Part shown: positions 1-64,000 of the stretch, one piece after another | How the letters are laid out: every line of letters starts with the position of its first letter | Position numbering within the stretch: position 1 is the stretch's first letter | Assembly (NCBI GenBank): GCA_034431195.1 | Contig: DAOUDP010000017.1 | Span: forward strand, 195,051-259,050 | Reading direction: 5' to 3' | Length of the DNA: 64,000 nt | DNA from: Dehalococcoidia bacterium | GTDB lineage: Bacteria; Chloroflexota; Dehalococcoidia; GIF9; AB-539-J10 | Position numbers and translations under genes: made by a program | The notes under the pieces: generated by a model | Seen by the model: only the letters and a program-made list of their open reading frames with translations | What the model was told of the DNA's origin: nothing | The model's database searches: none

Positions 1-993
1 CTGGCCGGGGTCAATATCGAGGTAGCCGATAAGATTAAAAAATTCATTGCCCAAGAGGCTAAAACCACCTTCCAGCCCGAGGTGTTAAATTTCGGCTCCT
101 TCGGTAGCCTCTTCCAGCTTAAAGGATATGAAGAACCTGTGTTGGTCTCCAGCGTTGATGGAGTAGGCACCAAGCTCAAAATCGCTGCTCTCTTAGGTAA
201 AAATGATACCGTAGGCATCGATCTCGTCAATCATTGCGTTAACGATATTATTTGTTGTGGTGCTTCGCCACTTTTCTTCCTCGATTACATCGCCATGGAT
301 AAGCTCAACACTGAGCAGGTGAAAAGCATTGTTACCGGCATAGTTTGGGCCTGCAGGGAAGTTAATTGCTCTCTCGTTGGTGGTGAAATGGCTGAAATGC
401 CTGATATTTATTCCCCGGGAAATTATGATTTAGTGGGCTTTATCATTGGTGTGGTTGAAGAGCGGGGAATTATTGATGGCAGCTCCATAGTCTCGGGCGA
501 CGTAGCCCTTGGCTTACCTTCTTCGGGATTACACACTAATGGTTATTCTTTAGTGCGGCGTACCTTCGGAATAGATGACGACCCTTCCCATTTACATAAA
601 TTCTATCCTCAGCTAGGGAAAACCCTGGGAGAGGAATTATTGATGCCGCATCGTTGCTATTACCATGAACTCAAGCCAGTTCTGTCATTAATTAAGGGCC
701 TGGCTCATATCACCGGTGGCGGGTATGAAGGCAACATACCTCGCATCCTACCTGAAGGGGTTGGCATCCATATTGATAGAAATTCCTGGGATATACCTCC
801 CATTTTCAAGCTTATCCAGCAGCGAGGAAATATTGATGAAGGGGAGATGTATCGGGTATTTAATATGGGGATAGGCATGGTGGCTATCTGCTCCAGCCAG
901 GATGCACCAAAAATTATCGAAGCTTTGCCCCAAGCCAAAGTCATTGGTGAAATAATTAAGGCAGAAAGAGAAGAGAGGATAAGGATAGATTGA
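1..993 (+). CDS. purM: phosphoribosylformylglycinamidine cyclo-ligase (AIR synthetase, PurM); 5' end lies outside the window
   Basis: Translation in frame 1 from nt 1 (LAGVNIEVADKIKKFIAQEA...) runs into listed ORF 82..993; VDGVGTKLKIA and GGEMAEMP motifs are typical of the PurM/AIRS family. Confidence 0.88.
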   Translation: MAGVNIEVADKIKKFIAQEAKTTFQPEVLNFGSFGSLFQLKGYEEPVLVSSVDGVGTKLKIAALLGKNDTVGIDLVNHCVNDIICCGASPLFFLDYIAMDKLNTEQVKSIVTGIVWACREVNCSLVGGEMAEMPDIYSPGNYDLVGFIIGVVEERGIIDGSSIVSGDVALGLPSSGLHTNGYSLVRRTFGIDDDPSHLHKFYPQLGKTLGEELLMPHRCYYHELKPVLSLIKGLAHITGGGYEGNIPRILPEGVGIHIDRNSWDIPPIFKLIQQRGNIDEGEMYRVFNMGIGMVAICSSQDAPKIIEALPQAKVIGEIIKAEREERIRID

Positions 994-1003
994 AGGAGGG
1001 TCT

Positions 1004-2527
1004 ATGCGTTCTATTCTAAGCGTTTCAAACAAGACAGGAATAGCTGATTTTGCTCGGGGCTTGCAAGAACTGGGCATTGAGATATTCAGCACCGGGGGGA
1101 CAAAGAAGTCACTGGAGGAGGCGGGAATAAAAGTTCATGGTGTTTCCGAACTTACTGGTTTCCCCGAGATTCTCGGTGGCAGGGTGAAGACCCTGCATCC
1201 TGCGGTTCACGGTGGAATTTTGGCGAGGCGTGACCTGCCTCAGCATATGGACGAATTAGCCCAAAATCAAATCGAGGCTATTGATATTGTGGCGGTAAAC
1301 TTATATCCCTTCGTTGAGACGGTAAGCCGAGGCAATGTTTCTTTGGATAAGGCGCTGGAGAATATTGATATTGGAGGTCCAACTATGATTCGGGCAGCAG
1401 CCAAAAATTTCCCCTCTGTCCTGGTAGTAGTTGACCCCAGAGATTATGAACCTATTTTATCTCAGCTACGGCAGGGCAATGCGGATTTGGCGGAACGGAA
1501 ACGGCTGGCACAGAAAGCCTTCCAGCATGTGGCTATCTATGATACCGCCATAGCACAATACCTTAGCGAAGAGACTCTTCCTGAAGAGATGACTATCGCT
1601 TTAAAGAAAGGTTATCCCCTTCGTTATGGCGAAAACCCGCATCAAGAGGCTGCTTTCTATACCGAGCAGGATGTGAAGCATGGACGGAGTGGTTTAGTCC
1701 TTGTGGAACATCTCAACGGTCCTGAAATCTCGTTCAACAATTTACTCGATTTCGATGCTGCCTTGAGCATACTTGGGGACTTCTCTGACACTACCGTAGC
1801 CGTGATGAAGCATACCAACTCCTGCGGGCTCGCCAGCCATGACGACTTAGCCGAAGCCTACCGAAGGGCTCTTTCCGGAGACCCTCTAGCTGCCTTTGGC
1901 GGTGTGGTCGCCACGAATCGAGCTATAGATTTAGCCACTGCCGAGGAGATAGACAAAACTCATTATGATGCCATACTGGCTCCGGATTACGGTGCAGAAG
2001 TACTGGAGCTATTGGGGCGGAAAAAGAGCTTACGACTGGTTAAGGTGCCTATATCGGAAACAAGCCAGAGGCAGCTAAATTTCCGCTATGTCCGAGGTGG
2101 TTTCCTAGTGCAAACGATGGATTTCCTGGCCGAGGAAGAGTTTCAACCCCGCGCAGTTACCAATCGTCAACCAACGGAAAAGGAGTTAGCCGATTTGTTC
2201 TTTGCCTGGAAGGCGGTAAAGGGGATAAAATCCAATGCTATAGTTATTGTTAAGGATAAAACATTATTGGGAATGGGAACAGGACAACCAAGCCGTGTAG
2301 TGAGCGTTGAGCTGGCTGTGAAAAGAGCTGGTGATAGAGCCAAGGGGAGCGTCCTTGCTTCTGATGCCCTCTTCCCGTTCACTGATGGTCCTGAATTGGC
2401 AATTCAGGGGGGAGTTACCGCTATTATCCAGCCTGGTGGCTCAGTAAGGGATAAAGAAGTAATCGAATTGGCTAACAGGTATAATATTGCTATGGTGTTT
2501 ACTGGCGTTCGCCATTTCAGACATTAA
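1004..2527 (+). CDS. purH: bifunctional AICAR transformylase / IMP cyclohydrolase (PurH)
   Basis: 507 aa; N-terminal MGS-like domain (ALISVSDK-like SVSNKTGI, GGTKKSLEEAGI, LHPAVHGGILARR) plus C-terminal AICARFT domain; immediately downstream of purM. Confidence 0.92.
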   Translation: MRSILSVSNKTGIADFARGLQELGIEIFSTGGTKKSLEEAGIKVHGVSELTGFPEILGGRVKTLHPAVHGGILARRDLPQHMDELAQNQIEAIDIVAVNLYPFVETVSRGNVSLDKALENIDIGGPTMIRAAAKNFPSVLVVVDPRDYEPILSQLRQGNADLAERKRLAQKAFQHVAIYDTAIAQYLSEETLPEEMTIALKKGYPLRYGENPHQEAAFYTEQDVKHGRSGLVLVEHLNGPEISFNNLLDFDAALSILGDFSDTTVAVMKHTNSCGLASHDDLAEAYRRALSGDPLAAFGGVVATNRAIDLATAEEIDKTHYDAILAPDYGAEVLELLGRKKSLRLVKVPISETSQRQLNFRYVRGGFLVQTMDFLAEEEFQPRAVTNRQPTEKELADLFFAWKAVKGIKSNAIVIVKDKTLLGMGTGQPSRVVSVELAVKRAGDRAKGSVLASDALFPFTDGPELAIQGGVTAIIQPGGSVRDKEVIELANRYNIAMVFTGVRHFRH

Positions 2528-2544
2528 GTTCAGGGAGTTCAAAG

Positions 2545-2865
2545 ATGTGGATGGTAAGCAAGGAGGCGATGGAAGAAGCAATGGAGGTCAAGCGGAAGTT
2601 AGCTGACCCTGAGAAAAGGGAAGAGTGCCTTGGTGACATAGAACACATGATAGAGGTAAAGCAGTCTCATTTGTGGCGAGCTGAGCTCGGTTCCTGTGCT
2701 GGAGGGCTTTGTTGTATAACAGGACAGGTGGAAATAGAAAGCGGCATTTTGCAGGATGCCGTGGAGGCTCTGAAAAGTAGCGATGATGGCAAAGCTGCTT
2801 CTTTGCTCGAGGATTACATTGCTTTTCTAAAAGAACATTATGAACCTGAGCGCCCGGGTTACTAG
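2545..2865 (+). CDS. hypothetical small protein (106 aa)
   Basis: ORF fills the purH-pncAB gap on the same strand as its neighbours; no recognisable domain; an antisense ORF of similar size also exists, so the call is tentative. Confidence 0.35.
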   Translation: MWMVSKEAMEEAMEVKRKLADPEKREECLGDIEHMIEVKQSHLWRAELGSCAGGLCCITGQVEIESGILQDAVEALKSSDDGKAASLLEDYIAFLKEHYEPERPGY

Positions 2866-2937
2866 TGAGTTTAATCGCCTTCATCGGACACACGAGGTTT
2901 TACCATAGAAAACCTGGAGGCGTTTTGAGGCAAGATT

Positions 2938-4464
2938 ATGGCTAGAGCGGTATTAGTATTAGACATGCTGTGTGGGTTTTTTGAGGAAGGGTATCCACTT
3001 TACTGTGGCGCCGAAGCTCGAAGTATCATACCCAATGTCAAGAGATTATTGGAGCGAGAGTTAGAGCAGAACTCAAAAATCTTCTATGTGTGTGACCACC
3101 ATATGCCCGATGACCCAGAATTCACAATGTTTCCGCCCCATTGCATTGAAGGCACCGCTGAAGCTGAAATCATACCCGAACTTTCCCCATATCCAGGTGA
3201 AATAATACCAAAAAGGACTTTTAGCTCTTTCTATAATACTCCTTTGGATGAGAAGCTGGAGGCACTCAAGCCCGAGACCATAGTCATCTGCGGTGTATGC
3301 ACCCATATTTGTGTTCTGCAGGCAGTAATTGATGCCAGAAACAGAGGTTACGAAGTTGAAATCCCAGTCGATTGCGTTGCTTCATTCGACAAGAGGGCAC
3401 ACTTCTTTGCTCTGGATTATATGGAGAAGGTGCTTGGAGCTAAATTACTCAGACCGACAGTCAAAATCTCACAGCCTCATTTCGAAATCCCTGATTCCTG
3501 GTTGAGTGGTGAAACCGCCGATATTTATTTTCCCCGCACCGTGGAAATACTCAAAAAGGAGAAAATAAACCCCGTAGCCACTATGGAGGTGTTCCCCAGA
3601 AGTGAAGGGATTCTCTGTGGGATGGAGGAAGTTAAAGCTCTGCTGGAGAAGGTGCTACCTGAAAGCAATAGTGAAGTCTGGGCATTATCTGAAGGCGAGC
3701 CTTTTGATGGAAAGGAAGTAGTCCTGAGGATAAAAGCTCCTTACCAGAGTTACGGGACTTATGAAACTACCTACTCGGGCATTCTTGCCCATTGTAGTGG
3801 CTGGGCAACTGCTGCCCGAGAGTGTATTAATGCTGCTCAGGGTATCCCGGTGATTAGTTTTGGTGCTCGCCATGTTCATCCTTCAGTAGTTGATGTTATG
3901 GAGTACTCCGCTATTGTGGGTGGTTGCACTGGTTGTGCCAGCACAAGTGGGGCAAAACTTGCCGGTATCCAACCCACAGGGACTATACCTCATGCTCTTA
4001 TTATTATTCTGGACAGCACCGCTCAGGCTACCCTTGCCTTTGATAAGCATATTCCTCCTGAAGTGCCGCGGATTGCCCTAGTGGACACTTTTGAAGATGA
4101 GGTCAGGGAAAGCGTTGCCGTGGCTAAAGCAATGCAGGGAAGGCTGCAGGGTGTAAGATTGGATACTCCTTCGGAGAGGGGCAGGGTCACTGCCGATTTG
4201 GTTAAGGAAGTAAGAGCCTGGCTTGACCTTGAGGGGTTCAAGCAGGTGAAAATTGTCGTCAGTGGCGGACTTGACCCGGAGCGCATCAGATATTTCATAA
4301 CCGAAGGAGCCCCTGTTGACATCTTCGCTGTGGGCAGTTACATCAGCGATGCTCCTCCAATCGATTTCACCGCCGACCTCCACGAGGTAGAAGGCAAGCC
4401 CATCGCTAAGAGAGGCAGAATGCCCGGCGTCACCCCAAATCCCAGACTAAAGAGGGTGATGTAA
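2938..4464 (+). CDS. fusion protein: N-terminal isochorismatase-fold nicotinamidase (PncA-like) + C-terminal nicotinate phosphoribosyltransferase (PncB-like, archaeal-type NAPRT)
   Basis: N-terminal ~170 aa resembles cysteine hydrolase/nicotinamidase (VLVLDMLCGFF..., ICGVCTHICV). C-terminal ~330 aa resembles NAPRTase family (ALVDTFEDE, GVRLDTPSERG, VSGGLD). Confidence 0.75.
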   Translation: MARAVLVLDMLCGFFEEGYPLYCGAEARSIIPNVKRLLERELEQNSKIFYVCDHHMPDDPEFTMFPPHCIEGTAEAEIIPELSPYPGEIIPKRTFSSFYNTPLDEKLEALKPETIVICGVCTHICVLQAVIDARNRGYEVEIPVDCVASFDKRAHFFALDYMEKVLGAKLLRPTVKISQPHFEIPDSWLSGETADIYFPRTVEILKKEKINPVATMEVFPRSEGILCGMEEVKALLEKVLPESNSEVWALSEGEPFDGKEVVLRIKAPYQSYGTYETTYSGILAHCSGWATAARECINAAQGIPVISFGARHVHPSVVDVMEYSAIVGGCTGCASTSGAKLAGIQPTGTIPHALIIILDSTAQATLAFDKHIPPEVPRIALVDTFEDEVRESVAVAKAMQGRLQGVRLDTPSERGRVTADLVKEVRAWLDLEGFKQVKIVVSGGLDPERIRYFITEGAPVDIFAVGSYISDAPPIDFTADLHEVEGKPIAKRGRMPGVTPNPRLKRVM

Positions 4465-4547
4465 GCTTCGTAGGCTCTATGACGGTTTGAGGTTCTCCTT
4501 GAAATTCCCCCGCCTTCTCAACTATGACCTTTTGCCACGGAGAACGT

Positions 4548-5363
4548 TTACTTGATTTTAGGGGCTGCTTTCAATTCCTGGATTCTAGCTGCTATAGCTC
4601 CACGGGCATCTTCTGCTTGAAAGCGTCTACTTTGAGCACGCAAATCAAACTCCATGGTTGCTTTTAGACTAACCTCAAGTGTAGTGTTTATCGCTCTCTT
4701 GGCTAGCCCCAGGGCTCCAGGTGATTTCATTGCTAATGTTCCTGCCAGATCAAGGGCAGCAGCCTCCAGATCCTTAGCGGGGACTACTCTATCTACCATG
4801 CCCATATCCAGGGCATCTTTTGCGCCTATCGGCTCACCGAAGAAAATAAGCTCCTTCGCTTTAGATAAGCCAACCAGTTGGATTAACCGGCACGCCCCAC
4901 CGGTGTCAGGGACTAGGCCCAGCTGGGTATATGTCATTCCAAGCTGTGCGTTTTTCGAAGCTACGCGGAAGTCACAGGATAAGGCAAGGTCGCATCCTTC
5001 TCCCAAGGCATAGCCCTTTATCGCTGCTATTACCGGCTTTTCCAGCCTTTCCAATCTGAAAGCCGCCTGCAGCTTACGCAGAAGCGTACCAACTTCTAGC
5101 ATGGGCCCTCTGGCTAGTTCCTCGGCATAGCTGAGATCCAATCCAATGGAGAATGCCTTGCCTGCACCAGTTATGATCACCACCTTTACTTCATCGTCAA
5201 CCCTCATATCCTCCGTGGCTGCCCATAATTCATCAATGATTACGTTATTCAAGGCATTCATAGCCTCGGGACGATTTAGGATTATCCTGGCAATTCCCTC
5301 CTTTTTCTCAACTATGACGCTTTGCAATTCCGCCATATGTGCCATATCTAAATTATAGCACAA
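4548..5363 (-). CDS. enoyl-CoA hydratase/isomerase (crotonase family)
   Basis: ARIILNRPEAMNALN, VVIITGAGKAFSIGLDL and GYALGEGCDLALSCDFR motifs of the crotonase superfamily. Confidence 0.85.
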   Translation of the reverse strand: MCYNLDMAHMAELQSVIVEKKEGIARIILNRPEAMNALNNVIIDELWAATEDMRVDDEVKVVIITGAGKAFSIGLDLSYAEELARGPMLEVGTLLRKLQAAFRLERLEKPVIAAIKGYALGEGCDLALSCDFRVASKNAQLGMTYTQLGLVPDTGGACRLIQLVGLSKAKELIFFGEPIGAKDALDMGMVDRVVPAKDLEAAALDLAGTLAMKSPGALGLAKRAINTTLEVSLKATMEFDLRAQSRRFQAEDARGAIAARIQELKAAPKIK

Positions 5364-5418
5364 ATGTTGAAGCGGTTATCATTACCTGAGGAGCTTATCG
5401 GAAGGAAAGTTGTTGCGG

Positions 5419-6249
5419 CTAGGAAGCTTTCTTTACTTCATCAACTATCTGCGGCAGTATCTCGCCGGTCTTCCCTTGAATCAAGTAATCTGAGATACCT
5501 TCATGGGTAAGCGGTGTTGGCTCTGCGTTCAGCTCGATTATTTTCACAGTGGTTCTGTAACCGGTGACATGAAGTCCTGAAGGTAACGTTCCAGAGCGGG
5601 ATCTTGCCATCAGGGGCAGATTGGCAAAGGGGTAGACCACCGCCGATGTTCCACAGATAAGCATCAGGTCGCAATTTAATGCTTCTTTCTCCGACTCCTC
5701 TGCGATATCTGAAGGTATTGGCTCTGTAAAGTGGACGATGTCATCTTTTACTGTTCCGCCACATTTTTTACAAAGGGGCGGCAACCCACCCTCGTCTCTT
5801 AGTTTTCGCAAATCATACTCTTCCAAATCATATCTAGCGTTGCAGGAAACACACCTGAGTTTGAACGCATTGCCGTGATAATCCAGGACGTTTTTGCTCC
5901 CTGCTCTTTCATGTAAATTATCAATGTTCTGAGTAACCACACACTTCAAAATTCCCATCTTTTCTAATTCAGCTAAAGCGTAATGACCGGGATTTGGTTC
6001 TACTTCTCTTAGATCTCCGAATAAAGAAGGGCTGCTCAATCTTTCTTCCCAATATTCTTTTGGATTCTGCTGGAACTTCCCATAAGTCTGATAAGCTCTT
6101 CTTTCCGCCTCAGGTTGTTTGGTCCAGATCCCTTTTGGTCCCCTGAAATCGGGTATTCCTGACTCAGTGGACATGCCTGCGCCGGTTAATGCAATGGCAT
6201 ATTTGCTTTCCACCAAATCCTTTGCGGCATGGTTAATCAGCTTCTCCAT
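5419..6249 (-). CDS. cobB: NAD-dependent protein deacylase, Sir2 family (CobB-like)
   Basis: GAGMSTESGIPDFRG, VTQNIDNLHERAG, Zn-binding CxxC...CxxC (CVSCNARY...CKKCGG). Confidence 0.87.
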   Translation of the reverse strand: MEKLINHAAKDLVESKYAIALTGAGMSTESGIPDFRGPKGIWTKQPEAERRAYQTYGKFQQNPKEYWEERLSSPSLFGDLREVEPNPGHYALAELEKMGILKCVVTQNIDNLHERAGSKNVLDYHGNAFKLRCVSCNARYDLEEYDLRKLRDEGGLPPLCKKCGGTVKDDIVHFTEPIPSDIAEESEKEALNCDLMLICGTSAVVYPFANLPLMARSRSGTLPSGLHVTGYRTTVKIIELNAEPTPLTHEGISDYLIQGKTGEILPQIVDEVKKAS

Positions 6250-7283
6250 TTAAAGCCAATCCCTTCTATTTCTATTATAAGATTATCACTAATTTTTGTC
6301 CTGGCACCAAGGAATTCCTCGATCAGCCACAGGTTTGTTTCCACATGTTCGGTAATTCTGGGGATGGAATATCGACTAATTCCCTCAGCTAACCCGGCAT
6401 AGATTATAACCTGATCGGCTATATGCCTATCAACTGCAGCGCCGGTTTCAATATCCTCTATGAAATTTTGGGCTACATATCTTCCGATGGATTCCGACCT
6501 TCTTCCCGGTCTTCCTGCCCTATCTGAGCCGATTATGCTCCCCGAGCTTGTCCCGGCATATATTGCCAGGGCGGCTCCCTCTTGAAGCGAGCTTTTGTCG
6601 TAAATTTCTTGGATTTCAGCCTTATAACCCTGGGCGCTTAATGCTTTTCGGCATTCCTGTGCCATCCGTTGGCTTACTTTTTTCTCCTCCAGGTGTGAAG
6701 AGAGGGCGATTCCGTTAATGGTAGTAATTTTACCTTGTTCAACAAGGTTGAGGGGTCGTAATTTCTCTACCGGCTCAACTTCGATTTGTATAATTCCTCC
6801 GCCTTTGGGTACATAGCCGGGGCGGATTATTTCCAGCCGGGCTTCGATGCTTATTTGTCTCAAAAACGGAAGAAGGACAAATTTCATATGATAGGCTGAG
6901 GGGGCGAAGTCCTGGAATAACCCTCCTTCGAGCCTGAACTTGGATGGCTTTTGGGCGAAACAGGCTAGAGGTAAGAGAGCCTGGGCAAACATAGTAGTTG
7001 ACCCTGCTGTCCCTATATCCCAGTGAAATTCCCCACTTTTAAATCTTTCCTTTGGAATATAGGTGATTTCCTTAGAGCCAACTGCGGCGTTCTCCACTAC
7101 GCCGTGGCACATCTCCTGGCAAGCCTGAATCACCTTGAGATGCTGTGCTCTTAACCCCGGCTTATCCCTCTTCGCCCTGATATTCTGTATCTTTATTTCC
7201 TTGCCCAGCAGGCTAGCCAGAGCTATAGAGTAGCGGACTATGGTTCCACTTCCCGACTTTGCCCCGCCATCTATGGTTATCAT
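6237..7283 (-). CDS. rtcA: RNA 3'-terminal phosphate cyclase (RtcA)
   Basis: 348 aa; IDGGAKSGSGTIVRYSIALASLLGKEIKIQNIRAKR N-terminus typical of RtcA; 13-bp overlap with the Sir2 gene. Confidence 0.85.
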   Translation of the reverse strand: MITIDGGAKSGSGTIVRYSIALASLLGKEIKIQNIRAKRDKPGLRAQHLKVIQACQEMCHGVVENAAVGSKEITYIPKERFKSGEFHWDIGTAGSTTMFAQALLPLACFAQKPSKFRLEGGLFQDFAPSAYHMKFVLLPFLRQISIEARLEIIRPGYVPKGGGIIQIEVEPVEKLRPLNLVEQGKITTINGIALSSHLEEKKVSQRMAQECRKALSAQGYKAEIQEIYDKSSLQEGAALAIYAGTSSGSIIGSDRAGRPGRRSESIGRYVAQNFIEDIETGAAVDRHIADQVIIYAGLAEGISRYSIPRITEHVETNLWLIEEFLGARTKISDNLIIEIEGIGFKWRS

Positions 7284-7307
7284 TTTGAGAGACCTATCAG
7301 TAACCCT

Positions 7308-7332
7308 GTGTCATTGCGAGCGAAGCAATGGC
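7308..7332. repeat. short copy of the GTCATTGCGAGCGAAGCAATG hairpin repeat family
   Basis: gtcattgcgagcgaagcaatggc: 6-bp stem cattgc/gcaatg with a 7-nt loop; same core as the repeats at 14961, 16242, 17895, 25920 and 36291. Confidence 0.6.
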
Positions 7333-7428
7333 AGAATACAGTGTCGATATTCAAATACCAAACGGTGTAGGCTCATCTCGACTCTCGGCAATGATTGCAA
7401 GGATCATAGCTACCTTCTTAACCTGCCC

Positions 7429-8577
7429 CTACTCCACATGTGATTCCCTACCATACAGCCGTTTCTTCCAGTGGACACCGGCGCTGACTGCTCGCCGCGA
7501 CCCGGCATAGATACTAACCAGAAAAAGAAAGGAAAACCCGACGGGGTGTAGCAGGGTGGAAACAACAGGCTCCTTGAAACGATTATCAACCAGCCGGCGC
7601 ATAAATAGTATTGTAGCCACCTGGAAGATAACAATAGCTTGCCAGGCAGCGGAAGTAGATACCACAAATAGGACTTTCCAAAGCCAGTAGAATGGAGCCA
7701 AAAAGAAAACATATCCGGCTGCAGCAAGTGCAACCAGTGCTACCGGGGATAACGATGCCACTGAGTAAATCCATTTGGTAAATCCCTCCCACATCGCCCC
7801 TGGACTTCGGTACATATTGCACGAAACGACAGGTGATAAATCCACTGCCAGATGTCGACCACCATGTCGGTTTACCTCAACCCCCAGCCAGACATCTTCC
7901 AATATCCTGGATCTTACCGCCTCGTGTCCACCAATGCGCCAGTACTCCTCTCTGGGAAAGAGGAGGAACTGCCCAATGGCTAAAGATGGCCTGCATTTTT
8001 TGGAGCGCTGGAGCCACCACAATGGTAACCAGCTCAGTATGACAAAGTATGATACCGGGATCACCACTTTCTGCGGTAGGGAAGTAGCCAGCTGGCGAGG
8101 AAATCCGGAAAGCAGCGAAAGTCTGAATTTGAGCGCCAGGGCAAGCACACCGCGTAGCATGTGAGGAGCGTGTACGGTATCAGCATCAACAAACAATAAC
8201 CAGGAACCTCTGGCTTTCCGGGCAAGTTGGTAACAGGCAAAAGGCTTACCCGCCCACCCTTCAGGAAGAGGTTTACCTTTGATTAATTGAATTCGGTTGT
8301 CTTCAGCCACTATCCGACCCGCGATATTAACTGTGTTATCTGATGAGTTATCATCCAGTACTAAAACCTCAAAGTTGGGGTAGTCCTGTTTCTGCAGGGA
8401 CCCAAGGCAGGACTCAATGTTTTGCTCCTCATTCCTGGCCGGTATGAGAACAGAGACCAAAGGTGCTGGATTGGGTATCTTATTGTTACCACGCACCTTT
8501 TTGAGGCTCCTCAAATTCAGGATAATGTTAATCGCAAAGCTAACCAGACCAGCGGCTATTATCACCTGATATAGCAT
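7429..8577 (-). CDS. membrane-anchored family-2 glycosyltransferase
   Basis: VSVLIPARNEEQNIESCL, VLVLDDNSSDNT, DADT motifs of GT2; multiple hydrophobic segments. Confidence 0.8.
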   Translation of the reverse strand: MLYQVIIAAGLVSFAINIILNLRSLKKVRGNNKIPNPAPLVSVLIPARNEEQNIESCLGSLQKQDYPNFEVLVLDDNSSDNTVNIAGRIVAEDNRIQLIKGKPLPEGWAGKPFACYQLARKARGSWLLFVDADTVHAPHMLRGVLALALKFRLSLLSGFPRQLATSLPQKVVIPVSYFVILSWLPLWWLQRSKKCRPSLAIGQFLLFPREEYWRIGGHEAVRSRILEDVWLGVEVNRHGGRHLAVDLSPVVSCNMYRSPGAMWEGFTKWIYSVASLSPVALVALAAAGYVFFLAPFYWLWKVLFVVSTSAAWQAIVIFQVATILFMRRLVDNRFKEPVVSTLLHPVGFSFLFLVSIYAGSRRAVSAGVHWKKRLYGRESHVE

Positions 8578-8601
8578 ACACCTAGCCCTGTATCTCCAAA
8601 C

Positions 8602-9219
8602 CTAAACTTGCCGCCTCCTTGATTGGAATGCACCGATGAGTCCACCTCTTATTCTGGGCCCAGTTTTTAGTTCCTCAAACTGTTTTATGCCAAATATGAC
8701 CAGCACGCATAGCATAAACAATGATGCCACCACATATGCCTCGGTGGCTACCAGGTATCCCAGAGAACCCACTGGACCAAGCATCACTGCCCATGAGTTA
8801 CTCCCCAGGATAAGAAAGCCCAAGGTCATAAACACTGCAAATGAGACCAGAATCTCATGCTGGGGTAATGCCAGAAGTACGCCATAGCTAACGGCTATTG
8901 ATTTACCGCCTTTCAAACCCAACACGGGTGAGAAGGCATGCCCCGCTATCGCACTCACTGCCACTGCCATGACTATTATGTCAGGGAGTCCAAGCAACAA
9001 ATATGCCAGGACTACGAAAGGCATACCTTTAGCTACGTCCAGAATCAGGGCGAGGCTCCCCGCTTTACAACCTCCAGCCCGGATAACATTAGCGGCTCCG
9101 GGATTTCCATCCCCATAATTCCTGATGTCTTTACCCAGAAGCCAATGCCCGACCCACAAAGAAAACGGGCAAGCACCCAGCCAGAAAGCGGCTATACTCA
9201 GTAAGGCGGCATAAAACAT
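8602..9219 (-). CDS. plsY: glycerol-3-phosphate acyltransferase PlsY
   Basis: GDGNPGAANV motif and five predicted TM segments; ~200 aa. Confidence 0.87.
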   Translation of the reverse strand: MFYAALLSIAAFWLGACPFSLWVGHWLLGKDIRNYGDGNPGAANVIRAGGCKAGSLALILDVAKGMPFVVLAYLLLGLPDIIVMAVAVSAIAGHAFSPVLGLKGGKSIAVSYGVLLALPQHEILVSFAVFMTLGFLILGSNSWAVMLGPVGSLGYLVATEAYVVASLFMLCVLVIFGIKQFEELKTGPRIRGGLIGAFQSRRRQV

Positions 9220-9409
9220 TTCGACTGCGGCAATTCCACAACTATACAGCTAGATATACTTGGAGCATCCAGATATATTGCATCCTAACCGAGCTTCTTT
9301 GTCAAGTGGATACAACGTTGATTTGGTCTTACGAAATTCATTCTTTGTTCTAACTTCAAGCCTCATTGCACAATATCGCCGGGTAACACTGTTGTATAAT
9401 ATCTGTGAT

Positions 9410-10495
9410 ATGCCTGGCTCAGCGCGAAGGACCGGGATTGCCAATCTACCGCTGCATTATGGCAAGGTGCCTCCGTGGCTGTTTGGACGGATGTCTCAGC
9501 TTGCTCGGGAGATTGCCATTGTCATCGTTGATGAGTTTAGTGTTGAAGAGATGCTTCGCCGCCTTTCCGACCCTTTCTGGTTTCAAGCCTTTGGCTGTGT
9601 TCTAGGCTATGACTGGCATTCCAGCGGTGTTACCACAACCGTCTGCGGTGCCCTGAAAGAAGGGATGAGAGGATTGGAAAAAGAACTCGGCTTGTTCGTT
9701 GCCGGCGGCAAAGGCAGGACTTCTCGAAAGACTCCTGCTGAAATAGAAAACTCTGGGCATCTGCTAAAGGTAAATCCATCACCTCTGGTTTATGCCAGCC
9801 GAATGTCAGCTAAAGTGGATAATTCAGCCCTTCAGGATGGTTATCAGCTCTATCACCACACTTTCTTCTTCACCAAAGGCGGCTCCTGGGCAGTTATTCA
9901 GCAGGGCATGAATGAAATCAACCGCTATGCTCGGCGATACCACTGGCTGGGGGAGAAAGTTACCGATTTTGTTTGCGAGCCTGAGTCTGCTATCTGCTCT
10001 CAGGGTAGAGGTGAGGCGCTGAATCTGGTGGCTTCAGAAAGCACAAAGGCAAGGAATGTCATCGCTCAGGTTGCCACTGAGGAGAAACCAGAAAAAATTG
10101 TGATTCAGTTGAGTAAATTGAAAACGTTAAACCTGCCCCGGCGACCTTACATCACGCTGGAGGACATCCACCCTGACAGACTGAGCAAGATTTTCACCAT
10201 TGCCTACGAGCATCAGCCGCAAGATTTCGAATCACTGCTCGGGCTTGAAGGTGTAGGACCAAAGACGCTTCGCGCCCTCAGCCTTATCTCGGAGCTGGTG
10301 TACAATACACCAGTCAGTCTGCGTGACCCGGCAAGTTATAGCTTTGCCCACGGCGGTAAGGATGGTCATCCCTATCCTGTGGATAGAAAAACTTACGATA
10401 GCAGCATCCAGTTTCTGGCTCGAGCTCTGGACAAAGCCAGAATCGGGGACAAAGAGAAGCTTGAAGCCTTGCGTCGTCTGAAGGCATGGCAGTGA
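9410..10495 (+). CDS. DUF763-like protein with C-terminal helix-hairpin-helix motif; probable start at ATG 9410 rather than listed 9260
   Basis: RTGIANLPLHYGKVPPWLF N-terminus resembles archaeal/bacterial DUF763 proteins; LEGVGPKTLRALSL HhH motif; TATAAT at 9395-9400 lies 9 nt upstream of ATG 9410. Confidence 0.55.
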   Translation: MPGSARRTGIANLPLHYGKVPPWLFGRMSQLAREIAIVIVDEFSVEEMLRRLSDPFWFQAFGCVLGYDWHSSGVTTTVCGALKEGMRGLEKELGLFVAGGKGRTSRKTPAEIENSGHLLKVNPSPLVYASRMSAKVDNSALQDGYQLYHHTFFFTKGGSWAVIQQGMNEINRYARRYHWLGEKVTDFVCEPESAICSQGRGEALNLVASESTKARNVIAQVATEEKPEKIVIQLSKLKTLNLPRRPYITLEDIHPDRLSKIFTIAYEHQPQDFESLLGLEGVGPKTLRALSLISELVYNTPVSLRDPASYSFAHGGKDGHPYPVDRKTYDSSIQFLARALDKARIGDKEKLEALRRLKAWQ

Positions 10496-10537
10496 GAATT
10501 GACCCAACTATGCACCTGATTTAACATAAGCAGCAAA

Positions 10538-11878
10538 ATGACCGATTTCAATATTGCACCTTATGTGTCCCACATCGAGGCTAACCGTTCGGTTAAGGAC
10601 GCCGTGATGGAGAAGCTACAGGAGCGTCGCCCTCCCTATCGCGTCTCGGTAACTGACTTAACCAATTTGAAGCAAGCTTATTTCCGCAGAAAGCATCCCG
10701 AGATAGTCCCCCCTCTGGAGAAACAGCAGCTCATGTGGAAGGGGACCGGGTTTCACAAGCTTTTTGGCTTCGCTGTATCCAGCGAGGAATATCTGGAGCA
10801 ATTTGTGGAGACTGAAGGTGTGGTGGGTAAAATTGACATCTACGAAAATGTTCCCGTGGAGGTTAAAACGACTTCAGCATTGGCGAAGGGAAAAAGCTTA
10901 CTCCAGCAAAGACCGACTTACATTGAGCAAGTAGGCATGTATTGTGCTATGGTCAATGTTGGGGATGGAAAGATTGTCATTTACGAACGGCAGGGTGCAG
11001 AGGAATCGGGTGTGGTTCCTCTTACCGCCTATCATGTCACCTTTCCCAGCTTGGAAGCAGTTCGGGAAGAGATGCGTCGCAGGCGAGACTTATTGATTCA
11101 GGCGCTCATCTCCAACGACCCCAGCAACTTGCCTGTATGTGACTGGTTTGGCAGAGGATGCGACTATTCTGCAGTGTGCGACTGCGGCACCAGCTCGGTG
11201 CCCCCATCACACAAAATCGCTGAGTTAGCGGAGCAGGTTCAAATTGATGTGGCTACCCGCCAGCAACTGCTGGATAAACTTGGCAAGCCAAAGCCATCGC
11301 AGCTATTTCGCACTACCGACCTCGTCTTTCCCCGCAAGGCATATTTCGAGCGTCGCAAATCCTTGGAGACCATTTCAGAGGAGGAGGCAGCTGAGGAAAA
11401 AGGAGAATCCCTCCGCTCTATGGAGGAGGCGGGCTTTGTGGGCGCCCTCAAAGGGCTCATCCAGTTTGGTTCTCCCGGGGAAGTGGAAAATATTCCGATT
11501 CAGCATGCTTCGCTCAGCGACCTGGTTCGGCTCCGCCAGGGTTTGCCCACTATGGTGCGCATCCCTAAGTTCCAGTCACTTGTGGAACGGGGGCGGCTGC
11601 CTTCAGCATTTCCACACTATTTTTATCGCCTGGGCTTTGATTGTGCGTTAATAGACCATCCTAAAGGCAGACTATTTCTTTACTATGCTAATATCAGGGA
11701 TGAGAATGCCAAGATGATGGTCTATGATGTTTCCTTCAGAAACCTGGGTGCTATAAAGGCTGAGGCGATACGCCGCATAGAGCTTCTGGAAAAGGCGACT
11801 TCAGTAGCCCAGCTTCCGAGATGTCCTTCGTGGATGTGCCGCTATTGTTCCTACAGAGACGAATGCGGCGAGATTTAG
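10538..11878 (+). CDS. RecB/Cas4-like PD-(D/E)XK nuclease with two homologous domains, each ending in a 4-Cys cluster
   Basis: Domain 1 has GKIDIY (D), EVK (ExK), QVGMY (QxxxY) and C-x5-C-x5-C-x-C; domain 2 aligns with domain 1 but lacks D/ExK and ends C-x4-C-x2-C-x5-C. Confidence 0.6.
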   Translation: MTDFNIAPYVSHIEANRSVKDAVMEKLQERRPPYRVSVTDLTNLKQAYFRRKHPEIVPPLEKQQLMWKGTGFHKLFGFAVSSEEYLEQFVETEGVVGKIDIYENVPVEVKTTSALAKGKSLLQQRPTYIEQVGMYCAMVNVGDGKIVIYERQGAEESGVVPLTAYHVTFPSLEAVREEMRRRRDLLIQALISNDPSNLPVCDWFGRGCDYSAVCDCGTSSVPPSHKIAELAEQVQIDVATRQQLLDKLGKPKPSQLFRTTDLVFPRKAYFERRKSLETISEEEAAEEKGESLRSMEEAGFVGALKGLIQFGSPGEVENIPIQHASLSDLVRLRQGLPTMVRIPKFQSLVERGRLPSAFPHYFYRLGFDCALIDHPKGRLFLYYANIRDENAKMMVYDVSFRNLGAIKAEAIRRIELLEKATSVAQLPRCPSWMCRYCSYRDECGEI

Positions 11879-11988
11879 CAAAGCTGCAGCAAAGCATGGA
11901 GCCTTTTAGATATAATAAGGCTGACAAAGGATGCAGGGAATAATAAGCTCGCATATATCGAAGTTATCTACCACGCCGCTGTTGTCGG

Positions 11989-12825
11989 GTGAGACTAAAA
12001 GTTGGGGTGAGAAGTAATATGATCGAGGTCAACCAGTTTGAGGAAGTTGTTCAAATCAAGATGAGCCGTGAGTTTGAAGGGCAACCGCTTTACTGGGTTG
12101 CGGCGTACCTTGTTGACGGGCTCCTTATTGATACCGGCTGTAAGCATACGGATGAGGAGTTGGTCGAATTTCTGGATGGGCAGAATCTCAAATTCGCCGT
12201 AAACACGCATTATCACGAAGACCATATCGGTGCCAATCATCTTTTGAAGCAGAAATTTGGCATCGAGATATTTGCACCTCGTGAATCAGTTCCTCTCATC
12301 AACCAGGTTCCCAAGTTGTATCCATATCAGGAGATGGTTTGGGGTTATCCGGAGCCCACTGAAGTGGATTGTTTGACTGAGAGAGTAGAAACTGGTCATT
12401 TTCACTTTGATGTGGTAGAGACTCCCGGGCATTGTAACGGACACGTGGCATTAATAGAGCCTGAAAAAGGGTGGTGCTTTTCGGCGGACCTTTTTATTTC
12501 GGAAAAGCCAAGGGTTATCCGCCCAGAGGAGGATATCACGGGCATTACAAGGTCAATGAAAAAGCTCGTTGCTCTCGAGACCGACAGACTTATTCTATTT
12601 ACCTCCATGGGCAATGTGGTACAGGATGGCCGCAATGCCCTTCAAACATGTATAGAATACTTCCAGGACTTGTCTCGAAGAGCAAAGCAGCTTGAAAAAA
12701 AGGGTCTCTCGGTTGTTGCTATTCGGGATGAAGTTTTCGGGAGAGAAAGTTCCCTTGCTGGTCTTACAGATGGACAGTTCTCGTCTGAAAACCTGGTCCG
12801 AGCTGCTCTTCGTGCACAGATATGA
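11989..12825 (+). CDS. MBL-fold metallo-hydrolase
   Basis: HYHEDHIGANH zinc-binding motif, downstream H and D ligands (TPGHCNGH, FSADLF); alternative start at ATG 12019. Confidence 0.8.
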   Translation: MRLKVGVRSNMIEVNQFEEVVQIKMSREFEGQPLYWVAAYLVDGLLIDTGCKHTDEELVEFLDGQNLKFAVNTHYHEDHIGANHLLKQKFGIEIFAPRESVPLINQVPKLYPYQEMVWGYPEPTEVDCLTERVETGHFHFDVVETPGHCNGHVALIEPEKGWCFSADLFISEKPRVIRPEEDITGITRSMKKLVALETDRLILFTSMGNVVQDGRNALQTCIEYFQDLSRRAKQLEKKGLSVVAIRDEVFGRESSLAGLTDGQFSSENLVRAALRAQI

Positions 12826-12942
12826 TTTACCATGAGCGGCACACGCAGATAACAACCTGTTTGCAGAAAAGGCAACGAAACACGATTCCATGAATGAGGA
12901 ATCAAGACGCTGGAGAATTATAGATGTATCTGGGGGTAATTT

Positions 12943-14037
12943 GTGAAACTTAAAAAGGTTGCCAAATGGACTTTGCTAAGTCTAGTAATTATCCTTGTAT
13001 CCCTTTCAGCCTGGGGATGGCTGGTCACCTATCATCCCGCTGAGGTGCAATCAGAGCCGATAATTTGCTCTGACCAGACACCTATTTTGAGTCCAGGGCA
13101 GAAACTGAAGGTGTTAAATTGGAATGTGCAGTTTATGGCAGGCAAGAATTATGTCTTTTTCTATGATTTACCAGATGGTTCTGGGCCTGATGAAAGACCC
13201 TCACCAGAAGATATTACTAAGACCTTCAGTGAAGTCTCCCGCATTATCCAGGATGAAAAGCCCGACATTATTTTGTTGCAAGAGGTTGATGCTGGAGCGA
13301 AACGCACAGATTATGAAGACCAACTGGCTCGCCTATTATCGTTACTACCTGAGGAATATAGCTGCTATACTTCTGCATTCGAGTGGAAAGCCTCTTTTGT
13401 TCCTCACCCACGGATTATGGGAGCTGTGGGGCTGAAAATAGCTATTATATCTAAATATAGGATAACACAGGCTACTCGCTATCAATTGCCTTTAATGCCC
13501 CAACCAGTAACTCGCGAATTTAACTTAAAGCGGGCTGTTTTAGAAGTCCATATGCCTGTAGAAAATGCTACAAATTTCGTAGTGTTAAACACGCATTTGG
13601 AAGCTTTTGCGCAGGGTACCGACACCCTGGAAAAACAAGTTAATCAAGTAGAATCTATTTTAGAAAACCTGACCCAAGAGGGCTATCCCTGGATTATAGG
13701 AGGCGATTTCAATTCGCTACCTCCTGGCAAAGCCTATGGTCTATTACAGGAAGAACAAAAGAAATATTATAGCCAGAAAACGGAAATAGAGTCCTTATTT
13801 GAAAAATACCAGGCTGTGCCCAGCTTGCCAGAAGTTAATAGTCCCGACTGTGAACAATGGTTCACGCACTTTCCCAACGACCCTGGCGTAGGAAAGCCCG
13901 ATAGGACTATTGATTATATCTTCCTAGCGAATAACGTTACCTTAGAAAAGCATTGTGTAAGGCAGTATGATACCCTGACAATATCAGACCATCTGCCTGT
14001 GCTGGCTGAGTTTGAACTACCTTCTTCCCCTGAATAA
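12943..14037 (+). CDS. endonuclease/exonuclease/phosphatase (EEP) family protein with N-terminal membrane anchor or signal
   Basis: Hydrophobic N-terminus (WTLLSLVIILVSLSAWGWLV), LNWNVQF, ILLQEVD, GGDFN, SDHLPV motifs of the DNase I-like EEP fold. Confidence 0.8.
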   Translation: MKLKKVAKWTLLSLVIILVSLSAWGWLVTYHPAEVQSEPIICSDQTPILSPGQKLKVLNWNVQFMAGKNYVFFYDLPDGSGPDERPSPEDITKTFSEVSRIIQDEKPDIILLQEVDAGAKRTDYEDQLARLLSLLPEEYSCYTSAFEWKASFVPHPRIMGAVGLKIAIISKYRITQATRYQLPLMPQPVTREFNLKRAVLEVHMPVENATNFVVLNTHLEAFAQGTDTLEKQVNQVESILENLTQEGYPWIIGGDFNSLPPGKAYGLLQEEQKKYYSQKTEIESLFEKYQAVPSLPEVNSPDCEQWFTHFPNDPGVGKPDRTIDYIFLANNVTLEKHCVRQYDTLTISDHLPVLAEFELPSSPE

Positions 14038-14120
14038 TGAGGCGTGGATAGGCAATGAGATGTTCTCAAGGGGTGTTTCTTGCGGTATACCCACTTGCCC
14101 CGGGTGCTGTTATAATCTAA

Positions 14121-14612
14121 GTGATGAACTGGGTTGATATAGTCATTATAGCTGGCGCCGTTCTATTCGGTTTGTTAGGGCTGTGGCAAGGATTTATCAA
14201 GGCATTATTCGGGATTTTAGGGTTGATAGTTGGAATAGCGCTGGCGGGGCATTTTTATCAAGGGCTTGCGTTAAAGCTTTCCTCGGAGGGTGCTGCATGG
14301 GCGGGGGTAGCTGCCTATGCCATTATTCTGGTAGGCACGGTAATCGTTGCTGGTGTAGCTGGCTGGTTTGTGGCTAAGATGGTTCACATTTTGCCCTTTG
14401 GCTGGCTGGATAGGCTGCTCGGCTTTATTCTGGGAGCTTTTATGGGAAGCATGCTGTGTGCTGCCGTGTTTGCCATCCTGTGCAAATATGTCCCCGGCGT
14501 GGAAGCTGCTGTGGCACAATCTGCGGTGGCAGCAACAGTGATGAAGGGATTTCCGCTGTTATTGGCTCTTCTTCCTGATAATTTTGATTTCCTCAGCGGA
14601 CTGTTTACTTAG
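14121..14612 (+). CDS. CvpA family membrane protein
   Basis: Four predicted TM helices; MNWVDIVIIAGAVLFGLLGLWQGFIKALFGILG N-terminus typical of CvpA; ATG at 14124 lies 7 nt after TATAAT 14111-14116, so the start may be leaderless. Confidence 0.72.
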   Translation: MMNWVDIVIIAGAVLFGLLGLWQGFIKALFGILGLIVGIALAGHFYQGLALKLSSEGAAWAGVAAYAIILVGTVIVAGVAGWFVAKMVHILPFGWLDRLLGFILGAFMGSMLCAAVFAILCKYVPGVEAAVAQSAVAATVMKGFPLLLALLPDNFDFLSGLFT

Positions 14613-14937
14613 CGCCTTTCAGGATATTATCTATTATCTGCTTAAGTTCCCTTTTAGGTTTGTAGCCAACGATTTGCTGCACTGGCTGACCATTCTGGAA
14701 AACGAGCATGGTGGGAATGGCAGCGATGCCATACTTGGCGGCGATGGAGCTATTTCCATCCACATTGACCTTGGCAAAATTTACCTTTCCTTGATATTCC
14801 TTAGCCAGCTCTTCCAAAATAGGAGCGGCAGCCAGGCAAGGGCCACACCATTCTGCCCAGAAATCCACCAGAACCGGCGCTTTTGATTGTAAGACATCTT
14901 TTTCAAAGTCAGCTTCACTGTTTATTGTTATCATCAC
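14605..14937 (-). CDS. trxA: thioredoxin
   Basis: 110 aa with WCGPC active site. Confidence 0.92.
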   Translation of the reverse strand: MMITINSEADFEKDVLQSKAPVLVDFWAEWCGPCLAAAPILEELAKEYQGKVNFAKVNVDGNSSIAAKYGIAAIPTMLVFQNGQPVQQIVGYKPKRELKQIIDNILKGAK

Positions 14938-14952
14938 TCCTCCTTCTGGGAT

Positions 14953-15834
14953 TCAACAGCGATTGAGATTGCTTCGCTTCGCTCGCAATGACAATGGGGG
15001 CTTGCGATGACGATGGGGACTCGTAATGACATTTTCCAGGGAAAAGAACTCTATGGCATTCCTGGTAGTGTACTCAGCCACTGCAGCCTCGTCAATTCTC
15101 TTGAGTTGAGCCACAGCGCCGAGACTTCTGGTTATGTCACCAGGAGCGGAACGATATCTTGTCCCCCGGCCATAATATACCGGACAATCGGTTTCCAGAA
15201 GCAACTTATCCATTGGCGTTTCCTTAACCGCCCTCCTATGCTCTTCATGATATTCAGCGGCAGGAGTGGCGGAGACATAATAGCCGCCGTTAATTATATC
15301 CCTGAGGACACTGGAAAAGCCAGTAAACCAGTGAAAAACGGCTTTAGCTATGCCAGCATCTTGGACTAATTGTAGCCCATCTCTCCAGGCATACCTGGTG
15401 TGAAGGCTCACCGGCTTGTCGTATTTTTTAGCTAACCGTAAAAAGCGTGCTAACACTTCTTTTTGGAATTCTTTGGATGCTCTTTTTACCACCCTCTTGT
15501 CGTAATCCAGTCCTATCTCACCGATAGCAATTGCTTGGGAGATATTCTGCTTGATGAATTCCAGTTCACCATTGACCTGGGAAGAATTGAGTTCGCCTAA
15601 TTGCCACGGGTGCAATCCCAGTGCCGGGAAAACGAAGGAGGGATATTTCTGAGAAATCTCCAGCGTTTTTATATTCGAGCGATAATCTGAGCCCACGGCT
15701 ATGATGGCGACGATGCCCCTTTCCCGGGCATTATCAAGTGTAGAATCGAGATTTTGTAATTCATCCAGGTGAGCGTGAGTATCGATAAGGCTATACAACT
15801 TCAGGTTGCTTTTCAGGGCGTGTTTGCTCGGCAC
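14953..15834 (-). CDS. tatD: TatD-family metal-dependent hydrolase; C-terminal ~25 aa encoded by a repeat element; alternative TTG start near 15798
   Basis: IDTHAHLD, EIGLDY and ETDCP motifs; terminal ...SPHRHRKPPLSLRAKRSNLNRC is translated from the repeat at 14961-15035. Confidence 0.83.
   Translation of the reverse strand: MPSKHALKSNLKLYSLIDTHAHLDELQNLDSTLDNARERGIVAIIAVGSDYRSNIKTLEISQKYPSFVFPALGLHPWQLGELNSSQVNGELEFIKQNISQAIAIGEIGLDYDKRVVKRASKEFQKEVLARFLRLAKKYDKPVSLHTRYAWRDGLQLVQDAGIAKAVFHWFTGFSSVLRDIINGGYYVSATPAAEYHEEHRRAVKETPMDKLLLETDCPVYYGRGTRYRSAPGDITRSLGAVAQLKRIDEAAVAEYTTRNAIEFFSLENVITSPHRHRKPPLSLRAKRSNLNRC
14961..15035. repeat. 75-bp composite repeat (three ~19-bp GCTCGCAATGACA-like units ending AATGACATTTT), inserted in-frame at the 3' end of tatD
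   Basis: gattgagattgcttcgcttcgctcgcaatgacaatgggggcttgcgatgacgatggggactcgtaatgacatttt; near-identical architecture to 36291-36366. Confidence 0.7.
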
Positions 15835-16231
15835 GCATTTTCTTGTAATACGTGAGTCCCAGTTCAGTGGGCTTGTAGCTATAAAGGGAGAATTGTCCGG
15901 TTTCCCTGGTAATCATGGTTGCCGAGAGAAGCACTTTCACCGCTGTCTCTCCAGTTTGTCCTACCAGAAGGAGATGGTGGTCAGGCACCGGCTTATCGGT
16001 GTCTTCATATTCCTCACAAATGCTGGTTAGCAACTTTGCGGGCTCCTCTACCAGGTTCTTGAGAATCTCCTGCATTGCCTCAGTCTTTCTGATTATGTCG
16101 ACGAAATTTTCAAAAGCACCCATTTGACCCAAATGTATTTTAGACCATCGGATGGTAATATGACAAATAACGACTATTCGTTCACATGATTGGTGGTAAT
16201 ACACAGCTTCTTCTTGGTCGCTGTGAGGCAT
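15791..16231 (-). CDS. hypothetical protein (~146 aa); start at second ATG (16231) because the first ATG lies inside the repeat
   Basis: AAGGAG 6 nt upstream of ATG 16231; first listed ATG (16249) is part of repeat core gcaatgacaag; no recognisable domain. Confidence 0.45.
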   Translation of the reverse strand: MPHSDQEEAVYYHQSCERIVVICHITIRWSKIHLGQMGAFENFVDIIRKTEAMQEILKNLVEEPAKLLTSICEEYEDTDKPVPDHHLLLVGQTGETAVKVLLSATMITRETGQFSLYSYKPTELGLTYYKKMRAEQTRPEKQPEVV

Positions 16232-16241
16232 GTTCTCCTTT

Positions 16242-16585
16242 CTTGTCATTGCGAGGAGCGCCCCTCTTGTCGTTGCCGGGAAATCCTAAACTCAAATTAG
16301 TAGCTATCAGCTATCAGCCATTAGCTAACTGCTGACTGCTGATTACTGACTGCTTTTTCATATTGTTTAGTGTTTCGGATTTGGGATTTAGAGTTTTCTT
16401 TGTAAGGGATTGCCGCGCTTCGCTCGCAATGACAGTAAGAAAGGCTCGCAATGACACTAAGAAGGGCTCGAAATGATAATCTCCTTATTGTCACCCTGAG
16501 CGATAGCGAAGGGTCTGAAGGAGATTCTTCGGTCGCTGTGCTTCCTCAGAATGACAGTAAAAAGGGGCTCGCAATTACAGTGAAA
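16242..16585. mobile_element. MITE-like ~345-bp repeat element with GTCATTGCGAGG... / ...GCTCGCAATGAC inverted termini and internal tandem ~22-bp units
   Basis: Shares start (cttgtcattgcgaggagNgcccctcttgtcNttgccgggaaatcctaaactcaaa), internal tagctatcagc/gactgctttttcat blocks and terminal gctcgcaatgac with the copy at 25920-26155; no ORF. Confidence 0.6.
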
Positions 16586-16587
16586 AG

Positions 16588-17439
16588 TTGACGCTAAAAT
16601 TTGACGATGTTACAGTTGATTTACCTGTGAAGAGGATAGGTATTTTATACCACCCCAAGCTGGAGAAAGCTCGAAATTTGGTTGGCGAGCTGGAAGGGCT
16701 ATTGTCCACCAAGGGAGTTCCCTGCTGGCATTGTTCTGCCTGGGATGAAGACGAGGCTAGAGCTCAGGTAGCTGGCTCAGATTTAATCCTCAGCATTGGT
16801 GGTGATGGCACTATCCTGCACGCGGCACGGGTTATTATTCCTCTGTCGGTGCCGTTGCTGGGTATAAATTTGGGTGAACTGGGATTTATTGCTGAATTAA
16901 GTGCCGATGAGGCTTTGTCCAACCTACCTCGCGTGATCAATGGTGAGGGCTGGTTTGATGATAGGGCTATGCTTGAAGCCAACGTTGACGGTAGGAGTTT
17001 TCATGCTCTGAACGATGTTGTGCTGCGGAGTCCTATTGCTCGATTGATTCACATAAAGGCGAAAATTGACGGTGAAGAATTAACCACATATCGAGCTGAT
17101 GGTGTTGTCATTGCCTCGGCTACCGGTAGCACCGGCTATTGTCTGGCAGCCGGAGGACCGATTCTTTACCCTCAATCGACTCAAATAATCGCCATGCCGG
17201 TATCGTGTCATCTCGGTTTAAATTATGCAATGGTTTTATCATCACAGAGCGTGATTGAATTAAGCATTGCCGAAAGAGAGGAAGCCATGCTTAGCCTCGA
17301 TGGACAAGTTAATTTGTCCGTGAAAGAGGAGCAAGTGATCATGGTGAAGCTTAGCCCTTATACTACGCGGTTCCTGAGGATCCATCCACCGAGCCACTTC
17401 TATGTCTCGCTATGGCAAAGATTGAAGGAGAAGGGATAG
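16588..17439 (+). CDS. nadK: NAD kinase
   Basis: GGDGT motif (LILSIGGDGTILHAA), NDVV, DGVVIASATGSTGY; listed ORF starts at TTG. Confidence 0.85.
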   Translation: MTLKFDDVTVDLPVKRIGILYHPKLEKARNLVGELEGLLSTKGVPCWHCSAWDEDEARAQVAGSDLILSIGGDGTILHAARVIIPLSVPLLGINLGELGFIAELSADEALSNLPRVINGEGWFDDRAMLEANVDGRSFHALNDVVLRSPIARLIHIKAKIDGEELTTYRADGVVIASATGSTGYCLAAGGPILYPQSTQIIAMPVSCHLGLNYAMVLSSQSVIELSIAEREEAMLSLDGQVNLSVKEEQVIMVKLSPYTTRFLRIHPPSHFYVSLWQRLKEKG

Positions 17440-17440
17440 C

Positions 17441-17893
17441 ATGAAAGTTGATAAAGCAAAGGTGAGCGATGCTGATACAATGCATCGCCTGATTAATCAC
17501 TTTGCTGATAAAGGTGACGTGTTACCTCGCGCTTTAAGCGAGATATATGAGGGTATTAAAGATTTCTTTGTGGCCAGGAACAAAGGGAAAGTTGTCGCCT
17601 GTGCTGCTCTACATGTCATGTGGCTTGATTTAGCTGAAATCAGGTCTGTGGTTGTGGAGGAGGGAAGCCAGAATCAGGAAATTGGCTCTTCGCTTGTCCG
17701 TGCTTGCCTTGATGAGGCTAAAGCTTTAGGCATCCCCACCGTTTTTTCTCTTACCAGTGAACCGTCTTTCTTTGAAAAACATGGGTTTAAATTAATTGAC
17801 AAGGCGGAATTGCCTCGTAAGGTGTGGGGGGAGTGCTACCGCTGCCCTAAATTCCCTGATTGCGATGAGGTGGCTGTTATTTACCACGTTTAA
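17441..17893 (+). CDS. GNAT family N-acetyltransferase (short ArgA-like)
   Basis: 150 aa; acetyl-CoA binding-like segment (EIRSVVVEEGSQNQEIGSSLVRACLDEAKALG) and GNAT fold pattern. Confidence 0.75.
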   Translation: MKVDKAKVSDADTMHRLINHFADKGDVLPRALSEIYEGIKDFFVARNKGKVVACAALHVMWLDLAEIRSVVVEEGSQNQEIGSSLVRACLDEAKALGIPTVFSLTSEPSFFEKHGFKLIDKAELPRKVWGECYRCPKFPDCDEVAVIYHV

Positions 17894-17894
17894 T

Positions 17895-18012
17895 GTCATT
17901 GCGAGGAACAATAGCGGTTGCGAGGCGTAGCCGAAGCAAACTCGGAGCAACAGATTCCTCATTTCACTTGGAACAAGGATTGCCATGCCTTCGGCTCGCA
18001 ATGACAAGGAGG
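17895..18012. repeat. repeat-family copy with inverted GTCATTGCGAGG ... GGCTCGCAATGACAAGGAGG ends; 3' end supplies the SD for the NUDIX gene
   Basis: tgtcattgcgaggaacaatagcggttgcgagg ... gccttcggctcgcaatgacaaggaggag immediately upstream of ATG 18023. Confidence 0.6.
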
Positions 18013-18022
18013 AGGGAAAGTT

Positions 18023-18556
18023 ATGTTGATGCCGGAGAAAAAATTGTCTAGACAACAGCTCTATCAGGGTAAAGCGGTGAGTTTATATGTGGATACGGTA
18101 GAAAAACCAGGCGGGAAGACGACTACCAGGGAAGTGGTGGAGCACAGCAAATGTGTGGCGGTTGTTGTAATTGATGAACAGGATAACGTGCTTTTAGAAC
18201 GCCAGTTTCGTTATCCAGTGAGCAAGTTCTTGCTGGAGATACCCGCTGGACGGATTGACCCTGGTGAGGAACCTATTGACTGTGTCCGCCGTGAGTTGCA
18301 GGAGGAAATCGGCTATTATCCTCAAAAAATAGAGGAGCTTGGTGGTTTTTATTCCGTTCCTGGCTATGGCACGGAGTATCTATATTGCTATTTAGCTAGT
18401 GATCTTGTCCCCAGCCGCCTTATAGCTGAGGATACTGAAGACATAGAGGTAGTGCGAGTTCCCATAAGCAAGATTACTCAGCTCATCACTTCAGGCGAGA
18501 TTTGCGATGCTAAGAGCATCGCTGCGTTACTCCATTTTCTCGTGCAGCGAGAATAA
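18023..18556 (+). CDS. NUDIX hydrolase, ADP-ribose pyrophosphatase-like
   Basis: Nudix box GRIDPGEEPIDCVRRELQEEIG. Confidence 0.85.
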   Translation: MLMPEKKLSRQQLYQGKAVSLYVDTVEKPGGKTTTREVVEHSKCVAVVVIDEQDNVLLERQFRYPVSKFLLEIPAGRIDPGEEPIDCVRRELQEEIGYYPQKIEELGGFYSVPGYGTEYLYCYLASDLVPSRLIAEDTEDIEVVRVPISKITQLITSGEICDAKSIAALLHFLVQRE

Positions 18557-18575
18557 TAATTAGGATAAGGAGGTT

Positions 18576-19382
18576 TTGACGGTGCCGAAGGTAAGGGTAA
18601 ACGACATCCAGATGTTCTACGAAGTACACGGGGAGGGCTTTCCGCTGATGATGATCATGGGGTTCACTGGAAACACAAGCTGGTGGGCCCCTCGCTGGAT
18701 TGAAACGCTCTCCGAGAAATTTAAGATAATTGCATTTGATAACAGGGGAGCTGGACGCACCGACATATCTGACAGGGAATATTCTATCAAATTGTTTGCC
18801 GACGATACTGCAGGTTTGATGGATGCTTTGGGTGTCTCCCGGGCTGATGTGCTTGGAATCTCAATGGGGGGGATGATAGCTCAAGAGCTTGTCCTTAACT
18901 ATACTGAGAAGGTGAAAAAAGTTGTCCTGTGTTCAACCCACTGCGGGGGTGCGAAGTCAGTTCAGGCGTCTGAGGAGGTGCTGGGAACGCTCACATCCGC
19001 TAGGAGTGGTGTGTCTGTGGAGGAAGTGGCCAGAATGACGATTCCACTTTTTTTCACCGAGGACTTCCTCAAAAATACCCCTGGCGTGGAAGAACTGGTA
19101 ATCGAGCAAATCACCAAGAACCCAATTTCAAATGAAGCCTTCATGCGCCAGATGAGCGCAATAATGCAATTCGATACTTATGATAGGCTGTCGCAGATCA
19201 AAACACCCACTCTGATACTGCATGGCAAGCAGGACATTCTCATACCCCCAGAAAACGGTTCAATCCTGGAAAAAGCCATACCCGGCTCCAGGCTTGTCTT
19301 CTTTGAGGATTGCGCCCACGGACTTTTGGAAGAGACGGAGGAGGTGCTTGGCACCATTTTGGAGTTTCTCGCCGAATCCTAA
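18576..19382 (+). CDS. alpha/beta-fold hydrolase
   Basis: GISMGG nucleophile elbow, HGxxD tail; GTG at 18582 with AGGATAAGGAGG 8 nt upstream is the likelier start. Confidence 0.8.
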   Translation: MTVPKVRVNDIQMFYEVHGEGFPLMMIMGFTGNTSWWAPRWIETLSEKFKIIAFDNRGAGRTDISDREYSIKLFADDTAGLMDALGVSRADVLGISMGGMIAQELVLNYTEKVKKVVLCSTHCGGAKSVQASEEVLGTLTSARSGVSVEEVARMTIPLFFTEDFLKNTPGVEELVIEQITKNPISNEAFMRQMSAIMQFDTYDRLSQIKTPTLILHGKQDILIPPENGSILEKAIPGSRLVFFEDCAHGLLEETEEVLGTILEFLAES

Positions 19383-19394
19383 CAATGTAAAAGC

Positions 19395-20468
19395 TTATTT
19401 CAGCTTCTCTATGACGGCATCGGCAACCTGGCTGGTGCCTACAGGATTGTCAGGCTTTAGATCATAGGTCAGGTTCTTGCCTTCCGCAATGACATCGGCG
19501 ATTGCCTTTTCCAGTTTATTGGCAGTGTCTGCTTCCCCCAGGTAGCGAAGCATCATTACCCCGGAGAGCATCATTGCCATAGGGTTGACCTTATTTTGCC
19601 CGGCATACCTGGGGGCGCTGCCATGTGTGGGCTCAAAGACAGCGATATCATCCCCGATATTAGCCCCGGGGGCTACTCCCATACTGCCGACTAATCCGGC
19701 ACAAAGCTCGGAGATAAAGTCTCCATAAAAATTGGGCAGGACCAGAACATCAAATTGCCACGGTTTTCGCACTAACTCCATACAAGTTGTATCTAAAACC
19801 ATGTCGTTAAATTCGATGTCGGGATATTCCTTAGCCACCTGGCGAGCGGTATCGAGGAAAAGGCCATCGGAGAACTTCAGTATATTGGCCTTGTGAATAG
19901 CGGTTACCTTTTTCCTGTTGTTTTGCCTGGCGTAGTCGAAGGCAAATTTGACAATTCGCCTGCTTGCTGTCTGGGATATGACTTTCAGACTCACTGCGGA
20001 ATCTTCCTTTATCCTATCTCCAGTTGTTTTGAAGACGAAATCCAGTAACTGTGTAGTCTGCGAGCTATCTCTGGCAAATTCTATACCTGAATAAAGGTCT
20101 TCGGTATTTTCCCTGACCACCACTATGTCTACATCTTTGAACGGTGTCGGTATGCCAGGATAAATTTTGTATGGCCGAAGGCAAGCGTAAAGGTCTAGTT
20201 CCTTGCGCAGAGCGACATTAACGCTTCTAAACCCACTACCGATGGGTGTGGTCACCGGCCCTTTTAGGGCAACTTTATTTTTTCTTATTGAGTCCAGTGT
20301 GGTTTGGGGAAGCGGCGTGCCAAACACTTCCTGAGCTCGGGAGCCTATAGTGACTACATCCCATTGAAACTGGACTCCGGTTGCCTCTAATACCCTTCGA
20401 GTGGCCTCAGCAACCTCGGGTCCTATACCATCGCCGGGGATGAAAGTTACCCTATGCTGCATGGTCAT
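19395..20468 (-). CDS. isocitrate/isopropylmalate dehydrogenase family beta-decarboxylating dehydrogenase (IDH/HICDH-like; may serve as LeuB)
   Basis: IPGDGIGPEV, KGPVTTPIGSGFRSVNVALRKELDLYACLRP, NLFGDILSDL-like motifs; the TPIGxGxxSxN block is more IDH/HICDH-like than classical LeuB; ATGA overlap with leuD. Confidence 0.8.
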   Translation of the reverse strand: MTMQHRVTFIPGDGIGPEVAEATRRVLEATGVQFQWDVVTIGSRAQEVFGTPLPQTTLDSIRKNKVALKGPVTTPIGSGFRSVNVALRKELDLYACLRPYKIYPGIPTPFKDVDIVVVRENTEDLYSGIEFARDSSQTTQLLDFVFKTTGDRIKEDSAVSLKVISQTASRRIVKFAFDYARQNNRKKVTAIHKANILKFSDGLFLDTARQVAKEYPDIEFNDMVLDTTCMELVRKPWQFDVLVLPNFYGDFISELCAGLVGSMGVAPGANIGDDIAVFEPTHGSAPRYAGQNKVNPMAMMLSGVMMLRYLGEADTANKLEKAIADVIAEGKNLTYDLKPDNPVGTSQVADAVIEKLK

Positions 20469-20971
20469 AGTTTGAAATCCTTATGCTTTTTAATATAGGG
20501 GATGAGCCCTCCTTCCTTAAGTATGGCGAACATCAATGGTGGCATTTTAGTGGAAGTAAGTCTAGCATTGGAGGTCAGGTTAGTTATCACTCCCTCGGTT
20601 AAATTTATCTCAAGCTGGTCTCCATCGTTAATCTGGTCGGTATCGCAGAGCAATACCGGTAAGCCTTGATTTATGGCGTTTCTGAAAAAAATACGAGCTG
20701 CTGATTTAGCCAGAATGGCAACTATTCCTGACATTTTGATTACCAAAGGGGCATGCTCCCTGCTGGAACCTGAGCCAAAATTCTTGCCTGCCACCAGAAA
20801 ATTGCCCTGATTTACCCTGGAGGCAAAATTGGGGATGAGGTCCTCAAAGGTGTGTTTGGAAAGCTCAGGCAGGTTGCTTCTTAGATGAGCGAATCTGCCG
20901 GGAATAATGTCGTCTGTGGAGATGTCGTCCCCCAGCTTAATTGCTTTTCCTTTGAGCACTGCTTCAGGCAT
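20465..20971 (-). CDS. leuD: 3-isopropylmalate dehydratase small subunit (LeuD-type)
   Basis: 168 aa aconitase swivel domain (LGDDISTDDIIP, NFGSGSSREHA). Confidence 0.87.
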   Translation of the reverse strand: MPEAVLKGKAIKLGDDISTDDIIPGRFAHLRSNLPELSKHTFEDLIPNFASRVNQGNFLVAGKNFGSGSSREHAPLVIKMSGIVAILAKSAARIFFRNAINQGLPVLLCDTDQINDGDQLEINLTEGVITNLTSNARLTSTKMPPLMFAILKEGGLIPYIKKHKDFKL

Positions 20972-22224
20972 TATATAGCCTCCCTGGGGTCGGTAATTTC
21001 GCCCTTGATAGCTGAGGCGGCGGCGGTGGCTGGGCTAGCCAGGTATATCATGGCTTCAGGATTGCCCATGCGTCCCTTAAAATTTCGGTTGGCGGTGGAA
21101 AGGCAAGCCTCTCCATCTGCTAATACGCCTTGGTGTAAACCAAGGCAGGCTGCACAGCCTGGAGGCAGGATAACAGCTCCAGATTCAACCAGGCTGTGGA
21201 TATAGCCTTTCTCTATCGCCTGCAAAAGCACCTGCTGTGAAGCTGGCGCCACCAGAAGCCTGGTATCAGAATACCTCTTCTTACCTTGCAGAATATTAGC
21301 CGCCAGGGCTAAGTCTTCAAGACGCCCATTGGTGCAGGTGCCGATGAATACTTGCTGGACTTTAATCCCCTTTGCTTCGCTGACGGGACGGACATTATCC
21401 ACGGTGTGGGGAAAGGAAACCATTGGTTCAAGGGAAGCGAGATTTAGCGACATGATCCGCTCATAACTGGCATCGGCGTCGGGATAGAGCGGGTTATAGC
21501 TATTGCCGTGTCCTTGTGAAGAAAGAAAGCTTTTGGTGACTTCATCGCTGGGAAATAAGCCAACTTTGGCTCCTGCTTCCACAACCATGTTAGCTATGGT
21601 GAGACGCTCGGACATTGTCAAGCGAGCTAAGGATTCACCACCGAATTCCAGAGCTTTATAGGTGGCACCATCAGCACCAAGCTGACCAATGAGGGATAAA
21701 ATCAGGTCTTTGGCATAAACCCCTTTAGGGGAGGAGCCGCTGAGGTTAATCAGAAAAGTTTCTGGCACGCGGAACCAGGTTTTGCCCAGTGCCATGGCTA
21801 TAGCTATATCAGTGGACCCCATGCCGGTGGCAAAAGCACACAAGGCTCCAGCAGTAACGGTATGGGAATCAGCACCAACAATGATATTCCCTGGATTGGC
21901 AAATAGCTCAGCTACTAACTGGTGGCATATCCCATTTCCCACCTCATAAATATGGCAATTTGTTTCCCTGGCAAAGTGGCGCAAAAGTACGTGGTCATTA
22001 GAAATCTGCTGGGCAGGACTGGGGGCAGCGTGGTCGAGGAAAATCGCTGCCTTTTCCGGCTCGGCTATAGCCGCAAGGCCGCTTTCCTTAAATTGTTTTA
22101 TCACTAGCGGTCCTGTGGTATCCTGGAGGAACACCAGGTCCACGTTGGCAATGACGATATCGCCTGACTTAGCGTCGGTGCCTGCTTTAAGGCTAAGGAT
22201 TTTTTCAGCTAAAGTTTTCCCCAT
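20971..22224 (-). CDS. leuC: 3-isopropylmalate dehydratase large subunit (LeuC-type aconitase family)
   Basis: 417 aa; aconitase catalytic motifs (GICHQ, GADSHT, GTCTNGR, cysteine ligands). Confidence 0.9.
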   Translation of the reverse strand: MGKTLAEKILSLKAGTDAKSGDIVIANVDLVFLQDTTGPLVIKQFKESGLAAIAEPEKAAIFLDHAAPSPAQQISNDHVLLRHFARETNCHIYEVGNGICHQLVAELFANPGNIIVGADSHTVTAGALCAFATGMGSTDIAIAMALGKTWFRVPETFLINLSGSSPKGVYAKDLILSLIGQLGADGATYKALEFGGESLARLTMSERLTIANMVVEAGAKVGLFPSDEVTKSFLSSQGHGNSYNPLYPDADASYERIMSLNLASLEPMVSFPHTVDNVRPVSEAKGIKVQQVFIGTCTNGRLEDLALAANILQGKKRYSDTRLLVAPASQQVLLQAIEKGYIHSLVESGAVILPPGCAACLGLHQGVLADGEACLSTANRNFKGRMGNPEAMIYLASPATAAASAIKGEITDPREAI

Positions 22225-22230
22225 TAAAGA

Positions 22231-23781
22231 TTACAGAGGGATATTGCTATGTTTTTTAGGGGGATTAGCAACTTTTTTATTCTTGAGCATTTCCAGGGCT
22301 TTGATGACCTTTGGGCGTGTTTCTCGGGGGTCGATGACATCATCAATATAGCCTCTGGCTGCAGCTATATATGGACTGGCAAACTTATCGCGGTACTCCT
22401 GAATCAGTCTTTCCCTTGTTTCCTCGGGTTTTTCTGATTTAGCTATCTCGGCACGGTAAACGATGTTGGTTGCTCCTTCGGGGCCCATCACAGCGATTTC
22501 CGCCGTTGGCCAGGCGTAACAAATATCTCCCCGCAGCCCTTTGCTGCTCATGGCTACATAGGCTCCACCGTATGCCTTGCGGGTAATTATGCTTATCTTG
22601 GGCACAGTTGCCTCAGCATAGGCGAAGAGCAACTTAGCTCCGTGCCTGATGATACCTCGGAATTCCTGGTCAGTTCCAGGCATATATCCCGGCACATCAA
22701 CGAAGGTAACCAGGGGGATGTTGAAGCAATCGCAAAAGCGGACGAATCTGGATGCCTTATCCGAGGCGTCAATATCGAGTACGCCGGCCAAATGAAGGGG
22801 CTGCTGAGCTAGAATGCCTGCACTCTGTCCGCCCATCCGGGCAAAGCCCACGATGAAGCTGCGAGCAAATCTGTGGTGAACTTCGAGAAAGTCACCGTTG
22901 TCCACCACTTTGGTTATGATGTGTTTCATATCATAAGGCTTGGCTGGGCTATCAGGCACCATGTGAAGTAATTCTTCATCTGTGCGATTAGGGTCATCAC
23001 CGGTGTCTTCAAAGGGAGGGGGGTGTTGATAGCCTTGGGGGAGAAAGCTCAACAATTTACGCACCAGTTCAAAACATTCCTGTTCGGTATCAATGGCGAA
23101 ATGAGCATTTCCACTTTTGGTGGCATTTACCATAGCGCCGCCCAGTTCCTCCAGGCTGATTTCCTCTCCAGTTACCGTTTTGACCACCTCAGGTCCAGTG
23201 ATATAGCTCTGACCTATTCCCCTGACCATAAACACAAAATCGGTTATGGCTGGTGAGTACACAGCGCCTCCTGCGGTAGGTCCAACTATCACCGAAATCT
23301 GGGGGATAGTGCCTGAGTATATAGTGTTACGGGTGAAGATTTCGCCGTAGGCTTTAAGACTATCAGCCCCTTCCTGGATGCGTGCTCCTCCTGAGTCGAG
23401 TATGCCCACGAAGGGCGCGCCAGTTGTGGCGGCTAAGTCCATTACCTGGCAGATTTTGTTGGAGGCTACTTCTGATAATGAGCCGCCGAGAACGGTGAAA
23501 TCCTGGGAAAAGGCGAAGATAAGACGTCCAGCAACCTTTCCATAACCGGTGATGACTGAATCGCCGGGGAACTTCTGCTCTGCCATGCCAAAGTCAGTGC
23601 AGCGGTGGGTCACAAAAGGGTCTATTTCCTCGAAGCTGCCAGGGTCGAAAAGGAGGTCTAATCGTTCCCTGGCGGTCAACTTCCCCTTGCTATGTTGCGC
23701 TTCAATGCGCTTCGCTCCCCCACCTTGCCTTGCCTTCTCTCTGAGCTCGTTTAATTGCGCTAACTTTTGTTCGATATCCAT
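22231..23781 (-). CDS. acyl-CoA carboxylase carboxyltransferase beta subunit (propionyl-CoA carboxylase beta / methylmalonyl-CoA carboxyltransferase 12S family)
   Basis: 516 aa; GKLTARERLDLLFDPGSF, GGAR, GPTAGGAVYSPA, AYGGAY motifs. Confidence 0.87.
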   Translation of the reverse strand: MDIEQKLAQLNELREKARQGGGAKRIEAQHSKGKLTARERLDLLFDPGSFEEIDPFVTHRCTDFGMAEQKFPGDSVITGYGKVAGRLIFAFSQDFTVLGGSLSEVASNKICQVMDLAATTGAPFVGILDSGGARIQEGADSLKAYGEIFTRNTIYSGTIPQISVIVGPTAGGAVYSPAITDFVFMVRGIGQSYITGPEVVKTVTGEEISLEELGGAMVNATKSGNAHFAIDTEQECFELVRKLLSFLPQGYQHPPPFEDTGDDPNRTDEELLHMVPDSPAKPYDMKHIITKVVDNGDFLEVHHRFARSFIVGFARMGGQSAGILAQQPLHLAGVLDIDASDKASRFVRFCDCFNIPLVTFVDVPGYMPGTDQEFRGIIRHGAKLLFAYAEATVPKISIITRKAYGGAYVAMSSKGLRGDICYAWPTAEIAVMGPEGATNIVYRAEIAKSEKPEETRERLIQEYRDKFASPYIAAARGYIDDVIDPRETRPKVIKALEMLKNKKVANPPKKHSNIPL

Positions 23782-23857
23782 GCTCGTCTTTCCTTGATGA
23801 TTTATTCAGTTGAGTTATTGTGCTATTTTAGTTGCTTCCTTTGCTATAATCAACAGC

Positions 23858-24763
23858 ATGACTGATCAGAATAGTAAGCCAGTGAAGCCTGCTTTCACTC
23901 ATTGTGGCCAGGCTACCTTTTATTGGGGTAGGCGGACCTATATCATGGGGATCATAAATCTTTCTCCAGACTCCTTCTCTGGGGATGGATTAGAAAATGG
24001 GGATGTTGCCTTACTTAAGGCGAGGCAGTTAGTGGCTGATGGGGCAGACATAATTGACGTAGGTGGGGAATCCACTCGCCCCAGTGCTGCTCATCTTTCG
24101 GTTGATGAAGAATTACGCCGGGTAATTCCTGTCCTGCAAAAGCTGCGCAAGGAGATATCAATACCGTTAAGCATCGATACTTATAAGCTTGAGGTAGCTC
24201 GTGAAGCGCTGGATGCTGGTGCCAACATGATAAATGACATCTGGGGATTGAAGAAGGAGCCCCGACTGGCTGAGTTAGCAGCTCGGAGGGAAATACCGAT
24301 CATCCTGATGAGCAATCAGCGGGATATTTCTCTTCACCACGATGTTATCTTCCCCGATATTATCTCCGTGGTTATTGCTGATTTGCAGAAAGCTATTGAG
24401 CAAGCCCTCTCTGCAGGCATGCCTTGCGAAAATATCATCGTTGATCCCGGCATCGGTTTCGGCAAGACACAGGAACAGAATCTGGAGATTCTACAGCGAC
24501 TGGAAGAGCTTAAGATGCTGGGCAGGCCAATCCTTTTAGGTAGCTCCCGTAAATCGGTAATAGGGTGGGCGCTTGATTTGACTCCAGAACAAAGGTCACA
24601 AGGGATGGCATTTGTTCCCCCTGCTGACCAACGTTTAGAGGGAACAGCAGCTACTATAGCTCTCGGCATCGCCAAGGGTGCTGATATGGTTAGAGTGCAT
24701 GATGTCAAGGAGATGGCACGCGTTTGTAAGATGAGCGATGCCATTGTTAGAGGATGGCGGTAA
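23858..24763 (+). CDS. folP: dihydropteroate synthase
   Basis: IMGIINLSPDSFSGDG, DVGGESTRP, IDTYK, GFGKT motifs; start placed at ATG 23858 (MTDQNS...). Confidence 0.85.
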   Translation: MTDQNSKPVKPAFTHCGQATFYWGRRTYIMGIINLSPDSFSGDGLENGDVALLKARQLVADGADIIDVGGESTRPSAAHLSVDEELRRVIPVLQKLRKEISIPLSIDTYKLEVAREALDAGANMINDIWGLKKEPRLAELAARREIPIILMSNQRDISLHHDVIFPDIISVVIADLQKAIEQALSAGMPCENIIVDPGIGFGKTQEQNLEILQRLEELKMLGRPILLGSSRKSVIGWALDLTPEQRSQGMAFVPPADQRLEGTAATIALGIAKGADMVRVHDVKEMARVCKMSDAIVRGWR

Positions 24764-25253
24764 ATTGGCTATTGCTCATCTTTGTCTTGGCTCAAACTTA
24801 GGGGATAGAATGGCAAACTTGAACAAGGCTGTGGCATTGCTTTCTAAGAGGGTAGATATTGAAAAGGTTTCCTCCATTTATGAAACTGAGCCGATAGGCT
24901 ATAAAGAGCAACCACTGTTTCTTAATATGGTATGTCAAGTCACCACCGCCTTGAACCCCTGGGAGCTTCTTCACTTTGTCAAGGATATTGAGGCAAAAAT
25001 GGGCAGGGTACAAAATTTCCCCAACTCACCGCGTCTTATAGATATAGACATCCTCTTTTATGGTCGTGAGGTTATCAGGACCGATGAATTAAACGTACCG
25101 CACCCTCGGCTGGCGGAAAGAGCCTTTGTGCTTATACCATTAGCTGAAATTGCTCCACAGCTAACTCATCCTGAACTGGACAGGGAAATTAGTGAACTGG
25201 CTGAGGTTGTGGAGGGGCAAGATGGTGTGCGAAAATGGACATCGGAGGATTAA
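24738..25253 (+). CDS. folK: 2-amino-4-hydroxy-6-hydroxymethyldihydropteridine pyrophosphokinase (HPPK)
   Basis: LGSNLGDR, YETEPIGY, PRLIDIDIL, PHPR motifs. Confidence 0.82.
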   Translation: MPLLEDGGKLAIAHLCLGSNLGDRMANLNKAVALLSKRVDIEKVSSIYETEPIGYKEQPLFLNMVCQVTTALNPWELLHFVKDIEAKMGRVQNFPNSPRLIDIDILFYGREVIRTDELNVPHPRLAERAFVLIPLAEIAPQLTHPELDREISELAEVVEGQDGVRKWTSED

Positions 25254-25622
25254 ATGTACCAGCTATTCGTAGAAGAACACTTTGATGCGGCGCACTATCT
25301 CCGCAAATATCGCGGTAAATGTGAAAATCTACATGGGCATCGCTTTAAGGTGATAGCCCGCCTGCAAGCAGAGGAACTCGATGAGGCTGGTTTAGCCTAT
25401 GACTTTGCCCGGATAAAGCATTGGTTGAGGGAAATTTTAGCTTCCTTCGACCACATCTGTCTCAATGATGTGCCCCCATTCAATAACATTGAGCCTTCCT
25501 GTGAGAACATTGCTGCTACGATATATAACGAACTTAAGCCCCGTCTTTCAGGCTCATCAGCCACATTGGCCTGTGTGGAAGTCTGGGAGTCACCTACGAG
25601 CGGCGTAGTTTATACCCCCTGA
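25254..25622 (+). CDS. 6-pyruvoyl-tetrahydropterin synthase family protein (QueD/PTPS); candidate PTPS-III
   Basis: 122 aa; EEHFDAAHYL and CENLHGH zinc/catalytic motif. Confidence 0.8.
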   Translation: MYQLFVEEHFDAAHYLRKYRGKCENLHGHRFKVIARLQAEELDEAGLAYDFARIKHWLREILASFDHICLNDVPPFNNIEPSCENIAATIYNELKPRLSGSSATLACVEVWESPTSGVVYTP

Positions 25623-25667
25623 GAATAAAGGGGGTTCCCAGAAATTTGGGGAATTTCTGGGGTAAAG

Positions 25668-25859
25668 TTAATCCTTCTTTTCGTCGAAGTTTGGCGGCAG
25701 CAAGTTGGGGATTGTGTCCACAATAGGATAAGAATGCTGACATTTGGCGCAGTACAGAGAGCCGGTAACTATTTCATTATCCTCTTCCTTCTCCAAAGTA
25801 AGCTTCAAATCCCCCTTGCATACTGGACACGCCAGAATTTTCATAAGCTCTCTTTTCAT
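25668..25859 (-). CDS. Trm112-like / UPF0434 small zinc-ribbon protein
   Basis: 63 aa; LACPVCKG ... CAKCQ ... YPIVDTIPNLL pattern. Confidence 0.7.
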   Translation of the reverse strand: MKRELMKILACPVCKGDLKLTLEKEEDNEIVTGSLYCAKCQHSYPIVDTIPNLLPPNFDEKKD

Positions 25860-25919
25860 GATGGCTACGTATTATAGCAGATAAATATCAAATGCAGTAA
25901 ATGAAATATAGCCTCTTTC

Positions 25920-26155
25920 CTTGTCATTGCGAGGAGTGCCCCTCTTGTCATTGCCGGGAAATCCTAAACTCAAAGCACTAAACCCTAAACAAATCCCAAT
26001 TTGGTAGCTATCAGCCTTCAGCTTCATATCGACTGCTTTTTCATTTTTGCTCTGTCATTCTGCCTTTTGATTTTTGAGTTTTGCTTTCCTGAGATTGCCA
26101 CGCCTTCGGCTCGCAATGACAGACAAGGAAGGCTCGCGATAATATAAAGAATGAC
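25920..26155. mobile_element. second MITE-like copy of the GTCATTGCGAGG/GCTCGCAATGAC element (~235 bp)
   Basis: First ~55 bp nearly identical to 16242-16296; shared internal tagctatcagc and gactgctttttcat blocks; ends gccttcggctcgcaatgacag; no ORF. Confidence 0.6.
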
Positions 26156-26249
26156 CATGGCTTACCCCAAACTTACTTTGAGATGTCACCTGCGTATCTG
26201 GATGGGTTTAGGAGAGGCGAACATGGTATAATATGCCGCAGGAGGTAAA

Positions 26250-26579
26250 GTGACTGTACAAATCAAGAAAACTTACAGCGGGATAAACCCTGAGATGCTT
26301 CGTGACGAAATACGGGATCTGGTTCAAAAGCGGGGGATTATGGTGGAAGAAGCGAAGGTGCAGACCTACGGTCTTCCCAGTGGTGCAACGCAATCCCGGG
26401 TTACCATGGTGTTTAAGGCAGGGGAGGAGGAGTGCGGCAGTGCCGAGATTATCGACTTACCAGGGGGCGAAACAAAGTTGATGGTCGATCTGGATGAAAG
26501 ACTCCTCTCCCAGGAGGGCATTTCATCCCTTCAGAAGGACCTGGATTTCATCCTCGACTCATACGAGGTCAAGTGGTAA
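26250..26579 (+). CDS. hypothetical protein (109 aa)
   Basis: Intact ORF with GGAGG 8 nt upstream of its start; no recognisable domain. Confidence 0.4.
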   Translation: MTVQIKKTYSGINPEMLRDEIRDLVQKRGIMVEEAKVQTYGLPSGATQSRVTMVFKAGEEECGSAEIIDLPGGETKLMVDLDERLLSQEGISSLQKDLDFILDSYEVKW

Positions 26580-26860
26580 CTCATGAGGGAAACCAGACAG
26601 GATAGGAGGGAAAAGCGCCGGGCAAAGGAAAAGGCGAGGATGCCTAAGCACGGCAAGAGCCTGGCAAGGGTATATAAGGATGCTGTATCTAAGAGGGCGG
26701 AGGAGATAAAGGGACATGGATAAGAAAAAAAAGAAGAAACCGAAGAAGAAGGAAAAAAAATAAGGTTTACCTAAAAATCAGGACACGCTGGCAAAAATCA
26801 ATTGCCCACTGAAATTAGTATTCATCGTGTTGTATAGAGATAGTTTATTCTTTTTGTTAC

Positions 26861-27412
26861 CTATGCTGTTCTTCTGTATCTGATGGGGCGTTTGCCTATC
26901 CACAGGCCTCTGAAGAAAGCTCGGTTGAGGAGATGGCAATAATCGGCGACATCAAGAAGGTCTTTAGATATACTTCTTTCGAAATAAGCCACTTCGACAT
27001 GCCTGCCGATATTCTTCGCTGCCTGAAGGACATAAGCAAAATCGGAGTCTCCACTTACCAGCACCGCTATATCATAGAGTCCATTGTAGCCGAAACGGAG
27101 CAAATCCGTGGCTAACATGATGTCTATGCCCTTTTCCACAGGGATGCCCTGAGATAGCTTGGTGGTGCCCAGGCGAACTTCCAAGTAAGGCGTCTTTCGC
27201 AAGCTGTCGAGAAATTCTTGCTGCTCTCGATAGGCATCAGGCCAGCGGTTTGAGTCCTGGAGCACGTTATAATAATAAACTCGGAACAGGTGCCTTGTAT
27301 CACAGAGCTTGCGGGCAAATTCGCCGAAGTTGAGGTCATGGCGCTTAAAGTTGTTCTGCAAAGCATGATACAAATTGCTTCCATCTATAAAAACGGCAAC
27401 TTTATCTTCCAT
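26861..27412 (-). CDS. NYN-domain (LabA-like PIN-fold) protein
   Basis: VFIDGSNLYHAL, ATDLL and VSGDSDF acidic motifs characteristic of NYN/LabA. Confidence 0.8.
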   Translation of the reverse strand: MEDKVAVFIDGSNLYHALQNNFKRHDLNFGEFARKLCDTRHLFRVYYYNVLQDSNRWPDAYREQQEFLDSLRKTPYLEVRLGTTKLSQGIPVEKGIDIMLATDLLRFGYNGLYDIAVLVSGDSDFAYVLQAAKNIGRHVEVAYFERSISKDLLDVADYCHLLNRAFFRGLWIGKRPIRYRRTA

Positions 27413-27503
27413 GTTCCTCCCTTATACCAGATTGTGTCTTTAAGTATACACCGTTGAAACGGAAAATCGCTAGCACTCAAGTTCTCATCGCCTGGGTGCT
27501 CAA

Positions 27504-29177
27504 TCAGGATGTGCTACCTTTTTGCTTTTTCTCTTCCTCCTCTCTGAGAACCTTACGAAGGACCTTCCCTATGATTGACTTAGGAAGCGCATCCCTGAAC
27601 TCTACAAGCTTTGGGGTTTTGTATGCCGCTAATTTCTGTTTGCAGAAGTCCATAATCTCGTCTTCCGTGGCTGTCTCACCCGGTTTTAGAACGACATAGG
27701 CCTTGATTGTCTCCCCTCTGTATTCGTGAGGTATGCCTACAGCGACCGCATCCATAACCTTGGGGTGCTGATAGAGCACCTCATCGATCTCTCTGGGATA
27801 GATGTTGAATCCGCCCGCAATGATCATGTCCTTCTTGCGGTCTACTATGAACATATAACCTTCCTCGTCCTCCGTGGCGATATCTCCGGTATAGAGCCAT
27901 CCATCTCTGAGCTGATTCGCTGTTTCCTCGGGGTTGTTCCAGTATTCCTTCATGATCAGGGGTCCCTTCATTATGATCTCACCAGGCTCTCCCTGCGGCA
28001 CATCTTCCACTCCTTTGTCTACATCCACCAAACGCACATCATTATCAGGGAATGGGACCCCGATGCTGCCGACCTTCTTGAGACCCAGTATTGGACTCGA
28101 GGTTCCCAGCGAGGTAGACTCACTCAGCCCGTATCCCTCGCTGAAGAAGATCCCCATGTCGCGAACCTGCTGGATAAGCTCCACAGGCATAGGCGCTGCT
28201 CCCGAGTTCAACAAACCCAGTTTCTTTGCCAGGTTTAGCTCTGTGGCCTTGGGGTGGTTGATGAGGACGGTGATCAGTGTGGGTACAGTGGGGAAAAAGG
28301 TGATTTCTTCGAAATTGGCCAGGAGCCCCATCAGTTCATCGAGATCAAACCGAGGAACCAGTATCTGGGTAGCACAATTGGCCATGGCCCAGTTCATTGC
28401 TACAATGTTTCCATACACATGGAAATAGGGTATCACAGCCAGCACGGAACGTCTCTCCGGAGGAATAAGAGGTGCAGTGGCACTGCCCCACAGGGAGCAC
28501 TGGAAGGTGGCAGCTACTATGTTGGCGTGGGTGAGCACCGCCCCCTTGGGAATCCCGGTAGTTCCTCCAGTAAACTGAATAAGGGCAGGATCGTCCTGGG
28601 CTATCTCGACTCGTGGAACTCTCGTGTCAGAAGAGTTATCCATGAGTGTTGAAAAATGGTGCCAACCCTCCTCCAACTCCAGGTCTTTAGGTGTGCTCAC
28701 CCCCATCCCCGTTATGTAATCGGTTACTTTAGTGACCACTATCCGGGGAATGTCCACCTCTTGAGCAACGGTTCGAACTGCAGGAAGGACAATATCAAAG
28801 GTAAACAGGGTTGTCATTCCAGTGGTTTTGATCATGGGTTTGAGTTCATCAGCCGTGTACATGGCGTTTAGATTCACCACGATAGCCCCCAGGGATAGAG
28901 TAGCCAGGTAAGCAATGACATACTGGGGGCAGTTAGGGAGATGAAGCCCTACCCTTTCTCCTTTCTGTACCCCGATGGCACCAAGCGCATTGGCCATGCG
29001 CAACGCCTGGTGGCGCAACTCCCAGAAGGTCATCTCAGTACCGTAAAAATTCAGAGCTGGTTTGTCTGGATGTGTACCAGATGAGATCTGAAGGATATCC
29101 TGAGCAGGCACCCGGGGATAGCGGATTGTAGTAGGAACATTGTAGTCATAGTGACGATGCCAGGGTTTTGTTTCCAT
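27504..29177 (-). CDS. AMP-dependent acyl-CoA synthetase/ligase (FadD-like)
   Basis: 557 aa; TGGTTGIPKGAVLTH AMP-binding motif, YGLSE, GWLYTGD, PKSIIGKVLRK. Confidence 0.88.
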   Translation of the reverse strand: METKPWHRHYDYNVPTTIRYPRVPAQDILQISSGTHPDKPALNFYGTEMTFWELRHQALRMANALGAIGVQKGERVGLHLPNCPQYVIAYLATLSLGAIVVNLNAMYTADELKPMIKTTGMTTLFTFDIVLPAVRTVAQEVDIPRIVVTKVTDYITGMGVSTPKDLELEEGWHHFSTLMDNSSDTRVPRVEIAQDDPALIQFTGGTTGIPKGAVLTHANIVAATFQCSLWGSATAPLIPPERRSVLAVIPYFHVYGNIVAMNWAMANCATQILVPRFDLDELMGLLANFEEITFFPTVPTLITVLINHPKATELNLAKKLGLLNSGAAPMPVELIQQVRDMGIFFSEGYGLSESTSLGTSSPILGLKKVGSIGVPFPDNDVRLVDVDKGVEDVPQGEPGEIIMKGPLIMKEYWNNPEETANQLRDGWLYTGDIATEDEEGYMFIVDRKKDMIIAGGFNIYPREIDEVLYQHPKVMDAVAVGIPHEYRGETIKAYVVLKPGETATEDEIMDFCKQKLAAYKTPKLVEFRDALPKSIIGKVLRKVLREEEEKKQKGSTS

Positions 29178-29482
29178 GGTTCCCCCCTCCTAATATTTAT
29201 TTGAACCTAGAAAAACCAAGACTAGACTAACTAAATAAAAATACGCCTATTGAACCCTATTGTTCCTCCCTCGCTCATGGGTAACGGTAACAAATAATCG
29301 ATCACAACGCAATTAAACTTTATATATAAGTATATTTAGCATCCATTAATGTTAAGCAAAAAGGTAAAGCGAGCTTTACTAGCGAAGCCTTTGACTAGTG
29401 ATGATTTCGTACTTGCCTACCCCGATGGCGCGTTAAGAGCAGTTGAAACAGAAAATATTGGCAAAGAGGCCTGAATCAAATA

Positions 29483-29510
29483 TCGGGGTGAGAGGATTTG
29501 AACCTCCGAC
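29483..29510 (-). other. tRNA 3'-end-like remnant (T-arm plus acceptor-like segment) on the minus strand
   Basis: Minus strand reads cggaGGttcaaatCCtctcaccccga (GGAGG-TTCAAAT-CCTCT T-arm); no complementary 5' acceptor strand or full cloverleaf could be built from flanking sequence. Confidence 0.2.
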
Positions 29511-29711
29511 TAAATGTTCGCCAATGCTTCCTCGGCCCTCGTCACCTGCCCGTCGGCTCCGCATTCGAAGAAAAGCGAAGTTTTTCCCACTTCAAGGAGA
29601 AATTTTATCGCCGCTTGCCGAAGTTTGGTATTAAGAATAGGTGCTCCCTATCTGCACACCCGTGACAAGTCCGTTAAGACACCCAGCGCAATCAACCCTA
29701 TTGCCTTCGGT

Positions 29712-30944
29712 TCAAGAAACTCGCTTGGGGCGCAGCCCCGTTTCCTTTATTGCTAAACACAGTCTCACAGTTACAAGGTTCAATACTCCGAGCAACAGGA
29801 ATCCGGGCCAAAACAGATGGCTAACGTCTATGACCACCCCCATGACGACGGGCAGGATAAATGCGCCAACACGGTTTAGCACGAAAATCAGCCCGATGGC
29901 AGAGCCCGTATGAAGGGGACCGATACCCTCCATTTCCAACACTATGGTTCTTAACAGGGGAATGGCGACTCCTACACCCACAGCAATCAAAATCAGCACA
30001 GCAATCAAGGGTACACCCATAAAAAAGGCTACCAGGGACATACCTACGCTGCTTAGCAGTAAAAAAGGCCACACAAAGGGCTTCCTGACACCGAGCCTGT
30101 CCGAGAAAGACGGCCCCACGACATTAAAGACACCGCTACTCACCAGGGTGAGTCCAAGAAGAAGCCCAGCCTTTGCAGCAGTCATCCCCTTTTCAACCAG
30201 CATGGTCGGGAGAAAGCCCTGGAAAGCAAGAAAGCCACCGACCAAGCAGAATTCCATTAAACATACAAACCAGAGATCCCTAACCCTGACGACCCTCTTC
30301 AAGCCCTCCCAGGTTCCCGGTTGACGTGCCGCACGTTCAGCCGTAATTTCCTCGACCGGTTGCTCTCTAGCCCCTGTAATCCACATGATGAAAAGCACCA
30401 CAGCAATAGCCCCGGTTAACCACATCGTTGGTCTCCAGCCACCAAGGAGCGGAGATAGCACCGAGGCACCCGTCATATTCCCAAGAACCAGACCCACACC
30501 AACTGATATGCTAAGTATTCCATTAGCCCGTCCTAGCTCCGTTCTACCGAACCACATGCCAATCCCCTTTGTTAGATTAGGCACGATGAAAGCCAGAGAT
30601 ACACCGAAAAGGAACATAGCCACCGTCAATCCCTGGAAGCCTGGCATAAAGCCGCGCAGAGCACAGAATACGGCTGAAAAAATAAGCGCACCCGCTATTA
30701 CTCTTTTCACTCCAAAGCGATCGGCCATAGCGCCGCCTACAAGCGAGAATAGCATCATCCCTAGAAACCATGAGCCCCAGATGATTCCTACCTGGGTATG
30801 TGTCAAGCTTAATTCAGTAGCAATCTCAGGCAGCAGAGGAGGCACCACACCTATGTTTAAGCCGTTAAGAAAGCAATCTATCAAGCAAAAATAGACAAGC
30901 ATATGTCGCCTGTATGCCCATTTCTGCTCTACCATCCTACGCAC
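29712..30944 (-). CDS. MFS transporter
   Basis: 410 aa, ~12 TM segments, MFS loop 2-3 motif (GAMADRFGVKR). Confidence 0.85.
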   Translation of the reverse strand: MRRMVEQKWAYRRHMLVYFCLIDCFLNGLNIGVVPPLLPEIATELSLTHTQVGIIWGSWFLGMMLFSLVGGAMADRFGVKRVIAGALIFSAVFCALRGFMPGFQGLTVAMFLFGVSLAFIVPNLTKGIGMWFGRTELGRANGILSISVGVGLVLGNMTGASVLSPLLGGWRPTMWLTGAIAVVLFIMWITGAREQPVEEITAERAARQPGTWEGLKRVVRVRDLWFVCLMEFCLVGGFLAFQGFLPTMLVEKGMTAAKAGLLLGLTLVSSGVFNVVGPSFSDRLGVRKPFVWPFLLLSSVGMSLVAFFMGVPLIAVLILIAVGVGVAIPLLRTIVLEMEGIGPLHTGSAIGLIFVLNRVGAFILPVVMGVVIDVSHLFWPGFLLLGVLNLVTVRLCLAIKETGLRPKRVS

Positions 30945-31133
30945 CTTAATTTCGCAAGATAGCCGCTACTCCTCTTTGAGACTCCTTTATGGTAACGAAC
31001 GGCTATTTTGTTCAGGCTTGGGAAGCTTTATCGCCGCTTGCTGAAGTATGCCCTTAAGAGTATTTACCCAGCTTTGCCTCTTCGCTAGCAAGAAGAATCT
31101 CGGCAGAGCTAGCCTGGTAAAATGGACTTTCGT

Positions 31134-31886
31134 TCAAGCGGATTTTATCCTTTTCTGTATCCTGAGCCACGAGTCTGTGATAAGGAAACTCTCCTCCATA
31201 TTGTGAATCATTCTTACAAACTTGCTCATAGGTACTGAGAATGTGAGTACATTGTTGGGAACAAAAGGACGCGCTGAAGGGTCGAACATTCCGATGACTC
31301 CTCTGGGGCGGGCAGAATCTCTTTCAAGATACGGATACTGGACAATTGTGGAACAGCCCGAGCCAAAGGGGGTGAATACTGCATTTTGCTCAGCTTCATC
31401 GAAACGCGCCAGAGTAAAGAGCCCCGAGAGAACATCGGGCTCCGCAAAGAAGATAACAACTTCAGGGTCGTCTGACTCCTCAAGCTTGTCCCATCTTTTA
31501 AATACTATGAAGCGTCCGGGTGCTTTGAACGTAGGCAAGCGTTTCATTATTTCCTTGACCAGTTCCGGAGATTTGCAATAGCGCTCACCGGTCAACTTGC
31601 CGGGAATTCCGTAGGAGAGGAAGTATTCAAAGTCTGGCATAATCCCTTCTGTAAAGCCAAGGTATCGTTTGCCCCCAGGACAGCCAACTGAGTCCACATC
31701 AAAACATGAGGAACTTCCCCTCCTCACATCTGATAATGCCCCAACCACACATCCTGGTACTGAGCCGGGCTCGACCAGCTTGGCATGTCCTTCTTCGTTG
31801 GTATAATAGAAAATAACCGGAAGTTCCGCACCGTCGAAATACTTTTTCCAGAGCCAACTGAATTTCTCTTTGATATGTTTGTTCAT
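31134..31886 (-). CDS. DUF169-family protein
   Basis: 250 aa; paralogous to 33447-34226; architecture resembles COG2043/DUF169 proteins. Confidence 0.55.
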   Translation of the reverse strand: MNKHIKEKFSWLWKKYFDGAELPVIFYYTNEEGHAKLVEPGSVPGCVVGALSDVRRGSSSCFDVDSVGCPGGKRYLGFTEGIMPDFEYFLSYGIPGKLTGERYCKSPELVKEIMKRLPTFKAPGRFIVFKRWDKLEESDDPEVVIFFAEPDVLSGLFTLARFDEAEQNAVFTPFGSGCSTIVQYPYLERDSARPRGVIGMFDPSARPFVPNNVLTFSVPMSKFVRMIHNMEESFLITDSWLRIQKRIKSA

Positions 31887-31893
31887 ATGGAAA

Positions 31894-33363
31894 CTAAGCA
31901 GTCACGTTTTCCCTTTTGTCGATGCCAGCTAAACTGCGAGCGAGCCTCTGCTTGAGGTCCATATCCGTCTCGCGCTCAATCATAATTTTCTGTGCCTGAG
32001 GCGAGCCCGCTCCATGTAGCGACTCTGTACGATAACTGGGAGCTATTTGGCCAAAAGTCATGGAGTGGATGAGCGTCAACATACGGATTCGGTGCTCTGT
32101 AGGTACATCAGGCACTCCCTTCAGGTATTTATCGACATATTTGCCCATCACAGGGTGCCTGAAGTCTTTTTCGGAGGGCAGTGTTACCAGAATACCGCCG
32201 GCTATGTCCTCGGCAAGCCTGCAAAGCTCGTAGGGAAACCTCGTCACATTGTGCTTACATACATTGGCTAAAAGAATGTTGGACTGGTAGTTGCCAGACA
32301 TAGTCTGCCACCCTTCGTAGGCGCAGGCTAATCCGCAGGCATGTATCGTTTCAGCGAGGTGAATCATCTCCCCGAGCTTCTCTCTGATGTGAGGGGCTCT
32401 GCGTGTCCCGTTGTAATCAGCCATTGAGGCCGCCGCCCCAATAAGCACATCGCCTATGCCCGGCTTGCAACCGCCGTAGCTCTGTCTATGATAAGCGGCG
32501 AATCTCTCCACCATCATAATGGCAAATTCGATCTCCCCGCACATGAAAACCCTATCCCACGGGACAAAGACGTTATCCAGGATAGTCAGTGTCTCCTGTC
32601 CACCGAAGCTGTAGTTGCCGACATCGATGTCACCATCCTCAAGCTTGCGCGTATCACAGGACTGTCTTCCATAGATGAGGTGTACGCCTTCAGCGTCCGT
32701 TGGTATAGCACAGCTTAGTGAATAGTCCTCATCGCCGTCCCGCATTCTCAGGGTTGGCATAATGAGCATTTCATGTGAATTCACGGTTCCCGTTTGACTT
32801 GCTTTTGCCCCCCTTATGATGATTCCATCACTCCTTCGCTCTACCACATGCACAAACATGTCTGGGTCAGTCTGCTTGCTTGGAGCCACCACCCGGTTGC
32901 CCTTGGCATCAGTCATGGCACCCTGGACACAGAGGTCATTCTGTTGAACATACTTCAGCCACTCTCTAAACCTGTGGTGATACTTGGTTCCGTGCTCCTG
33001 GTCAATTTCGTAGGTGGTACTAAAAACAGCATTGATCCCGTCAAGACCAACGCACCTCTGGAAACAACAGGCTGTCCTTTGTCCCAGCTCCCTCTGTAAT
33101 CTTACCTTACTGACCATATCACCGGTGCTCTTGAAGAGAGAGTTAAATCGGTTTACCTTCTTTTCTGTAAGCATCGAGCCCGTGGTTGCCAGTTCCTTGT
33201 TCTTGGGCTCGTGAGCAAGCTTGTAGGTCATCGCCACAGCGTTGATTGATGGTCTGATAATAGGATTATCAACCCAATTCTCCACCTTTTCACCAAGTAG
33301 ATAGAGGTCCAGTTTCAGCTTACGCAGACTCTCGATGTACTCTGCAGCGGTTTTCAATGGCAT
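31894..33363 (-). CDS. abfD: 4-hydroxybutyryl-CoA dehydratase / vinylacetyl-CoA delta-isomerase family flavoenzyme (AbfD-like)
   Basis: 489 aa; CCFQRCVGLD (Fe-S Cys pair), HxxxxxxC later in sequence, FGGQE; same length as AbfD; HpaB-like flavin monooxygenase is the alternative. Confidence 0.75.
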   Translation of the reverse strand: MPLKTAAEYIESLRKLKLDLYLLGEKVENWVDNPIIRPSINAVAMTYKLAHEPKNKELATTGSMLTEKKVNRFNSLFKSTGDMVSKVRLQRELGQRTACCFQRCVGLDGINAVFSTTYEIDQEHGTKYHHRFREWLKYVQQNDLCVQGAMTDAKGNRVVAPSKQTDPDMFVHVVERRSDGIIIRGAKASQTGTVNSHEMLIMPTLRMRDGDEDYSLSCAIPTDAEGVHLIYGRQSCDTRKLEDGDIDVGNYSFGGQETLTILDNVFVPWDRVFMCGEIEFAIMMVERFAAYHRQSYGGCKPGIGDVLIGAAASMADYNGTRRAPHIREKLGEMIHLAETIHACGLACAYEGWQTMSGNYQSNILLANVCKHNVTRFPYELCRLAEDIAGGILVTLPSEKDFRHPVMGKYVDKYLKGVPDVPTEHRIRMLTLIHSMTFGQIAPSYRTESLHGAGSPQAQKIMIERETDMDLKQRLARSLAGIDKRENVTA

Positions 33364-33446
33364 GATACATCATCTCCCTTCTCGTCTTTTTTGCTTGACT
33401 TCGGCTTCTCCTTAACAACATGGGAACAAATTCGATAAAAAGGCCC

Positions 33447-34226
33447 CTAGGGCTTTAAGTGTTTTTCAAGTTCTTCAAACTGCGGGATCTGCATGGGCTC
33501 AAATAACAGATAACTCTGAACAGGGTAGCGTGAGCCCGCCTTATGGGTTGCCTCAAGTCCTGCTATTAGGTCATCCACCTGAGATGCAGGTAGACTAAAC
33601 GCCATTTCGTGGTCCTGGGTAAGCCCGAGCACCCTTTCTCCTCTGCCGGGATGGATCAGATGGGCCTTATCATCTTTAAATGGCCATATCATCTCGCTGG
33701 TACAGGTAAACCCCAGGTTTGTCTCAGAGGTAACAACCCCACCCCTTTTATAGATATAGCCCTGGGCGAGTCTCATCATCTGCGCCGGATTGCCATATAT
33801 GACCACTATGTCTGGCTCAAGCCTTGTCCTTGAAAGGGGGGAGATATAGAGCCGTTCAAATCGCCCTGGCTCCATTATGGTCATTTTCTCAAGGGTTTTT
33901 ATAGCAGCTTCTTTTGTCTCAAAATAACCCATGCTCATAAGGAAATCTATTACTGCGTCCGGGGTTTCAGGCTCTCTCCAGCCAAAGCCCATGAGTGCCG
34001 GGATACAATTTATGTCATCTTTTGTTACCCCCATAGACCATCCCCATCTCCTGGCAATATTTGTTGCCTGGCATACGGCGGTCTTTATTCCCATGCTTGA
34101 AGGTGTCCCTGTCTTTTCCGGGAATGCATCTCCCTTTTTCAGGAAATTTACACCTAAAGGAAATGTATCCAGCCTTACATACCTATTCAATTGCTCTTCT
34201 TTCGCCTTCCATACATCTTGAGTCAT
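33447..34226 (-). CDS. DUF169-family protein (second paralog)
   Basis: 259 aa; similar layout to 31134-31886. Confidence 0.55.
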   Translation of the reverse strand: MTQDVWKAKEEQLNRYVRLDTFPLGVNFLKKGDAFPEKTGTPSSMGIKTAVCQATNIARRWGWSMGVTKDDINCIPALMGFGWREPETPDAVIDFLMSMGYFETKEAAIKTLEKMTIMEPGRFERLYISPLSRTRLEPDIVVIYGNPAQMMRLAQGYIYKRGGVVTSETNLGFTCTSEMIWPFKDDKAHLIHPGRGERVLGLTQDHEMAFSLPASQVDDLIAGLEATHKAGSRYPVQSYLLFEPMQIPQFEELEKHLKP

Positions 34227-34239
34227 AGCTACCTCCTTA

Positions 34240-34761
34240 TTATTTCTTCTCGTCTTTTTGGCGCTCCATCTCTTCCAGTATTAGCTCTGTAGCCAGCCTA
34301 GCAGCGGTACCAGCAACCTTTGAGCAATGAGCAAACATCTCAGCCTCAATGGCTTTTTCCAGCTCCGATGTGTCATATAGATTAAAAGTCCTGCCCATGA
34401 GGCGCTTCTGGATGTCATAGCATCTGCATGATCCATACTGTTCAACAAATCTGTCATGAAGCTTCTTGACCATCATATATGACCTCATGGGTTTTAACAT
34501 GTCGGAAAAGTCCTTCTTTTCCCTGCCAAAGAGGTAACTGATTGCCATTGCACCACCAACCAGGGCGCCGCACGAACCGTCCCCTGTTAAGCCCAATCCG
34601 TCTGCCAGCCCACTTGCACTTCGGAACACATCATCATTTTCAATATCCAAGGCATCGAAGATGCCAGCAATGGTCGTCTGGGCACACCCGGTGCACTTCA
34701 TCTCGTATTTGCGGGCAGACTCAAACGCCCTTTCTAATATAGCATCCCGCGAGTTTTTCAT
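34240..34761 (-). CDS. C_GCAxxG_C_C family protein
   Basis: CTGCAQTT near N-terminus, then GSCGAL and GSCRC cysteines in the spacing typical of this family. Confidence 0.65.
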   Translation of the reverse strand: MKNSRDAILERAFESARKYEMKCTGCAQTTIAGIFDALDIENDDVFRSASGLADGLGLTGDGSCGALVGGAMAISYLFGREKKDFSDMLKPMRSYMMVKKLHDRFVEQYGSCRCYDIQKRLMGRTFNLYDTSELEKAIEAEMFAHCSKVAGTAARLATELILEEMERQKDEKK

Positions 34762-34835
34762 AACTACCTCCTTATATCCCTCTTTTCTTCAAACCATCCT
34801 CAATTGATAAACATCCTTAATAGAATAAATATTCA

Positions 34836-35459
34836 CTATTTGCCCAGCTTTGCTTCCAGCTCCTTTTGCCGCAAAGCCATGGTCACATCGCCGCGAGTCC
34901 TCTCAATGACACCACGAATCGCATCCGTGGTCCGCCTCAAGCCATGAGTGATGATTTCGGTGAAATCCATAGTCATCAATATGCCATAAATATCATCCAT
35001 GGCACCGAGCAACTCTTCACAGCGAGAGAAATCCCCTCTCCTCATGCTATCCAGTAAGTAGCGCCTTAATTCACCCACCGCTTCGCCAAGTCCATTGAGA
35101 TATGCGGCATAATCAACGCCTATTGCCTCAGCTTTGGGGAGCTCTTTCCCAACGATCAAAGCGAAGGTGATGCTCCCTTCGGCGAATTCCTTTTTAGCAT
35201 CATGAACGAATCCTGAATGAAGCAAACCGGGATGGTCATTGAGGCTACCATTTATCTCCTGAACCAATTTGTAAGTTGAGTCAAGAATTTGCCTTGCCTT
35301 ATCCTGCTCCTGACGATGAACAGCCCTTATAGCATTGGCGCTATTGCGAATTATCTGGCGGCAGAGGCGCAAAGCCTTCTCCCTGGCTTCATCCTCAGCG
35401 GTGAAATAGGCGTGGATTTCTTCAGCGATAGCTTTCAGCTCATCCCCTAACCCTGGCAT
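34836..35459 (-). CDS. translin-family-like protein (tentative)
   Basis: 207 aa all-helical; segment YLNGLGEAVGELRRYLLDSMRRGDFSRCEELL resembles the translin/TRAX core (GL.D..GEL.R); 13-bp overlap with thiE. Confidence 0.4.
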   Translation of the reverse strand: MPGLGDELKAIAEEIHAYFTAEDEAREKALRLCRQIIRNSANAIRAVHRQEQDKARQILDSTYKLVQEINGSLNDHPGLLHSGFVHDAKKEFAEGSITFALIVGKELPKAEAIGVDYAAYLNGLGEAVGELRRYLLDSMRRGDFSRCEELLGAMDDIYGILMTMDFTEIITHGLRRTTDAIRGVIERTRGDVTMALRQKELEAKLGK

Positions 35460-36577
35460 TTTCTCTTTGCCTTCCTTATCTCACTAACCAACCCCTTGGT
35501 GGCTTTTTTGATATCTGGCTTGCTTAACACGGCACTAATCACAGCAACACAATCAGCACCAGCAGCAATTACCTCACCAACATTGCTTTGATCAATGCCA
35601 CCGATAGCCACCACTGGTGAGGATACTGCCTCCCTCACCTGCTTGAGAATATCCAGGCCGACGACAATAGCCCCTTCCTTGCTCTCCGTAGGGAACATCG
35701 AGCCCACAGAAATGTAATCCGCCCCTTCATCCCCCGCCTCAATTGCCCGTGATACCGTGGTAACCGAGCTACCAATTATCTTAGCCATCGGCAATTCTCT
35801 CCTGGCAACATGAACCGGCAGATCTCCGTAGCCAATATGGAGACCATCAGCATCGACTGCCAGTGCTAAATCCAAATAGTCATTGATGATGAATAAAATC
35901 CCTGCCTTCAGGCATAGCTCCTTAAGCCCCTCAGCAACGGGCAATAGTTCCACCATACTCCTTTGCTTATCACGAAGCTGGATAACCTTGGCCCCTCCCT
36001 GAATAACCTCTCGCGCTACCTCCAATTCATCCCTGCCACCCAGAACTTGCCTATCAACGATAACATAAAGGCCAGTCAACTCCTTCAGCTTATCCTGCCG
36101 CGTTAGTCTGGAAACCATCTTTTTTTCCACCGAATAAAGGCAGAACCTCACCTTCTCAAACCTGGTAGCATCCAGCTTGGAGCTCAGTTCATCCAGCTTG
36201 GCCAACTCCTCCAATACTCGCAGAGATTCCTCCACCCTGTTGGCATTGGCTTCGACCAGGCTGGCTAAATCAGGGTAGGACTGCTTGTTGAGATTGCTTC
36301 GCCTTCGGCTCGCAATGACAGAGGGAGGGCTCGCAACGACAGAGGGGCAGCTGTCAATGACATTTTCTCTGCCGACATCGTGTTCCGAGTCCCGTTCCTC
36401 AAGAAGAATTATGCCCAGAGACTCACCGACTTCAGCAAGACTGTGACGCGTGGTTCTTAACTGCTGGCTTAGTGTAGCGTCATTAAGAACGAAGCGGGCA
36501 ACATCTTCCAGAACACGCAGCCCCTCAGCAGAACGATTGAGGTTGGCATCAACTATACGAAGCAGTTGGTGAGGCAC
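35447..36577 (-). CDS. thiE: thiamine-phosphate synthase (ThiE) with ~160-aa N-terminal extension containing an in-frame repeat insertion
   Basis: C-terminal ~215 aa carries ThiE TIM-barrel motifs (LYVIVD, IQLRDK, GADYISVG, AIGGI); N-terminal extension has two helical repeats (DANLNRSAEGLRVLEDVARF / EANANRVEESLRVLEELAKL) split by repeat-encoded ENVIDSCPSVVASPPSVIASRRRSNLNK. Confidence 0.8.
   Translation of the reverse strand: MPHQLLRIVDANLNRSAEGLRVLEDVARFVLNDATLSQQLRTTRHSLAEVGESLGIILLEERDSEHDVGRENVIDSCPSVVASPPSVIASRRRSNLNKQSYPDLASLVEANANRVEESLRVLEELAKLDELSSKLDATRFEKVRFCLYSVEKKMVSRLTRQDKLKELTGLYVIVDRQVLGGRDELEVAREVIQGGAKVIQLRDKQRSMVELLPVAEGLKELCLKAGILFIINDYLDLALAVDADGLHIGYGDLPVHVARRELPMAKIIGSSVTTVSRAIEAGDEGADYISVGSMFPTESKEGAIVVGLDILKQVREAVSSPVVAIGGIDQSNVGEVIAAGADCVAVISAVLSKPDIKKATKGLVSEIRKAKRKCQG
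36291..36366. repeat. 76-bp composite repeat inserted in-frame inside thiE
   Basis: gagattgcttcgccttcggctcgcaatgacagagggagggctcgcaacgacagaggggcagctgtcaatgacatttt; same architecture as 14961-15035. Confidence 0.7.
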
Positions 36578-36923
36578 TTTGTAAATCCTTCAGAGGCTCA
36601 GGCATCACACCCTCTCTAGCTGCCTGTATTTCCTCTTTAAGCTGGGAAGGCATCTCTTCGCCCATCTCCTTAAATTTCTTCTCCGCCCAACGCCCGATGT
36701 TGCGTGGGTCTTTGTAATAATCATCGCTGAGATGCGCTGCTGGTTCGCCACTCTCCTCCCATACAGTTTGTAATGACTTATGGTAGGCGAAGCTTGATAC
36801 AGTACGGGATAAATTAGCGCTTCCGCAAAAGCGACAGGTGGCCGAAACAGGCTCCGAGATACTCCTCAGCAGAATACTCGTCTTTTCACGACAATCATGG
36901 CAGATAAACTCATAGATTGGCAC
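36549..36923 (-). CDS. FmdB-family zinc-ribbon protein with long charged C-terminal tail
   Basis: MPIYEFICHDC...CRFCG (CxxC-x16-CxxC) at N-terminus as in FmdB-family proteins. Confidence 0.65.
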   Translation of the reverse strand: MPIYEFICHDCREKTSILLRSISEPVSATCRFCGSANLSRTVSSFAYHKSLQTVWEESGEPAAHLSDDYYKDPRNIGRWAEKKFKEMGEEMPSQLKEEIQAAREGVMPEPLKDLQSASPTASYS

Positions 36924-36935
36924 CCTGCCTCCTTA

Positions 36936-37319
36936 CTAATCCCCTTCCGCCTCTGATGACTCGGATAGGCCCATCACCTCTTTCCTCTTTTGTTCAATCT
37001 GCTCAACAGGCCATTCCCCGCTCTCCATTCTCTCTGTCATTTCCTCATAATCTGGAGGAGGCTTCTCGCCTCCGGTCATTCTCTTATTCCACTCAGCTAA
37101 AGCTCTGGGGTCATTGCGCATCATCCCCTCAGTCAAGTTCCTGTCGGAAAGTATATCGTCATAAGCATCCTTGTAGGTTTTATGCATGGCGAAAGTGGAG
37201 AATGTCCGTTTGAGCTCACCCCCGCAGTGAGGGCAGGCAGGAGCATCAGGCGAAAAATTGTGCCGAAATAAGCTAACCTTGCGGTGGCAGGAATTACAAC
37301 GGTATTCGTAAACTGGCAT
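36936..37319 (-). CDS. FmdB-family zinc-ribbon protein, tandem paralog
   Basis: MPVYEYRCNSC...CPHCGG; same organisation and charged tail as 36549-36923. Confidence 0.65.
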   Translation of the reverse strand: MPVYEYRCNSCHRKVSLFRHNFSPDAPACPHCGGELKRTFSTFAMHKTYKDAYDDILSDRNLTEGMMRNDPRALAEWNKRMTGGEKPPPDYEEMTERMESGEWPVEQIEQKRKEVMGLSESSEAEGD

Positions 37320-37369
37320 AGCTAATCAATAAAGATTTTATCACATTGCCCTCAAAAGCCAAATCACTG

Positions 37370-37398
37370 TTGCAATATAAAGCCTTGTGGTATACAAT
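37370..37398 (+). promoter_or_regulatory. candidate sigma70-type promoter (TTGCAA-17 bp-TACAAT) with ~115-nt leader for the zf-trcl gene
   Basis: ttgcaa at 37370-37375, 17-bp spacer, tacaat at 37393-37398. Confidence 0.35.
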
Positions 37399-37515
37399 AT
37401 TTCTGTTGGAGTTGGTTTTAGGTCATTACATACCGGGTTAAACTCCGCTAGGTTTATTCAAGGTGCTGAGTGACCTTAGCTCTAGCCAACAATTTAATAG
37501 AGAGGAGGTCATCCA

Positions 37516-37821
37516 GTGGGTTATGAAGACAAAACGCTCGAATGCGCTGATTGCGGCGCGACTTTCACCTTCACCGCTGAGGAACAGGAGTTCTTTGCCA
37601 CTAAAGGCTATGCTCATGAGCCCAAGCGTTGCCCAGCGTGCCGCAAAGCAAGGAAATCCCAGCGCTACGGAGGCGACTTCGGCTTTAGACGCCAGATGTT
37701 CCCTGCAGTGTGTGCCCAGTGTGGTAAAGACACAGAAGTGCCGTTCCAGCCCCGTGAAGGTAGACCGGTATATTGCAGCGAGTGCTACAACGAGCTTAAA
37801 GCAAATAAGCAACTTGACTAG
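37516..37821 (+). CDS. small zinc-ribbon protein, zf-trcl-like (two CxxC pairs and a third Cys cluster)
   Basis: DKTLECADCGATF...CPACRK and CAQCGKD...CSECYN; DxxLxC + CxxC signature of the probable zinc-ribbon family. Confidence 0.55.
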   Translation: MGYEDKTLECADCGATFTFTAEEQEFFATKGYAHEPKRCPACRKARKSQRYGGDFGFRRQMFPAVCAQCGKDTEVPFQPREGRPVYCSECYNELKANKQLD

Positions 37822-37851
37822 CAAGCAGTGGGCAGAGAGTAAGCCTGATTC

Positions 37852-38961
37852 CTAGTAATCATCGCCGAGAAGATGGATATTCCCAATTCTTATGCTTTTT
37901 AATCCTTGTGCTTTTGCTTCCGCTAGGCATTCCTCAGCGTGACGCCTAGAAGTGGTAGGCAAGTCCCTCATCATAAAGTGGGGATAAAAGGCAAGAAGTG
38001 AGTAGGGGATATCAGAATTAAGGGAGGAAATGAACCGGGAAATCCGGGAAATTTCCTCCCGGTCTATGTATCCCGGGACGAGTAAAGTGCTTGCTATTAA
38101 GAATGGAGGCGAAGGTCTCTTCCGAGCATATTCTGCCAGGAGCTGAAAGTTTTCCAGGGTTCTTTTGTTGCTTACACCACAAAGAGCAATATGTAATCCT
38201 TCATCCCAGGCTTTAAGGTCAACCTTAATACAGCCACCTGAATTCAAAGCAATTTCGGCAGCTTGTTTCAATAGAGCGGGACGCATTGAGCCATTGGTCT
38301 CCCAGCAGACGCGGAGGATTCTGCCTTTGTTCCTCTCCAGAGCCAGCCGGGCAACATGGATTGAATGGGGCAACTGCGGTGTGGGGTCACCACCGAAGTA
38401 GCAAATGCATGAAGTGTGGGCATCAACAGCATCAGCAAGCATTGAAGCAGTAATATTGGACTCCCGCAACGCTAAGTCACGATAGTGCCAGTTCTGGCAA
38501 AATAAGCAATCGAAGGAGCAGGCATGATAAAACACGGCAAGGTTTTTGTAGCCATATTCAGGTCCACTGCGATAAGCAAAATGAGGATAGCCAGCTCCGG
38601 TGCCACCGGGGCAAACCCAGTCTGCTACACAGTTGGTCGGCAAGGGATCATGGTACCAACTAACATTAGCTCTATTTGACGTAGCACCCTTGAGCCTGTT
38701 TCCTTCATTATAACGGAGCCCACAATAGCTCCTGCCGTTTGAGGGTAGTCGGCATTCGTTTACACAAATATGGCATTGAGGACCAGTTTCGCTTCTAGGG
38801 GGATGAATGGGGAGATTGAATTGGCTTCGCGACTCGCGGTGAGCTTCTTCTATGTCAGGCAGTACTGCAGCGAAGTCCTCCCGAATACAATCCACACATA
38901 CTCCCAATATTTGGGAAATACGGGGGGATTCTTTGCCACAATTTCTGCATCTAGATAACAA
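37852..38961 (-). CDS. radical SAM enzyme, AmmeMemoRadiSam-system (AmrS)/PflA-like family, with extra N-terminal Cys-rich ribbon
   Basis: CHICVNEC...CGLR, YHDP, then radical SAM CSFDCLFCQNW; extra N-terminal CRNCG...CVDC. Confidence 0.75.
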   Translation of the reverse strand: MLSRCRNCGKESPRISQILGVCVDCIREDFAAVLPDIEEAHRESRSQFNLPIHPPRSETGPQCHICVNECRLPSNGRSYCGLRYNEGNRLKGATSNRANVSWYHDPLPTNCVADWVCPGGTGAGYPHFAYRSGPEYGYKNLAVFYHACSFDCLFCQNWHYRDLALRESNITASMLADAVDAHTSCICYFGGDPTPQLPHSIHVARLALERNKGRILRVCWETNGSMRPALLKQAAEIALNSGGCIKVDLKAWDEGLHIALCGVSNKRTLENFQLLAEYARKRPSPPFLIASTLLVPGYIDREEISRISRFISSLNSDIPYSLLAFYPHFMMRDLPTTSRRHAEECLAEAKAQGLKSIRIGNIHLLGDDY

Positions 38962-38964
38962 AGG

Positions 38965-39675
38965 CTATCTTCGTCCCAGCCCTATAGCGAGCAATACAAA
39001 ATACATCAACTGAGCTAATGCCATGAAGAAAGAAGCTACATAGGTTAGAGCTGCCGCAGAAAGGACAGCCCTGGCACCACCGTATTCCTCAACGGAGACC
39101 AAACCACTGCCACGCAGCATGTAGAGGGCTCTACTGCTGGCATTAAACTCCACAGGAAGAGTAACCAAAGAGAAAAGAACCGCTAAGGCAAACAGGAAAA
39201 CACCACCCCAAACGACATACAGCCCAAATTTACCAGCGAGAAGATAGAGAAACAGACCAATAATGACGCATATCCAACCCAACTGGCTGCCGATATTGGC
39301 TGCAGGAACCAGAGTGGTGCGAAATCTCAAAAAGGCATAACCAGTCCTGTCCTGAACAGCGTGCCCGATTTCATGGGCAACGATTCCCAACGCTGCCACT
39401 GAAGGGGTAGAATAGACCTCGGGAGAAAGTCGCAACACCCTATTCCTGGGGTCATAGTGGTCGCCTAACCTAGTTCTTACCTGCTCCAGCCTCACATCGT
39501 CCAGCTCATTATCCCCCAACAGTGTCCGGGCTACATCCACTCCAAGTACTCCGTGCATATTGCGCACCCGAGAATACTTCTTGAATGCTGAATTTACCTT
39601 CACCTGAGCGTAAATCATGAATAGGAACGGCGGTATCACAAATAAGAACCACATCGGGTCAAACAGGAAAAACAT
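38965..39675 (-). CDS. membrane zinc metallopeptidase (HEXXH; peptidase_M/PF04228-like)
   Basis: HEIGHAVQ zinc motif between TM helices; N-terminal and C-terminal hydrophobic segments. Confidence 0.72.
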   Translation of the reverse strand: MFFLFDPMWFLFVIPPFLFMIYAQVKVNSAFKKYSRVRNMHGVLGVDVARTLLGDNELDDVRLEQVRTRLGDHYDPRNRVLRLSPEVYSTPSVAALGIVAHEIGHAVQDRTGYAFLRFRTTLVPAANIGSQLGWICVIIGLFLYLLAGKFGLYVVWGGVFLFALAVLFSLVTLPVEFNASSRALYMLRGSGLVSVEEYGGARAVLSAAALTYVASFFMALAQLMYFVLLAIGLGRR

Positions 39676-39738
39676 CTCTCACGCCTCCACGAAATATTAT
39701 TAACTTAAATAAAAATCGAGTCAAATAAGCTAGCACCC

Positions 39739-40671
39739 TCAACCCAGAACTGAGCCGACAAAGCTTCTTTGTCCTCTCAGAAACTCAGCGATTGCCATTT
39801 CCTTCCTTCCCTCCAGTTGCACTCTACCAAGCCCCAAGACGCCGTGCCCGGTGATCACACCTGCTTCAGGTGACGAAGGCAAAGCCACCACCTCCCCCAC
39901 CTTTCCTGGAGTTATATCCTCCAAAGGAACAGCGCTGTGAATTCTAATCCTTCTGTCACCCCACCAGCCATAGCAAACTGGCCATGGGTTATAAGCCCTT
40001 ACCCTTCGCCAGATTTCCACAGCGGGAAGATGCCAGTCTATTTCCCCATCCCCGCTGGTTATCAGCCTGCTGAAAGTAGCTCTCTTTCCCTCCTGAGATT
40101 GTGGCTTAATCTTGCCGTCAAGCCATTCAGGCAAAATATCCACCAGAAGAGCAGCTCCCAGTTGAGCTAGTTTATCAGTGAGTGAGCCAGTGGTGTCTTC
40201 AGGCAAGATAGGCATTTCCCTCTGAGCCAAAATAGGGCCGCTATCCAATCCGGCATCCAATAACATGATGGTGACACCGGTAGTTTCATCCCCATCAAGA
40301 ATAGCATTAACCACAGGGGAGGGTCCGCGATGACGGGGCAACAATGAAGGGTGAACATTAAGACAACCAAACCGCGGCAGGGATAACATCTCCGCAGGGA
40401 GAATGAGACCAAAAGCGGCAACCACGATGAAATCGGGACAGAAGCGACTCAATTCCCGCACTGCTTGGGAAGACTTAACCGTCTTTGGTTGCATAACAGG
40501 GATATGGCGATTCAAAGCCAGAGCTTTTACCGGCGAACGAATGAGGTCCCGCCTTCTCCCCGCCGGCTTATCAGGTTGAGTGCATACTGCCACTACCTGG
40601 TGAGAACTATTAAGCAAACGTTCCAGCACAGGCACGGCAAATTGCGGAGTGCCCATAAAAATAACTTTCAT
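39739..40671 (-). CDS. fmt: methionyl-tRNA formyltransferase
   Basis: MKVIFMGTPQFAVP N-terminus, formyltransferase HPSLLP motif (NVHPSLLPRHRG), C-terminal Fmt domain. Confidence 0.9.
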   Translation of the reverse strand: MKVIFMGTPQFAVPVLERLLNSSHQVVAVCTQPDKPAGRRRDLIRSPVKALALNRHIPVMQPKTVKSSQAVRELSRFCPDFIVVAAFGLILPAEMLSLPRFGCLNVHPSLLPRHRGPSPVVNAILDGDETTGVTIMLLDAGLDSGPILAQREMPILPEDTTGSLTDKLAQLGAALLVDILPEWLDGKIKPQSQEGKRATFSRLITSGDGEIDWHLPAVEIWRRVRAYNPWPVCYGWWGDRRIRIHSAVPLEDITPGKVGEVVALPSSPEAGVITGHGVLGLGRVQLEGRKEMAIAEFLRGQRSFVGSVLG

Positions 40672-40782
40672 AACTAGCCCAACAGCATTTTCAAATATTT
40701 TTTTTGTTATGTCAAAATTCCCCTAGATGACCAAAAACCGTTTTTGTCATAATTTGACCTTGGTATTCTCCGATTACCCCAT

Positions 40783-42129
40783 GTGGCTACCGGTGATTCT
40801 ATTTCTATGAGTGAACCATTTTCGGCAAAAGAGGCTTGGGCAAGAGCTTTAGGACAGCTTCAACTCCAAGTCAACAGGATAAACTATGATACCTGGCTTA
40901 GGGATAGTCAAGGTATCAATTGCGAAAACGACGTCTTCGTAGTTAGCGTTCCCAATACTTTCATCGCTGAGTATCTTACAAAACGCTTTCACTCATTGAT
41001 AAAGAAGACCATTGCCATTATCTTAGGAAAAGACTTGGAGGTCCAATTCGTGGTACAGCAGCCAACACTGGCCAGGGAGAAGTCATTGCAGCGCGACGGT
41101 GGAGTAAGCACCAAGATGAAAACCTACCGATTTAACCCCAAATACACTTTCGCCAGATTTGTGGTGGGTGATTGTAATCGCCTTGCCTATGCTGCAGCCA
41201 CAGAGGTAAGCCAGAAACCATCACTGGTCTACAATCCACTCATCATTCACGGAGATACTGGTCGCGGCAAGACTCACTTGTTACATGCTATCGGGCACAT
41301 GGCGATAGGAAGTGGACTGAACGTGGTTTACTCCTCCGCTGACCAATTCATCACTGAATTTGTGCTCGCAGTCAAGCAGAACGATGTAGACCATTTCCGA
41401 AGTAAATTCGCCCCGGTAAATGTGTTCCTTTTCGATGATTTCCAACTGCTAGATAATAAAAAGCAGACTCAACAGTTTTTCTTTCACACTTTCAACGAGC
41501 TTTATCATAATAACTGTCAAATCGTGATCGCTGCTGACTGCGCCCCCAAAGAGATGTCTTTAGTCGGCAACAGGCTAAGGTCACGCCTGCAATGTGGTCT
41601 TGTTACTCAAATTCAACCACTCGATTTTGGGACACGGTTAGCTATACTTCAAGCCAAGTCAACGGAGAAGAGACTCCCTATCATCGAAGAGACGCTGCAA
41701 TTTATCGCACAGAAGATACAGGATAACGTCTACCAGCTTGAAGGTGCCCTCACATACCTCGATGCCTATACCAAGTTAACCGGGCTTAGCTTAACTCCAC
41801 AAATAGTCACCAAATTATTAACAACTAATAAAAACAACGATGACTGTAAATTAATAGTCCAAACGGTAGCTGAATATTTTGACTGTTCCCTAGAGCAATT
41901 GCTAGGCAGAAAGAGGGATAGGGAGACTTCCCTAGCACGCCAAATCGCAGCGTATCTCCTGCGAGAGAAAGGAAATTACTCTTTCACCGAGATCAGCAAT
42001 ATATTGGGTAATAGGAATCATGCCACAATACTCCATGGATATAAGAAAATAGCTAACGATTTAGGGGTTAATTCCAAGCTGAAAAGGCAAATCAGTCAAA
42101 TTAAACGACAAATTGACAATTCGTATTAA
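40783..42129 (+). CDS. dnaA: chromosomal replication initiator DnaA
   Basis: Walker A GDTGRGKTHLLHAIG, Walker B LFDDFQ, sensor motifs, C-terminal DNA-binding domain (LARQIAAYLLRE...HATILHGYKKI); start possibly at ATG 40807. Confidence 0.92.
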   Translation: MATGDSISMSEPFSAKEAWARALGQLQLQVNRINYDTWLRDSQGINCENDVFVVSVPNTFIAEYLTKRFHSLIKKTIAIILGKDLEVQFVVQQPTLAREKSLQRDGGVSTKMKTYRFNPKYTFARFVVGDCNRLAYAAATEVSQKPSLVYNPLIIHGDTGRGKTHLLHAIGHMAIGSGLNVVYSSADQFITEFVLAVKQNDVDHFRSKFAPVNVFLFDDFQLLDNKKQTQQFFFHTFNELYHNNCQIVIAADCAPKEMSLVGNRLRSRLQCGLVTQIQPLDFGTRLAILQAKSTEKRLPIIEETLQFIAQKIQDNVYQLEGALTYLDAYTKLTGLSLTPQIVTKLLTTNKNNDDCKLIVQTVAEYFDCSLEQLLGRKRDRETSLARQIAAYLLREKGNYSFTEISNILGNRNHATILHGYKKIANDLGVNSKLKRQISQIKRQIDNSY

Positions 42130-42171
42130 TATACTGTGAATAAAATGTTACAAGCTTAAGAAGCATTTATC

Positions 42172-42190
42172 CCTTGCTCAAAGGTTTTTT
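42172..42190 (+). terminator. weak candidate intrinsic terminator after dnaA
   Basis: ccttgctcaaagg (4-bp stem, 5-nt loop) followed by tttttt. Confidence 0.2.
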
Positions 42191-42287
42191 CTAATCCCCA
42201 TATACATTCTTATTAGTGTTATTATTATTCAAATACTATAGGTAAATATATAATTATCATAATCAGGGATAACCGGACAGTGAAGTT

Positions 42288-42890
42288 ATGAAAGTAGGGG
42301 TCTTGGGAGGCACCTTTGACCCTGTTCATATAGGGCATCTCATTATTGCTGAAGCAGTCCAAGTCCAGTTACGGTTGGAAAAAGTTCTTTTTGTACCTGC
42401 GGGTCAGCCGTGGCTTAAACTGCAGCATCCGATTACCCCAGCAGGTTATCGTGTGGAGATGCTGCGTCTGGCTATTCTCCCTAATCTTCACTTTGAACTA
42501 AGCGATGTGGAGGTGGAGCGCTCTGGCCCCTCGTATACTATAGATACTATGGTTGAGCTCAGGAATCGGTTAGGTGCTCAGGCGGATTTGTTTTTTATCC
42601 TGGGATGTGATGCTCTAGCTCAGTTTGCTGAGTGGAAGGAGCCGAGCAAGCTAATCCAACTATGCAAGTTAGCCGTTGTGCCCAGAGCAAATTTAGCCTT
42701 ACCAGCTTTGGAAGGTTTAGAGCGTCGTATTCCGGGGATAACTGATAGAGTTAGCTATGTCGCTACCCCGATAATTGATATTAGTTCTTCACAGATTCGG
42801 GAGCGTGTGGCTCGAGGATTATCAATCCGGTATCTTGTGCCGGACAAAGTAGAGGAATATATAGCACAGCGTCGGTTATATCGCAGCTAG
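42288..42890 (+). CDS. nadD: nicotinate-nucleotide adenylyltransferase
   Basis: GGTFDPVHIGH motif; ~200 aa. Confidence 0.88.
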   Translation: MKVGVLGGTFDPVHIGHLIIAEAVQVQLRLEKVLFVPAGQPWLKLQHPITPAGYRVEMLRLAILPNLHFELSDVEVERSGPSYTIDTMVELRNRLGAQADLFFILGCDALAQFAEWKEPSKLIQLCKLAVVPRANLALPALEGLERRIPGITDRVSYVATPIIDISSSQIRERVARGLSIRYLVPDKVEEYIAQRRLYRS

Positions 42891-42901
42891 CAAGGATTTG
42901 T

Positions 42902-44848
<1,947 letters not shown>

Positions 44849-44953
44849 CTAAGGTGAATGTTGCAACTCTAGGTGACCAATTTGCCAAAACACCATATTT
44901 ACACACTTATTATACCACATCTACGAATAGAAAGCTATATTTTGTGCTCTTTC

Positions 44954-46234
44954 TCATCTTTTCTCAAGTAAGCTTGCTATTTCGCTTAAGCCAACAGTTT
45001 TCTGTTCTCCGCTCGACATGTCTCGCAATACCGCTGTTCTATTCGCCACTTCCTTTTCTCCAATGATAACGGTGTATTTAACGTCTAGCGAATTAGCCTG
45101 TCTCAGTTGGCTTTTCAAACTCTTCTCTCCAGTAGCTTGGATGGCAGCGATGCCTTGGTGGCGTAATCTGGAAACAAGTTTTGCTGCCTCTAATTTAGCT
45201 TGTGTTCCGAGGCAAGCTACATAAGCAACAGGTTTAGGGAGGGCAGGAACAATTACGTTCTGGTTTTTCAAGGCAATGATGATTCTTTCTATACCAGCGG
45301 CAAAGCCAACTGCTGGCGTAGGTTTACCCCCCAGTTCCTCAATAAGATTATCGTAGCGACCGCCTCCACCAAGAGCGATTTGTACTCCTTTCCCTTCAGG
45401 CTTAACCTCGAAGACTGTTCTGGTATAGTAATCCAGTCCACGCACTAGCCTGTGATTTAGTTGGTAACTTATCCCCAGTTCAGTTAGATATTTCTGGACA
45501 CTTTGAAAATGGGTCTGGCATTCGGAGCAAAGATAGCCTGTGATTTTTGGCGCACCTGTTATTATTTCCTGGCAGGAAACTTCTTTGCAGTCGAGAAGTC
45601 GCAGGGGATTTCTAGCCAACCTGACCTTGCAGTCGGGACATAGTCTATCCCGGTAGGCGGAATAGTATTTTTTCAATGCCTCGACATAGCCAGGCTGACA
45701 TTGTCGGCAGCCAATGCTATTAATCTCAATGAACAGTCCGGAAAGACCCAAAGAAGATAAGAAACGATACATCAATTCTATCACCTCAGCATCGAGGGCA
45801 GGGTCAGCATCACCTATTGCTTCGCATCCAAGCTGATGATGCTGACGATAGCGTCCTGCCTGAGGGCGCTCGTATCTGAAGGCGGGGATAATATAATATA
45901 GCTTTACTGGCTGAGGTAGGTTAAATAGCCCATGTTCAAGGTAAGCGCGACAGATCGGCGCAGTTCCCTCTGCAGTCAAAGCCAGCTTCTGTCCACTTCT
46001 ATCCTCAAAGACATACATCTCCTTAATGATGTCTGCGCCATCAGGCGCGATGTGGGCAAAGAGGTGGTAATCTTCAAAAACAGGGGTGTTGAGGGGCTGG
46101 TAGCCGTAAAGATGGCAGAGGTAAACAGCTTTTTCCTCTATATACCTCCAGTAAGCCTTTTCTTGAGGCAAGATGTCCGATGTGCCGCGAGCTACTTTGA
46201 ACAAAAGAAAAACTCCTTGACTTGTAGAATACAA
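44954..46234 (-). CDS. hisS: histidyl-tRNA synthetase
   Basis: Class II aaRS motifs (RYERPQAGRYRQHHQLG, GGGRYD), HisRS anticodon-binding domain. Confidence 0.92.
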   Translation of the reverse strand: MYSTSQGVFLLFKVARGTSDILPQEKAYWRYIEEKAVYLCHLYGYQPLNTPVFEDYHLFAHIAPDGADIIKEMYVFEDRSGQKLALTAEGTAPICRAYLEHGLFNLPQPVKLYYIIPAFRYERPQAGRYRQHHQLGCEAIGDADPALDAEVIELMYRFLSSLGLSGLFIEINSIGCRQCQPGYVEALKKYYSAYRDRLCPDCKVRLARNPLRLLDCKEVSCQEIITGAPKITGYLCSECQTHFQSVQKYLTELGISYQLNHRLVRGLDYYTRTVFEVKPEGKGVQIALGGGGRYDNLIEELGGKPTPAVGFAAGIERIIIALKNQNVIVPALPKPVAYVACLGTQAKLEAAKLVSRLRHQGIAAIQATGEKSLKSQLRQANSLDVKYTVIIGEKEVANRTAVLRDMSSGEQKTVGLSEIASLLEKR

Positions 46235-46283
46235 GAGAGTAGGAAGGATGTAAAGGAATTTGCCTTGCTTTTGTTATTAAGTT

Positions 46284-48443
46284 ATGATGAATTTGATGGA
46301 AAAGGAGAAGTTTTTAGCTAAAGCACAGGCATACCTGCCAGAAGAGCAGGTAGCACTGGTTGAGAAAGCTTACGATTTTGCTCTTGATGCGCATCGAGGG
46401 CAATTGCGGAAATCAGGAGAGCCTTACCTGGAGCATCCTGTTGGTGTAGCAATGATTTTAGCCGAGCTTCAATTTGATGGTGCTACTCTAGCTGCCGCCT
46501 TGCTTCACGATGTTCCCGAGGATTGTGGAGTCTCAGTGGGTGAAATCAAGACTAACTTTGGTGATGAAGTAGCTAGATTGGTAGGGGGCACCACGAAATT
46601 GAGCAAGTTGTCAAAGCCTGTTTATGGAGATGCAGCCAGGAGGGAGCTTCAAGTGGAGAATCTGCGCAAGATGCTTATAGCCACTGCTGAGGATTTAAGG
46701 GTTATATTTATAAAATTAGCTGACCGGCTACATAATATGCGTACTCTTGGAGTTTTGCCGCGGGGAAAACGCGTTGCCATTGCTCAAGAGACTTTAGAGA
46801 TATACGCTCCGCTAGCTCATCGTCTGGGTATCCGGAGCGTAAAATGGCAGCTAGAGGATTTGGCTTTTCGTTATTTAGAGCCACGAGAATATCATCGGGT
46901 TGCTCGTTTGGTAGCTTCGAAACGAGAACAAAGAGAAGTTTTTGTAAACGAGGCTATCCAAGCGGTAGGCGAGGAATTGAACAAAGTGGGTGTAGAAGCA
47001 AGCGTTTTTGGCAGGCCAAAGCATGTTTATAGTATCTTTCGGAAAATGGGCAAATATGCGTCGCAGGGTAAGGATTTTGGCGATATCCATGATCTTTTTG
47101 GCTTGCGCATACTGGCTAATTCAATTCCAGACTGCTATAAGGCACTGGGAATAGTTCATAGCCTTTGGCATCCTATACCTGAAGAAATTAACGATTTTAT
47201 TGCTAATCCTAAAGAGAATGGGTATCAATCTTTACACACAGCGGTGATATATCACGGGAATGCATTGGAGGTGCAAATTCGGACTTATCAAATGGACCGA
47301 GTTGCTGAGTTTGGGGTGGCTGCCCACTGGCGCTATAAGGAGGGAGAAAAGGGAGGGGAGTCTTTTAGGGAAGTGGCTTGGTTACCTCAACTGGTTGAGT
47401 GGCGAGATGTATTTGACAGCAAGGAATTTTTGGAATCCGTCAAAAGCGATATGCTCGCTAATCGGGTGTTTGTTTTTACTCCCAAAGGCGAAATAAAGGA
47501 ATTGTCCAAAGGAGCAACGCCTTTGGATTTCGCTTTTCACGTTCATACCGACTTGGCTTATCGCTGTGTTGGGGCAAAAGTGAATGGCCGATTGGTGCCA
47601 TTGAACTATAATCTTAATAATGCTGATGTGGTGGAAATCATTGCTGCTAAGAAGGAGAAAGAACCTAGTCTGGATTGGCTCAATCCTGGACTTGGCTATG
47701 TCAAAACTTCTCATGCACGGGCGAAAATCCGCCAATGGTTCAACAAGCAGGATAGGGCTCAAACCATTGAGGCGGGGAAGCAATTTCTGGGACGGGAACT
47801 CAAAAGGGCAGATATTGTCCTCCCAAGCGTTGGTGAAGTGGCATCACTATTTGGTTTCAAGAATATGGATGACTTTTTTGCTGCCATCGGGAGTGGTAAC
47901 CTTAGTCCCTCTCAAATAATAGCAAAACTAGCCGTAAGTGAAGAGCGGCCTGAAGAGCTGGTTGAAGTTCGTCCTTCAAAAAAGGTTAGCCCGGCGAGCG
48001 TTAAGGTACTGGGCGTAGGAGACTTGGTCACTCATCTGGCTAACTGTTGTCATCCCTTGCCAGGGGATAAGATTATTGGTTATATTACTCAGGGACGAGG
48101 TGTTACCGTGCATCGTCGAGATTGCCCTAATATCGTTAATGAAGTGGAGAGGGAGCGGCTGGTTGAGGTGGGTTGGGGCGGTGTGGAGCAAGTTTACCCG
48201 GTGGCTATTCAAGTTAATGCTTGGGATAGGATAGGCTTACTTCGGGATATTAGCGTTATTATTGCTGAGGAAGGAGTAAATATCACTGACTTTCATGTGG
48301 CAGACCACGAGGATATTGTCTCATTGAATCTTAGTCTGGAAATAAAGGGTACTGCTGAGTTAGCTAGTTTGATATCTAAAGTTTACTCAGTTGGGGGCGT
48401 AGTAAATGTGAGAAGGAAAGGAGGAGTGAATGCCTCGCATTAA
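46284..48443 (+). CDS. relA: bifunctional (p)ppGpp synthetase/hydrolase, RelA/SpoT family
   Basis: 719 aa; HD domain (HRGQLRKSGEPYLEHP), synthetase domain (GRPKHVYSIFRKM), TGS and ACT domains. Confidence 0.92.
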   Translation: MMNLMEKEKFLAKAQAYLPEEQVALVEKAYDFALDAHRGQLRKSGEPYLEHPVGVAMILAELQFDGATLAAALLHDVPEDCGVSVGEIKTNFGDEVARLVGGTTKLSKLSKPVYGDAARRELQVENLRKMLIATAEDLRVIFIKLADRLHNMRTLGVLPRGKRVAIAQETLEIYAPLAHRLGIRSVKWQLEDLAFRYLEPREYHRVARLVASKREQREVFVNEAIQAVGEELNKVGVEASVFGRPKHVYSIFRKMGKYASQGKDFGDIHDLFGLRILANSIPDCYKALGIVHSLWHPIPEEINDFIANPKENGYQSLHTAVIYHGNALEVQIRTYQMDRVAEFGVAAHWRYKEGEKGGESFREVAWLPQLVEWRDVFDSKEFLESVKSDMLANRVFVFTPKGEIKELSKGATPLDFAFHVHTDLAYRCVGAKVNGRLVPLNYNLNNADVVEIIAAKKEKEPSLDWLNPGLGYVKTSHARAKIRQWFNKQDRAQTIEAGKQFLGRELKRADIVLPSVGEVASLFGFKNMDDFFAAIGSGNLSPSQIIAKLAVSEERPEELVEVRPSKKVSPASVKVLGVGDLVTHLANCCHPLPGDKIIGYITQGRGVTVHRRDCPNIVNEVERERLVEVGWGGVEQVYPVAIQVNAWDRIGLLRDISVIIAEEGVNITDFHVADHEDIVSLNLSLEIKGTAELASLISKVYSVGGVVNVRRKGGVNASH

Positions 48444-48711
48444 GTTGGCTAACAAAATAGCTTGCGCTACGGAAAGAAGGAGATTGCGGAATAGTACGAC
48501 AAAGAACAGAATGAAGACTGCTATTGCTAAAGCGGGGAAGCTTATTGTAGCTGGGAATATGGAATTAGCGGAAAAAGAGACGGTAAAGGCGATAAGCGAT
48601 ATAGATAAGGCGGTAAGCGCAGGGGTTATTCATCGCAATAAGGGTGCTAGACTCAAATCTCAGCTAACAAGGCAATTAAATCAGGCAATGTCGAAGGAGA
48701 AAGGAGGTTAG
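48430..48711 (+). CDS. rpsT: 30S ribosomal protein S20
   Basis: 93 aa basic protein, ...KRRLRNS...KNRMKTAIAKA; start overlaps relA stop by 14 bp. Confidence 0.85.
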   Translation: MPRIKLANKIACATERRRLRNSTTKNRMKTAIAKAGKLIVAGNMELAEKETVKAISDIDKAVSAGVIHRNKGARLKSQLTRQLNQAMSKEKGG

Positions 48712-48716
48712 CTTTT

Positions 48717-49358
48717 TTGGCTGATAAAGCTCTTTCCAGAAAGCAAAAACAGATCATAAGCTTCATTCGCCAGTATTTGCGTGATAATGGTTATCCTCCT
48801 AGTGTTAGAGACATTGTTAAAGGATGTGATATAAGTTCTACTTCTGTGGTAGTTTATAATCTAAATAAATTGGAGCGAGCAGGTTATATTCGTCGTCAAA
48901 GCGATATATCGCGAGGGATTGAGCTCTTAGATAAACGCCGTGAGAAAAGACTCGTCTATATACCTATAATAGGAGAGATAGCCGCTGGTGAGCCCATTCC
49001 TGTGCTTGATGCCAATAAAAGCGCTGTTACCTCTGATGAAGGGCTGGAGGTAAGTGACGACTTAATTCAAAGAAGGGGCAATATTTATGCTGTTAAGGTG
49101 AAAGGTGAATCGATGGTTGATGCCTTGATAGGGGATGGGGATATTGTGTTATTGAGTTACGTAGATAATGTTGAGGAAGGTGACATGACGGCAGTCTGGC
49201 TGAAGAAGGAGCAAGAAATTACTCTGAAAAAATTGTTTAAAGAGGGAGAGCGCGTGCGTCTTGAGTCGGCAAATAGCCAGATTAGTCCTATTTACACCTC
49301 TGTTGATAATATTGATATCCAGGGGAAGGTAGTTGCTGTCATCAGACGAATGTCATAA
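48717..49358 (+). CDS. lexA: LexA repressor
   Basis: N-terminal wHTH, Ala-Gly cleavage site (IAAGEP), S24 peptidase Ser/Lys (GESM ... LKK). Confidence 0.88.
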   Translation: MADKALSRKQKQIISFIRQYLRDNGYPPSVRDIVKGCDISSTSVVVYNLNKLERAGYIRRQSDISRGIELLDKRREKRLVYIPIIGEIAAGEPIPVLDANKSAVTSDEGLEVSDDLIQRRGNIYAVKVKGESMVDALIGDGDIVLLSYVDNVEEGDMTAVWLKKEQEITLKKLFKEGERVRLESANSQISPIYTSVDNIDIQGKVVAVIRRMS

Positions 49359-49361
49359 AAG

Positions 49362-50294
49362 TCACGTCTTCACAGATTTGGGGGAAACCAGCGTATACCA
49401 GTCAGCGTATCTAGGATTTCTTCCCAGTATTACCTGGCTAAACAGTTTTTGTAACTCAGCGGTTATTTTGCCGATTTCCCCTGTGCCTATCATACGGTGG
49501 TCGATTTCAATGATTGGAGTGATATGGGCTGCGGTGCCAGTAAGGAAACATTCTTCCGCAAGGTAGAGTTCGCTTCTATCAACAGTTCTCTCTATGGTGT
49601 CTACGCCCAGCTCGTTTTTAGCTAGTTTCATAACTGTATCTCTGGTGATTCCAACGAGGATATTATCGGATGAAGGGGGCGTGACTAGCTTCCCATCGAT
49701 AACCAAGAAGATATTTTCGCCACTGCCCTCGGAGACATGTCCATCATGGCTTAATAGTATTGCTTCATCATAGCCATTTTCCCATGCCTCGGTTTTAGCT
49801 AATGCGCTGTTAACATAGATACCACAAATTTTTCCTCGGGCTGGTATCATGGTGTCGTCGACACGCCGCCATGATGATGTACCGCAACAAACGCCATTCT
49901 GAGTATCAAGATAAGCAGGGAGTGTAGTCACAATGATAAGAAAATCGTCTTCAAGGTCGTGAAGGCGAACCCCGAGAGCTTCGGAACTTTTGTATGCCAT
50001 AGGGCGGATATAGACATCTTCATGGTAATTGCTTCTTTCTGTGGTCTCTATAGTCAATTGACATAATTCATCAAGGGAGTAGGATAGGTTGATTTTTAAC
50101 AAACGGCAACCATTGAGCATGCGTTTGTAGTGGTCTTTGATTCTGAAGAGGCAAAATCTCTTATGCTCACTATCCCAGTTTCCCCGAATGCCCTCGAAGC
50201 AAGCGGTGCCATAATGGAAAGCATGAGTCAAGATTCCAATTTTGGCTTTATCTAGCGGCATGAATTGTTTTTGAAAAAAAGCATAAGGTGGCAT
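49362..50294 (-). CDS. ilvE: branched-chain amino acid aminotransferase
   Basis: Fold-type IV PLP enzyme, ~310 aa, EGSGENIF-like and TREL-like motifs. Confidence 0.87.
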   Translation of the reverse strand: MPPYAFFQKQFMPLDKAKIGILTHAFHYGTACFEGIRGNWDSEHKRFCLFRIKDHYKRMLNGCRLLKINLSYSLDELCQLTIETTERSNYHEDVYIRPMAYKSSEALGVRLHDLEDDFLIIVTTLPAYLDTQNGVCCGTSSWRRVDDTMIPARGKICGIYVNSALAKTEAWENGYDEAILLSHDGHVSEGSGENIFLVIDGKLVTPPSSDNILVGITRDTVMKLAKNELGVDTIERTVDRSELYLAEECFLTGTAAHITPIIEIDHRMIGTGEIGKITAELQKLFSQVILGRNPRYADWYTLVSPKSVKT

Positions 50295-50397
50295 TTTCCC
50301 CTCTCGTTATAGTCTTGCTCAATTATACTTTTGCTGAAAGCTGAAAACAAGCCTCCTGCTGGCTCGCTTTGCGCGAAGTTGCGGCTTGGGGTGATAG

Positions 50398-51603
50398 TTA
50401 AAGGTTCTTGATAGGGATGTCGCTGCCTCTTTTTATGGATGTTGCACTGTATTTCCTTCGGATTTGGGCGATAGCATTGTCTAGACGCTTCTGTTTTTCT
50501 GTATCAGGCTCCGTGGAACCGAACAAAGAAAGTTGTTTCTCCTTGCCAGTCAGAGTTGATACTTTAATGCCAATAAGGCGAATGGGCTTTTCGCTTTTTG
50601 ATAAGACTTCATTTAGCAGCTGTAACGCGGTGGAGAAAATAACTTGCGTAACATTACTAGCCTCTCTTAAAGTAACCTGTCGAGTGATTGTTTTGAAATC
50701 AGCGTATCTGAGTTTTATAGCAATGCAACTTGCCAGGCTATTTTGAGAGTGCAACTTAGCGCTAATCTCGTTACATAATCCCCGCAAATTAGACTCAAGA
50801 AAATTCCGGTCTGAAGTATCATGAGCGAAAGTAATCTGGCGATTAATGGATTTGGATTCACCTGGCATCTCTACCGCGCGGTTGTCTATGCCATTAGCAT
50901 AACGATGCATTATTATTCCTGGCATTCCAAAGGTTTTCCTTATTTCCTCCAGAGGACACGAAGCTAGCTCGCCTATAGTGGTTATGCCCATTTCTTTTAA
51001 TGCCTGTTCTGTTTTTCCACCCACGCCAGGCAATTTAGATACCGGAAGGGGGGTTAAGAAATCTCGCTCTTTCCCCGGAGCTATCTCCAGTAACCCGTCA
51101 GGCTTACACAGGTCTGAGGCAATTTTGGCTACTACCTTACATGGTGCTATGCCCACTGATGCAGTGAGATTTAAGTTCTTATTTATTCGTGCTTTTATTG
51201 CTAGCGCCATCTGCTCAGGGGAGCCATGAAGTTGTTGGTATTCAGTGACATCAAGATAAGCTTCATCAAGCCCCAGCGGCTCAATAATGGGAGAGAAATC
51301 AGTCAGGATTTTCATAAACTTGGTTGATGCTTCTCGATATCGGTTAAGATTGACTTGCAGGAAGATAGCTTGAGGGCAAAGCCTGCGAGCTTTGGACAAA
51401 GGCATACCAGACCGTATCCCATAAGGGCGGGCTTCATATGAGGGGGAGGATACTACGCCACGACGGTTTGGGTCTCCGCCAACAACCACTGGCTTCCCCT
51501 TCAGCTCTGGATTGTGAACCTGCTCTACAGAGGCAAAAAAGGCATCCAAATCAATATGGAAAATGCACTGAGCCATAACCAAATTATAGATTGGCTGGAG
51601 CAA
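50398..51603 (-). CDS. dinB: DNA polymerase IV (Y-family)
   Basis: HIDLDAFFASVE, PVVVGG, SIDEAYLDV motifs; probable start at internal ATG 51576 (MAQCIFHIDLD...). Confidence 0.9.
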   Translation of the reverse strand: MLQPIYNLVMAQCIFHIDLDAFFASVEQVHNPELKGKPVVVGGDPNRRGVVSSPSYEARPYGIRSGMPLSKARRLCPQAIFLQVNLNRYREASTKFMKILTDFSPIIEPLGLDEAYLDVTEYQQLHGSPEQMALAIKARINKNLNLTASVGIAPCKVVAKIASDLCKPDGLLEIAPGKERDFLTPLPVSKLPGVGGKTEQALKEMGITTIGELASCPLEEIRKTFGMPGIIMHRYANGIDNRAVEMPGESKSINRQITFAHDTSDRNFLESNLRGLCNEISAKLHSQNSLASCIAIKLRYADFKTITRQVTLREASNVTQVIFSTALQLLNEVLSKSEKPIRLIGIKVSTLTGKEKQLSLFGSTEPDTEKQKRLDNAIAQIRRKYSATSIKRGSDIPIKNL

Positions 51604-51605
51604 GC

Positions 51606-51625
51606 TAACAATGACTAGATTGTTA
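51606..51625. promoter_or_regulatory. perfect palindrome TAACAAT-GACTAG-ATTGTTA upstream of dinB (candidate operator)
   Basis: 7-bp inverted arms with 6-bp spacer located ~30 bp upstream of the probable dinB ATG. Confidence 0.25.
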
Positions 51626-51633
51626 TTCTCTTT

Positions 51634-53049
51634 TTAATTCAATGGTGGTTTTTTATCAGCCCATGGGCAGGCTTTCTCAAAGGCTGCCGAAGCTCGAATG
51701 ACTGTAGCCTCATCATATCGCCTTCCCACGATTTGCAAGCCAACGGGCAACCCTTCCTTGGTAAATCCACAAGGCACACTAGCTGCCGGCTGCCCGGTAA
51801 AGTTAAACGGAATGGTGAAGCAAGGTACGGCCGTGGGGCTGACGTCTTGGCCATCAATCTTGGTGGGTCCCAGAGGGGTCGCTACGTCAAAGGCGGTTAT
51901 GGGCATGGTGGGAATGAGGAGAAAGTCGTAGGTTTCAAATATTTGGCGAATTTTAGCCCAGAGGTCCTCCCGATGAAATTGGGCCATAGCCATGTCTCGC
52001 GATGTAAAAGTGTCAGCCATTGGGATAAAAGCTTTATAAACGGAATACATCACTTTCTCCCATTCCTCGCGGCGCTCTTCTAAGGCGGCAGCTGTTTCAC
52101 AGATTTCTAAGACCAGCCAGTCAGATTCCATATTAAGGAAATCTGCGGTGATCTCCTCCACCTTACATCCTAGATGTTCAAATTGCCGGGCAGCCTTCCG
52201 AGTGACATCTCTCACCTCTGGATCCACCACAGCGTAGCCCAGATTCGGACTCCATGCCACCTTACAACCTTCCACCCCACCCTTGGCAGCCTTCATAAGA
52301 TCCATTTCCTGGGTGGGGAGGGAGAAGTGGTCTCGGTCATCAGGGCCGGCCATGACAGATAGCATCAATGCGCCATCGGCCACAGTCCTGGTCAGGGATC
52401 CTTCAGCAGCCAGGGTCTCCCAGCCATGAAGGGCAGGCTGTCGAGCTATCCGACCAAATTGAGGTTTTAGTCCATAGACGCCGCAAAAGCTTGCTGGGAT
52501 GCGGATAGAACCACCTCCATCGCTTCCATTATGTAGGGGTCCCAAGCCCGCTGCTGTAGCAGCCGCTGCACCACCGCTGGAGCCCCCAGGGGTCTTATTT
52601 AAATTCCAGGGATTTCTGGATGGGCCGAAGACCGGGTTGTCGGTGTTAGCAATAAGGCCAAACTCTGGAACGTTGGTCTTACCTAAAATAATTGCCCCGG
52701 CAGCTTTCAATTTTTCCACGAAGGCACAGTCTTCATCGGGAATGAAATCTTCGTAGAGTTTCGAACCAAATGTCGTCCGGATCCCTTTGGTAAAGACAAG
52801 GTCCTTAATAGAGACTGGGATACCATGTAGCGGCCCAAGAGCCTTCCCCTTCATCACGGCGTCCTCAGCTGCCTTGGCGGCATTGCGCGCCGCCTCAGCT
52901 GTGAGAGTCACATAGGCATTGATCTTTGGATTGATTTCTTCGATACGGTCCAAGACGGCATCTACTACCTCTACCGGAGAGAGTTTCTTCTTTTTGATGG
53001 CTGTTGCCATCTCCGTGGCTGGCATAAAACAAAGCTCTTCATTCTTCAT
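51634..53049 (-). CDS. amidase-signature family amidase (GatA-like)
   Basis: 471 aa; GGSSGG motif, Ser-cisSer-Lys triad context (KDLV...GGSSGGAAA). Confidence 0.85.
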   Translation of the reverse strand: MKNEELCFMPATEMATAIKKKKLSPVEVVDAVLDRIEEINPKINAYVTLTAEAARNAAKAAEDAVMKGKALGPLHGIPVSIKDLVFTKGIRTTFGSKLYEDFIPDEDCAFVEKLKAAGAIILGKTNVPEFGLIANTDNPVFGPSRNPWNLNKTPGGSSGGAAAATAAGLGPLHNGSDGGGSIRIPASFCGVYGLKPQFGRIARQPALHGWETLAAEGSLTRTVADGALMLSVMAGPDDRDHFSLPTQEMDLMKAAKGGVEGCKVAWSPNLGYAVVDPEVRDVTRKAARQFEHLGCKVEEITADFLNMESDWLVLEICETAAALEERREEWEKVMYSVYKAFIPMADTFTSRDMAMAQFHREDLWAKIRQIFETYDFLLIPTMPITAFDVATPLGPTKIDGQDVSPTAVPCFTIPFNFTGQPAASVPCGFTKEGLPVGLQIVGRRYDEATVIRASAAFEKACPWADKKPPLN

Positions 53050-53358
53050 AGTGACCTCCTGTTGTTACACTCGCTGCGTATTTACGGAATATGTTTTCTT
53101 CTTTCCCTGTCAAAATTCTCTTGCAAAACAAAGCTGTCACTGTTGCTAGTCATAGGTTTATAATTAACTAAATCGCCTATAGTTTAGTCCATCCATAGGG
53201 GTTATCAGGGCACATTCTGGGGGGAACAACGGAGAAAACATCCAGAGCGATATGGGAAATGCTGTGGTCATAACGGAATTATAACTTGGCTAGGAGAAAC
53301 TGGCAATGACTTGCTAACCGAGTGGTGTCTTGAAAGAGTGTTACAATAACTTCGTTCT

Positions 53359-53709
53359 ATGGTGAGAAATGTATGCTGGGTGGCGCGAATCTTAGGTTTG
53401 GCTTATAGTGGGTTTGCCATTTATTTTTGGTTTTTCTGTTATGAACCCAGGTTACTGCCTGCAGCTATATTGCTCAGTGCGCCATTTGTGGTAGCGGTAG
53501 CCATAGCCTGGAAATGGATGGGTAAATCACCTGAATTGCTCGGTGGAGTATCGTTTATACTTTTGGGTCTTGTTCCGCTGGTACATTTTGCAGTTACCTC
53601 TGGTACGGCAATTTTTTATTCCCAGCCAGTTGTGGCAGTGTTATGTTTCACACCGCTGGCTATCGGAATTCTGTTTGTCTTGGCGTATGGAAAGAGCCAG
53701 GATAGCTAA
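53359..53709 (+). CDS. hypothetical membrane protein (116 aa, 4 TM)
   Basis: Hydrophobic profile only. Confidence 0.45.
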
Positions 53710-53897
53710 TCGCTTTTGGGGATAACCTGTTTTAGCCTTCTTTCAAAGACGCTTCTTGATAACAGAATTCTTCGCTGGCATCTAAGGCACTTTAAGCCTA
53801 TATCAGTGCCGACCCTCACTACCTCCCATTCATAGCTGCCGCAGGGATGTGGTTTGCGGAGAAGAGCCACATCGCCGAGTTTTATATCGGTGGACAA
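53706..53897 (-). CDS. DUF951-family small protein
   Basis: 63 aa; [14 protein letters not shown]...[15 protein letters not shown] pattern of DUF951. Confidence 0.6.
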
Positions 53898-53905
53898 AGT
53901 ATCCT

Positions 53906-54730
53906 TTAGCGGGAGGCTAAGCAGGCGTTAATTTCGTTGCGAATTCTCTCAGCCGTATCTCTGGCTGCTTGGGCAAAATCCCTTTCTTTTGAGGTGTATA
54001 TAATTTGCCTTGATATAGTGATAATGGCGTTTTCCCCCTTAGCATCCACTCCGTATTTAACTGCTGAAGCTAAGTCTCCACCCTGAGTGCCGATTCCGGG
54101 AATGAGCAAGGGCATGTTGAGGCAAATTGAGCGTATCCTCCTCAATTCCCCAACGTAAGTAGCTCCCACTACCACGCCAACATTGCCATAGATATTCCAT
54201 TGTCTTGCCTTCTGAGCTACCAGGTCATACAGTGATGCCCCAGCGCATAGAAGCCTCTGGAAGTCTGAAGCTCCAGGGTTCGAGGTTAAACTAAGGATGA
54301 ATACCCCTTTATTCTTGTAATTGATGAACGGCTCTATGGAATCGAAGCCAAGGTAAGGGTTGACGGTGGCAGCGTCGAATCCGAAGGTAGAGAAAAGAGC
54401 CTTGGCATAAACTTTGGCGGTATTACCTATATCCCCACGCTTGGCATCGCCAATTACGGGGATATGGTCGGGAGTATGTTCGATGGTCTTATTCAGTAGA
54501 GTTAGCCCCTTGGCTCCCAGAGCTTCGTAAAAGGCTAGGTTAAGCTTATAGGCACATACTAAATCGCAAGTAGCGTCAATAATAGCTTGATTGAATTCCA
54601 GAGGCTTTACTTTAGGCATAAGGTCCGGGTCGGGGTCGAGTCCAACACAGAGCAAACTTCTATTGCTCCTGCTGGCGCTTAGGAGTTTATCGATAAAATT
54701 CGTCGGTTTGTTCTTGGACAAGTTACCCAA
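53906..54730 (-). CDS. pyrF: orotidine 5'-phosphate decarboxylase, type 2
   Basis: [18 protein letters not shown] motifs; 274 aa. Confidence 0.8.
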
Positions 54731-54802
54731 ACAACGCAGCCCCTACTTACTACCCTTAGCTAGACTTCACCAAAGCGCTGCTTATCGTCTTTGGATCCTA
54801 TC

Positions 54803-55306
54803 TCAAGCATAGAGTATCAAGGTTCCGGTAGCTTTAGCAACCTGCTCATTACGCTGATTGACGATGTTTGTTTCCGCGGCGTAAAAATACATCTTGCCCA
54901 TTTTGCCCCGTCGTTCGTAGATATTGGCAAGCTTGGTGCGGGAGGTAATGACATCGCCAACCTTCAGCGGTTTGAACATCTCCCACTCTCCTCCCCCATC
55001 CAGTACGCCTTTAACGTTTTGGGGGAATTGCATACCTGGAACTGGTGATCCCATGTAGCCTGCGGGGGCTTTGGGGTCGGTAGGAGGGGCCAAGAACATA
55101 GAGGCACATAGAAGATATGGAGGTGCGATAATGCCGCCATACTTGGTTTTCTTGGCATATTCCTCATCTCGCCACAGAGGGTTGGGGTCATCTACAGCAT
55201 GGACAAAGCGGCCAATCATTCCCTTCTCTATCTCCACCGTAATCGCTGGTCCCTCAATGCCTATCTGCTTTCGCAAATCCTCTAAGGTAACTTCCTTCTC
55301 AGCCAT
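54803..55306 (-). CDS. hotdog-fold MaoC-like protein, probably non-catalytic partner (HadA-like)
   Basis: VDDPNPLW region resembles the hydratase-2 motif but lacks the catalytic His. Confidence 0.65.
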   Translation of the reverse strand: MAEKEVTLEDLRKQIGIEGPAITVEIEKGMIGRFVHAVDDPNPLWRDEEYAKKTKYGGIIAPPYLLCASMFLAPPTDPKAPAGYMGSPVPGMQFPQNVKGVLDGGGEWEMFKPLKVGDVITSRTKLANIYERRGKMGKMYFYAAETNIVNQRNEQVAKATGTLILYA

Positions 55307-55333
55307 TCTTTATCCTCCAAAATCTTGCTGATC

Positions 55334-56119
55334 TTACATATATGCTCCGCCAGATATGTTTAGCAAATTACCGGTGATGAAGTTGGAATCGTCTGAAGCA
55401 AAGAAAAGTATTGGTTTTGCTGCCTCTTCAGGGGTCAATGTCTTGCCACCCATTGCTCCTATCATGATATCCCTGATCTTCTTGGGAATGCCTACTGGTT
55501 CTCCGTCAACTATATCGCCTGTTTCCTTCTCCTGAGTTAACCTGGTATCAACTACTCCGTAGGCGACGACATTGCACCTCACCCCAAAAGTTGCCCACTC
55601 TCTGGCGACCGTTTTGGTCATGCCGATGAGCCCAGCTTTGGCGCTGGCGTAGTTAATCTGTCCCACATTGCCCATTAAACCGGCTACCGAAGACACATTA
55701 ACTATTCTGCCATTATGGTCTCGATGTCGCATATATTTGGAAGCTGCCCGAACGCAATTAAACGCCCCTCTGAGAGAAATATTGACGCAGACGTCCCATT
55801 GAGCATCGGTCATCTTGTGAATCATGGCATCCCTGGTGATTCCGGCATTGTTTATCAGGATGTCCAGCTTGCCGAATTTCTCCACAGCGGCGTCCATTAA
55901 CTTCTGGGCATCTTCTGCTTTAGTTATGTCAGCAACGCAACATGCTGCCTTTCCAGGAAAGGCTTTGTTTATCTCATTTGCTGCTTCGCTGCAAGGAGCT
56001 GGATCAATGTCGTTCACCACCACACTTGCTCCCTCTTGGGCAAAGAGCATTGCTGTTGCCTTTCCTATTCCTCTTCCTGACCCTGTGACTACCGCTACTT
56101 GACCATCTAGCTTCCCCAT
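55334..56119 (-). CDS. short-chain dehydrogenase/reductase (3-oxoacyl-ACP/CoA reductase, FabG-like)
   Basis: TGSGRGIG Rossmann motif, NNAG, S...YxxxK catalytic triad (SSVAG...YASAKAG). Confidence 0.88.
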   Translation of the reverse strand: MGKLDGQVAVVTGSGRGIGKATAMLFAQEGASVVVNDIDPAPCSEAANEINKAFPGKAACCVADITKAEDAQKLMDAAVEKFGKLDILINNAGITRDAMIHKMTDAQWDVCVNISLRGAFNCVRAASKYMRHRDHNGRIVNVSSVAGLMGNVGQINYASAKAGLIGMTKTVAREWATFGVRCNVVAYGVVDTRLTQEKETGDIVDGEPVGIPKKIRDIMIGAMGGKTLTPEEAAKPILFFASDDSNFITGNLLNISGGAYM

Positions 56120-56152
56120 GGATGCCTCCTTTAATTGTTTTTGCTAAAAGAA

Positions 56153-56584
56153 TTAGCCTTTTGATGGTAAGCTGACCACTGCGCTGCCAGTTATTGTCTT
56201 TTCGCCCTGTGGGTTTTCTGTCCAGATATCAAGTTCAACGAGGTGTTCATTGTTTTCGACATATTTTTTGGTTACTTTCCCTTTACAGGTTAGGTCTTGG
56301 TCAGGGAAATCCATGCCCCGGTAGCGAACATTATATTTCTTTAAGTTTCCTTCTAATCCAGTCCAATCGGTGAGCATTTGTCCCAAGAAGGAGGCCTTGA
56401 GCCTGCCGTGAACTATCACATCGGATAATCCTGACGCTAAAGCAAAATCTTTGTCATAATGAATCTCATAGAAGTCCCCTGATGCTCCGGCCCACTGTAC
56501 TAGCTGTCGTCTCGTAGCTCGTTTAACTAAAGAAGGGATCTCTGAACCTACCTCGATATCCTCATAAAAAACTTGCTCTGCCAC
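56153..56584 (-). CDS. MaoC-like (R)-specific enoyl-CoA/ACP hydratase (catalytic hotdog subunit)
   Basis: SGDFYEIHYD matches the hydratase-2 D-x4-H motif. Confidence 0.78.
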   Translation of the reverse strand: MAEQVFYEDIEVGSEIPSLVKRATRRQLVQWAGASGDFYEIHYDKDFALASGLSDVIVHGRLKASFLGQMLTDWTGLEGNLKKYNVRYRGMDFPDQDLTCKGKVTKKYVENNEHLVELDIWTENPQGEKTITGSAVVSLPSKG

Positions 56585-56686
56585 GATTTACCTCCGGTGC
56601 ACAAATTAGCGCACCGATTATATCAGGCTATTTCCCGACCTGTCAATGTTTAAATTTTTGTTGCCGTAGATTAGTATTACTGGTGA

Positions 56687-58021
56687 ATGAATTATAGCCA
56701 GGCTGAAGAATATCTTTCCCGCCTTGTCGATTATGAAAAAATTCCTGGCGTATCCTATGCCTCGCCAGATTATAACTTGAAGCATGTCGAATATCTGTTG
56801 CAGTTATTGGGCAATCCTCATTTATGTGCTAGGGCAATACATATAGCAGGGACTAAAGGGAAGGGGAGTGTAGCGGCAATGGTTGCCCAAGTTTTAACTG
56901 CCTCAGGATATAACACAGGGCTATATACTTCACCCCACCTTAATACTTTGAGGGAGCGTATTAGGGTCAATAGTAATTTAATCTCCGAAGCCGAGTTTGC
57001 CTTTCTCATGACCAAGCTCAAACCTTACATTGAGATAGTAAATCATAACCCTGATTTCTGGAAGCTGACCTACTTTGAGGTATTGACTGTGCTGGCATTT
57101 ACTTATTTCAGGGAGAAACAGGTGGATTTTCAGGTATTGGAGGTGGGATTAGGTGGCAGGCTGGATGCCACTAATGTAGCTAAACCAGATGTCTGTGTTA
57201 TCACTCCCATCAGCCGAGACCATACCGAGATTTTGGGTGACAATCTGGATAAGATAGTTCTGGAAAAAGCAGGCATCGTTAAACCTGGCTGTTTTGTTGT
57301 CAGCTCTCCACAAACTGAGGAGGTATCTAAGGTGTTAAGCGATGTTTGCTGCAGGCAAGATGTGGAATTAATTCAAGTAGGCAAGGACATTGTCTGGGAT
57401 GGTGTAACCAATGACCTTCACCAGCAATCATTTATAGTTGAAGGAAGGGAGGAGGTTTATCATCTTACCGTTCCACTTCTGGGAGATTTCCAAGTGGAGA
57501 ATGCCTGCACTGCTATAGCGGCGTTAGAGATGTTGAGGTCTCACGGTTTTGATATCTCAGTGGGAAGTATTGTCACGGGGTTGGCGGAGGTTGATTGGCC
57601 GGGGCGGTTTCAGATTTTGAATCGCAAGCCATTGGTATTAGTTGATGGTGCTCATAATGTGGCATCGATGACGAGATTGGCTTGGAATGTAAAAAAGTAT
57701 TTCCACTATGAACGGCTCTTTGTTATTTTGGGTGTCTCGGTAGACAAAGATATAGACGGCATAGCGCGAGAATTAGCCTCCCTTTCGCCTCAGGTTATTG
57801 TTACCCGTTCTTCGCAGCCGCGTGCTGCTTTTCCCGATGATATAGCTGCCAAGTTCAGTGAGCATGGTTTTAATCCACAGATTGCCGAAAACGTTTTTCA
57901 AGCTCTCACCTTAGCTTTATCTGTGGCGAAGGATAATGACCTTATCTTGGTTACCGGCTCTCTATTTGTAGTGGCTGAAGCTCTGGATTATGCTACCAAA
58001 TATCTGCCGAAAGCTAGTTAG
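56687..58021 (+). CDS. folC: folylpolyglutamate synthase / dihydrofolate synthase
   Basis: Mur-ligase family P-loop GTKGKGS, ~440 aa, FolC-type N-terminus. Confidence 0.85.
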   Translation: MNYSQAEEYLSRLVDYEKIPGVSYASPDYNLKHVEYLLQLLGNPHLCARAIHIAGTKGKGSVAAMVAQVLTASGYNTGLYTSPHLNTLRERIRVNSNLISEAEFAFLMTKLKPYIEIVNHNPDFWKLTYFEVLTVLAFTYFREKQVDFQVLEVGLGGRLDATNVAKPDVCVITPISRDHTEILGDNLDKIVLEKAGIVKPGCFVVSSPQTEEVSKVLSDVCCRQDVELIQVGKDIVWDGVTNDLHQQSFIVEGREEVYHLTVPLLGDFQVENACTAIAALEMLRSHGFDISVGSIVTGLAEVDWPGRFQILNRKPLVLVDGAHNVASMTRLAWNVKKYFHYERLFVILGVSVDKDIDGIARELASLSPQVIVTRSSQPRAAFPDDIAAKFSEHGFNPQIAENVFQALTLALSVAKDNDLILVTGSLFVVAEALDYATKYLPKAS

Positions 58022-58290
58022 TGCTGTATAGATTCAGTCAGGGTGGGTGACGCGAGGGCTTCCTGGGGTAGCATTTTGGGTAACATTTGCTGCAATGCCA
58101 TAACGTGACTGCATATCCCCCATTGGGAAAAGAAATGGCAAGAACAATGCCAATTCCCATCTTGGTAAGCTAATTTGTGGATATCATTCTCTCCGCGAAA
58201 ATTCACTGAAAACGAGGAAAAAGTCACTCGCTCTGGTTGTTGAGCATAAATGCTAGCTTTTTCAATCTTACCAATGAAACTGGATCTCAT
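58018..58290 (-). CDS. SWIM zinc-finger protein
   Basis: CSCHFFSQWGICSHVMAL = CxC-x(n)-CxH SWIM signature. Confidence 0.55.
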   Translation of the reverse strand: MRSSFIGKIEKASIYAQQPERVTFSSFSVNFRGENDIHKLAYQDGNWHCSCHFFSQWGICSHVMALQQMLPKMLPQEALASPTLTESIQH

Positions 58291-58377
58291 CTAAAGCCCT
58301 CCTTGTTTGACAAAAATTCTTGAATTTTCAAGCGACATTTAACTAGAGTATATAATATAGGCGGTCAAAAATCCATT

Positions 58378-59766
58378 TTGGGTGATCTGTGGAAAGGAAG
58401 AAAGCCGATGCGTGAGCGATTTGCCGGTATTTTATCTAGGTGCAATGCTGACTATGCAGAGATTCGTTTTGAACAAAATCAAACCACTCAGATTAGTTAC
58501 CGAGGTGGGAAACTGAAAGAGGTGGGTGGGATCTACAGTGCCGGTAGCAATGTTAGAGCTTTGGTCAAGGGAGGTTGGGGATTTGCCTGTTTTAATTCTG
58601 TTGATAGATTAGGTAGCTATGTTGACCTGGCGATAAAGCAGGCAAAATTAACTCGCGGAGAGGAATTTGCCCTTCCTTCTACGGAGCCCGTAGTGGATAT
58701 GGTAGAGGTGCCAGTAAAGAACGACGCTGCTAGCATGCCGTTGGTGAAGAAGAAAGAACTCTTTGATGAATACAACGATATTATGCTCACTTCACCGCAG
58801 ATTCAGGATTCGAGAATTAGCTATCGAGATGTCAATCGGAAGGTTATTTTTGCTAATTCCAATGGGAGTTATATTGAGCAAAACAAGCCAGACCTTACTT
58901 TACGGTTGACAGCCATAGCACGAGGGAATGGTGAAATCCAGCAAGCGGGTCTAAGTTTGGGCAGTGTTGGTGATTTTTCTGTTATAGAGAATTTGCATGA
59001 CCAGGTAAGAGAAATAGCTAAACGTGCTGCTGCGCTTCTTCATGCTCCTCAGGTAAGGGGGGGTGAATATGCTGTCATTTTAGACCCTGTTCTGGCAGGT
59101 GTTTTTGCCCATGAGGCTTTCGGGCATTTATCTGAGGCAGATTTTGTTTACCAGAACGAGCCATTGCAGCAGGTTATGGTGCTGGGCAAAAGGTTTGGGA
59201 GCAAGCATCTTAACATCGTTGATGATGCCACCATCCCTGGCTTGAGAGGAAGCTATAAATATGATGATGAGGGGATGCCCGCCTCAAAGACTTATCTTAT
59301 TCATGAAGGTGTTCTGGTGGGAAGGCTTCATTCCAGGGAGACAGCGTTAAGAATGGGGGAAAAGCCTACCGGCAATGCTCGTGCCATCAATTATCTCTTT
59401 CCTCCGATAGTGCGGATGACCAATACCTTCATTGAGTCTGGAGGTGCATCTTTTGACGAAATGCTTGGTGAAATCAAAGAAGGTGTTTACGTTAGAGATT
59501 GGTATGGAGGGATGACCAGCTTGGAGATGTTCACCTTCTCTGCAGGCGAAGCTTACACGATTCGGAATGGAAAATTGGGAGGGTTGCTACGACCGGTGGT
59601 ATTAACAGGCAATGTTTTTGTTACCTTGAGTAACATAGATGCTGTTGGCAACGATTTAGATATGAATCAAGGTGGAGGATGTGGCAAGGGTGGGCAATTT
59701 CCACTTCCTGTTTCTAATGGTAGTCCACATATCAGGATTCGTCATTGTGTAATTGGAGGTAGATAG
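58378..59766 (+). CDS. tldD: metalloprotease TldD
   Basis: HEAFGH zinc motif, GxC...GGGxCGKGG tail typical of TldD; start possibly at ATG 58408. Confidence 0.85.
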   Translation: MGDLWKGRKPMRERFAGILSRCNADYAEIRFEQNQTTQISYRGGKLKEVGGIYSAGSNVRALVKGGWGFACFNSVDRLGSYVDLAIKQAKLTRGEEFALPSTEPVVDMVEVPVKNDAASMPLVKKKELFDEYNDIMLTSPQIQDSRISYRDVNRKVIFANSNGSYIEQNKPDLTLRLTAIARGNGEIQQAGLSLGSVGDFSVIENLHDQVREIAKRAAALLHAPQVRGGEYAVILDPVLAGVFAHEAFGHLSEADFVYQNEPLQQVMVLGKRFGSKHLNIVDDATIPGLRGSYKYDDEGMPASKTYLIHEGVLVGRLHSRETALRMGEKPTGNARAINYLFPPIVRMTNTFIESGGASFDEMLGEIKEGVYVRDWYGGMTSLEMFTFSAGEAYTIRNGKLGGLLRPVVLTGNVFVTLSNIDAVGNDLDMNQGGGCGKGGQFPLPVSNGSPHIRIRHCVIGGR

Positions 59767-59796
59767 ATATAAACTCCAAATTCGAAATCCTAAAGT

Positions 59797-61122
59797 TTGG
59801 AATTTAAGATGGACGATCTTTTGAGGATTCTTGACTTTGTTCAGAAGAGGGCTGAGCAGGCAGAAGTGTTTAAAGTCTCAAGCCAGACAGTGCTGGTACA
59901 TTTTGAAGCTAATCGATTGAAGGGAATTCAGTCTAGAGAAAGCACCAGCGTTGCCCTGCGAATTTTCAAGAAGGGTAAGGTTGGTTTCGCCGTTGGTAGT
60001 GGTGTGAATGATGTGGATACCTTAGTTGCCATGGCGGTGGAAACAGCGCCTTTTGGGCCTTCAGCTAACTTCGAATTCCCTTCATTAAGTGATTATCCTG
60101 ATGTGGCTGTTTTTGACTCAGAAGTGCCCAAAATAACCATGGAACAGATGGCTGAGCTTGGCAGTCAACTCATCGCGAAGGTCAAGGAACATACTCCTGA
60201 GCTTCTCTGCGATGTCGAGGTGACAAAGGGAGTAAGCTCAGTTCACCTGGTTAATTCTCGGGGTGGTGAAGCGAGATGGGATAGGAGCCTCTTCGCCATT
60301 AACCTGGAAGGTGTGCTTACGAAAGGCACTGATATGCTTTTTGTCGGGGATAGCGAAGGTTCATGTCGTTTTCTTACCGACGTTGATATTCTGGCAAACA
60401 GGCTAATTAGGCAGCTGGAGCTGGCTAAAAGAAAGGCTGCTATATCTACTAAACAACTACCAATTATCTTCACTCCTTGGGGAGTAGCCAGTGCTTTGCT
60501 ACCCCCGCTGGTATTTGCTTTTAGCGGTAAGGCAGCCCTTGAAGGGATTTCGTGGTTGAAGGACAAGTTAGGAGAGCGTGTTTTTGATACCAAGCTCACC
60601 ATTTGGGATGATGCTACTTTGCCTTACTGTCTCGGAAGTTGTCCTTGTGATGGCGAAGCTGTACCTAGCCAGCGAATACCTCTGGTTACAAAAGGGGAAG
60701 TGACGAATTTTCTCTATGATTTGCAAACAGCAGCTTTAGCTGGTAAAAAGAGCACTGGTAGTGGCAGGCGGTTAGGGGATAGGCCTCCTGTTCCGAACAC
60801 AAGCTCAGTGGTAATAGATGAAGGTAAGGAGCGGTTTGAAGACATGGTGAAGGACATGAAAGAGGGGTTGATTGTGGAGCGGCTTATAGGTGCGGAACAG
60901 GGCAATTTGCTTAATGGTGACTTTAGTGGTAATGTCCTGTTAGGCTATAAAGTAGCTAATGGTAACATAGTGGGGCGAGTAAAAGATACCATGGTTTCGG
61001 GGAATGTTTACCAGGTGTTAAAAGAAATCATTGGTGTTGGAAATGAGGCAAGGTGGGTTGACGGAGTTTTTCTCGTTCCTCACTTATATTGTCCCCTATT
61101 ATCCGTAGCGACGAAAACATGA
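59797..61122 (+). CDS. pmbA: TldE/PmbA family protein
   Basis: Paralogous TldD/PmbA fold without HExxxH, immediately after tldD. Confidence 0.8.
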   Translation: MEFKMDDLLRILDFVQKRAEQAEVFKVSSQTVLVHFEANRLKGIQSRESTSVALRIFKKGKVGFAVGSGVNDVDTLVAMAVETAPFGPSANFEFPSLSDYPDVAVFDSEVPKITMEQMAELGSQLIAKVKEHTPELLCDVEVTKGVSSVHLVNSRGGEARWDRSLFAINLEGVLTKGTDMLFVGDSEGSCRFLTDVDILANRLIRQLELAKRKAAISTKQLPIIFTPWGVASALLPPLVFAFSGKAALEGISWLKDKLGERVFDTKLTIWDDATLPYCLGSCPCDGEAVPSQRIPLVTKGEVTNFLYDLQTAALAGKKSTGSGRRLGDRPPVPNTSSVVIDEGKERFEDMVKDMKEGLIVERLIGAEQGNLLNGDFSGNVLLGYKVANGNIVGRVKDTMVSGNVYQVLKEIIGVGNEARWVDGVFLVPHLYCPLLSVATKT

Positions 61123-61907
61123 AGGATATATTAAAGCTTTCTAAGGAACCCCATGCCAAAAGTTGCTTCATGCTTGCTTCATGGCCTGGCATAGGCAATG
61201 TCTCGTTAATAGTGGCTCAATATTTAAAGGACAGGCTGAATGCTGAGAAAATAGGGGAAATAGACCCGGTTAACTTTTTTGAGCCTGTTGGTGTTGCGGT
61301 TGAGGACAATGTAATTGAGGAGCCACGTTTTCCTGAAAGTAATTTTTATTACTGGCAGGATGGTAAAGCTGAGAAAGGGCTGATAATATTCATTGGCGAA
61401 GAGCAACCCAGTTCCAAAGGGTATGAGTTATTATCTCATGTTCTAGATGTTGCCCAGAAATTCAAAGCAAAAAGGGTGTATAGCTGTGCTGCTGCACTAA
61501 CTCGGATTCACCCCAGTGAGGATTCGAAGGTCTGGGCGGCAGCTACAAAGCCCGAGCTAATTGAAGAGTTGCAGAAATACGACGTTGTTCTTAGGGGTAA
61601 CCTTCGCATTGCTGGATTAAACGGTTTATTTTTAGGAATGGCTAAGGAGCGTGATATTGAAGGTATCTGTTTATTAGGGGAGGTGCCGAGATACGCCATT
61701 CAGATACCAAATCCTGGGGCATCTTATGCCGTGCTCAAAGTTCTAACCAGGATGTTGGAGATTGATATTGAGTTGACTGAGCTTAGCGATATGGCTAAGG
61801 AATCAAAGGAGGAGATGGGGGAAATAATCAAGCTGGCTACTGCTGAATTTATTGACCACTTCACCGAGCCTATTTGGGAACAGGATGAAAGTGAAGAGGA
61901 GGAATGA
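61119..61907 (+). CDS. PAC2 (proteasome assembly chaperone 2)-family-like protein; start ATG overlaps pmbA stop (ATGA)
   Basis: Weak family resemblance only: ASWPGIGNVSLIVAQYL with acidic C-terminal tail. Confidence 0.5.
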   Translation: MKDILKLSKEPHAKSCFMLASWPGIGNVSLIVAQYLKDRLNAEKIGEIDPVNFFEPVGVAVEDNVIEEPRFPESNFYYWQDGKAEKGLIIFIGEEQPSSKGYELLSHVLDVAQKFKAKRVYSCAAALTRIHPSEDSKVWAAATKPELIEELQKYDVVLRGNLRIAGLNGLFLGMAKERDIEGICLLGEVPRYAIQIPNPGASYAVLKVLTRMLEIDIELTELSDMAKESKEEMGEIIKLATAEFIDHFTEPIWEQDESEEEE

Positions 61908-61923
61908 GTTTTTCGCTTTTTAG

Positions 61924-62517
61924 ATGTCAGCTTTGACGGAACTTTATAGACAGATTGCCAATTGCCGAGGTTGTGAATTGGCTAATTATCGCACTAAAGT
62001 AGTGCCTGGCGAAGGCCCCGAGGATGCTGATTTGCTGTTTATTGGCGAGTCACCTGGCTGGAATGAAGATCAGCAGGGGCGCCCTTTTGTAGGAGCAGCA
62101 GGGGAATTCTTGGACCAGCTGTTAGCCTCCATTGGATTGAGCCGGGAGCAGGTTTACATTGCCAATGTGATCAAATGTCGTCCCCCGCAAAATCGTGATC
62201 CTTTACCTGCCGAAATACGAGCTTGCTCCAAATGGCTTGACCGTCAGGTGGAAATAATCCAGCCCAAGATAATTGTCACTCTGGGGCGTTATTCTCTGGC
62301 CAAGTATTTTTCTGGGGAAGGCATAAGCAAAATTCATGGAAAACCGCGGAAATGTGATAATGTCGTTTACTATCCTATGTATCATCCCGCTGCTGCTCTT
62401 CACCAAGGAAGTCTACGTAAAATCATCCAGGAGGACATGCTCCGAATTCCTCAAATACTAGCTCAATATGAAAAGATGCCTGAAGAAGTCAATGCTCGGC
62501 AGCTAGAATTATTCTGA
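61924..62517 (+). CDS. uracil-DNA glycosylase, family 4
   Basis: GEGPEDADLLFIGESPG motif, Fe-S cysteines (CxxC ... C ... C), HPAAALH. Confidence 0.85.
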   Translation: MSALTELYRQIANCRGCELANYRTKVVPGEGPEDADLLFIGESPGWNEDQQGRPFVGAAGEFLDQLLASIGLSREQVYIANVIKCRPPQNRDPLPAEIRACSKWLDRQVEIIQPKIIVTLGRYSLAKYFSGEGISKIHGKPRKCDNVVYYPMYHPAAALHQGSLRKIIQEDMLRIPQILAQYEKMPEEVNARQLELF

Positions 62518-62527
62518 GGTTGAAATA

Positions 62528-64000
62528 ATGGTGCAGGAGAAACTAAGCATAATTCCATTTGGGGGGCTGGGAGAGATTGGCAAGAACATGATAGCTTTGG
62601 CATGTGGCAGCGACATTATCGTCATTGATGCCGGGCTTATGTTTCCTAATGAAGAAATGTTTGGAGTCGATTTTCTTATCCCTGATATTAGCTATCTTTT
62701 GGAGAAGAAAGAAAATATAAAGGGGATGATTATTACTCACGGGCATGAAGACCATATTGGCGCTTTGCCTTATATCTTACCTCAACTTGATTGTCCTGTT
62801 TACACCGCTGAGTTTACCGGGGAATTGCTCTCTAGCGGGTTCAAGCAACGAAGGATGAAGGATAAATCAAAGCTAAATATAGTTTCCCATGGGGATAAAA
62901 TCAGGCTTGGTAGCTTTACCGTGGAGTTTTTCCCGGTGTGTCATAGTATTCCTGATACTACGGGGTTAATCATTGATACCCCTTTAGGCATCATAGTCCA
63001 CAGTGGTGATTTCAAGATTGATTACACACCGATAATTGACAAGCCAACTGACCTTAGTCGGCTGGCGCAATTAGGAGGGAAGGGTGTTTTACTTCTTCTC
63101 TCCGACTCTACTTATGTTGAGCTTTCTGGATATACTCCTTCTGAAAAGGTGGTCAGCGATGTTTTAGGTAATATCATTGCTGGGGCTTCAGGAAGGGTAA
63201 TTATAACCACTTTTGCTTCCCTTATTTCTCGCATACAGCAGGTAATCGACGCTGCTGCTAAACACAATCGCCGTGTGTTTATCACCGGACGAAGTATGAA
63301 GGAGATAGCGCGAGTAGCTCTGGAGTCAGGTTATCTCGTTGCGCCTCCGGGCATTTTCTGCCAGAGTGATGAGCTCAGATATTTGGCGCACAATCAAATT
63401 GTGATATTAGCTACCGGGAGTCAAGGTGAACCTACCTCTGCTTTAGTGAGGATAGCTAATGGAAACCATGACCAGGTGCAGATTGTCCCTGGTGACACTG
63501 TGGTGATATCAGCAACACCTATTCCTGGCAATGAAGCGTTGATTAATAAAACCATCGACAGCCTTTTTCGGCAAGGTGCTTACGTGGTTTATGATAAATT
63601 AGCTCAAATTCATGTCCATGGCCATGGCAGTCGAGAAGAGTTGAAGTTGTTACTTACCCTGGTTAAGCCTAAGTTCTTCATCCCTATTCATGGCGAATAT
63701 CGCCATTTAAGCTTGCATGCTAAGCTAGCTGAAACTCTGGGCATGGCTAAGGATAATGCCTTTGTCCTTCAAGACGGAGATATACTTGAATTAGGGAAGG
63801 AGAAGGGGAAGGTTGTGGGTAAGATTGCGATGGAGGACATTTACGTGGTTGGTTCAAAGACATATGCCCTGGATAGCGCTGTGTTTCGTGACCGAAAGCA
63901 GCTTTCTCAAGATGGAATTGTAGTGGTAGTGACTGTCATTGATGTTAAAGGTGGCAAACTAGCAAGGAAGCCTGAAATTCTAAGCCGGGGGTTTGTTGAT
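62528..64000 (+). CDS. rnj: ribonuclease J (beta-CASP MBL RNase); 3' end outside window
   Basis: LSIIPFGGLGEIGKNM N-terminus, HGHEDHIG motif, beta-CASP region; ORF open to end of window. Confidence 0.9.
   Translation, partial: MVQEKLSIIPFGGLGEIGKNMIALACGSDIIVIDAGLMFPNEEMFGVDFLIPDISYLLEKKENIKGMIITHGHEDHIGALPYILPQLDCPVYTAEFTGELLSSGFKQRRMKDKSKLNIVSHGDKIRLGSFTVEFFPVCHSIPDTTGLIIDTPLGIIVHSGDFKIDYTPIIDKPTDLSRLAQLGGKGVLLLLSDSTYVELSGYTPSEKVVSDVLGNIIAGASGRVIITTFASLISRIQQVIDAAAKHNRRVFITGRSMKEIARVALESGYLVAPPGIFCQSDELRYLAHNQIVILATGSQGEPTSALVRIANGNHDQVQIVPGDTVVISATPIPGNEALINKTIDSLFRQGAYVVYDKLAQIHVHGHGSREELKLLLTLVKPKFFIPIHGEYRHLSLHAKLAETLGMAKDNAFVLQDGDILELGKEKGKVVGKIAMEDIYVVGSKTYALDSAVFRDRKQLSQDGIVVVVTVIDVKGGKLARKPEILSRGFVD

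Follow-up and report, generated by a model that had tools for sequence, protein, structure and literature searches.

Gene content and chromosomal setting

Two genes oriented in the same direction and separated by 42 bp, gene 1 (9260..10495 when its full open frame is taken, + strand) and gene 2 (10538..11878, + strand), were found between plsY and a metallo-beta-lactamase-fold (MBL) gene in the window, the whole 64 kb stretch of DNA analysed here. A previous sequence-only reading had described this arrangement, and its coordinates were confirmed. Both are real genes and not chance open reading frames, since each has hundreds to thousands of conserved homologues. The features of the locus are:

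8602..9219, - strand: plsY, upstream flank of the gene pair
9410..10495, + strand: gene 1, DUF763 family protein, 361 aa from the probable start ATG 9410 (Pfam PF05559)
10244..10279, + strand: putative helix-hairpin-helix (HhH) motif LEGVGPKTLRAL (Pfam HHH match below cutoff, conserved residues, AF2 helices)
10325..10381, + strand: most conserved DUF763 motif, DPxxYSFAHGGKDGxPYPV (residue conservation)
10496..10537, + strand: 42-bp intergenic spacer between gene 1 and gene 2
10538..11878, + strand: gene 2, 446 aa, two tandem Cas4-like PD-(D/E)XK domains (BLASTP, hhalign, Pfam, Foldseek)
10625..11203, + strand: N-terminal Cas4-like domain of gene 2, residues ~30-222 (motifs, PHROG 1706, pLDDT)
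11138..11185, + strand: cysteine cluster 1, C201-x6-C208-x5-C214-x-C216 (all four cysteines invariant in 61 homologues)
11300..11875, + strand: C-terminal Cas4-like domain of gene 2, residues ~255-446 (hhalign, conservation)
11822..11866, + strand: cysteine cluster 2, C429-x4-C434-x2-C437-x5-C443 (invariant in homologues)
11989..12825, + strand: MBL gene, downstream flank of the gene pair

The region belongs to the core chromosome, ~30 kb from dnaA, in a vertically inherited housekeeping block where purine, NAD and lipid genes surround the pair. As reported earlier, cas genes and helicase partners are missing: no cas genes, CRISPR array or CRISPR-like repeats were detected in the 64 kb window, and no helicase was found among the genes flanking the pair. 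Rfam, tRNA and tandem-repeat scans gave no match related to the two genes. The viral contigs searched contained relatives of neither gene, and gene 2 was absent from the plasmids searched. The spacer holds a promoter-like hexamer pair, TTGACC-17-TAACAT (10499-10527), recognised by a consensus scan only. A scan of positions 9000-12200 detected no terminator-like site on the + strand, so that none separates gene 1 from gene 2.

The DUF763 protein encoded by gene 1

Gene 1 had been described as DUF763-like, and the Pfam search identified it as a full-length member of this family (PF05559; E 1e-134, 449 bits against a cutoff of 35.5, positions 1-319 of the 319-position profile). Its open frame runs upstream to TTG 9260, giving a 411-aa ORF, and this had been taken as the gene start. 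However, ATG 9410 is the probable start, since most homologues are 361 aa long and the Pfam match begins at residue 59 of the 411-aa ORF. The predicted protein is basic (pI 9.1), and its AF2 model was obtained with a pLDDT of 85 and a pTM of 0.85. No fold relative of the model was found in the PDB, and PDB sequence searches with gene 1 and its profile returned nothing meaningful. DUF763 had no match in NCBIfam, PADLOC or PHROGs, was similar to no known RNA enzyme in either sequence or fold, and showed no domain fusions among its longer homologues.

The putative HhH motif LEGVGPKTLRAL, with which gene 1 had been said to end, is present, but ~70 residues come after it. The motif matched Pfam HHH (PF00633) with E 0.006 and 16.8 bits, under the 24-bit cutoff; residues G281, G283, R288 and L290 are near-invariant among 63 diverse DUF763 members, and the AF2 model places helices 273-277 and 284-298 on either side of the hairpin. 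The ~70 residues C-terminal to the HhH include the DPxxYSFAHGGKDGxPYPV motif, in which D306, P307, G315, G316, K317, D318, G319 and P321 are invariant or near-invariant in the 63 members. This pattern by itself retrieved ~600 genomic homologues. The motif may form the active site or a loop that binds phosphate; residues 311-321 have low pLDDT in the AF2 model. DUF763 is probably an enzyme acting on nucleic acid.

The family comprises more than 8000 clusters at 90% identity (~3000 at 50% identity) and ranges from DPANN archaea to rhizobia, with a very high conservation between bacterial and archaeal members (35-45% identity). The literature found on DUF763 (PF05559, COG1415, IPR008482) consisted of a 2005 domain census, where it appears as a listed domain.

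The tandem Cas4-like nuclease encoded by gene 2

Gene 2 had been assigned a PD-(D/E)XK core (D, ExK, QxxxY) and a Cas4/AddB-like, Fe-S-type nuclease identity, and both assignments held, the Fe-S cluster as a prediction. It matched PDDEXK_1 (PF12705) with 28.1 bits against the 22-bit Pfam cutoff, and the PD-(D/E)XK fold was supported by Foldseek, where the best match was the Cas4 protein SSO0001 (4ic1, E 2e-6), followed by MGME1, lambda exonuclease and RecE (E 4e-3 to 0.1). The predicted model is of moderate confidence (pLDDT 64), lower in the C domain and 75-95 in the N-domain core. The matches to TIGR00372 cas4 (residues 265-443, 19.1 bits against a cutoff of 65) and to the PADLOC profiles for Cas4 and DruK (E 2e-4 or weaker) were weak, while PDB sequence searches with gene 2, its profile or the N domain alone returned nothing meaningful. 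The gene 2 family is specific to its lineage and comprises 592 clusters at 90% identity. Comparison of the N- and C-terminal halves (BLASTP E 2e-13; hhalign probability 98.5%) indicates that gene 2 arose by internal duplication of a Cas4-like domain.

The N domain carries the motifs D100, E108-x-K110 and Q131-xxx-Y135, and residues H73, D100, E108, K110, Q131 and Y135 are invariant among the 61 homologues. This domain is acidic (pI 5.8), matches PHROG 1706 (Cas4-like) with E 1.4e-9, and is predicted to be catalytically active from these residues, which would bind metal and carry out catalysis. Its cysteines follow the pattern C-x6-C-x5-C-x-C, which corrects the C-x5-C-x5-C-x-C given before.

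The sequence-only reading had overlooked the second half of the protein, a Cas4-like domain with its own cysteine cluster. The PDDEXK_1 motifs are kept by the N domain only; in the hhalign alignment the C domain is catalytically degenerate, with E108 replaced by M, K110 by R341, Q131 by R364 and Y135 by D368. It has invariant residues of its own in the 61 homologues (D328, R341, K344, H360 and R364), and it is basic (pI 8.8). The last three cysteines of cluster 2 have the canonical Cas4 spacing, C-x2-C-x5-C.

Gene 2 shares with Cas4 (SSO0001, Pcal_0546) and solo-Cas4 the motifs II, III and QxxxY in its N domain, four conserved cysteines in each domain and the C-x2-C-x5-C spacing in its C domain. 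Solo-Cas4, which is monophyletic in many Chloroflexi (PMC5704561), is like gene 2 encoded apart from cas genes. In contrast with Cas4, gene 2 consists of two fused domains, the second without catalytic residues. Canonical Cas4 has one N-terminal cysteine and a C-terminal C-x2-C-x5-C (PMC8610317), whereas this N-terminal "staple" cysteine is missing from both domains of gene 2, a fourth C-terminal cysteine being found instead, and the N-domain spacing is also distinct. Gene 2 was rejected as a Cas4 sensu stricto on account of its TIGR00372 score, far under the cutoff, its different cysteine pattern, and the lack in the 64 kb window of the cas1/cas2 genes and CRISPR array that would go with a Cas4 of CRISPR adaptation.

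The "iron-staple" nuclease domains of AddB and Dna2 belong to the same Pfam family, PDDEXK_1, and combine a RecB-type nuclease domain with a four-cysteine Fe-S site, as is predicted for gene 2. AddAB pairs an active with an inactive module, as gene 2 pairs its domains. Gene 2 is much smaller, however, and its cysteines do not link the two ends of a domain as a staple would; an AddAB/RecBCD-type helicase-nuclease was discarded because no helicase was found in gene 2 (Pfam) or in the flanking genes. MGME1, lambda exonuclease and RecE, which are 5' DNA exonucleases without an Fe-S site, unlike the cysteine-bearing gene 2, have the PD-(D/E)XK exonuclease fold in common with it (Foldseek), with no detectable sequence similarity. 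Lambda exonuclease is a toroidal homo-oligomer (title of PDB entry 1avq), whereas gene 2 is a tandem repeat. For the processing of 5' ends or flaps by gene 2, these enzymes offer a plausible functional parallel.

Taken with these resemblances, gene 2 would encode a solo-Cas4-type iron-sulfur DNA-end nuclease born of internal duplication. Its acidic N domain would, like Cas4, MGME1 and the nuclease domain of AddB, cleave or resect DNA at its ends, in single strands or at 5' flaps. The basic C domain, which kept the fold and the four-cysteine site, could be a built-in DNA-binding partner, the two domains forming an intramolecular pseudo-dimer. One Fe-S cluster is probably held by each domain, with the C-terminal cysteines as its only ligands. 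Gene 2 would then be a case in which a nuclease of the Cas4 family was remodelled into one chain with an active and an inactive domain, and the position of all its predicted Fe-S ligands at the C-terminal side would provide a natural experiment on the purpose of the "iron staple".

Association of the two genes

The neighbourhoods of DUF763 were compared in 80 loci from different species of many phyla, in which the nuclease was sought within ~6 kb by HMM searches down to E 10. The tandem nuclease adjoins DUF763 in three of them, all from the closest Dehalococcoidia, with DUF763 proteins at least 78% identical, and was absent from this ~6 kb range in the other 77. The archaeal and rhizobial loci examined had heterogeneous contexts, with no nuclease and no recurring partner. 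No conserved neighbour was found in the remaining loci, where 48 co-directional neighbours were spread over 99 Pfam families, and clustering of all the flanking ORFs of the 80 loci gave nothing recurrent except spurious overlapping frames. In other Dehalococcoidia and Chloroflexota, DUF763 lies beside a methyltransferase, hexapeptide transferase, IDH or RsmD gene, and in these other Chloroflexota loci too neither the nuclease nor a recurring partner was seen. Two loci (L009 and L014) were considered as cases where DUF763 precedes CvpA and the nuclease is missing, and were rejected as such, the Pfam search having identified a hexapeptide transferase. The two-gene module proposed earlier fails beyond one narrow Dehalococcoidia lineage, outside which no DUF763 homologue examined had this nuclease family within ~6 kb. 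Since the pair occurs together only in that lineage, it is probably not a general two-gene module for DNA repair or defence.

Within the lineage, 64 nuclease loci were compared. DUF763 is located upstream of the nuclease in 56 of these, and in 48, with gene 2 identities as low as 68%, the two genes are adjacent and run in the same direction; adjacency is broken by insertion or loss in 16. The distance between the two genes varies from 13 to 2168 bp and the spacer from 13 to 336 bp; in 20 of the 48 adjacent loci the spacer measures 13-47 bp. Opposite-strand genes lie between DUF763 and the nuclease in four loci (L094, L131, L144 and L156). Eight loci, for each of which 3 kb or more of the upstream region was available, have no DUF763, and there the nuclease keeps every key residue. 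The unrelated CvpA or MBL genes persist downstream in 59/62 loci and DUF763 upstream in 56/64; DUF763 is kept next to the nuclease no more consistently than CvpA, Trx and TatD, genes unrelated to it. A conserved module would be expected in distant lineages and above background synteny, and by both measures (3/80 species; 56/64 against 59/62) the pair failed this test.

The distribution somewhat favours the reading that genes 1 and 2 are two separately functioning housekeeping genes, a stand-alone DUF763 member and a nuclease, that would be neighbours by lineage-specific synteny and would not form a dedicated module. It is supported by the rare adjacency among species, the lack of recurring DUF763 neighbours and of domain fusions, the variable spacer, the insertions, the eight loci devoid of DUF763, and the very unequal sizes of the two families. 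Counting against independence, both proteins plausibly bind DNA, and the frequent co-directional adjacency in the lineage, with spacers down to 13 bp and, in the window, no terminator-like site in between, makes it possible that the two are co-transcribed and so functionally linked within this lineage. A genuine operon of this lineage that serves repair or the processing of DNA ends, in which DUF763 would bind DNA through its HhH, or modify an end or lesion, and then pass the substrate to the nuclease, is unlikely. Such an operon agrees with the adjacency maintained among gene 2 proteins as little as 68% identical, with the short spacers, with the missing terminator and with a basic DUF763 protein bearing a conserved HhH; in archaea, an Lhr helicase gene comes after one DUF763 gene, and an HhH-GPD glycosylase is encoded 1.5 kb away from another. 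Nevertheless, the nuclease is missing near DUF763 in 77/80 species and in the archaeal and rhizobial loci, unrelated neighbours are as well conserved, the nuclease is fully intact where opposite-strand genes intervene or DUF763 is lost, and the spacer is highly variable in length, with a promoter-like site upstream of gene 2. It is quite doubtful that in this lineage the DUF763 protein binds physically to the tandem nuclease so that both process DNA ends or lesions; if true, such a complex would offer the first functional handle on DUF763 and a new way to build an asymmetric Cas4 dimer in one polypeptide. If the genes are independent, as seems likely, the module as proposed matters little.

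A defence role had also been suggested; a system directed against phages or plasmids, for instance one in which a sensor works with an effector of the Cas4 family, as with the Argonaute-associated Cas4 nucleases, is very improbable. Its support comes from the weak PADLOC matches of gene 2 and from cyanobacteria, where Cas4-family nucleases are reported to cooperate with defence proteins (PMC12094033). Against it, DUF763 has no PADLOC match, the locus is a vertically inherited core-chromosome block with a stable synteny that is not island-like, neither gene was found in viral contigs nor gene 2 on plasmids, and DUF763 is 85-94% identical across the lineage, unlike fast-evolving defence genes. 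It is also unlikely that the substrate of DUF763 is RNA, with a part in processing or modifying tRNA or rRNA and no relation to the neighbouring DNA nuclease. Several contexts point that way: DUF763 adjoins CysRS in the 0.95-Mb DPANN genome of Mancarchaeum and an S24e/S27ae/Spt4/Rpo7 block in Thermoplasmatota, overlaps or abuts methyltransferase genes, RsmD included, in some bacteria, and is divergent from RtcA in several Dehalococcoidia; the high identity between bacterial and archaeal members is also in its favour. However, none of these neighbours recurs across lineages, no known RNA enzyme resembles DUF763, and DNA binding is the more typical role of HhH motifs.

The window gives no decisive clue to the function of DUF763, a strongly conserved, basic, HhH-bearing family with a confident predicted fold unmatched in the PDB and hardly any literature. 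Its retention even in a DPANN genome of 0.95 Mb makes it a promising family in which to look for a new function. DUF763 genes were also present on rhizobial and haloarchaeal megaplasmids, among neighbours that were uninformative.

The gene pair and its genomic surroundings

The window is part of a metagenome-assembled genome from Dehalococcoidia, and its gene pair is identical in sequence to that of ENA ERZ23499022 scaffold_8. The two neighbouring co-directional genes described in the sequence-only reading were recovered, with corrections, flanked by plsY (- strand) and a metallo-beta-lactamase (MBL)-fold gene. Both are real genes, as indicated by the many conserved homologues of each.

9260..10495, + strand: gene 1 (DUF763) ORF, 42 bp from gene 2
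10538..11878, + strand: gene 2 (Cas4-like) ORF, 42 bp from gene 1
40783-44827: dnaA (+) and gyrB (-), at the cumulative GC skew minimum

The location of dnaA and gyrB at this minimum, at about 40-43 kb, indicates that the window probably spans a replication origin. Purine, NAD and lipid genes are also present, and DinB, LexA, UDG and RNase J genes map at about 46-63 kb.

Only relatives that share at least about 84% identity in gene 2 have the MBL-fold gene between it and CvpA, and an endonuclease/exonuclease/phosphatase gene in the same region (11989-14037) was detected in only part of these MBL-bearing relatives. In more distant ones CvpA directly follows gene 2; the MBL region looks like a recent insertion into a syntenic block. 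The window also contains 12 copies of a dispersed 13-mer, GCTCGCAATGACA (at most one mismatch), where 0.09 would be expected. Several are arranged as inverted pairs spaced by 100-190 bp or as short tandem arrays with a period of 19-22, resembling a REP- or MITE-like element.

7309, 14981, 16244, 16422, 16444, 16567, 17894, 17994, 25922, 26109, 36308, 36329: intergenic copies of GCTCGCAATGACA

Tandem architecture of the Cas4-like nuclease

The assignment of gene 2 as a Cas4-like nuclease holds: Pfam PDDEXK_1 matched residues 90-215 above cutoff, while the TIGR00372 cas4 model gave a weak match to another region (residues 265-443). The N and C halves of the protein align as homologues (BLASTP E 2e-13, 27% identity; hhalign probability 98.5%, E 1.5e-15), which makes it a Cas4-like domain duplicated in tandem. 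The AF2 model was of moderate quality (pLDDT 64; N-domain core 75-95), and its best PDB matches were Cas4 SSO0001 (E 2e-6), followed by MGME1, lambda exonuclease and RecE. A phage Cas4-like family also matched the N domain (E 1.4e-9).

Among 61 homologues with 67-95% identity, the acidic N domain (pI 5.8) conserves H73, D100, E108, K110, Q131 and Y135, together with C201, C208, C214 and C216. These cysteines are spaced C-x6-C-x5-C-x-C, correcting by one the C-x5-C-x5-C-x-C read earlier. The basic C domain (pI 8.8) has M, R341, R364 and D368 at the aligned catalytic positions (hhalign), indicating loss of the metal-binding and catalytic set, and keeps C429, C434, C437 and C443 plus its own separate invariant residues. 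Canonical Cas4 has one N-terminal cysteine plus C-x2-C-x5-C (PMC8610317), whereas both gene 2 domains lack the N-terminal cysteine and have a fourth C-terminal one instead. A fifth cysteine, directly after the QxxxY position, is likewise invariant in each of the two domains across the 61 homologues; it may serve as an alternative Fe-S ligand in place of the absent N-terminal "staple" cysteine.

10943-10945 and 11642-11644: C136 and C369 codons of gene 2, equivalent positions by hhalign

Solo-Cas4 is known in Chloroflexi (PMC5704561), and gene 2 is most likely a lineage-specific form derived from it. The novelty of the locus lies in this tandem, cysteine-rearranged architecture. The protein may act as a nuclease on DNA ends or flaps, with the inactive basic C domain standing in for a second subunit, and each domain would hold one Fe-S cluster through its C-terminal cysteines only.

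The DUF763 protein

Pfam DUF763 covers gene 1 end to end (E 1e-134), in agreement with the earlier assignment. In the 411-aa frame the match starts at residue 59, and homologues are mostly 361 aa long, so that ATG 9410 is the probable start; the first 50 codons of the open frame fall outside the match. A TATAAT at 9395-9400, a putative promoter, lies 9 nt upstream of this ATG, suggesting a possibly leaderless or near-leaderless mRNA.

The family comprises 3048 clusters at 50% identity (E up to 1e-3). Alignment of 63 diverse members revealed the near-invariant polar blocks LPLHxG, DWHSSGxTT, GGKG, AKVD...QDGYxLYHH, QQGMN and ARRYHW, besides the helix-hairpin-helix G-x-G-P..R and DPxxYSFAHGGKDGxPYPV, a pattern that looks like that of an enzyme. 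With a pI of 9.1 the protein is basic, its homologues showed no domain fusions, and DUF763 is probably a stand-alone, nucleic-acid-directed enzyme. The only literature found on it was a 2005 domain census, placing it in archaea, rhizobia and Xanthomonas; it is an already catalogued family with no assigned function, and not where the novelty lies.

Genomic neighbours and the relationship between the genes

A metagenome scan for gene 2 yielded 80 loci (L086-L165; 67-95% identity), 64 of them extending at least 1.5 kb upstream. DUF763 was located within 300 bp upstream in 48/64 and farther off (308-2168 bp) in eight, four of which had opposite-strand genes in between; in the remaining eight, each with at least 3 kb upstream, it was not found. 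The nuclease key residues were all intact in these eight DUF763-less loci and in loci L004 and L005. Even among "adjacent" loci the spacer varied from 13 to 336 bp, and in the window a consensus scan found a promoter-like site and no terminator-like site between the genes. The downstream neighbours, CvpA or the inserted MBL gene, have no obvious nuclease link and were kept in 59/62 loci; compared with this, DUF763 adjacency is no more than background synteny at the phylogenetic depth of the lineage. Within the same genomes, DUF763 was 84-95% identical to the window protein and gene 2 fell to 67-71%, indicating much stronger constraint on DUF763.

Across 80 DUF763 loci from GTDB species representatives of many phyla, the gene 2 HMM matched nearby only in three Dehalococcoidia loci (L006-L008), whose DUF763 is 78-87% identical to that of the window. 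Separate unfiltered N- and C-domain HMMs, down to E 10, added nothing among the 80 loci. Clustering all flanking ORFs gave no recurrent neighbour, and the 48 co-directional neighbours matched 99 different Pfam families, the commonest being PCMT (four times).

The proposed two-gene module is not sustained by these distributions, and a functional pairing peculiar to the lineage seems unlikely. The suggested defence role fares worse: the 64 kb window contains no cas genes (as the sequence-only reading had correctly stated), CRISPR-like repeats, tRNAs or Rfam matches, neither gene was found in the viral contigs searched, and gene 2 was absent from the plasmids searched. A defence-island reading is thus unsupported, and we consider it very improbable. 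We lean, by a modest degree, towards two independent housekeeping genes. That DUF763 acts on RNA would be compatible with such independence, and is a reasonable though less likely alternative for that protein.

Other Dehalococcoidia/Chloroflexota have a methyltransferase, hexapeptide transferase, isocitrate/isopropylmalate dehydrogenase or RsmD beside DUF763, and archaeal contexts include CysRS, a ribosomal-protein/Spt4 block, thermosome and, in one case, Lhr helicase. Copies on rhizobial and haloarchaeal megaplasmids had equally uninformative neighbours. The Lhr-type gene (at least 1714 aa) is co-directional and 120 bp downstream of DUF763 in one Thermoplasmatota-like contig (L174, 5001-11113); archaeal locus L167 shares the synteny, but has another gene downstream. 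DUF763 is kept in Candidatus Mancarchaeum acidiphilum (L166, 6001-7089), where CysRS and an unannotated gene of 353 aa flank it; its retention in this DPANN archaeon, whose genome measures about 0.95 Mb, may reflect a core function. In two Dehalococcoidia/Chloroflexota loci (L009, 5174-7077; L014, 5189-7086) a hexapeptide transferase gene follows DUF763; the DUF763 start shares 4 nt with a class I SAM methyltransferase gene, an overlap suggestive of translational coupling.

Follow-up and report, generated by a model that had tools for sequence, protein, structure and literature searches.

Gene and protein layout

The gene considered here lies on the plus strand of a 64,000-nucleotide window (the whole stretch of DNA that was analysed), immediately downstream of a gene with a DUF763 domain, and encodes a protein of 446 residues that is filled by two nuclease-like domains. 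The features of the locus are as follows, with coordinates given for the window and residue numbers for the 446-aa protein.

9410..10495, plus strand: upstream DUF763 gene with a helix-hairpin-helix motif, given as context (Pfam DUF763, E = 1e-134)
10538..11878, plus strand: two-domain Cas4-like nuclease, 446 aa plus stop (open reading frame list, ATG start)
10559..11188, plus strand: N-terminal PD-(D/E)XK domain, aa ~8-217, predicted to be catalytically competent (PDDEXK_1, hhalign, AF2, Foldseek)
10754..10942, plus strand: active-site span (87 diverse members; codon positions checked)
Active-site codons, plus strand: H73 at 10754, E87 at 10796, D100 at 10835, E108 at 10859, K110 at 10865, Q131 at 10928, Y135 at 10940
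11138..11185, plus strand: Cys cluster 1, C201-x6-C208-x5-C214-x-C216 (conservation and spacing counts)
11189..11221, plus strand: inter-domain linker, aa ~218-228 (between the units aligned by hhalign)
11222..11875, plus strand: C-terminal inactivated copy of the domain, aa ~229-446 (hhalign against half 1, AF2 element order, column counts)
11366..11428, plus strand: acidic low-confidence insert in half 2, aa 277-297, ...SEEEAAEEKGES... (pLDDT <50)
11822..11872, plus strand: Cys cluster 2, C429-x4-C434-x2-C437-x5-C443, followed by E445 (conservation and spacing counts)

The DUF763 gene is likely to start at the ATG at 9410 and not at the TTG at 9260; its homologues are 361 aa long. Within the nuclease, the linker is overlapped by a segment (aa 193-225) that has no regular secondary structure in the AF2 model, and the acidic insert of half 2 differs in length between homologues.

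An old internal duplication

The initial annotation proposed that this nuclease is an internal tandem duplication, a claim open to a pairwise or profile alignment of the two halves, and at the protein level the alignments are highly significant. BLASTP aligns aa 1-225 with aa 226-446 at 26% identity over ~215 residues (E = 1e-14) and recovers both of the segment pairings on which the proposal had been based, while the Smith-Waterman score between half 1 and half 2 is 148, corresponding to z = 23.7 relative to 1000 shuffles of the second half (mean 31.3, sd 4.9, maximum 55). Profiles of the two halves, taken from an alignment of 123 family members, match one another with a probability of 99.75% (E = 1.9e-27 over 205 columns, hhalign). 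The duplication itself is thereby borne out, but the extent originally given for it (residues 60-225 and 300-446) is too short: the repeat unit defined by hhalign comprises ~215 residues and runs from aa ~8 to 217 and from aa ~229 to 446. A comparison of the two halves at the DNA level gave no residual similarity, and the duplication is therefore an old one. The notion that chance, an assembly artefact or compositional bias accounts for the self-similarity has practically no probability left, given the shuffle, BLASTP and hhalign statistics above and the fact that the 446-aa architecture recurs in bacterial and archaeal genomes, in hundreds of cases assembled independently. No points in favour of a chance or artefact reading were found.

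Distribution of the family and its single-domain relatives

A word-indexed search returned 592 homologues at E <= 1e-3, and an exhaustive search gave 371 cluster representatives at 50% identity, of which nearly all the complete ones are 435-490 aa long and match from end to end. The distribution among species, taken from a scan of GTDB species genomes with alignment A4, includes metagenome-assembled genomes of Dehalococcoidia/Dehalococcoidales, with proteins 61-88% identical to that of the window, as well as Thermoplasmata (30-42% identity), Armatimonadetes CSP1-3 (~41%) and SAR202 (32%). The protein belongs to an uncharacterised Cas4-like family that is widespread in uncultured bacteria and archaea and was previously unrecognised as two-domain; the public names of its homologues are 'hypothetical' or 'PD-(D/E)XK nuclease family protein'.

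When the halves of family members are compared with one another by all-vs-all BLAST, half 1 sequences match other half 1 sequences first, the median rank of the first cross-type match being 82 of ~86, and half 2 sequences mostly match other half 2 sequences first (median rank 54). This ordering, in which within-type matches precede cross-type ones, points to a single duplication, earlier than the diversification of the family.

In addition to the two-domain proteins, there are rare single-domain relatives of 224-234 aa (P0224, P0232, P0252, P0253, P0265; L090 4998..5693), in which the H, E, D, ExK and QxxxY residues are intact alongside a CX4CX2CX5C cluster of the kind found in half 2 of the present protein. 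These relatives match both half-profiles (96-148 and 75-114 bits) and stand nearest to both halves in sequence; they differ from the two-domain proteins in being rare and in consisting of a single domain with an intact active site. They resemble what would be expected of the form that preceded the duplication. One single-domain relative adjoins a D5_N/DUF5906 primase-helicase gene, with TFIIB encoded in the same archaeal locus, and the primase-helicase neighbour hints at a mobile-element origin; the single-domain form is absent from IMG/VR.

Predicted structure and domain matches

An AlphaFold model computed from 19 close homologues was too poor for use (pLDDT 56), whereas the model obtained with 123 sequences, including the Thermoplasmata clade, reached a pLDDT of 88.3 and a pTM of 0.87. 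In the latter (AF2) model, helices and strands follow the same order in both halves, disorder is limited to the acidic insert (aa 277-297), and the pTM value predicts that the two halves pack against one another in a defined way.

The best structural match in the PDB is Cas4 SSO0001 (4ic1; Foldseek E = 1.5e-5, probability 1.00, ~211-215 columns), with a TM-score normalised to the target of 0.54-0.60 that refers to one half or the other without distinction and places the domain fold as Cas4-like. The next matches are human MGME1, lambda exonuclease and RecE. All of the PDB matches are approximately one domain long, with TM-scores normalised to the query of at most 0.30, and the viral structure library returned single-domain Cas4-like nucleases only; no entry spanning both domains was found by Foldseek in either collection.

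Sequence-based searches recover considerably less. The Pfam family PDDEXK_1 (PF12705) matches the full protein with 28.1 bits, above its cut-off of 22, over aa 90-215, but half 2 alone scores a sub-threshold 11.8 bits (E 0.23) and has no match above threshold in Pfam or among PDB sequences; the invisibility of half 2 to such searches explains why databases annotate either one weak PDDEXK_1 domain or nothing. The NCBIfam cas4 equivalog (TIGR00372) scores ~19 bits (18.7-19.1), far below its cut-off of 65 and in half 2 only, Pfam Cas_Cas4 (PF01930) does not match this protein, and PADLOC gives weak Cas4 matches (E ~2e-4). A search of PDB sequences with the single protein yielded chance matches only (cereblon, E ~0.3), and even the family profile reaches the SSO0001 sequence with an E-value of only 0.15. 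No helicase domain of superfamily 1 or 2 was found in the protein with Pfam or NCBIfam.

Cysteine clusters and the probable metal centres

Both copies had been described as ending in a four-cysteine cluster, and this description is accurate not only for the protein itself (C201/C208/C214/C216 and C429/C434/C437/C443) but for the family. In an alignment of the query with 86 diverse full-length representatives that are 24-57% identical to it (n = 87), C208, C214 and C216 are present in all 87 sequences and C201 in 86, and C429, C437 and C443 are each present in 86. The position of the fourth ligand of half 2 shifts between members: most have a Cys at +2 after C443, some have Asp or Glu at +2, and the lineage of the window has the internal C434. 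In about a quarter of the diverse members, half 2 has neither the +2 Cys nor an internal Cys, and approximately half of these have Asp or Glu at +2. In view of this varying fourth ligand, some lineages may have a weaker second metal site.

The motif CX2CX5C is the Fe-S signature of Cas4, AddB and Dna2, in the canonical forms of which the cluster is held by one N-terminal and three C-terminal cysteines. Here, the N-terminal ligand is absent from both halves, the residues at that position being N43 and F264, and when SSO0001 is aligned to the family profile, its N-terminal Cys lies within an insertion. The CX2CX5C motif is present only in half 2 (C434, C437, C443), as part of a CX4CX2CX5C spacing, while the cysteines of half 1 are arranged as C-x6-C-x5-C-x-C. 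Since all four ligands lie within the C-terminal ~16 residues of each half, the arrangement is non-canonical and departs from the combination of one N-terminal Cys with a C-terminal CX2CX5C that typifies the Cas4/AddB/Dna2 clusters.

From these patterns, each domain most likely carries a metal centre of its own. An Fe-S cluster is favoured because the CX2CX5C signature is present and because the domains are related to SSO0001, a [4Fe-4S] protein; by sequence, zinc is indistinguishable from Fe-S. The alternative, in which both Cys4 motifs are structural zinc sites, is the less likely one but carries some weight, in that four ligands packed into ~16 residues at the C-terminus of each domain recall a zinc knuckle, neither half has the N-terminal cysteine by which the canonical Cas4 cluster is stapled, and one half-2 sequence gave a marginal match to a CCCH zinc finger. 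It sits poorly, however, with the persistence of CX2CX5C in half 2 here as well as in the single-domain relatives, with the [4Fe-4S] nature of the closest structural relative, SSO0001, and with the Asp or Glu found at the fourth position in some members, residues that are known as ligands of Fe-S clusters.

The active site is kept in half 1 and lost in half 2

In half 1, residues H73, E87, D100, E108, K110, Q131 and Y135 show little or no variation among the 87 diverse relatives, and the D...ExK and QxxxY motifs (D100, E108, K110, Q131 and Y135) are complete in 87 of 87. The corresponding positions of half 2 are occupied by V330, M339, R341, R364 and D368, respectively, so that neither motif is present and the usual mode of catalytic-metal binding is therefore impossible there. 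The register of half 2 against half 1 on which this assignment relies was set by hhalign and agrees with the beta-strands of the AF2 model, in which strands 85-92, 95-102 and 105-112 are matched to 316-320, 329-333 and 336-341; the local register of BLAST differs near the catalytic stretch, with the same conclusion. Across the family, the carboxylate and QxxxY positions of half 2 are hydrophobic or variable. The proposal that catalytic residues survive in the first copy only, made for a single protein, accordingly extends to the whole family, on the basis of the 87-member alignment and the hhalign register.

Half 2 nevertheless retains a number of conserved positions. The site equivalent to the catalytic Lys is basic (R or K in 79 of 87 sequences; R341 in the query), E315, the equivalent of the motif-I Glu E87, is kept at 90% or more in alignment A4, P265-R266 of the DLxxPRxAYF helix motif is preserved, and R266 and P337 are nearly invariant. 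The mean pairwise identity is 32.9% for half 1 and 25.9% for half 2, with half 2 the less conserved of the two in 94% of sequence pairs. As judged from these sequence comparisons, half 2 evolves faster than half 1, yet stays under clear purifying selection.

Because E315 and the basic residue at position 341 are retained, half 2 may have some residual or altered activity. It is conceivable that this domain is not dead at all but has a remodelled site or another activity (5'-phosphate or DNA-end binding, for instance, or catalysis with non-canonical residues), in which case the enzyme would have two functions, like AddAB. The near invariance of R266 and P337 and the purifying selection on half 2 speak for such an enzyme, but we regard it as distinctly improbable, given the family-wide hydrophobic or variable character of the positions equivalent to the carboxylates and QxxxY and the fact that a scan of half 2 in the 87-member alignment revealed no other invariant acidic pair.

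Genomic context

In Dehalococcoidia, the gene has a stable neighbourhood, with cvpA, thioredoxin (trx) and tatD downstream and the highly conserved DUF763 gene upstream in most of the loci for which the upstream flank is available; some copies have no adjacent DUF763. No DUF763 gene was found in the ~5-6 kb of flanking sequence inspected around the Thermoplasmata or CSP1-3 copies, the neighbours in Thermoplasmata are metabolic genes, and in the other lineages no consistent partner gene was found. Assignment of a function by operon partner was rejected because the neighbours are inconsistent across lineages.

No CRISPR-like tandem array and no Rfam match was found in the window, and no cas domains were seen among the called neighbours in loci L001-L009. 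To this extent, the setting that marks Cas4 proper, cas1/cas2 with a CRISPR array nearby, was not found. The phage and plasmid collections contain no match to the protein, and in IMG/VR one viral contig was matched, over half 1 only, with no two-domain match. From the stable neighbourhoods, the absence of phage, plasmid and two-domain IMG/VR matches and the lack of a CRISPR array, it follows that the two-domain form is a stand-alone chromosomal gene and not a CRISPR or mobile-element Cas4.

There are nonetheless some traces that could be taken to indicate a defence-system or mobile-element protein, of the solo Cas4 or mobile-element Cas4 type, in place of a housekeeping one: the weak PADLOC matches to Cas4, an AbiEi-type gene near one CSP1-3-type copy, and the single-domain relative that adjoins the D5-like primase-helicase in an archaeal, element-like locus. 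Such a role is very unlikely for the two-domain form, which is flanked by stable housekeeping genes in many species-level genomes, in addition to having no CRISPR array in the window and no counterpart in the phage, plasmid and IMG/VR collections.

Proposed mechanism and the role of the second domain

The reading that best accommodates these observations, to which we assign a probability of roughly 0.75, is that of a tandem-duplicated Cas4-like nuclease with an active N-terminal and a dead C-terminal domain, forming a single-chain pseudo-heterodimer with a housekeeping function. In this scheme, an ancestral single-domain Cas4-like nuclease, with the PF12705 fold and a C-terminal four-Cys cluster, would have been duplicated in tandem and fused. 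The N-domain, with its complete RecB/Cas4 catalytic set, is predicted to be an Mg2+/Mn2+-dependent DNA nuclease, the substrates of which are most likely single-stranded DNA ends or flaps, as for Cas4, AddB and MGME1. The C-domain, which has lost both metal-binding carboxylates and QxxxY but retains the fold, the DLxxPRxAYF motif, the basic residue at the Lys position, E315 and the Cys cluster, is predicted to be catalytically dead and probably packs on the active domain as a silent partner, serving in DNA binding or as a scaffold. There would be one metal centre per domain, most likely of the Fe-S type, and the cellular role is probably one of housekeeping in DNA repair or recombination, as distinct from CRISPR adaptation or mobile-element defence.

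The initial suggestion that the protein is a fused heterodimer, its second half being structural, is supported by four lines of evidence: the faster but constrained evolution of half 2 (25.9% versus 32.9% mean identity), its retention of the Cys cluster, the DLxxPRxAYF motif and the basic residue at the Lys position, the defined packing of the halves that the AF2 model predicts, and the existence of single-domain relatives with an active site. The duplication, the residue pattern, the fold, the distribution among taxa and the genomic surroundings are established here; the non-catalytic role of half 2 is inferred, as are the enzymatic activity, the identity of the metal and the repair pathway.

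A more elaborate version of this scheme, for which we see only a slim chance, would have the dead C-domain use an Fe-S cluster of its own as a sensor of DNA ends or damage that gates the N-domain, the protein being a motor-less, single-chain end processor that in Dehalococcoidia forms a repair module with DUF763. Apart from this version, the long retention of the Cys cluster in a non-catalytic copy would amount to a natural experiment, one that shows a role for the cluster in this class of nucleases independent of catalysis.

Comparison with Cas4 and other nuclease pairs

The present protein resembles Cas4 SSO0001 and the PF12705 family in its domain fold, in the H, E, D, ExK and QxxxY motifs of half 1 and in possessing a C-terminal Cys cluster. 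It differs from Cas4 in carrying a second, inactive domain on the chain, in lacking the N-terminal cluster Cys and having a fourth C-terminal Cys instead, and in scoring far under the equivalog threshold with no CRISPR or cas context. Because it fails this threshold, has no cas context and shows a non-canonical arrangement of Cys ligands, the protein is Cas4-like and not a Cas4. In the 2017 phylogenomic survey of Cas4 (Hudaiberdiev et al., 2017; PMC5704561), PF12705 forms the 'Cas4-like' group, and tandem domains of this kind go unmentioned.

The closest parallel in architecture is ZomB, a mobile-element-borne, ATP-dependent helicase-nuclease with two Cas4-like domains and predicted 4Fe-4S clusters. 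The likeness, which is drawn from the published description of ZomB, concerns the two Cas4-like domains in one polypeptide: ZomB also has an N-terminal helicase and belongs to a mobile element, and its paper does not call one copy inactive. Besides ZomB, the literature searches yielded no protein in which two Cas4-like domains share a chain, and no description of this two-domain family or of DUF763.

Pairing of an RecB-type nuclease domain with a second, related domain is also a feature of RecBCD and of AddAB/AdnAB. In RecC, a dead nuclease-like domain guides a DNA strand, and AddB has an Fe-S nuclease domain the cluster of which is needed for the binding of DNA ends. The pairs in these complexes are, however, distributed over separate, large, helicase-containing subunits, whereas the query consists of two bare nuclease domains fused to one another with no motor, and is in this respect not a helicase-nuclease fusion of the kind exemplified by AddB, RecB, UvrD-Cas4 and ZomB.

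Partnerships of an active with an inactive nuclease are well known more generally, from RecC, XPF-ERCC1, Mus81-Eme1, Sau3AI and the archaeal tRNA splicing endonucleases with two tandem repeats. In Sau3AI, the tRNA splicing endonucleases, XPF-ERCC1 and Mus81-Eme1, as is proposed for the present protein, the nuclease is duplicated and one copy is an inactive partner for DNA binding or scaffolding, but these enzymes belong to other families, with no Fe-S cluster and no Cas4-like domain. The one-chain architecture had initially been called unusual for Cas4/RecB-like nucleases; the architecture is as described, but the word 'unusual' needs tempering, since active/inactive pairs of the PD-(D/E)XK type recur and ZomB has two Cas4-like domains. 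As duplication followed by inactivation is already well known in nucleases, the present case extends this theme and does not change it.

Recognition of the duplication defines a distinct family, in which an active and a silent nuclease are paired and two metal clusters are predicted. Its dead copy, with a retained Cys cluster, offers a system in which the role of the Fe-S cluster could be viewed apart from catalysis in nucleases of the Cas4/AddB/Dna2 type, and in lineages of which no cultured member has been studied genetically, the protein is a candidate nuclease of DNA repair.

Gene neighbourhood of the nuclease

The nuclease gene is preceded by a DUF763 gene (Pfam E = 1e-134) and separated from cvpA by two further genes:

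9260-10495 as listed, likely true start 9410 (+): DUF763 gene
11989-12825 (+): metallo-beta-lactamase-fold (MBL) gene
12943-14037 (+): endonuclease/exonuclease/phosphatase-family (EEP) gene

The TTG start listed at 9260 probably over-extends the DUF763 gene by 50 codons, because its homologues are 361 aa long and an ATG is present at 9410, with a TATAAT-like hexamer immediately 5' of it. The DUF763 protein, which contains a helix-hairpin-helix motif at residues 320-339, is more conserved among Dehalococcoidia than the nuclease (78-91% identity over full-length matches versus 61-88%). Sequence comparison gave no relative of this protein with a solved structure, and no description of DUF763 was found in the literature.

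In most Dehalococcoidia loci the distance from the nuclease gene to cvpA is much shorter, with cvpA often the immediate downstream gene. A check of the neighbours at the other loci identified a counterpart of the MBL gene only in the two closest relatives (loci L010 and L055), and a counterpart of the EEP gene in none.

Several sites in the window also carry a short dispersed repeat, GCTCGCAATGACA..., in two to three tandem copies per site:

14982-15031, 16422-16476 and 36307-36362: short dispersed repeat

The repeat extends into the tatD ORF at its 3' end, where it is read as ...SLRAKRSNLNRC. Homologue P0036 has a spurious N-terminal extension (MLRFARNDG...) that resembles a translation of this repeat.

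Archaeal relatives

Most high-GC Thermoplasmata homologues (for example P0140, P0150, P0167, P0184 and that at L007 6001-7398) bear a short conserved basic tail (...GRSQR, ...RTQR, ...RSNR) after the second Cys cluster, a feature absent from the Dehalococcoidia proteins. Archaeal loci supplied the following features:

L072 3207-4754 (-): DEAD/DEAH-type SF2 helicase, 516 aa
L009 12329-13371: TnpB/Cas12f-like gene (OrfB_IS605, Cas12f1-like_TNB)
L090 4998-5693: single-domain nuclease relative with an active site, within 2673-5693

The helicase gene lies divergently just upstream of the nuclease gene, as it does at L073, and this arrangement was seen only in a small subgroup of Thermoplasmata and Methanobacteriota whose nuclease copies are 42% identical to the query. 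About 5 kb separates the TnpB/Cas12f-like gene from P0401, a Thermoplasmata homologue, and the gene is probably unrelated.

At L090, a D5_N/DUF5906 primase-helicase gene immediately precedes the single-domain relative, and TFIIB is encoded on the same archaeal contig. This arrangement resembles an integrated mobile element, from which the ancestral domain may have come.

Follow-up and report, generated by a model that had tools for sequence, protein, structure and literature searches.

Tagged palindromic repeats and the Ssn nucleases

The NTS repeat of Neisseria, which has the sequence CGTCATTCCCGCGMAVGCGGGAATCYRG, was reported by Chenal et al. in 2025 (PMC11893778) to flank, together with the Ssn-related motifs (SRMs) akin to it, the gene ssnA, the product of which is a 94-residue nuclease consisting of a single GIY-YIG domain. 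SsnA binds the hairpin solely as single-stranded DNA, on one strand, and cleaves upstream of the motif at a distance of a few nucleotides. Binding depends critically on the C that follows the palindrome, and cutting on the three bases that precede it; RNA is not bound (PMC11893778). In N. meningitidis, transformation by DNA carrying NTS is reduced by the nuclease, and the authors themselves likened the NTS-ssnA-NTS layout to an insertion sequence (PMC11893778). Some years earlier, Di Nocera et al. (2013; PMC3733652) had brought dRS3 and repeats related to it together under the name of CGTC-tagged REPs. The tag of these is often TGTC, A and T occupy the first two positions of the stem, a short tail is left unpaired, dimers are frequent and no transposase is linked.

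The DNA considered here is a stretch of 64,000 nucleotides (referred to below as the window) from an uncultured Dehalococcoidia lineage, and it matches a 171-kb scaffold in ENA assembly ERZ23499022 at 100% identity over 6.4 kb. The repeats that it contains belong to the CGTC/TGTC-tagged palindromic superfamily, i.e. the SRM class represented in Neisseria by NTS and dRS3, and are now explained by a known system; the details added here that had not been reported are a nested helix, arrays of half-sites and presence in phage-like contigs. This assignment places the Dehalococcoidia lineage, together with many other phyla and some phage-like contigs, inside the Ssn/SRM hairpin-nuclease system.

Qualitatively, the units show the features of SRMs, namely the tag, the palindrome, the trailing C and (in other genomes) the flanking of an ssn-type gene. 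As in the SRM/NTS-Ssn system they are oriented hairpins in which the palindrome is preceded on its 5' side by a (C/T)GTCAT tag and followed immediately by a C; they are intergenic, clustered and found in many phyla, their length lies within the 20-50 nt range given for the inverted repeats, and inverted copies of the window type flank a gene for a single-domain GIY-YIG protein of about 95 residues in other genomes. The published SRM string, HGTCWYN(0-2)YYVSBRHN(0-5)WNVSBRGN(0-2)RNCYNB, nevertheless has no match on either strand of the window (the mean in shuffled sequences being 0.19); the outer stem of the window units is only 5 bp long and is interrupted, while their loops are longer than the string allows. 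Also unlike the published description are the stem ATTGC/GCAAT, the internal loop, the inner helix of 3-8 bp and the attached tandem arrays of half-sites, as well as the occurrence of such units in Dehalococcoidia and phage-like contigs and, within the window itself, the absence of any visible cognate gene. There is, in other words, a very widespread TGTC-ATTGC...GCAAT-C sub-family with a nested variable helix that the published search string misses, and since it does so, current counts of SRMs are probably too low.

With the CGTC-REP superfamily the window units share the unpaired TGTC tag, A-T pairs at the first two positions of the stem, a short unpaired 3' tail, inverted dimers and the lack of association with a transposase. 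They depart from it in that CGTC-REP families have a continuous stem of 8-9 bp and a loop of 4-5 nt, whereas the window units have an interrupted stem and inserts of 4-24 nt, and in that CGTC-REPs were reported from five phyla that do not include the Chloroflexota (PMC3733652), from which the window units come. The REP/REPIN-RAYT systems and BIMEs of Proteobacteria are similar in having short hairpins in inverted doublets and mosaic clusters, and a dedicated gene for an enzyme of single-stranded DNA hairpins flanked by its own repeats; however, the tag here is TGTC instead of GTAG, and the linked gene codes for a nuclease of the GIY-YIG type where those systems have a Y1 HUH transposase. The BOX elements of Streptococcus pneumoniae (boxA-boxB(n)-boxC) are likewise modular and intergenic, and the copy number of a middle or terminal sub-unit differs from strain to strain; we know of no nuclease partner for them, and the likeness to the window repeats is one of architecture only, the sequences being unrelated. 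Cyanobacterial repeats (STRR, the SDR of Elhai 2008 and the Nezha MITE) were considered and rejected, as the HIP1 sequence GCGATCGC has a count of zero in the window and the NAD kinase encoded at 16588-17439 is closest to proteins from Dehalococcoidia and subsurface metagenomes. No Rfam family reached its gathering threshold anywhere in the window, and a search of 14900-18100 at E <= 5 gave nothing above noise; full-text searches of the literature with sequence strings returned only coincidental primers.

Architecture and folding of the units

That a repeat family is present, as the sequence-only reading had claimed, is clear from its core. Allowing one mismatch, and counting both strands of the window, there are 15 matches to GTCATTGCGAG, while 100 shuffles that preserve dinucleotide composition gave a mean of 0.89 and a maximum of 5, so that none reached the observed number. 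A repeat finder, applied to the window, returned a 22-nt tandem unit together with a hairpin-containing block of 27-34 nt at 14967, 16408, 17975, 26090 and 36289.

The basic unit is a hairpin of 23-34 nt that can be written TGTC-ATTGC-(variable inner helix)-GCAAT-C. Read along the strand on which the tag comes first, a full unit consists of a pyrimidine-rich tail, TGTC, ATTGC, GAG, an insert, CGAA or something similar, GCAAT and C. In structural terms an unpaired TGTC tag is followed by a conserved outer stem of 5 bp (ATTGC/GCAAT), a small, asymmetric internal loop, a variable inner stem (3-8 bp, with inserts of 4-24 nt) and the trailing C; the stem begins AT...AT, and the unpaired 3' tails of the units read CTC, CCC or CCT. 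A half-site, by comparison, consists of the tail and TGTCATTGCGAG only, the second half of the palindrome being missing; half-sites are arranged in tandem with periods of 19-24 nt, often following a hairpin.

In total the window contains nine hairpins, full or variant, as well as some 12 half-sites. Six full units are canonical (7309-7331, 14967-14993, 16408-16434, 17978-18006, 26093-26121 and 36292-36320), and in two others the stem has changed in a compensatory manner, to TGTCA-CCCT...AGGG-TC at 16489-16515 and to TGTC-ATTCT...AGAAT-C at 16523-16556. Exact copies of TGTCATTGCGAG are found at 10 sites, and the TGTCA tag is retained in the variants TGTCACCCTGAG and TGTCATTCTGAG. A C comes directly after the palindrome (as GCAATC, AGAATC or AGGGTC) in seven of the nine hairpins, including both stem variants, the exceptions being the unit at 7309-7331 (GCAATGG) and a decayed one at 17894-17943 (GCAAAC).

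As free DNA, single units have predicted folding energies of -2.7 to -6.3 kcal/mol, the fold comprising the outer 5-bp stem and an inner stem of 3 bp. The hairpin originally proposed for the core is borne out as far as the predicted ATTGC/GCAAT pairing is concerned, but single units fold weakly, and for the most part no better than shuffled sequences. Long hairpins arise by way of inverted arms in the two long copies and in a 113-nt doublet (z -4.0, -2.2 and -3.4, respectively). The window has no member of a second hairpin family, CTCTCCC...GGGAGAG, which was seen in phage contigs and in the related locus L001.

Arrangement of the units within the window

The two longest members of the family, copy 1 at 16235-16587 and copy 2 at 25913-26147, proved in a four-way alignment to be homologous along their length and to have the same order of modules: a left arm, a AAATCCTAAAC block, a heptamer-rich centre, an inverse T-rich block, a hairpin and tail units. 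Several features that had been read from the letters alone hold good, including the near-identical 5' end common to both copies (62 nt at 94% identity according to the repeat finder), the right ends made of GCTCGCAATGAC units, the inverted termini GTCATTGCGAG and CTCGCAATGAC, and the apparent lack of coding capacity, the overlapping ORFs being short and purely mechanical; the general description as a structured, non-coding intergenic repeat family also stands. What does not stand is the treatment of the copies of 240-350 nt as the unit of the family, as they are better described as mosaics of 23-34 nt hairpins, tandem half-sites and heptamer-rich spacer. In this mosaic the left arm is made of two half-sites and the right arm of a full hairpin followed by half-sites, to which copy 1 adds the two variant hairpins.

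In copy 1 the left arm (16235-16279, plus strand) comprises tandem half-sites TGTCATTGCGAG at 16244-16255 and TGTCGTTGCCGG at 16268-16279, each with a pyrimidine-rich tail, and no matching half of the palindrome lies near either of them. The tail of about 10 nt that lies outside the GTCATT core belongs to the repeat, and the gene to the left, judging from gene calls for its orthologues, encodes 110 residues and starts near 16123 rather than at 16249. There follows a low-complexity centre (16280-16407) with AAATCCTAAACTCAAA, tandem repeats at 16302-16354 (AGCTATC x3.7 and GCTGACT x4.4) and the inverse block TTTCGGATTTGGGATTTAGAG. The full hairpin, reading TGTCATTGCGAGCGAAGCGCGGCAATC on the minus strand, occupies 16408-16434, and two minus-strand tandem half-sites with a period of 22 occupy 16445-16478, the second of them decayed to CGAAATGATA; together they are seen as a period-22 tandem array over 16422-16476 with 90% matches. 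Beyond these lie the variant hairpin TGTCACCCTGAGCGATAGCGAAGGGTC at 16489-16515 (plus strand), in which the stem CCCT/AGGG replaces TTGC/GCAA and which is conserved in L001, the second variant at 16523-16556 (TGTCATTCTGAG...CGAAGAATC on the minus strand, stem ATTCT/AGAAT), and a terminal half-site at 16568-16579 (TGTAATTGCGAG on the minus strand), the tail of which abuts the NAD kinase start codon at 16588. The segment 16235-16465 as a whole folds as a long hairpin (z -3.99).

Copy 2 is simpler. Its left arm (25913-25957, plus strand) has tandem half-sites at 25922-25933 and 25946-25957, its low-complexity centre (25958-26092) contains AAATCCTAAACTCAAAGCACTAAACCCTAAAC, GGTAGCTATCAGCCTTCAGC and TTTTGATTTTTGAGTTTT, and its right arm (26093-26143, minus strand) consists of the full hairpin at 26093-26121 and then a decayed half-site CTCGCGATAAT at 26133-26143. 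An exact 20-mer taken from the junction of left arm and centre is found at only four loci in the JGI metagenomes (L281-L284), which represent two sites; these combine inner modules of the long copies with hairpin units in other arrangements, and one of the sites is polymorphic between samples.

The shorter members named in the sequence-only reading were all found. The simplest is the solitary hairpin TGTCATTGCGAGCGAAGCAATGG on the plus strand at 7309-7331, which has G instead of C after the palindrome and a folding energy of -6.3 kcal/mol (z -3.2). At 14967-15031, on the minus strand and between the thioredoxin and TatD genes, a hairpin (14967-14993) is followed by two half-sites (15001-15011 and 15020-15031) with a period of 19, and the TatD reading frame runs through these units. 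A similar cluster, also on the minus strand, lies at 36292-36362, where the hairpin at 36292-36320 is followed by half-sites at 36330-36341 and 36351-36362 with a period of 21. Finally, an inverted doublet of 113 nt (17894-18006), with its TGTC tags pointing outwards, occupies the space that separates the acetyltransferase gene from the NUDIX gene; its left unit (17894-17943, plus strand) has a 27-nt insertion inside the hairpin, its right unit (17978-18006) is on the minus strand, and the whole can fold as one long hairpin (z -3.37). The ribosome-binding site of the NUDIX gene lies within the tail of a unit.

Differences between close relatives

Five syntenic loci from relatives were available for comparison, namely L001-L004, with 95% identity in the NAD kinase and 92-96% identity at the DNA level, and L005 (GCA_013282455.1), with 91% identity in the NAD kinase. 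Between the window and the relatives at 92-96% DNA identity, modules have been gained or lost at the units, but never a whole long copy. At the site of copy 1, both L001 and L005 keep the right arm and lack the left arm, the centre being present but different, while at the site of copy 2 the contigs of the relatives come to an end.

Unit sites are hotspots for indels between close relatives. Over the 17 kb that can be compared with L001, all four indels that do not involve genes fall at units. Those of 8 nt or more inside alignments occur only at 14987, where the window has two extra half-sites (38 nt) and L001 the hairpin alone, and at 17905, where the window has the 27-nt insertion inside the hairpin; breaks in the alignment other than those due to differences in gene content are also at units. 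One of these is at 20466, where L001 has a 66-nt insertion containing a GTCATTCTGAG half-site and another hairpin, at a point where the window genes overlap by 4 nt. In L005 there is an extra doublet of about 150 nt, with blurred boundaries, between two genes whose spacing is 42 nt both in the window and in L001, and the neighbouring gene at the 7309 site is a different one. In a related pair of phage contigs, one 23-nt half-site has been gained or lost in register with GTCA. When empty and filled sites were compared over all the loci fetched, only such in-register indels of half-sites were seen, with no clean insertion junction and no target-site duplication.

Occurrence in other phyla and in phages

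It had been recognised at the outset that the proposal of a repeat family would fall if no further copies could be found. The outcome is decisively the opposite, copies being very abundant and extending far beyond the source genome: the pattern GATTGC-N4-24-CTCGCAATGACA gave at least 120 matches in IMG/VR and at least 120 in GTDB species genomes. By simple arithmetic, about 360 matches would be expected by chance in the whole 596-Gb collection. However, among the matches listed, the first four nucleotides of the insert are TTCG, CACG or CGCG in 137 of 151 cases, for which the chance expectation is about 1%, so that these matches must be regarded as true members of the family and not as random occurrences.

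The hosts among the matches listed come from many phyla. Complete Dehalococcoidia chromosomes in which the unit occurs are OZ253540.1, OZ220731.1, OZ253486.1 and OZ244811.1. The hosts include Alpha-, Gamma- and Deltaproteobacteria and Neisseriaceae, as well as Helicobacter; Dehalococcoidia, Anaerolineae and Chloroflexus among the Chloroflexota; Bacillota (Oscillospiraceae being named); Flavobacterium, Mucilaginibacter, Chryseobacterium, Hymenobacter and Prevotellaceae among the Bacteroidota; the cyanobacteria Microcoleus and Nostoc; and Planctomycetota, Nitrospirota, Patescibacteria, Omnitrophota, Armatimonadota, Aminicenantes, Ignavibacteriota, Gemmatimonadales and Spirochaetaceae. Some of the viral contigs that bear units are clearly phage-like, having portal genes adjacent.

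Over 232 distinct units the inner helix shows covariation while its register stays fixed, with pairs such as GCCAGTG/CACTGGC, GGAGCGC/GCGCTCC and GAAAATT/AATTTTC, and the inner folding energy is -2.94 kcal/mol as against -0.98 kcal/mol in shuffled sequences (Wilcoxon p = 4e-24).

A linked gene for a GIY-YIG protein

When the ORFs lying within 150 nt of 318 units were clustered, the sole family that recurred near units in unrelated cellular genomes was one encoding a GIY-YIG protein of about 95 residues. The other recurrent ORFs were for phage structural proteins common to related viral contigs, and no transposase family was found among the clusters. A profile of the GIY-YIG protein picked out five loci. 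In three of them, L163 (Oscillospiraceae), L203 (Pseudomonadota) and L245, the ORF lies between two inverted units of the window type with their TGTC tags outwards, as in L203, where the layout is TGTCATTGCGAGCTTGCGAAGCAATCC ... gene ... GGATTGCTTTGCAAGCTCGCAATGACA, while L232 has a degraded copy of the gene with a unit on one side. The flanked proteins have a single GIY-YIG domain, PF01541 being the only Pfam match; their only relative in the PDB is the UPF0213 protein BH0048 (E = 8e-4), and NCBIfam gave nothing significant for them.

Homologues in IMG/VR have a GTC-tagged palindrome nearby in 23 of 23 cases, and on both sides in 19 of the 23, figures that must be read against a lenient detector with which 30% of control windows also score. 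The stems found beside these homologues vary by lineage, that at L252 being of the canonical Neisseria type GTCATTCCCGCGAAAGCGGGAATCC and that at L251 of the window type. Among the matches listed, the GIY-YIG gene is present at 4-5 of 120 genome loci, most units being far from any ssn, and neither the 64-kb window nor the loci L001-L005 and L281-L286 of relatives contained a GIY-YIG ORF.

Origin and spread of the units

Taking these observations together, it is likely that the units are hairpin sites of the Ssn type, acting as single-stranded DNA, that they spread from an element with the layout hairpin-ssn-hairpin, and that slippage or recombination reshaped them thereafter. By analogy with the published biochemistry of SsnA, the hairpin would be bound, when single-stranded, by a single-domain GIY-YIG Ssn nuclease of about 95 residues, which would cut a few nucleotides 5' of the tag, a position that here corresponds to the pyrimidine-rich tail; a cognate nuclease is presumed to exist in this organism, and these units would be its substrates. 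The spread was most likely due to an IS-like hairpin-ssn-hairpin element and its gene-less derivatives, and subsequent local slippage, or unequal recombination between the repeated cores, would then account for the tandem arrays of half-sites, for the inverted doublets and for both mosaic long copies. These arrays, and the split inverted arms, offer natural substrates for studying how Ssn nucleases act on genomes.

It is conceivable, but on balance we think it unlikely, that the hairpin-GIY-YIG-hairpin arrangement is an active, autonomous transposon of single-stranded DNA in which the GIY-YIG nuclease serves as the transposase. The solitary units, doublets and long mosaics of the window would then be non-autonomous derivatives that are still arising in the Dehalococcoidia population, and the half-site arrays would mark places where the DNA had been cleaved and rejoined at the GTCATT tag. 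To our knowledge, no family of insertion sequences has a GIY-YIG transposase.

The main rival to Ssn-type sites is that the units are relics of an invasion by SRM or CGTC-REP palindromes, with no active partner in this organism, varying by slippage and homologous recombination and having incidental effects on neighbouring genes. In keeping with this, many units are decayed or reduced to half-sites, the indels keep the register of the repeated cores, as would be expected from slippage, and extinction of the mobilising enzyme was itself raised for the CGTC repeats (Di Nocera et al. 2013; PMC3733652). The absence of an ssn gene from the window and from the relatives' loci searched points in the same direction, although within the source genome that search covered just 64 kb. 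Harder to square with neutral decay is a core of 11-12 nt that is identical in most copies and across phyla, and there are in addition new composite insertions in relatives with 91-95% NAD kinase identity, so that we would give this explanation only a rather small chance of being correct. Effects of the units on neighbouring genes are in any case real, though probably incidental.

The sequence-only reading had seen in the repeats a MITE-like family that might be a non-autonomous mobile element. In its classical form this would make the long copies internally deleted derivatives of a DDE-type insertion sequence, with GTCATTGCGAG terminal inverted repeats, moving by cut-and-paste and generating target-site duplications, an account that we consider very unlikely. 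It does fit the inverted termini, the length (110-350 nt) and the lack of coding capacity of the long copies and the doublet, their folding into long hairpins, and the end-to-end homology of the two long copies. However, no target-site duplication is visible at either long copy, at the doublet or at any other copy; the orthologous site in relatives lacks the left arm only, so that there is no presence or absence of a whole element; the core also occurs in solitary hairpins and tandem half-sites; the exact left-arm/centre 20-mer is at just two further sites in the JGI metagenomes; and the sole gene found between these termini encodes a GIY-YIG nuclease and not a recognised transposase. What survives of the MITE-like proposal is thus the inverted termini and the fact that the same termini flank the gene for a small protein in other genomes, which makes a non-autonomous derivative plausible, while the duplications and whole-copy polymorphism expected of a MITE are lacking.

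The suggestion that the hairpins act in RNA, as stem-loops in 5' untranslated or intercistronic regions affecting mRNA stability, processing or downstream translation, might draw on the covariation of the inner helix, the position of units directly upstream of ribosome-binding sites (e.g. that of the NUDIX gene at 18007-18022, and those of five units in L019) and the promoter-like sites formed by pairs of half-sites, but a purely RNA-level role is most improbable in view of the mixed orientation relative to transcription (the six canonical hairpins being two sense and four antisense) and the lack of any Rfam match at gathering or relaxed thresholds, to which may be added the absence of terminator-like runs of T, the occurrence of units in inverted pairs and on either side of a nuclease gene, and the finding that SsnA does not bind RNA (PMC11893778).

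Consequences for assembly, annotation and neighbouring genes

As the main small structural differences between close relatives, the units are of some relevance for assembly and annotation: they lengthen ORFs, supply ribosome-binding and promoter-like sequences, and are points at which the contigs of related assemblies end.

In each of the long copies a pair of consecutive half-sites makes up a promoter-like sequence facing the downstream gene. That in copy 1, ATGACA-N18-GATAAT at 16451-16480, involves the hairpin at 16408-16434 and the half-sites at 16445-16478, and that in copy 2, ATGACA-N16-GATAAT at 26116-26143, lies in the right arm at 26093-26143.

Half-site arrays across genomes and viruses

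If the association of solitary half-sites (the unit's tail together with the first half of its palindrome) with complete units is examined across the genome loci that were found through the unit pattern (L126-L245), it proves to be one-sided: such half-sites (allowing up to 2 mismatches) are located no more than 70 nt from the tag end in 10 of 143 full units, as against only 1 of the 143 on the side opposite the tag. When viral and genome loci are pooled, the spacing of the half-sites is mostly 18-28 nt. Half-site arrays are thus a general property of the sub-family rather than a local oddity.

Some IMG/VR viral contigs (L019, L045, L048 and L071) have a dense content of units. L045 carries 15 exact copies, several of them arrayed in tandem, while in L019 there are five units, each immediately upstream of the start of a gene on the same strand; in two further viral loci, L027 and L060, the units are adjoined by portal protein genes.

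Units in relation to neighbouring genes

Both long copies contain a sigma-70-like pair, ATGACA-N16-18-GATAAT (window 16451-16480 and 26116-26143), that points toward the downstream gene, although the designation reflects a match to consensus only and, taken alone, is without significance. In each case the pair is built from one intact half-site and the decayed half-site that follows it, and the decayed half-site, AATGATAAT, is kept in the syntenic contigs of two close relatives, L001 and L005.

The unit at 17978-18006 ends in a purine-rich tail, AAGGAGGAGGG, lying 5 nt 5' of the NUDIX start codon (window 18007-18025); this tail looks like the ribosome-binding site of the NUDIX gene, and it is placed in the same way before the NUDIX start in L001.

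A TatD-family open reading frame traverses repeat units (window 14953-15031), and because it does so its C-terminus varies among relatives: the frame is 271 aa long in L001 (8485-9300), 293 aa in the window, where it ends in ...SPHRHRKPPLSLRAKRSNLNRC, and 308 aa in L005 (8238-9164).

Differences between relatives and samples

In the window, the adjacent aconitase small subunit-like and isopropylmalate dehydrogenase-like genes, both on the minus strand, overlap by 4 nt (20465-20468); in L001 a 66-nt insertion (13850-13915), which carries a CCTCTCCCGTCCCGGGAGAGG hairpin together with a half-site, GTCATTCTGAG, lies between them. Hairpins of this second type also adjoin units in two phage contigs, L009 and L023. 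Two gene-bearing segments are extra in L001 and missing from the window (11894-11960 and 12823-12870), one of about 1.1 kb (3575-4707), whose two genes encode 107 aa and 129 aa, the latter DUF6326-like, and a second of about 0.84 kb (5571-6410) that contains mscL and a 38-aa ORF.

Among the related metagenome loci matched by an exact 20-mer from the left-arm/centre junction of the long copies, one locus differs between samples (L281 and L282 versus L283) by a block of about 70 nt close to the match; this block holds GGTAGCTATCAGCCTTCAGC and heptamer repeats, the module found at the centre of the second long copy in the window.

The contig of L001 stops at locus position 18869, some 0.5 kb short of the second long copy, and L286, a contig obtained when the source sample was assembled independently, stops at 3728, equivalent to window 25981, within that copy's left arm; these two contig ends suggest that the repeats break short-read assemblies.

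Follow-up and report, generated by a model that had tools for sequence, protein, structure and literature searches.

Two 4-hydroxybutyryl-CoA dehydratases provide the closest described counterparts of the locus reported here. The first is AbfD of Clostridium aminobutyricum (PDB 1U8V), in which Cys99, Cys103, His292 and Cys299 ligate the [4Fe-4S] cluster and Thr190, Glu257, Tyr296 and Glu455 are the catalytic residues (bioRxiv 10.1101/2020.02.05.935528). The second is the enzyme of Nitrosopumilus maritimus (PDB 6VJR), a member of the same family that is oxygen-tolerant and serves CO2 fixation in the 3-hydroxypropionate/4-hydroxybutyrate cycle (bioRxiv 10.1101/2020.02.05.935528). The clostridial loci that we retrieved comprise a NifU-like gene, AbfD, a 103-aa ORF, an AcetylCoA_hydro-type CoA transferase and an Fe-ADH. 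HpaB-type two-component flavin monooxygenases (e.g. 2YYG and 4OO2) share the Pfam domains HpaB_N and HpaB with these dehydratases. Two further families concern us, DUF169 (PF02596/COG2043) and C_GCAxxG_C_C (PF09719/TIGR01909; CGCA hereafter). Our literature search found no functional study of either and returned no description of their pairing as adjacent genes or of their fusion; adjacency of TRAX and DUF169 genes is occasional in archaeal SepRS operons (PMC8762117).

The window, meaning the whole 64-kb stretch of Dehalococcoidia DNA analysed here, carries six co-directional ORFs on its minus strand between positions 27504 and 34761, and the coordinates and domains that the initial annotation had assigned to them all hold. 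Each of the six proteins scores above its own Pfam gathering cutoff. The features of the region are as follows.

27504-29177, minus strand: AMP-forming acyl-CoA ligase, 557 aa (Pfam AMP-binding and AMP-binding_C)
29599-29639, unstranded: right copy of a 41-nt direct repeat, in the MFS-ligase spacer
29712-30944, minus strand: MFS_1 transporter, 410 aa (Pfam MFS_1, 163 bits)
31022-31062, unstranded: left copy of the 41-nt direct repeat, 80% identical to the copy at 29599-29639 (repeat search)
31134-31886, minus strand: DUF169B, a divergent DUF169 protein, 250 aa (Pfam DUF169, 113.3 bits)
31894-33363, minus strand: putative AbfD-type 4-hydroxybutyryl-CoA dehydratase/vinylacetyl-CoA isomerase, 489 aa (HpaB_N 313 and HpaB 233 bits)
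33447-34226, minus strand: DUF169A, a canonical DUF169 protein, 259 aa (Pfam DUF169, 172.7 bits)
34240-34761, minus strand: CGCA protein, 173 aa (PF09719, 82.3 bits)
34836-35459, minus strand: Translin/TRAX-like protein (Translin 26.9 bits; NF011160 E=2e-82)

By itself, such a run of six co-directional genes is nothing unusual. The intergenic gaps are 13 nt (CGCA-DUF169A), 83 nt (DUF169A-AbfD), 7 nt (AbfD-DUF169B), 189 nt (DUF169B-MFS) and 534 nt (MFS-ligase), and dN/dS values of 0.06-0.37 across the genes of the locus indicate that all are under purifying selection. A scan of positions 26500-39000 gave 14 promoter-like sites (14.1 expected) and 18 terminator-like sites (11.5 +/- 3.9 expected), and an Rfam search of the region matched no family. 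In the Dehalococcoidia chromosome, the region sits ∼6-13 kb from dnaA. Compared with the clostridial abfD-abfT-abfH cluster, DUF169, CGCA, MFS and AMP-forming ligase genes surround AbfD instead, and the partners found at the clostridial loci are missing from this locus. Neither the 4-hydroxybutyrate dehydrogenase (Fe-ADH) nor the AbfT-type CoA transferase domain occurs among the scanned ORFs of the 64-kb window, and no carbon-fixation-cycle gene context is visible within it. A propionyl-CoA-carboxylase-type carboxyltransferase is encoded at 22231-23781.

Sequence comparison places the 489-aa protein firmly among the AbfD-type [4Fe-4S]/FAD dehydratases, as the initial annotation had proposed. 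It matches 1U8V with 678 bits (E=5e-203; 60% identity over 488 aligned columns) and the same domain architecture, and 6VJR with 602 bits over a full-length alignment (E=5e-180), compared with far lower scores, at best 154 bits (E>=4e-44), against HpaB-type enzymes; the NCBIfam HpaB models reach 169 bits (cutoff 480) and 86 bits (cutoff 885). In the alignment, the four Fe-S ligands are kept as C100, C104, H292 and C299, the four catalytic residues T190, E257, Y296 and E455 are all kept, and R90, Q101, M149, K300 and A460 are likewise conserved. Both the window enzyme and 1U8V read HRQSYGGCK where the N. maritimus enzyme has HRRSY-VCK. An HpaB monooxygenase identity is ruled out by the scores (678 versus at most 154 bits) together with the Fe-S ligands, whose presence marks the protein as a dehydratase. 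The protein most likely interconverts 4-hydroxybutyryl-CoA and crotonyl-CoA, and its dN/dS against relatives is 0.06-0.13.

We compared 56 AbfD loci from GTDB species, retrieved via six peptide patterns, and scanned their neighbouring genes with profile HMMs. The best-matching loci come from Dehalococcoidia MAGs (94-98% AbfD identity). The whole arrangement recurs in only two of the 56, the near-identical relatives L008 and L009, and a third locus (L045) has AbfD-DUF169B only. DUF169 is found in 3/56 loci and the CGCA type of the window in 2/56, all with an AbfD at least 95% identical to that of the window; at 94% (L010), 90% (L015) and 84% identity or less, AbfD has other neighbours, which are unrelated ones in L010 and L015. 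In other Dehalococcoidia, the acyl-CoA genes near AbfD are enoyl-CoA hydratases (ECH), acyl-CoA dehydrogenases and an ADP-forming CoA ligase, the last adjoining AbfD in L011 and L018. A NifU-like gene lies beside AbfD in 13 loci, mostly of the Clostridia type, and its recurrence there indicates that AbfD genes do attract small Fe-S-related partners. The expectation that the DUF169 genes would be syntenic with AbfD in relatives therefore largely fails: AbfD, DUF169 and CGCA do not form a conserved operon, synteny being lost beyond near-identical relatives, and the comparative data show that DUF169 and CGCA proteins are not general AbfD partners. It is possible that either is a partner of AbfD within the one shallow clade to which the support is confined.

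The junction between AbfD and DUF169B is distinctive of this clade. A search for DUF169B homologs (n=7512) placed AbfD directly upstream in 10/10 metagenome loci with at least 88% DUF169B identity and in 0/65 loci at 67-85% identity (Fisher p=1e-12). DUF169B starts 7 nt past the AbfD stop codon without a Shine-Dalgarno (SD) sequence, and the junction, TAGTTTCCATATG, is the same in 11/11 linked AbfD-DUF169B loci, which span two different genomic contexts. An SD sequence is present in 29 of 30 solitary DUF169B orthologs, and no neighbouring gene recurs among the solitary orthologs, where even the most frequent one is found in just 9/72 loci. Consistent with these features, translation of DUF169B is probably coupled to that of AbfD. 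The dN/dS of DUF169B is ∼0.19-0.23; in L008, the closest GTDB relative, the gene has suffered a 480-bp internal deletion and AbfD is intact.

Both window DUF169 proteins exceed the gathering score of PF02596 (27 bits) and keep the three family cysteines. They share only 19% identity, which makes them ancient members of the family and rules them out as recent paralogs. DUF169A has three cysteines only (C52, C74 and C175), which are 93-97% conserved in 143 diverse family members, and both the PGxGxR and the C-terminal RYP motifs of the main family, whereas DUF169B lacks both motifs. The CGCA protein likewise exceeds its curated cutoffs (82.3 bits against 27 for PF09719 and 51.2 against 47.4 for TIGR01909). 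Of the family signature, C23, G25-C26-A27, C64, C112/C114 and C146 are present and invariant or nearly so; an alignment of 30 homologs (62-92% identity; n=791 homologs found), some of them labelled Thermodesulfobacteriota, Bathyarchaeia or Freyarchaeota, shows no variation at C26, C64, C112, C114 or C146. Unlike the family at large, this subfamily has T for the last G of GCAxxG (T30 in the window protein; G in 0/30 aligned sequences). The AF2 model of DUF169A has an alpha/beta fold (pLDDT 91) and that of CGCA is all-alpha (pLDDT 89); neither matched a PDB structure, solved Fe-S and redox proteins included.

We propose that DUF169 and CGCA form a two-component module, given their adjacency in several unrelated contexts and a natural fusion. 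In DUF169A relatives of 62-84% identity, a CGCA gene always precedes, and five contexts have the pair, with a spacing of 10-13 nt, but no AbfD (L005/L150-153, L006, L154 and L155/156). The fusion, P0307, joins a C_GCAxxG_C_C domain to a DUF169 domain that shares 40% identity with DUF169A (E=4e-67). The Translin-like gene is kept upstream of the pair in the AbfD-less loci L150-L152, and this Translin/TRAX-family gene directly upstream of CGCA-DUF169A, there as in the window, recalls the archaeal SepRS operons; the window locus, however, is bacterial and lacks SepRS, endonuclease V and TYW1. The associations of the DUF169 family are otherwise heterogeneous, and its fusions and neighbourhoods include URO-D-type corrinoid methyltransferases and a MaoC dehydratase.

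The remaining two genes differ in how far they follow AbfD. The MFS protein has weak best NCBIfam matches, to subfamilies of organic-anion and aromatic-acid symporters, and every one scores far below its cutoff. Only in type-I relatives (L008, L009, L064/L075, L070-L073, L078 and L080) is the MFS gene located downstream of DUF169B; in L008 and L070 an ECH gene then follows it. The ligase finds its best matches in NCBIfam and the PDB among generic fatty-acyl, coumarate or feruloyl-CoA ligases, all below family cutoffs. In no relative examined does a ligase lie downstream of the MFS gene, an ECH or GGDEF-HD gene being found there instead; the ligase is thus adjacent in the window and outside the conserved block. 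The copies of the 41-nt direct repeat bracket the MFS gene, and the window has two occurrences of their 15-nt core where 0.09 would be expected. The core is found upstream of the MFS gene in L008, L009, L070-L072 and L078, with the exact core once per relative and the second (right) copy detected in the window only. The window is also the sole locus with the ligase as right flank.

The initial annotation had suggested that the six genes could be one route, in which the MFS protein would import a 4-hydroxy acid, the ligase would activate it and AbfD would dehydrate it to crotonyl-CoA, with the DUF169 and CGCA proteins as accessory or redox partners, obligate ones in the version weighed here. 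We consider this unlikely. The genes are indeed co-directional and closely spaced, AbfD is by all signs genuine, an MFS protein resembling organic-anion symporters is kept with AbfD in approximately nine close relatives, and both the ECH genes after the MFS gene and the ADP-forming CoA ligases beside AbfD would suit such a route. The link between an organic-anion-type MFS gene and AbfD is supported in one group of close relatives. The ligase, 534 nt from the MFS gene, is missing from the locus in every relative examined. Moreover, 53/56 AbfD loci have no DUF169 and 54/56 no CGCA, the CGCA-DUF169A pair is found in five contexts that contain no AbfD, DUF169B at 85% identity or less stands as a solitary gene in 65/65 loci, and L008 has lost much of DUF169B while retaining an intact AbfD. 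The crotonase at 4548-5363, a real enoyl-CoA hydratase gene that had been assigned to the same route, is not linked to it, lying 23 kb away among unrelated genes (Sir2, RNA cyclase and glycosyltransferase). It is also doubtful that DUF169 and CGCA maintain labile cofactors by Fe-S insertion, repair or redox-poising and were recruited here to the oxygen-sensitive [4Fe-4S]/FAD centre of AbfD, with DUF169B as a translationally coupled, dedicated subunit. The three family-wide DUF169 cysteines and five invariant CGCA cysteines, the pairing and fusion of the two families, the cofactor-dependent enzymes fused to or near DUF169, the NifU-like genes at 13 AbfD loci and the SD-less junction all fit this proposal. 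Against it, neither model matches a solved Fe-S or redox protein, most AbfD genes, some of them 90-94% identical, lack neighbours of this sort, L008 has an internal deletion in DUF169B, and the DUF169 associations are heterogeneous.

That AbfD runs from crotonyl-CoA to 4-hydroxybutyryl-CoA in a reductive or biosynthetic direction, or acts mainly as a vinylacetyl-CoA isomerase in fermentative or assimilatory C4 metabolism, with no catabolism of imported 4-hydroxybutyrate, appears improbable. The reaction is reversible and both directions are used in nature (bioRxiv 10.1101/2020.02.05.935528), the archaeal enzyme scores 602 bits, a carboxyltransferase of the propionyl-CoA-carboxylase type is encoded in the window, and the window ORFs scanned include neither the Fe-ADH nor the AbfT-type CoA transferase that clostridial catabolic loci have. 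However, the absence of partner genes is uninformative because only 64 kb of the genome is visible, the window AbfD resembles the catabolic enzyme of clostridia (678 bits) more than it does its archaeal counterpart, and related Dehalococcoidia have beta-oxidation-type neighbours at this gene.

Overall, the region is probably a recent, lineage-specific mosaic of separable modules and not a conserved pathway operon. One module would be the CGCA-DUF169A gene pair, headed by the Translin-like gene, whose products most likely form a single cysteine-rich complex (five and three conserved Cys) that probably binds a metal or Fe-S cluster or performs thiol redox chemistry, and that would function independently of AbfD. 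The other would be AbfD with DUF169B. Here AbfD is predicted to convert 4-hydroxybutyryl-CoA reversibly to crotonyl-CoA and to isomerise vinylacetyl-CoA. We propose that a single ancestral event put AbfD directly before a resident, normally solitary DUF169B and removed its ribosome-binding site, such that DUF169B translation is now probably coupled to AbfD. The MFS organic-anion transporter would have joined this module in one sub-lineage, with the acyl-CoA ligase as a window-specific neighbour. In physiological terms, AbfD likely channels a C4 hydroxy-acid thioester into crotonyl-CoA and metabolism of the beta-oxidation type. Several observations run counter to the mosaic: the tight spacing and shared direction of five of the genes, together with purifying selection on all six, may reflect co-expression and some functional coupling in the clade; AbfD and DUF169B have stayed paired across two genomic contexts, as a functional unit would; and a NifU-like gene recurs at the AbfD loci of clostridia.

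The finding that can be reused is the DUF169/C_GCAxxG_C_C pairing. As a long shot, DUF169 (three conserved Cys) and C_GCAxxG_C_C (five conserved Cys) may together make up a two-component module of metal, Fe-S or thiol redox type that has so far escaped recognition and that would service labile radical or cofactor enzymes. In this Dehalococcoidia clade the module would have been recruited to AbfD, DUF169B being a translationally coupled subunit while CGCA-DUF169A would act in maturation, repair or redox-poising. If such recruitment took place, no radical dehydratase before AbfD would have been known to possess a helper of this kind dedicated to it.

Open reading frames were found for all six co-directional minus-strand genes that the initial annotation had described, and Pfam and NCBIfam support each assignment. 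They are listed here with the neighbouring features of the window.

Features of the locus and its surroundings (window coordinates)
27504-29177, minus strand, AMP-forming acyl-CoA ligase
29712-30944, minus strand, MFS_1 transporter
31134-31886, minus strand, DUF169B, a DUF169 protein
31894-33363, minus strand, AbfD, a 489-aa protein with HpaB_N and HpaB domains
33447-34226, minus strand, DUF169A, a second DUF169 protein
34240-34761, minus strand, CGCA, a C_GCAxxG_C_C protein
34836-35459, Translin/TRAX-like gene
35447-36577, thiamine-phosphate synthase with an N-terminal ThiD2 domain
36549-36923, 36936-37319 and 37516-37821, two Zn_ribbon_8 paralogs and a treble-clef zinc-finger gene
40783-42129, dnaA
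42902-44827, gyrB

In transcription order from CGCA to the ligase, the intergenic gaps are 13, 83, 7, 189, and 534 nt, and the two DUF169 proteins are only 19% identical to each other. The locus is flanked by housekeeping genes: ThiD2-ThiE, the Translin-like gene, two Zn-ribbon genes, and a radical-SAM gene lie upstream of CGCA on the higher-coordinate side, and NYN, PTPS, folK, and folP genes lie beyond the ligase on the lower-coordinate side. Because the window contains dnaA and gyrB and its cumulative GC skew is lowest at ∼40–42 kb, it probably spans the chromosomal replication origin, 6–13 kb from the AbfD locus. A scan of the locus for promoters and terminators yielded no excess of sites, and no Rfam family matched it; a candidate terminator between DUF169A and AbfD (hairpin 33440-33456) was rejected as not significant (−5.6 kcal/mol, z = 0.32). 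The crotonase at 4548, which had been proposed as part of the same route, is a real enoyl-CoA hydratase (ECH) gene, but it lies 23 kb from the locus, beside Sir2 and RNA cyclase genes.

Several features of the flank were observed in passing. The thiamine-phosphate synthase and Translin/TRAX-like genes overlap by 13 nt, an odd pairing kept in three of the retrieved loci (L008, L009, and L064); NCBIfam describes the Translin/TRAX-like product as 'haloacid dehalogenase superfamily protein' (PRK14562 models), with every score below cutoff. The tandem Zn_ribbon_8 paralogs, which are of the FmdB type and lie between ThiE and the radical-SAM gene, are kept in relatives, as is the treble-clef zinc-finger gene beside them on the opposite strand.

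AbfD catalyzes a chemically difficult radical dehydration. Anaerobic fermentations and two archaeal CO2-fixation cycles make use of it, and it attracts biotechnological interest as a way to produce 4-hydroxybutyrate. The 489-aa protein is 60% identical to the Clostridium aminobutyricum enzyme (1U8V; E = 5e-203, 678 bits) and also matches that of N. maritimus (6VJR; E = 5e-180), whereas HpaB-type monooxygenases score at most 154 bits and the NCBIfam HpaB models fall far under their cutoffs. Alignment mapping revealed that the [4Fe-4S] ligands C99, C103, H292, and C299 are all kept, as are T190, E257, Y296, and E455, and both residue sets have been named essential (bioRxiv 10.1101/2020.02.05.935528). 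The protein therefore is far closer to AbfD than to HpaB-type monooxygenases, has the Fe-S ligands and, judged from its sequence, is a genuine AbfD, an addition to a known enzyme family. It would most likely carry out the known reversible conversion of 4-hydroxybutyryl-CoA to crotonyl-CoA together with vinylacetyl-CoA isomerisation. We regard operation in the reverse direction, or as an isomerase only, as very unlikely.

Among GTDB species representatives, the nearest AbfD loci belong to Dehalococcoidia MAGs (94–98% identity); identity is 75–90% in other Dehalococcoidia, 56–62% in Clostridia and Desulfobacterota, and ∼52% in Promethearchaeota. The initial annotation had described the AbfD, DUF169, and C_GCAxxG_C_C genes as parts of one cluster. 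When 56 retrieved AbfD loci were scanned by phmmer and profile HMMs, however, the order ThiE-Translin-CGCA-DUF169A-AbfD-DUF169B-MFS was found only in L008 (AbfD 98% identical) and L009 (96%). In L045 (95%), AbfD-DUF169B occurs alone in another context, with a methyltransferase gene upstream and FKBP and a different MFS gene downstream. AbfD has an OYE-type oxidoreductase on one side and an OpuAC binding protein on the other in L010 (94%), is flanked by acyl-CoA dehydrogenases in L015 (90%), and in the remaining Dehalococcoidia neighbours ECH, ADP-forming CoA ligase, FMN reductase, tRNA synthetase, and other genes. Clostridial loci have the classical order NifU-like, AbfD, 103-aa ORF, CoA transferase, Fe-ADH. 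AbfD here behaves as an often-relocated gene, and the ECH, acyl-CoA dehydrogenase, and CoA ligase genes beside it in related Dehalococcoidia fit a β-oxidation-type link.

The same sample provided further observations on AbfD neighbours. In 13 loci, mostly of Clostridia type, the gene directly upstream of AbfD encodes a 97-aa NifU-like protein, and in 15 the gene directly downstream, before the CoA transferase, is a 103-aa ORF that no Pfam family matches (these loci comprise L022, L024, L026, L031-L037, L039, L041, L042, and L047); the latter may encode an unannotated AbfD-associated protein. Genes for BcrAD/BadFG-type ATPases, which are activators of 2-hydroxyacyl-CoA dehydratases, adjoin AbfD in six loci (L050, 8071-9737; L033, L040, L047, L049, and L062), one of them a Dehalococcoidia MAG with an AbfD 97% identical to that of the window and two ATPase genes directly upstream; AbfD is not generally known to need such an activator. 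An ADP-forming acyl-CoA synthetase (CoA_binding and Succ_CoA_lig) adjoins AbfD in two Dehalococcoidia MAGs (L011, 3964-5382; L018, 2010-3461). The thaumarchaeal 4-hydroxybutyrate cycle uses an ADP-forming 4-hydroxybutyryl-CoA synthetase as well, and the synthetase beside AbfD in these MAGs may be a better activating candidate than the AMP-forming ligase of the window.

In relatives of DUF169A at 62–84% identity, a CGCA gene ∼80% identical to that of the window always lies 10–13 nt upstream, and in none does AbfD lie downstream. The surroundings of the pair vary as follows.

Contexts of CGCA-DUF169A in relatives
L005 and L150-153, Translin fragment, CGCA, DUF169A, DUF3187, in this order
L006, integrase and transposase
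L154, ligase paralog and Amidohydro_2 upstream, class IV aminotransferase downstream
L155/156, I42 inhibitor and methyltransferases

At 41–45% identity, the more distant DUF169A homologs (Desulfarculus baarsii and others) stand alone, with no CGCA or AbfD gene nearby. A DUF169 profile search of 1.84 billion representatives gave 2435 clusters, and one family representative, P0307, is a natural fusion of a DUF169 domain, 40% identical to DUF169A, with a C_GCAxxG_C_C domain. Together, this fusion and the contexts lacking AbfD show that CGCA-DUF169A is an independent two-gene module of which AbfD is not the conserved partner. A more persistent neighbour than AbfD is the Translin-like gene, an arrangement that recalls the TRAX-DUF169 adjacency that archaeal SepRS operons are reported to show occasionally (PMC8762117).

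Other DUF169 fusions (P0280, P0377, P0309, and P0419) involve URO-D-type methyltransferase-like, MaoC dehydratase, and CoaE (dephospho-CoA kinase) domains, and two DUF169 homologs, L003 and L004, have genes of corrinoid methyltransferases (Pterin_bind, B12-binding, and URO-D) in their vicinity. The translation-initiation regions of CGCA and DUF169A are near-identical (ATAAGGAGGTAG(T/C)TATGA; repeat D5, window 34223-34240 and 34758-34775), which would fit strong expression of both genes at matched levels.

DUF169B belongs to a very large, well conserved group (7512 homologs, the best 120 of which are at least 72% identical). Eighty metagenome loci were retrieved, and those with usable upstream sequence were counted: AbfD lies immediately upstream in 10 of 10 loci at ≥88% DUF169B identity but in 0 of 65 at 67–85% (Fisher p = 1e-12). 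The neighbours of solitary orthologs vary (for example, L065, from a complete Dehalococcoidales chromosome, and L067), and no recurrent partner was found for them, the commonest neighbour occurring in 9 of 72 loci; ECH genes near some DUF169B loci (L065, L067, and L084) were judged incidental. The AbfD-DUF169B junction (...GCTTAGTTTCCATATGAAC) is identical in 11/11 AbfD-linked copies, across both context types, and has no Shine-Dalgarno sequence, whereas GGAG or GAGG is present in 29/30 solitary orthologs. This pattern suggests that AbfD was placed ahead of a resident DUF169B gene once, in a common ancestor, and that DUF169B is possibly translationally coupled to AbfD. The linked DUF169B is under purifying selection (dN/dS 0.19–0.23). 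In L008, the nearest GTDB relative, an internal deletion of 480 bp, either a real loss or an assembly artefact, lies in DUF169B (11467-11898) at a short repeat (CCAGGATGTGTGGTTG...) and takes away most of the protein, leaving ∼90 codons; the AbfD and MFS genes there are intact.

The MFS protein shows weak affinity to organic-anion and aromatic-acid symporters (NCBIfam), so it could import a carboxylate. The ligase, generic by its best matches, had been included in the proposed route, yet it adjoins the MFS gene in the window only; in relatives this gene is followed by ECH (L008 and L070) or an opposite-strand GGDEF-HD gene (L009, L064, and L073). The ligase homolog near CGCA-DUF169A in L154 was rejected as a linkage, being a paralog (45% identity, conserved C-terminal part only).

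A 41-nt direct repeat (80% identity) lies on both sides of the MFS gene (window 29599-29639 and 31022-31062); of its 15-nt core GCAAGCGGCGATAAA, the window has two copies (0.09 expected), and L008, L009, L070-L072, and L078 each have one upstream of the MFS gene. Because the right flank varies among relatives, the repeat may mark a recombination site. L009 carries a ∼650-bp insertion between DUF169B and the MFS gene (11176-11639) with two small ORFs, the first antitoxin-like in appearance with no significant Pfam match and the second a HicA toxin (PF07927, E = 1.4e-7); the same spacer is likewise enlarged in L070, L071, and L078.

DUF169A has exactly three cysteines, C52, C74, and C175, which are 93–97% conserved among 143 diverse family members and are also present in DUF169B, which has no PGxGxR or RYP motif. 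CGCA has at least 791 homologs; in its strikingly conserved subfamily (62–92% identical, with some members labelled Thermodesulfobacteriota, Bathyarchaeia, and Freyarchaeota), C26, C64, C112, C114, and C146 do not vary among 30 aligned homologs. The AF2 models are confident (DUF169A, α/β fold, pLDDT 91; CGCA, all-α, pLDDT 89); neither matched a solved structure, a PDB sequence search with both proteins gave nothing significant, and a literature search returned only incidental mentions of DUF169 (COG2043, PF02596) and C_GCAxxG_C_C, with no functional study. The most economical inference would be that CGCA and DUF169A assemble into a cysteine-rich heteromer, either with a bound metal or Fe-S cluster or with a role in thiol redox chemistry. 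Within the CGCA subfamily, P0200-P0270 are 62–76% identical between Dehalococcoidia and Thermodesulfobacteriota-, Bathyarchaeia-, and Freyarchaeota-labelled proteins, a cross-domain conservation that is unusually high for an uncharacterised protein and suggests strong constraint and/or horizontal transfer.

We posited that the locus is a lineage-specific mosaic of separable modules (CGCA-DUF169A, AbfD-DUF169B, the MFS gene, and the ligase), and we favour this reading with somewhat better than even confidence. A single dedicated six-gene pathway would account for the shared strand, but the full order in two relatives only and the ligase found beside the MFS gene in the window only make it improbable. 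It is similarly unlikely that the DUF169 proteins and CGCA maintain a cofactor for AbfD: the conserved cysteines, the fusion of the two families, and the AbfD-DUF169B junction would suit such a role, and the many AbfD genes with other neighbours and the DUF169B deletion in L008 tell against it. We give little credence, too, to the broader idea that the DUF169/CGCA module serves as a helper of enzymes that depend on radicals or cofactors. The locus itself is a shallow variant, specific to its lineage.

Overall, the comparative analysis cautions against treating these neighbouring genes as a pathway operon. For sediment Dehalococcoidia, a genuine AbfD adds a C4 hydroxy-acid/crotonyl-CoA node to the predicted metabolism. 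The most reusable result is that one DUF169 subfamily and one C_GCAxxG_C_C subfamily form a conserved gene pair that also occurs fused; the pairing and its natural fusion are a new lead, modest but concrete, on two large families without an assigned function, and a testable start for assigning one.
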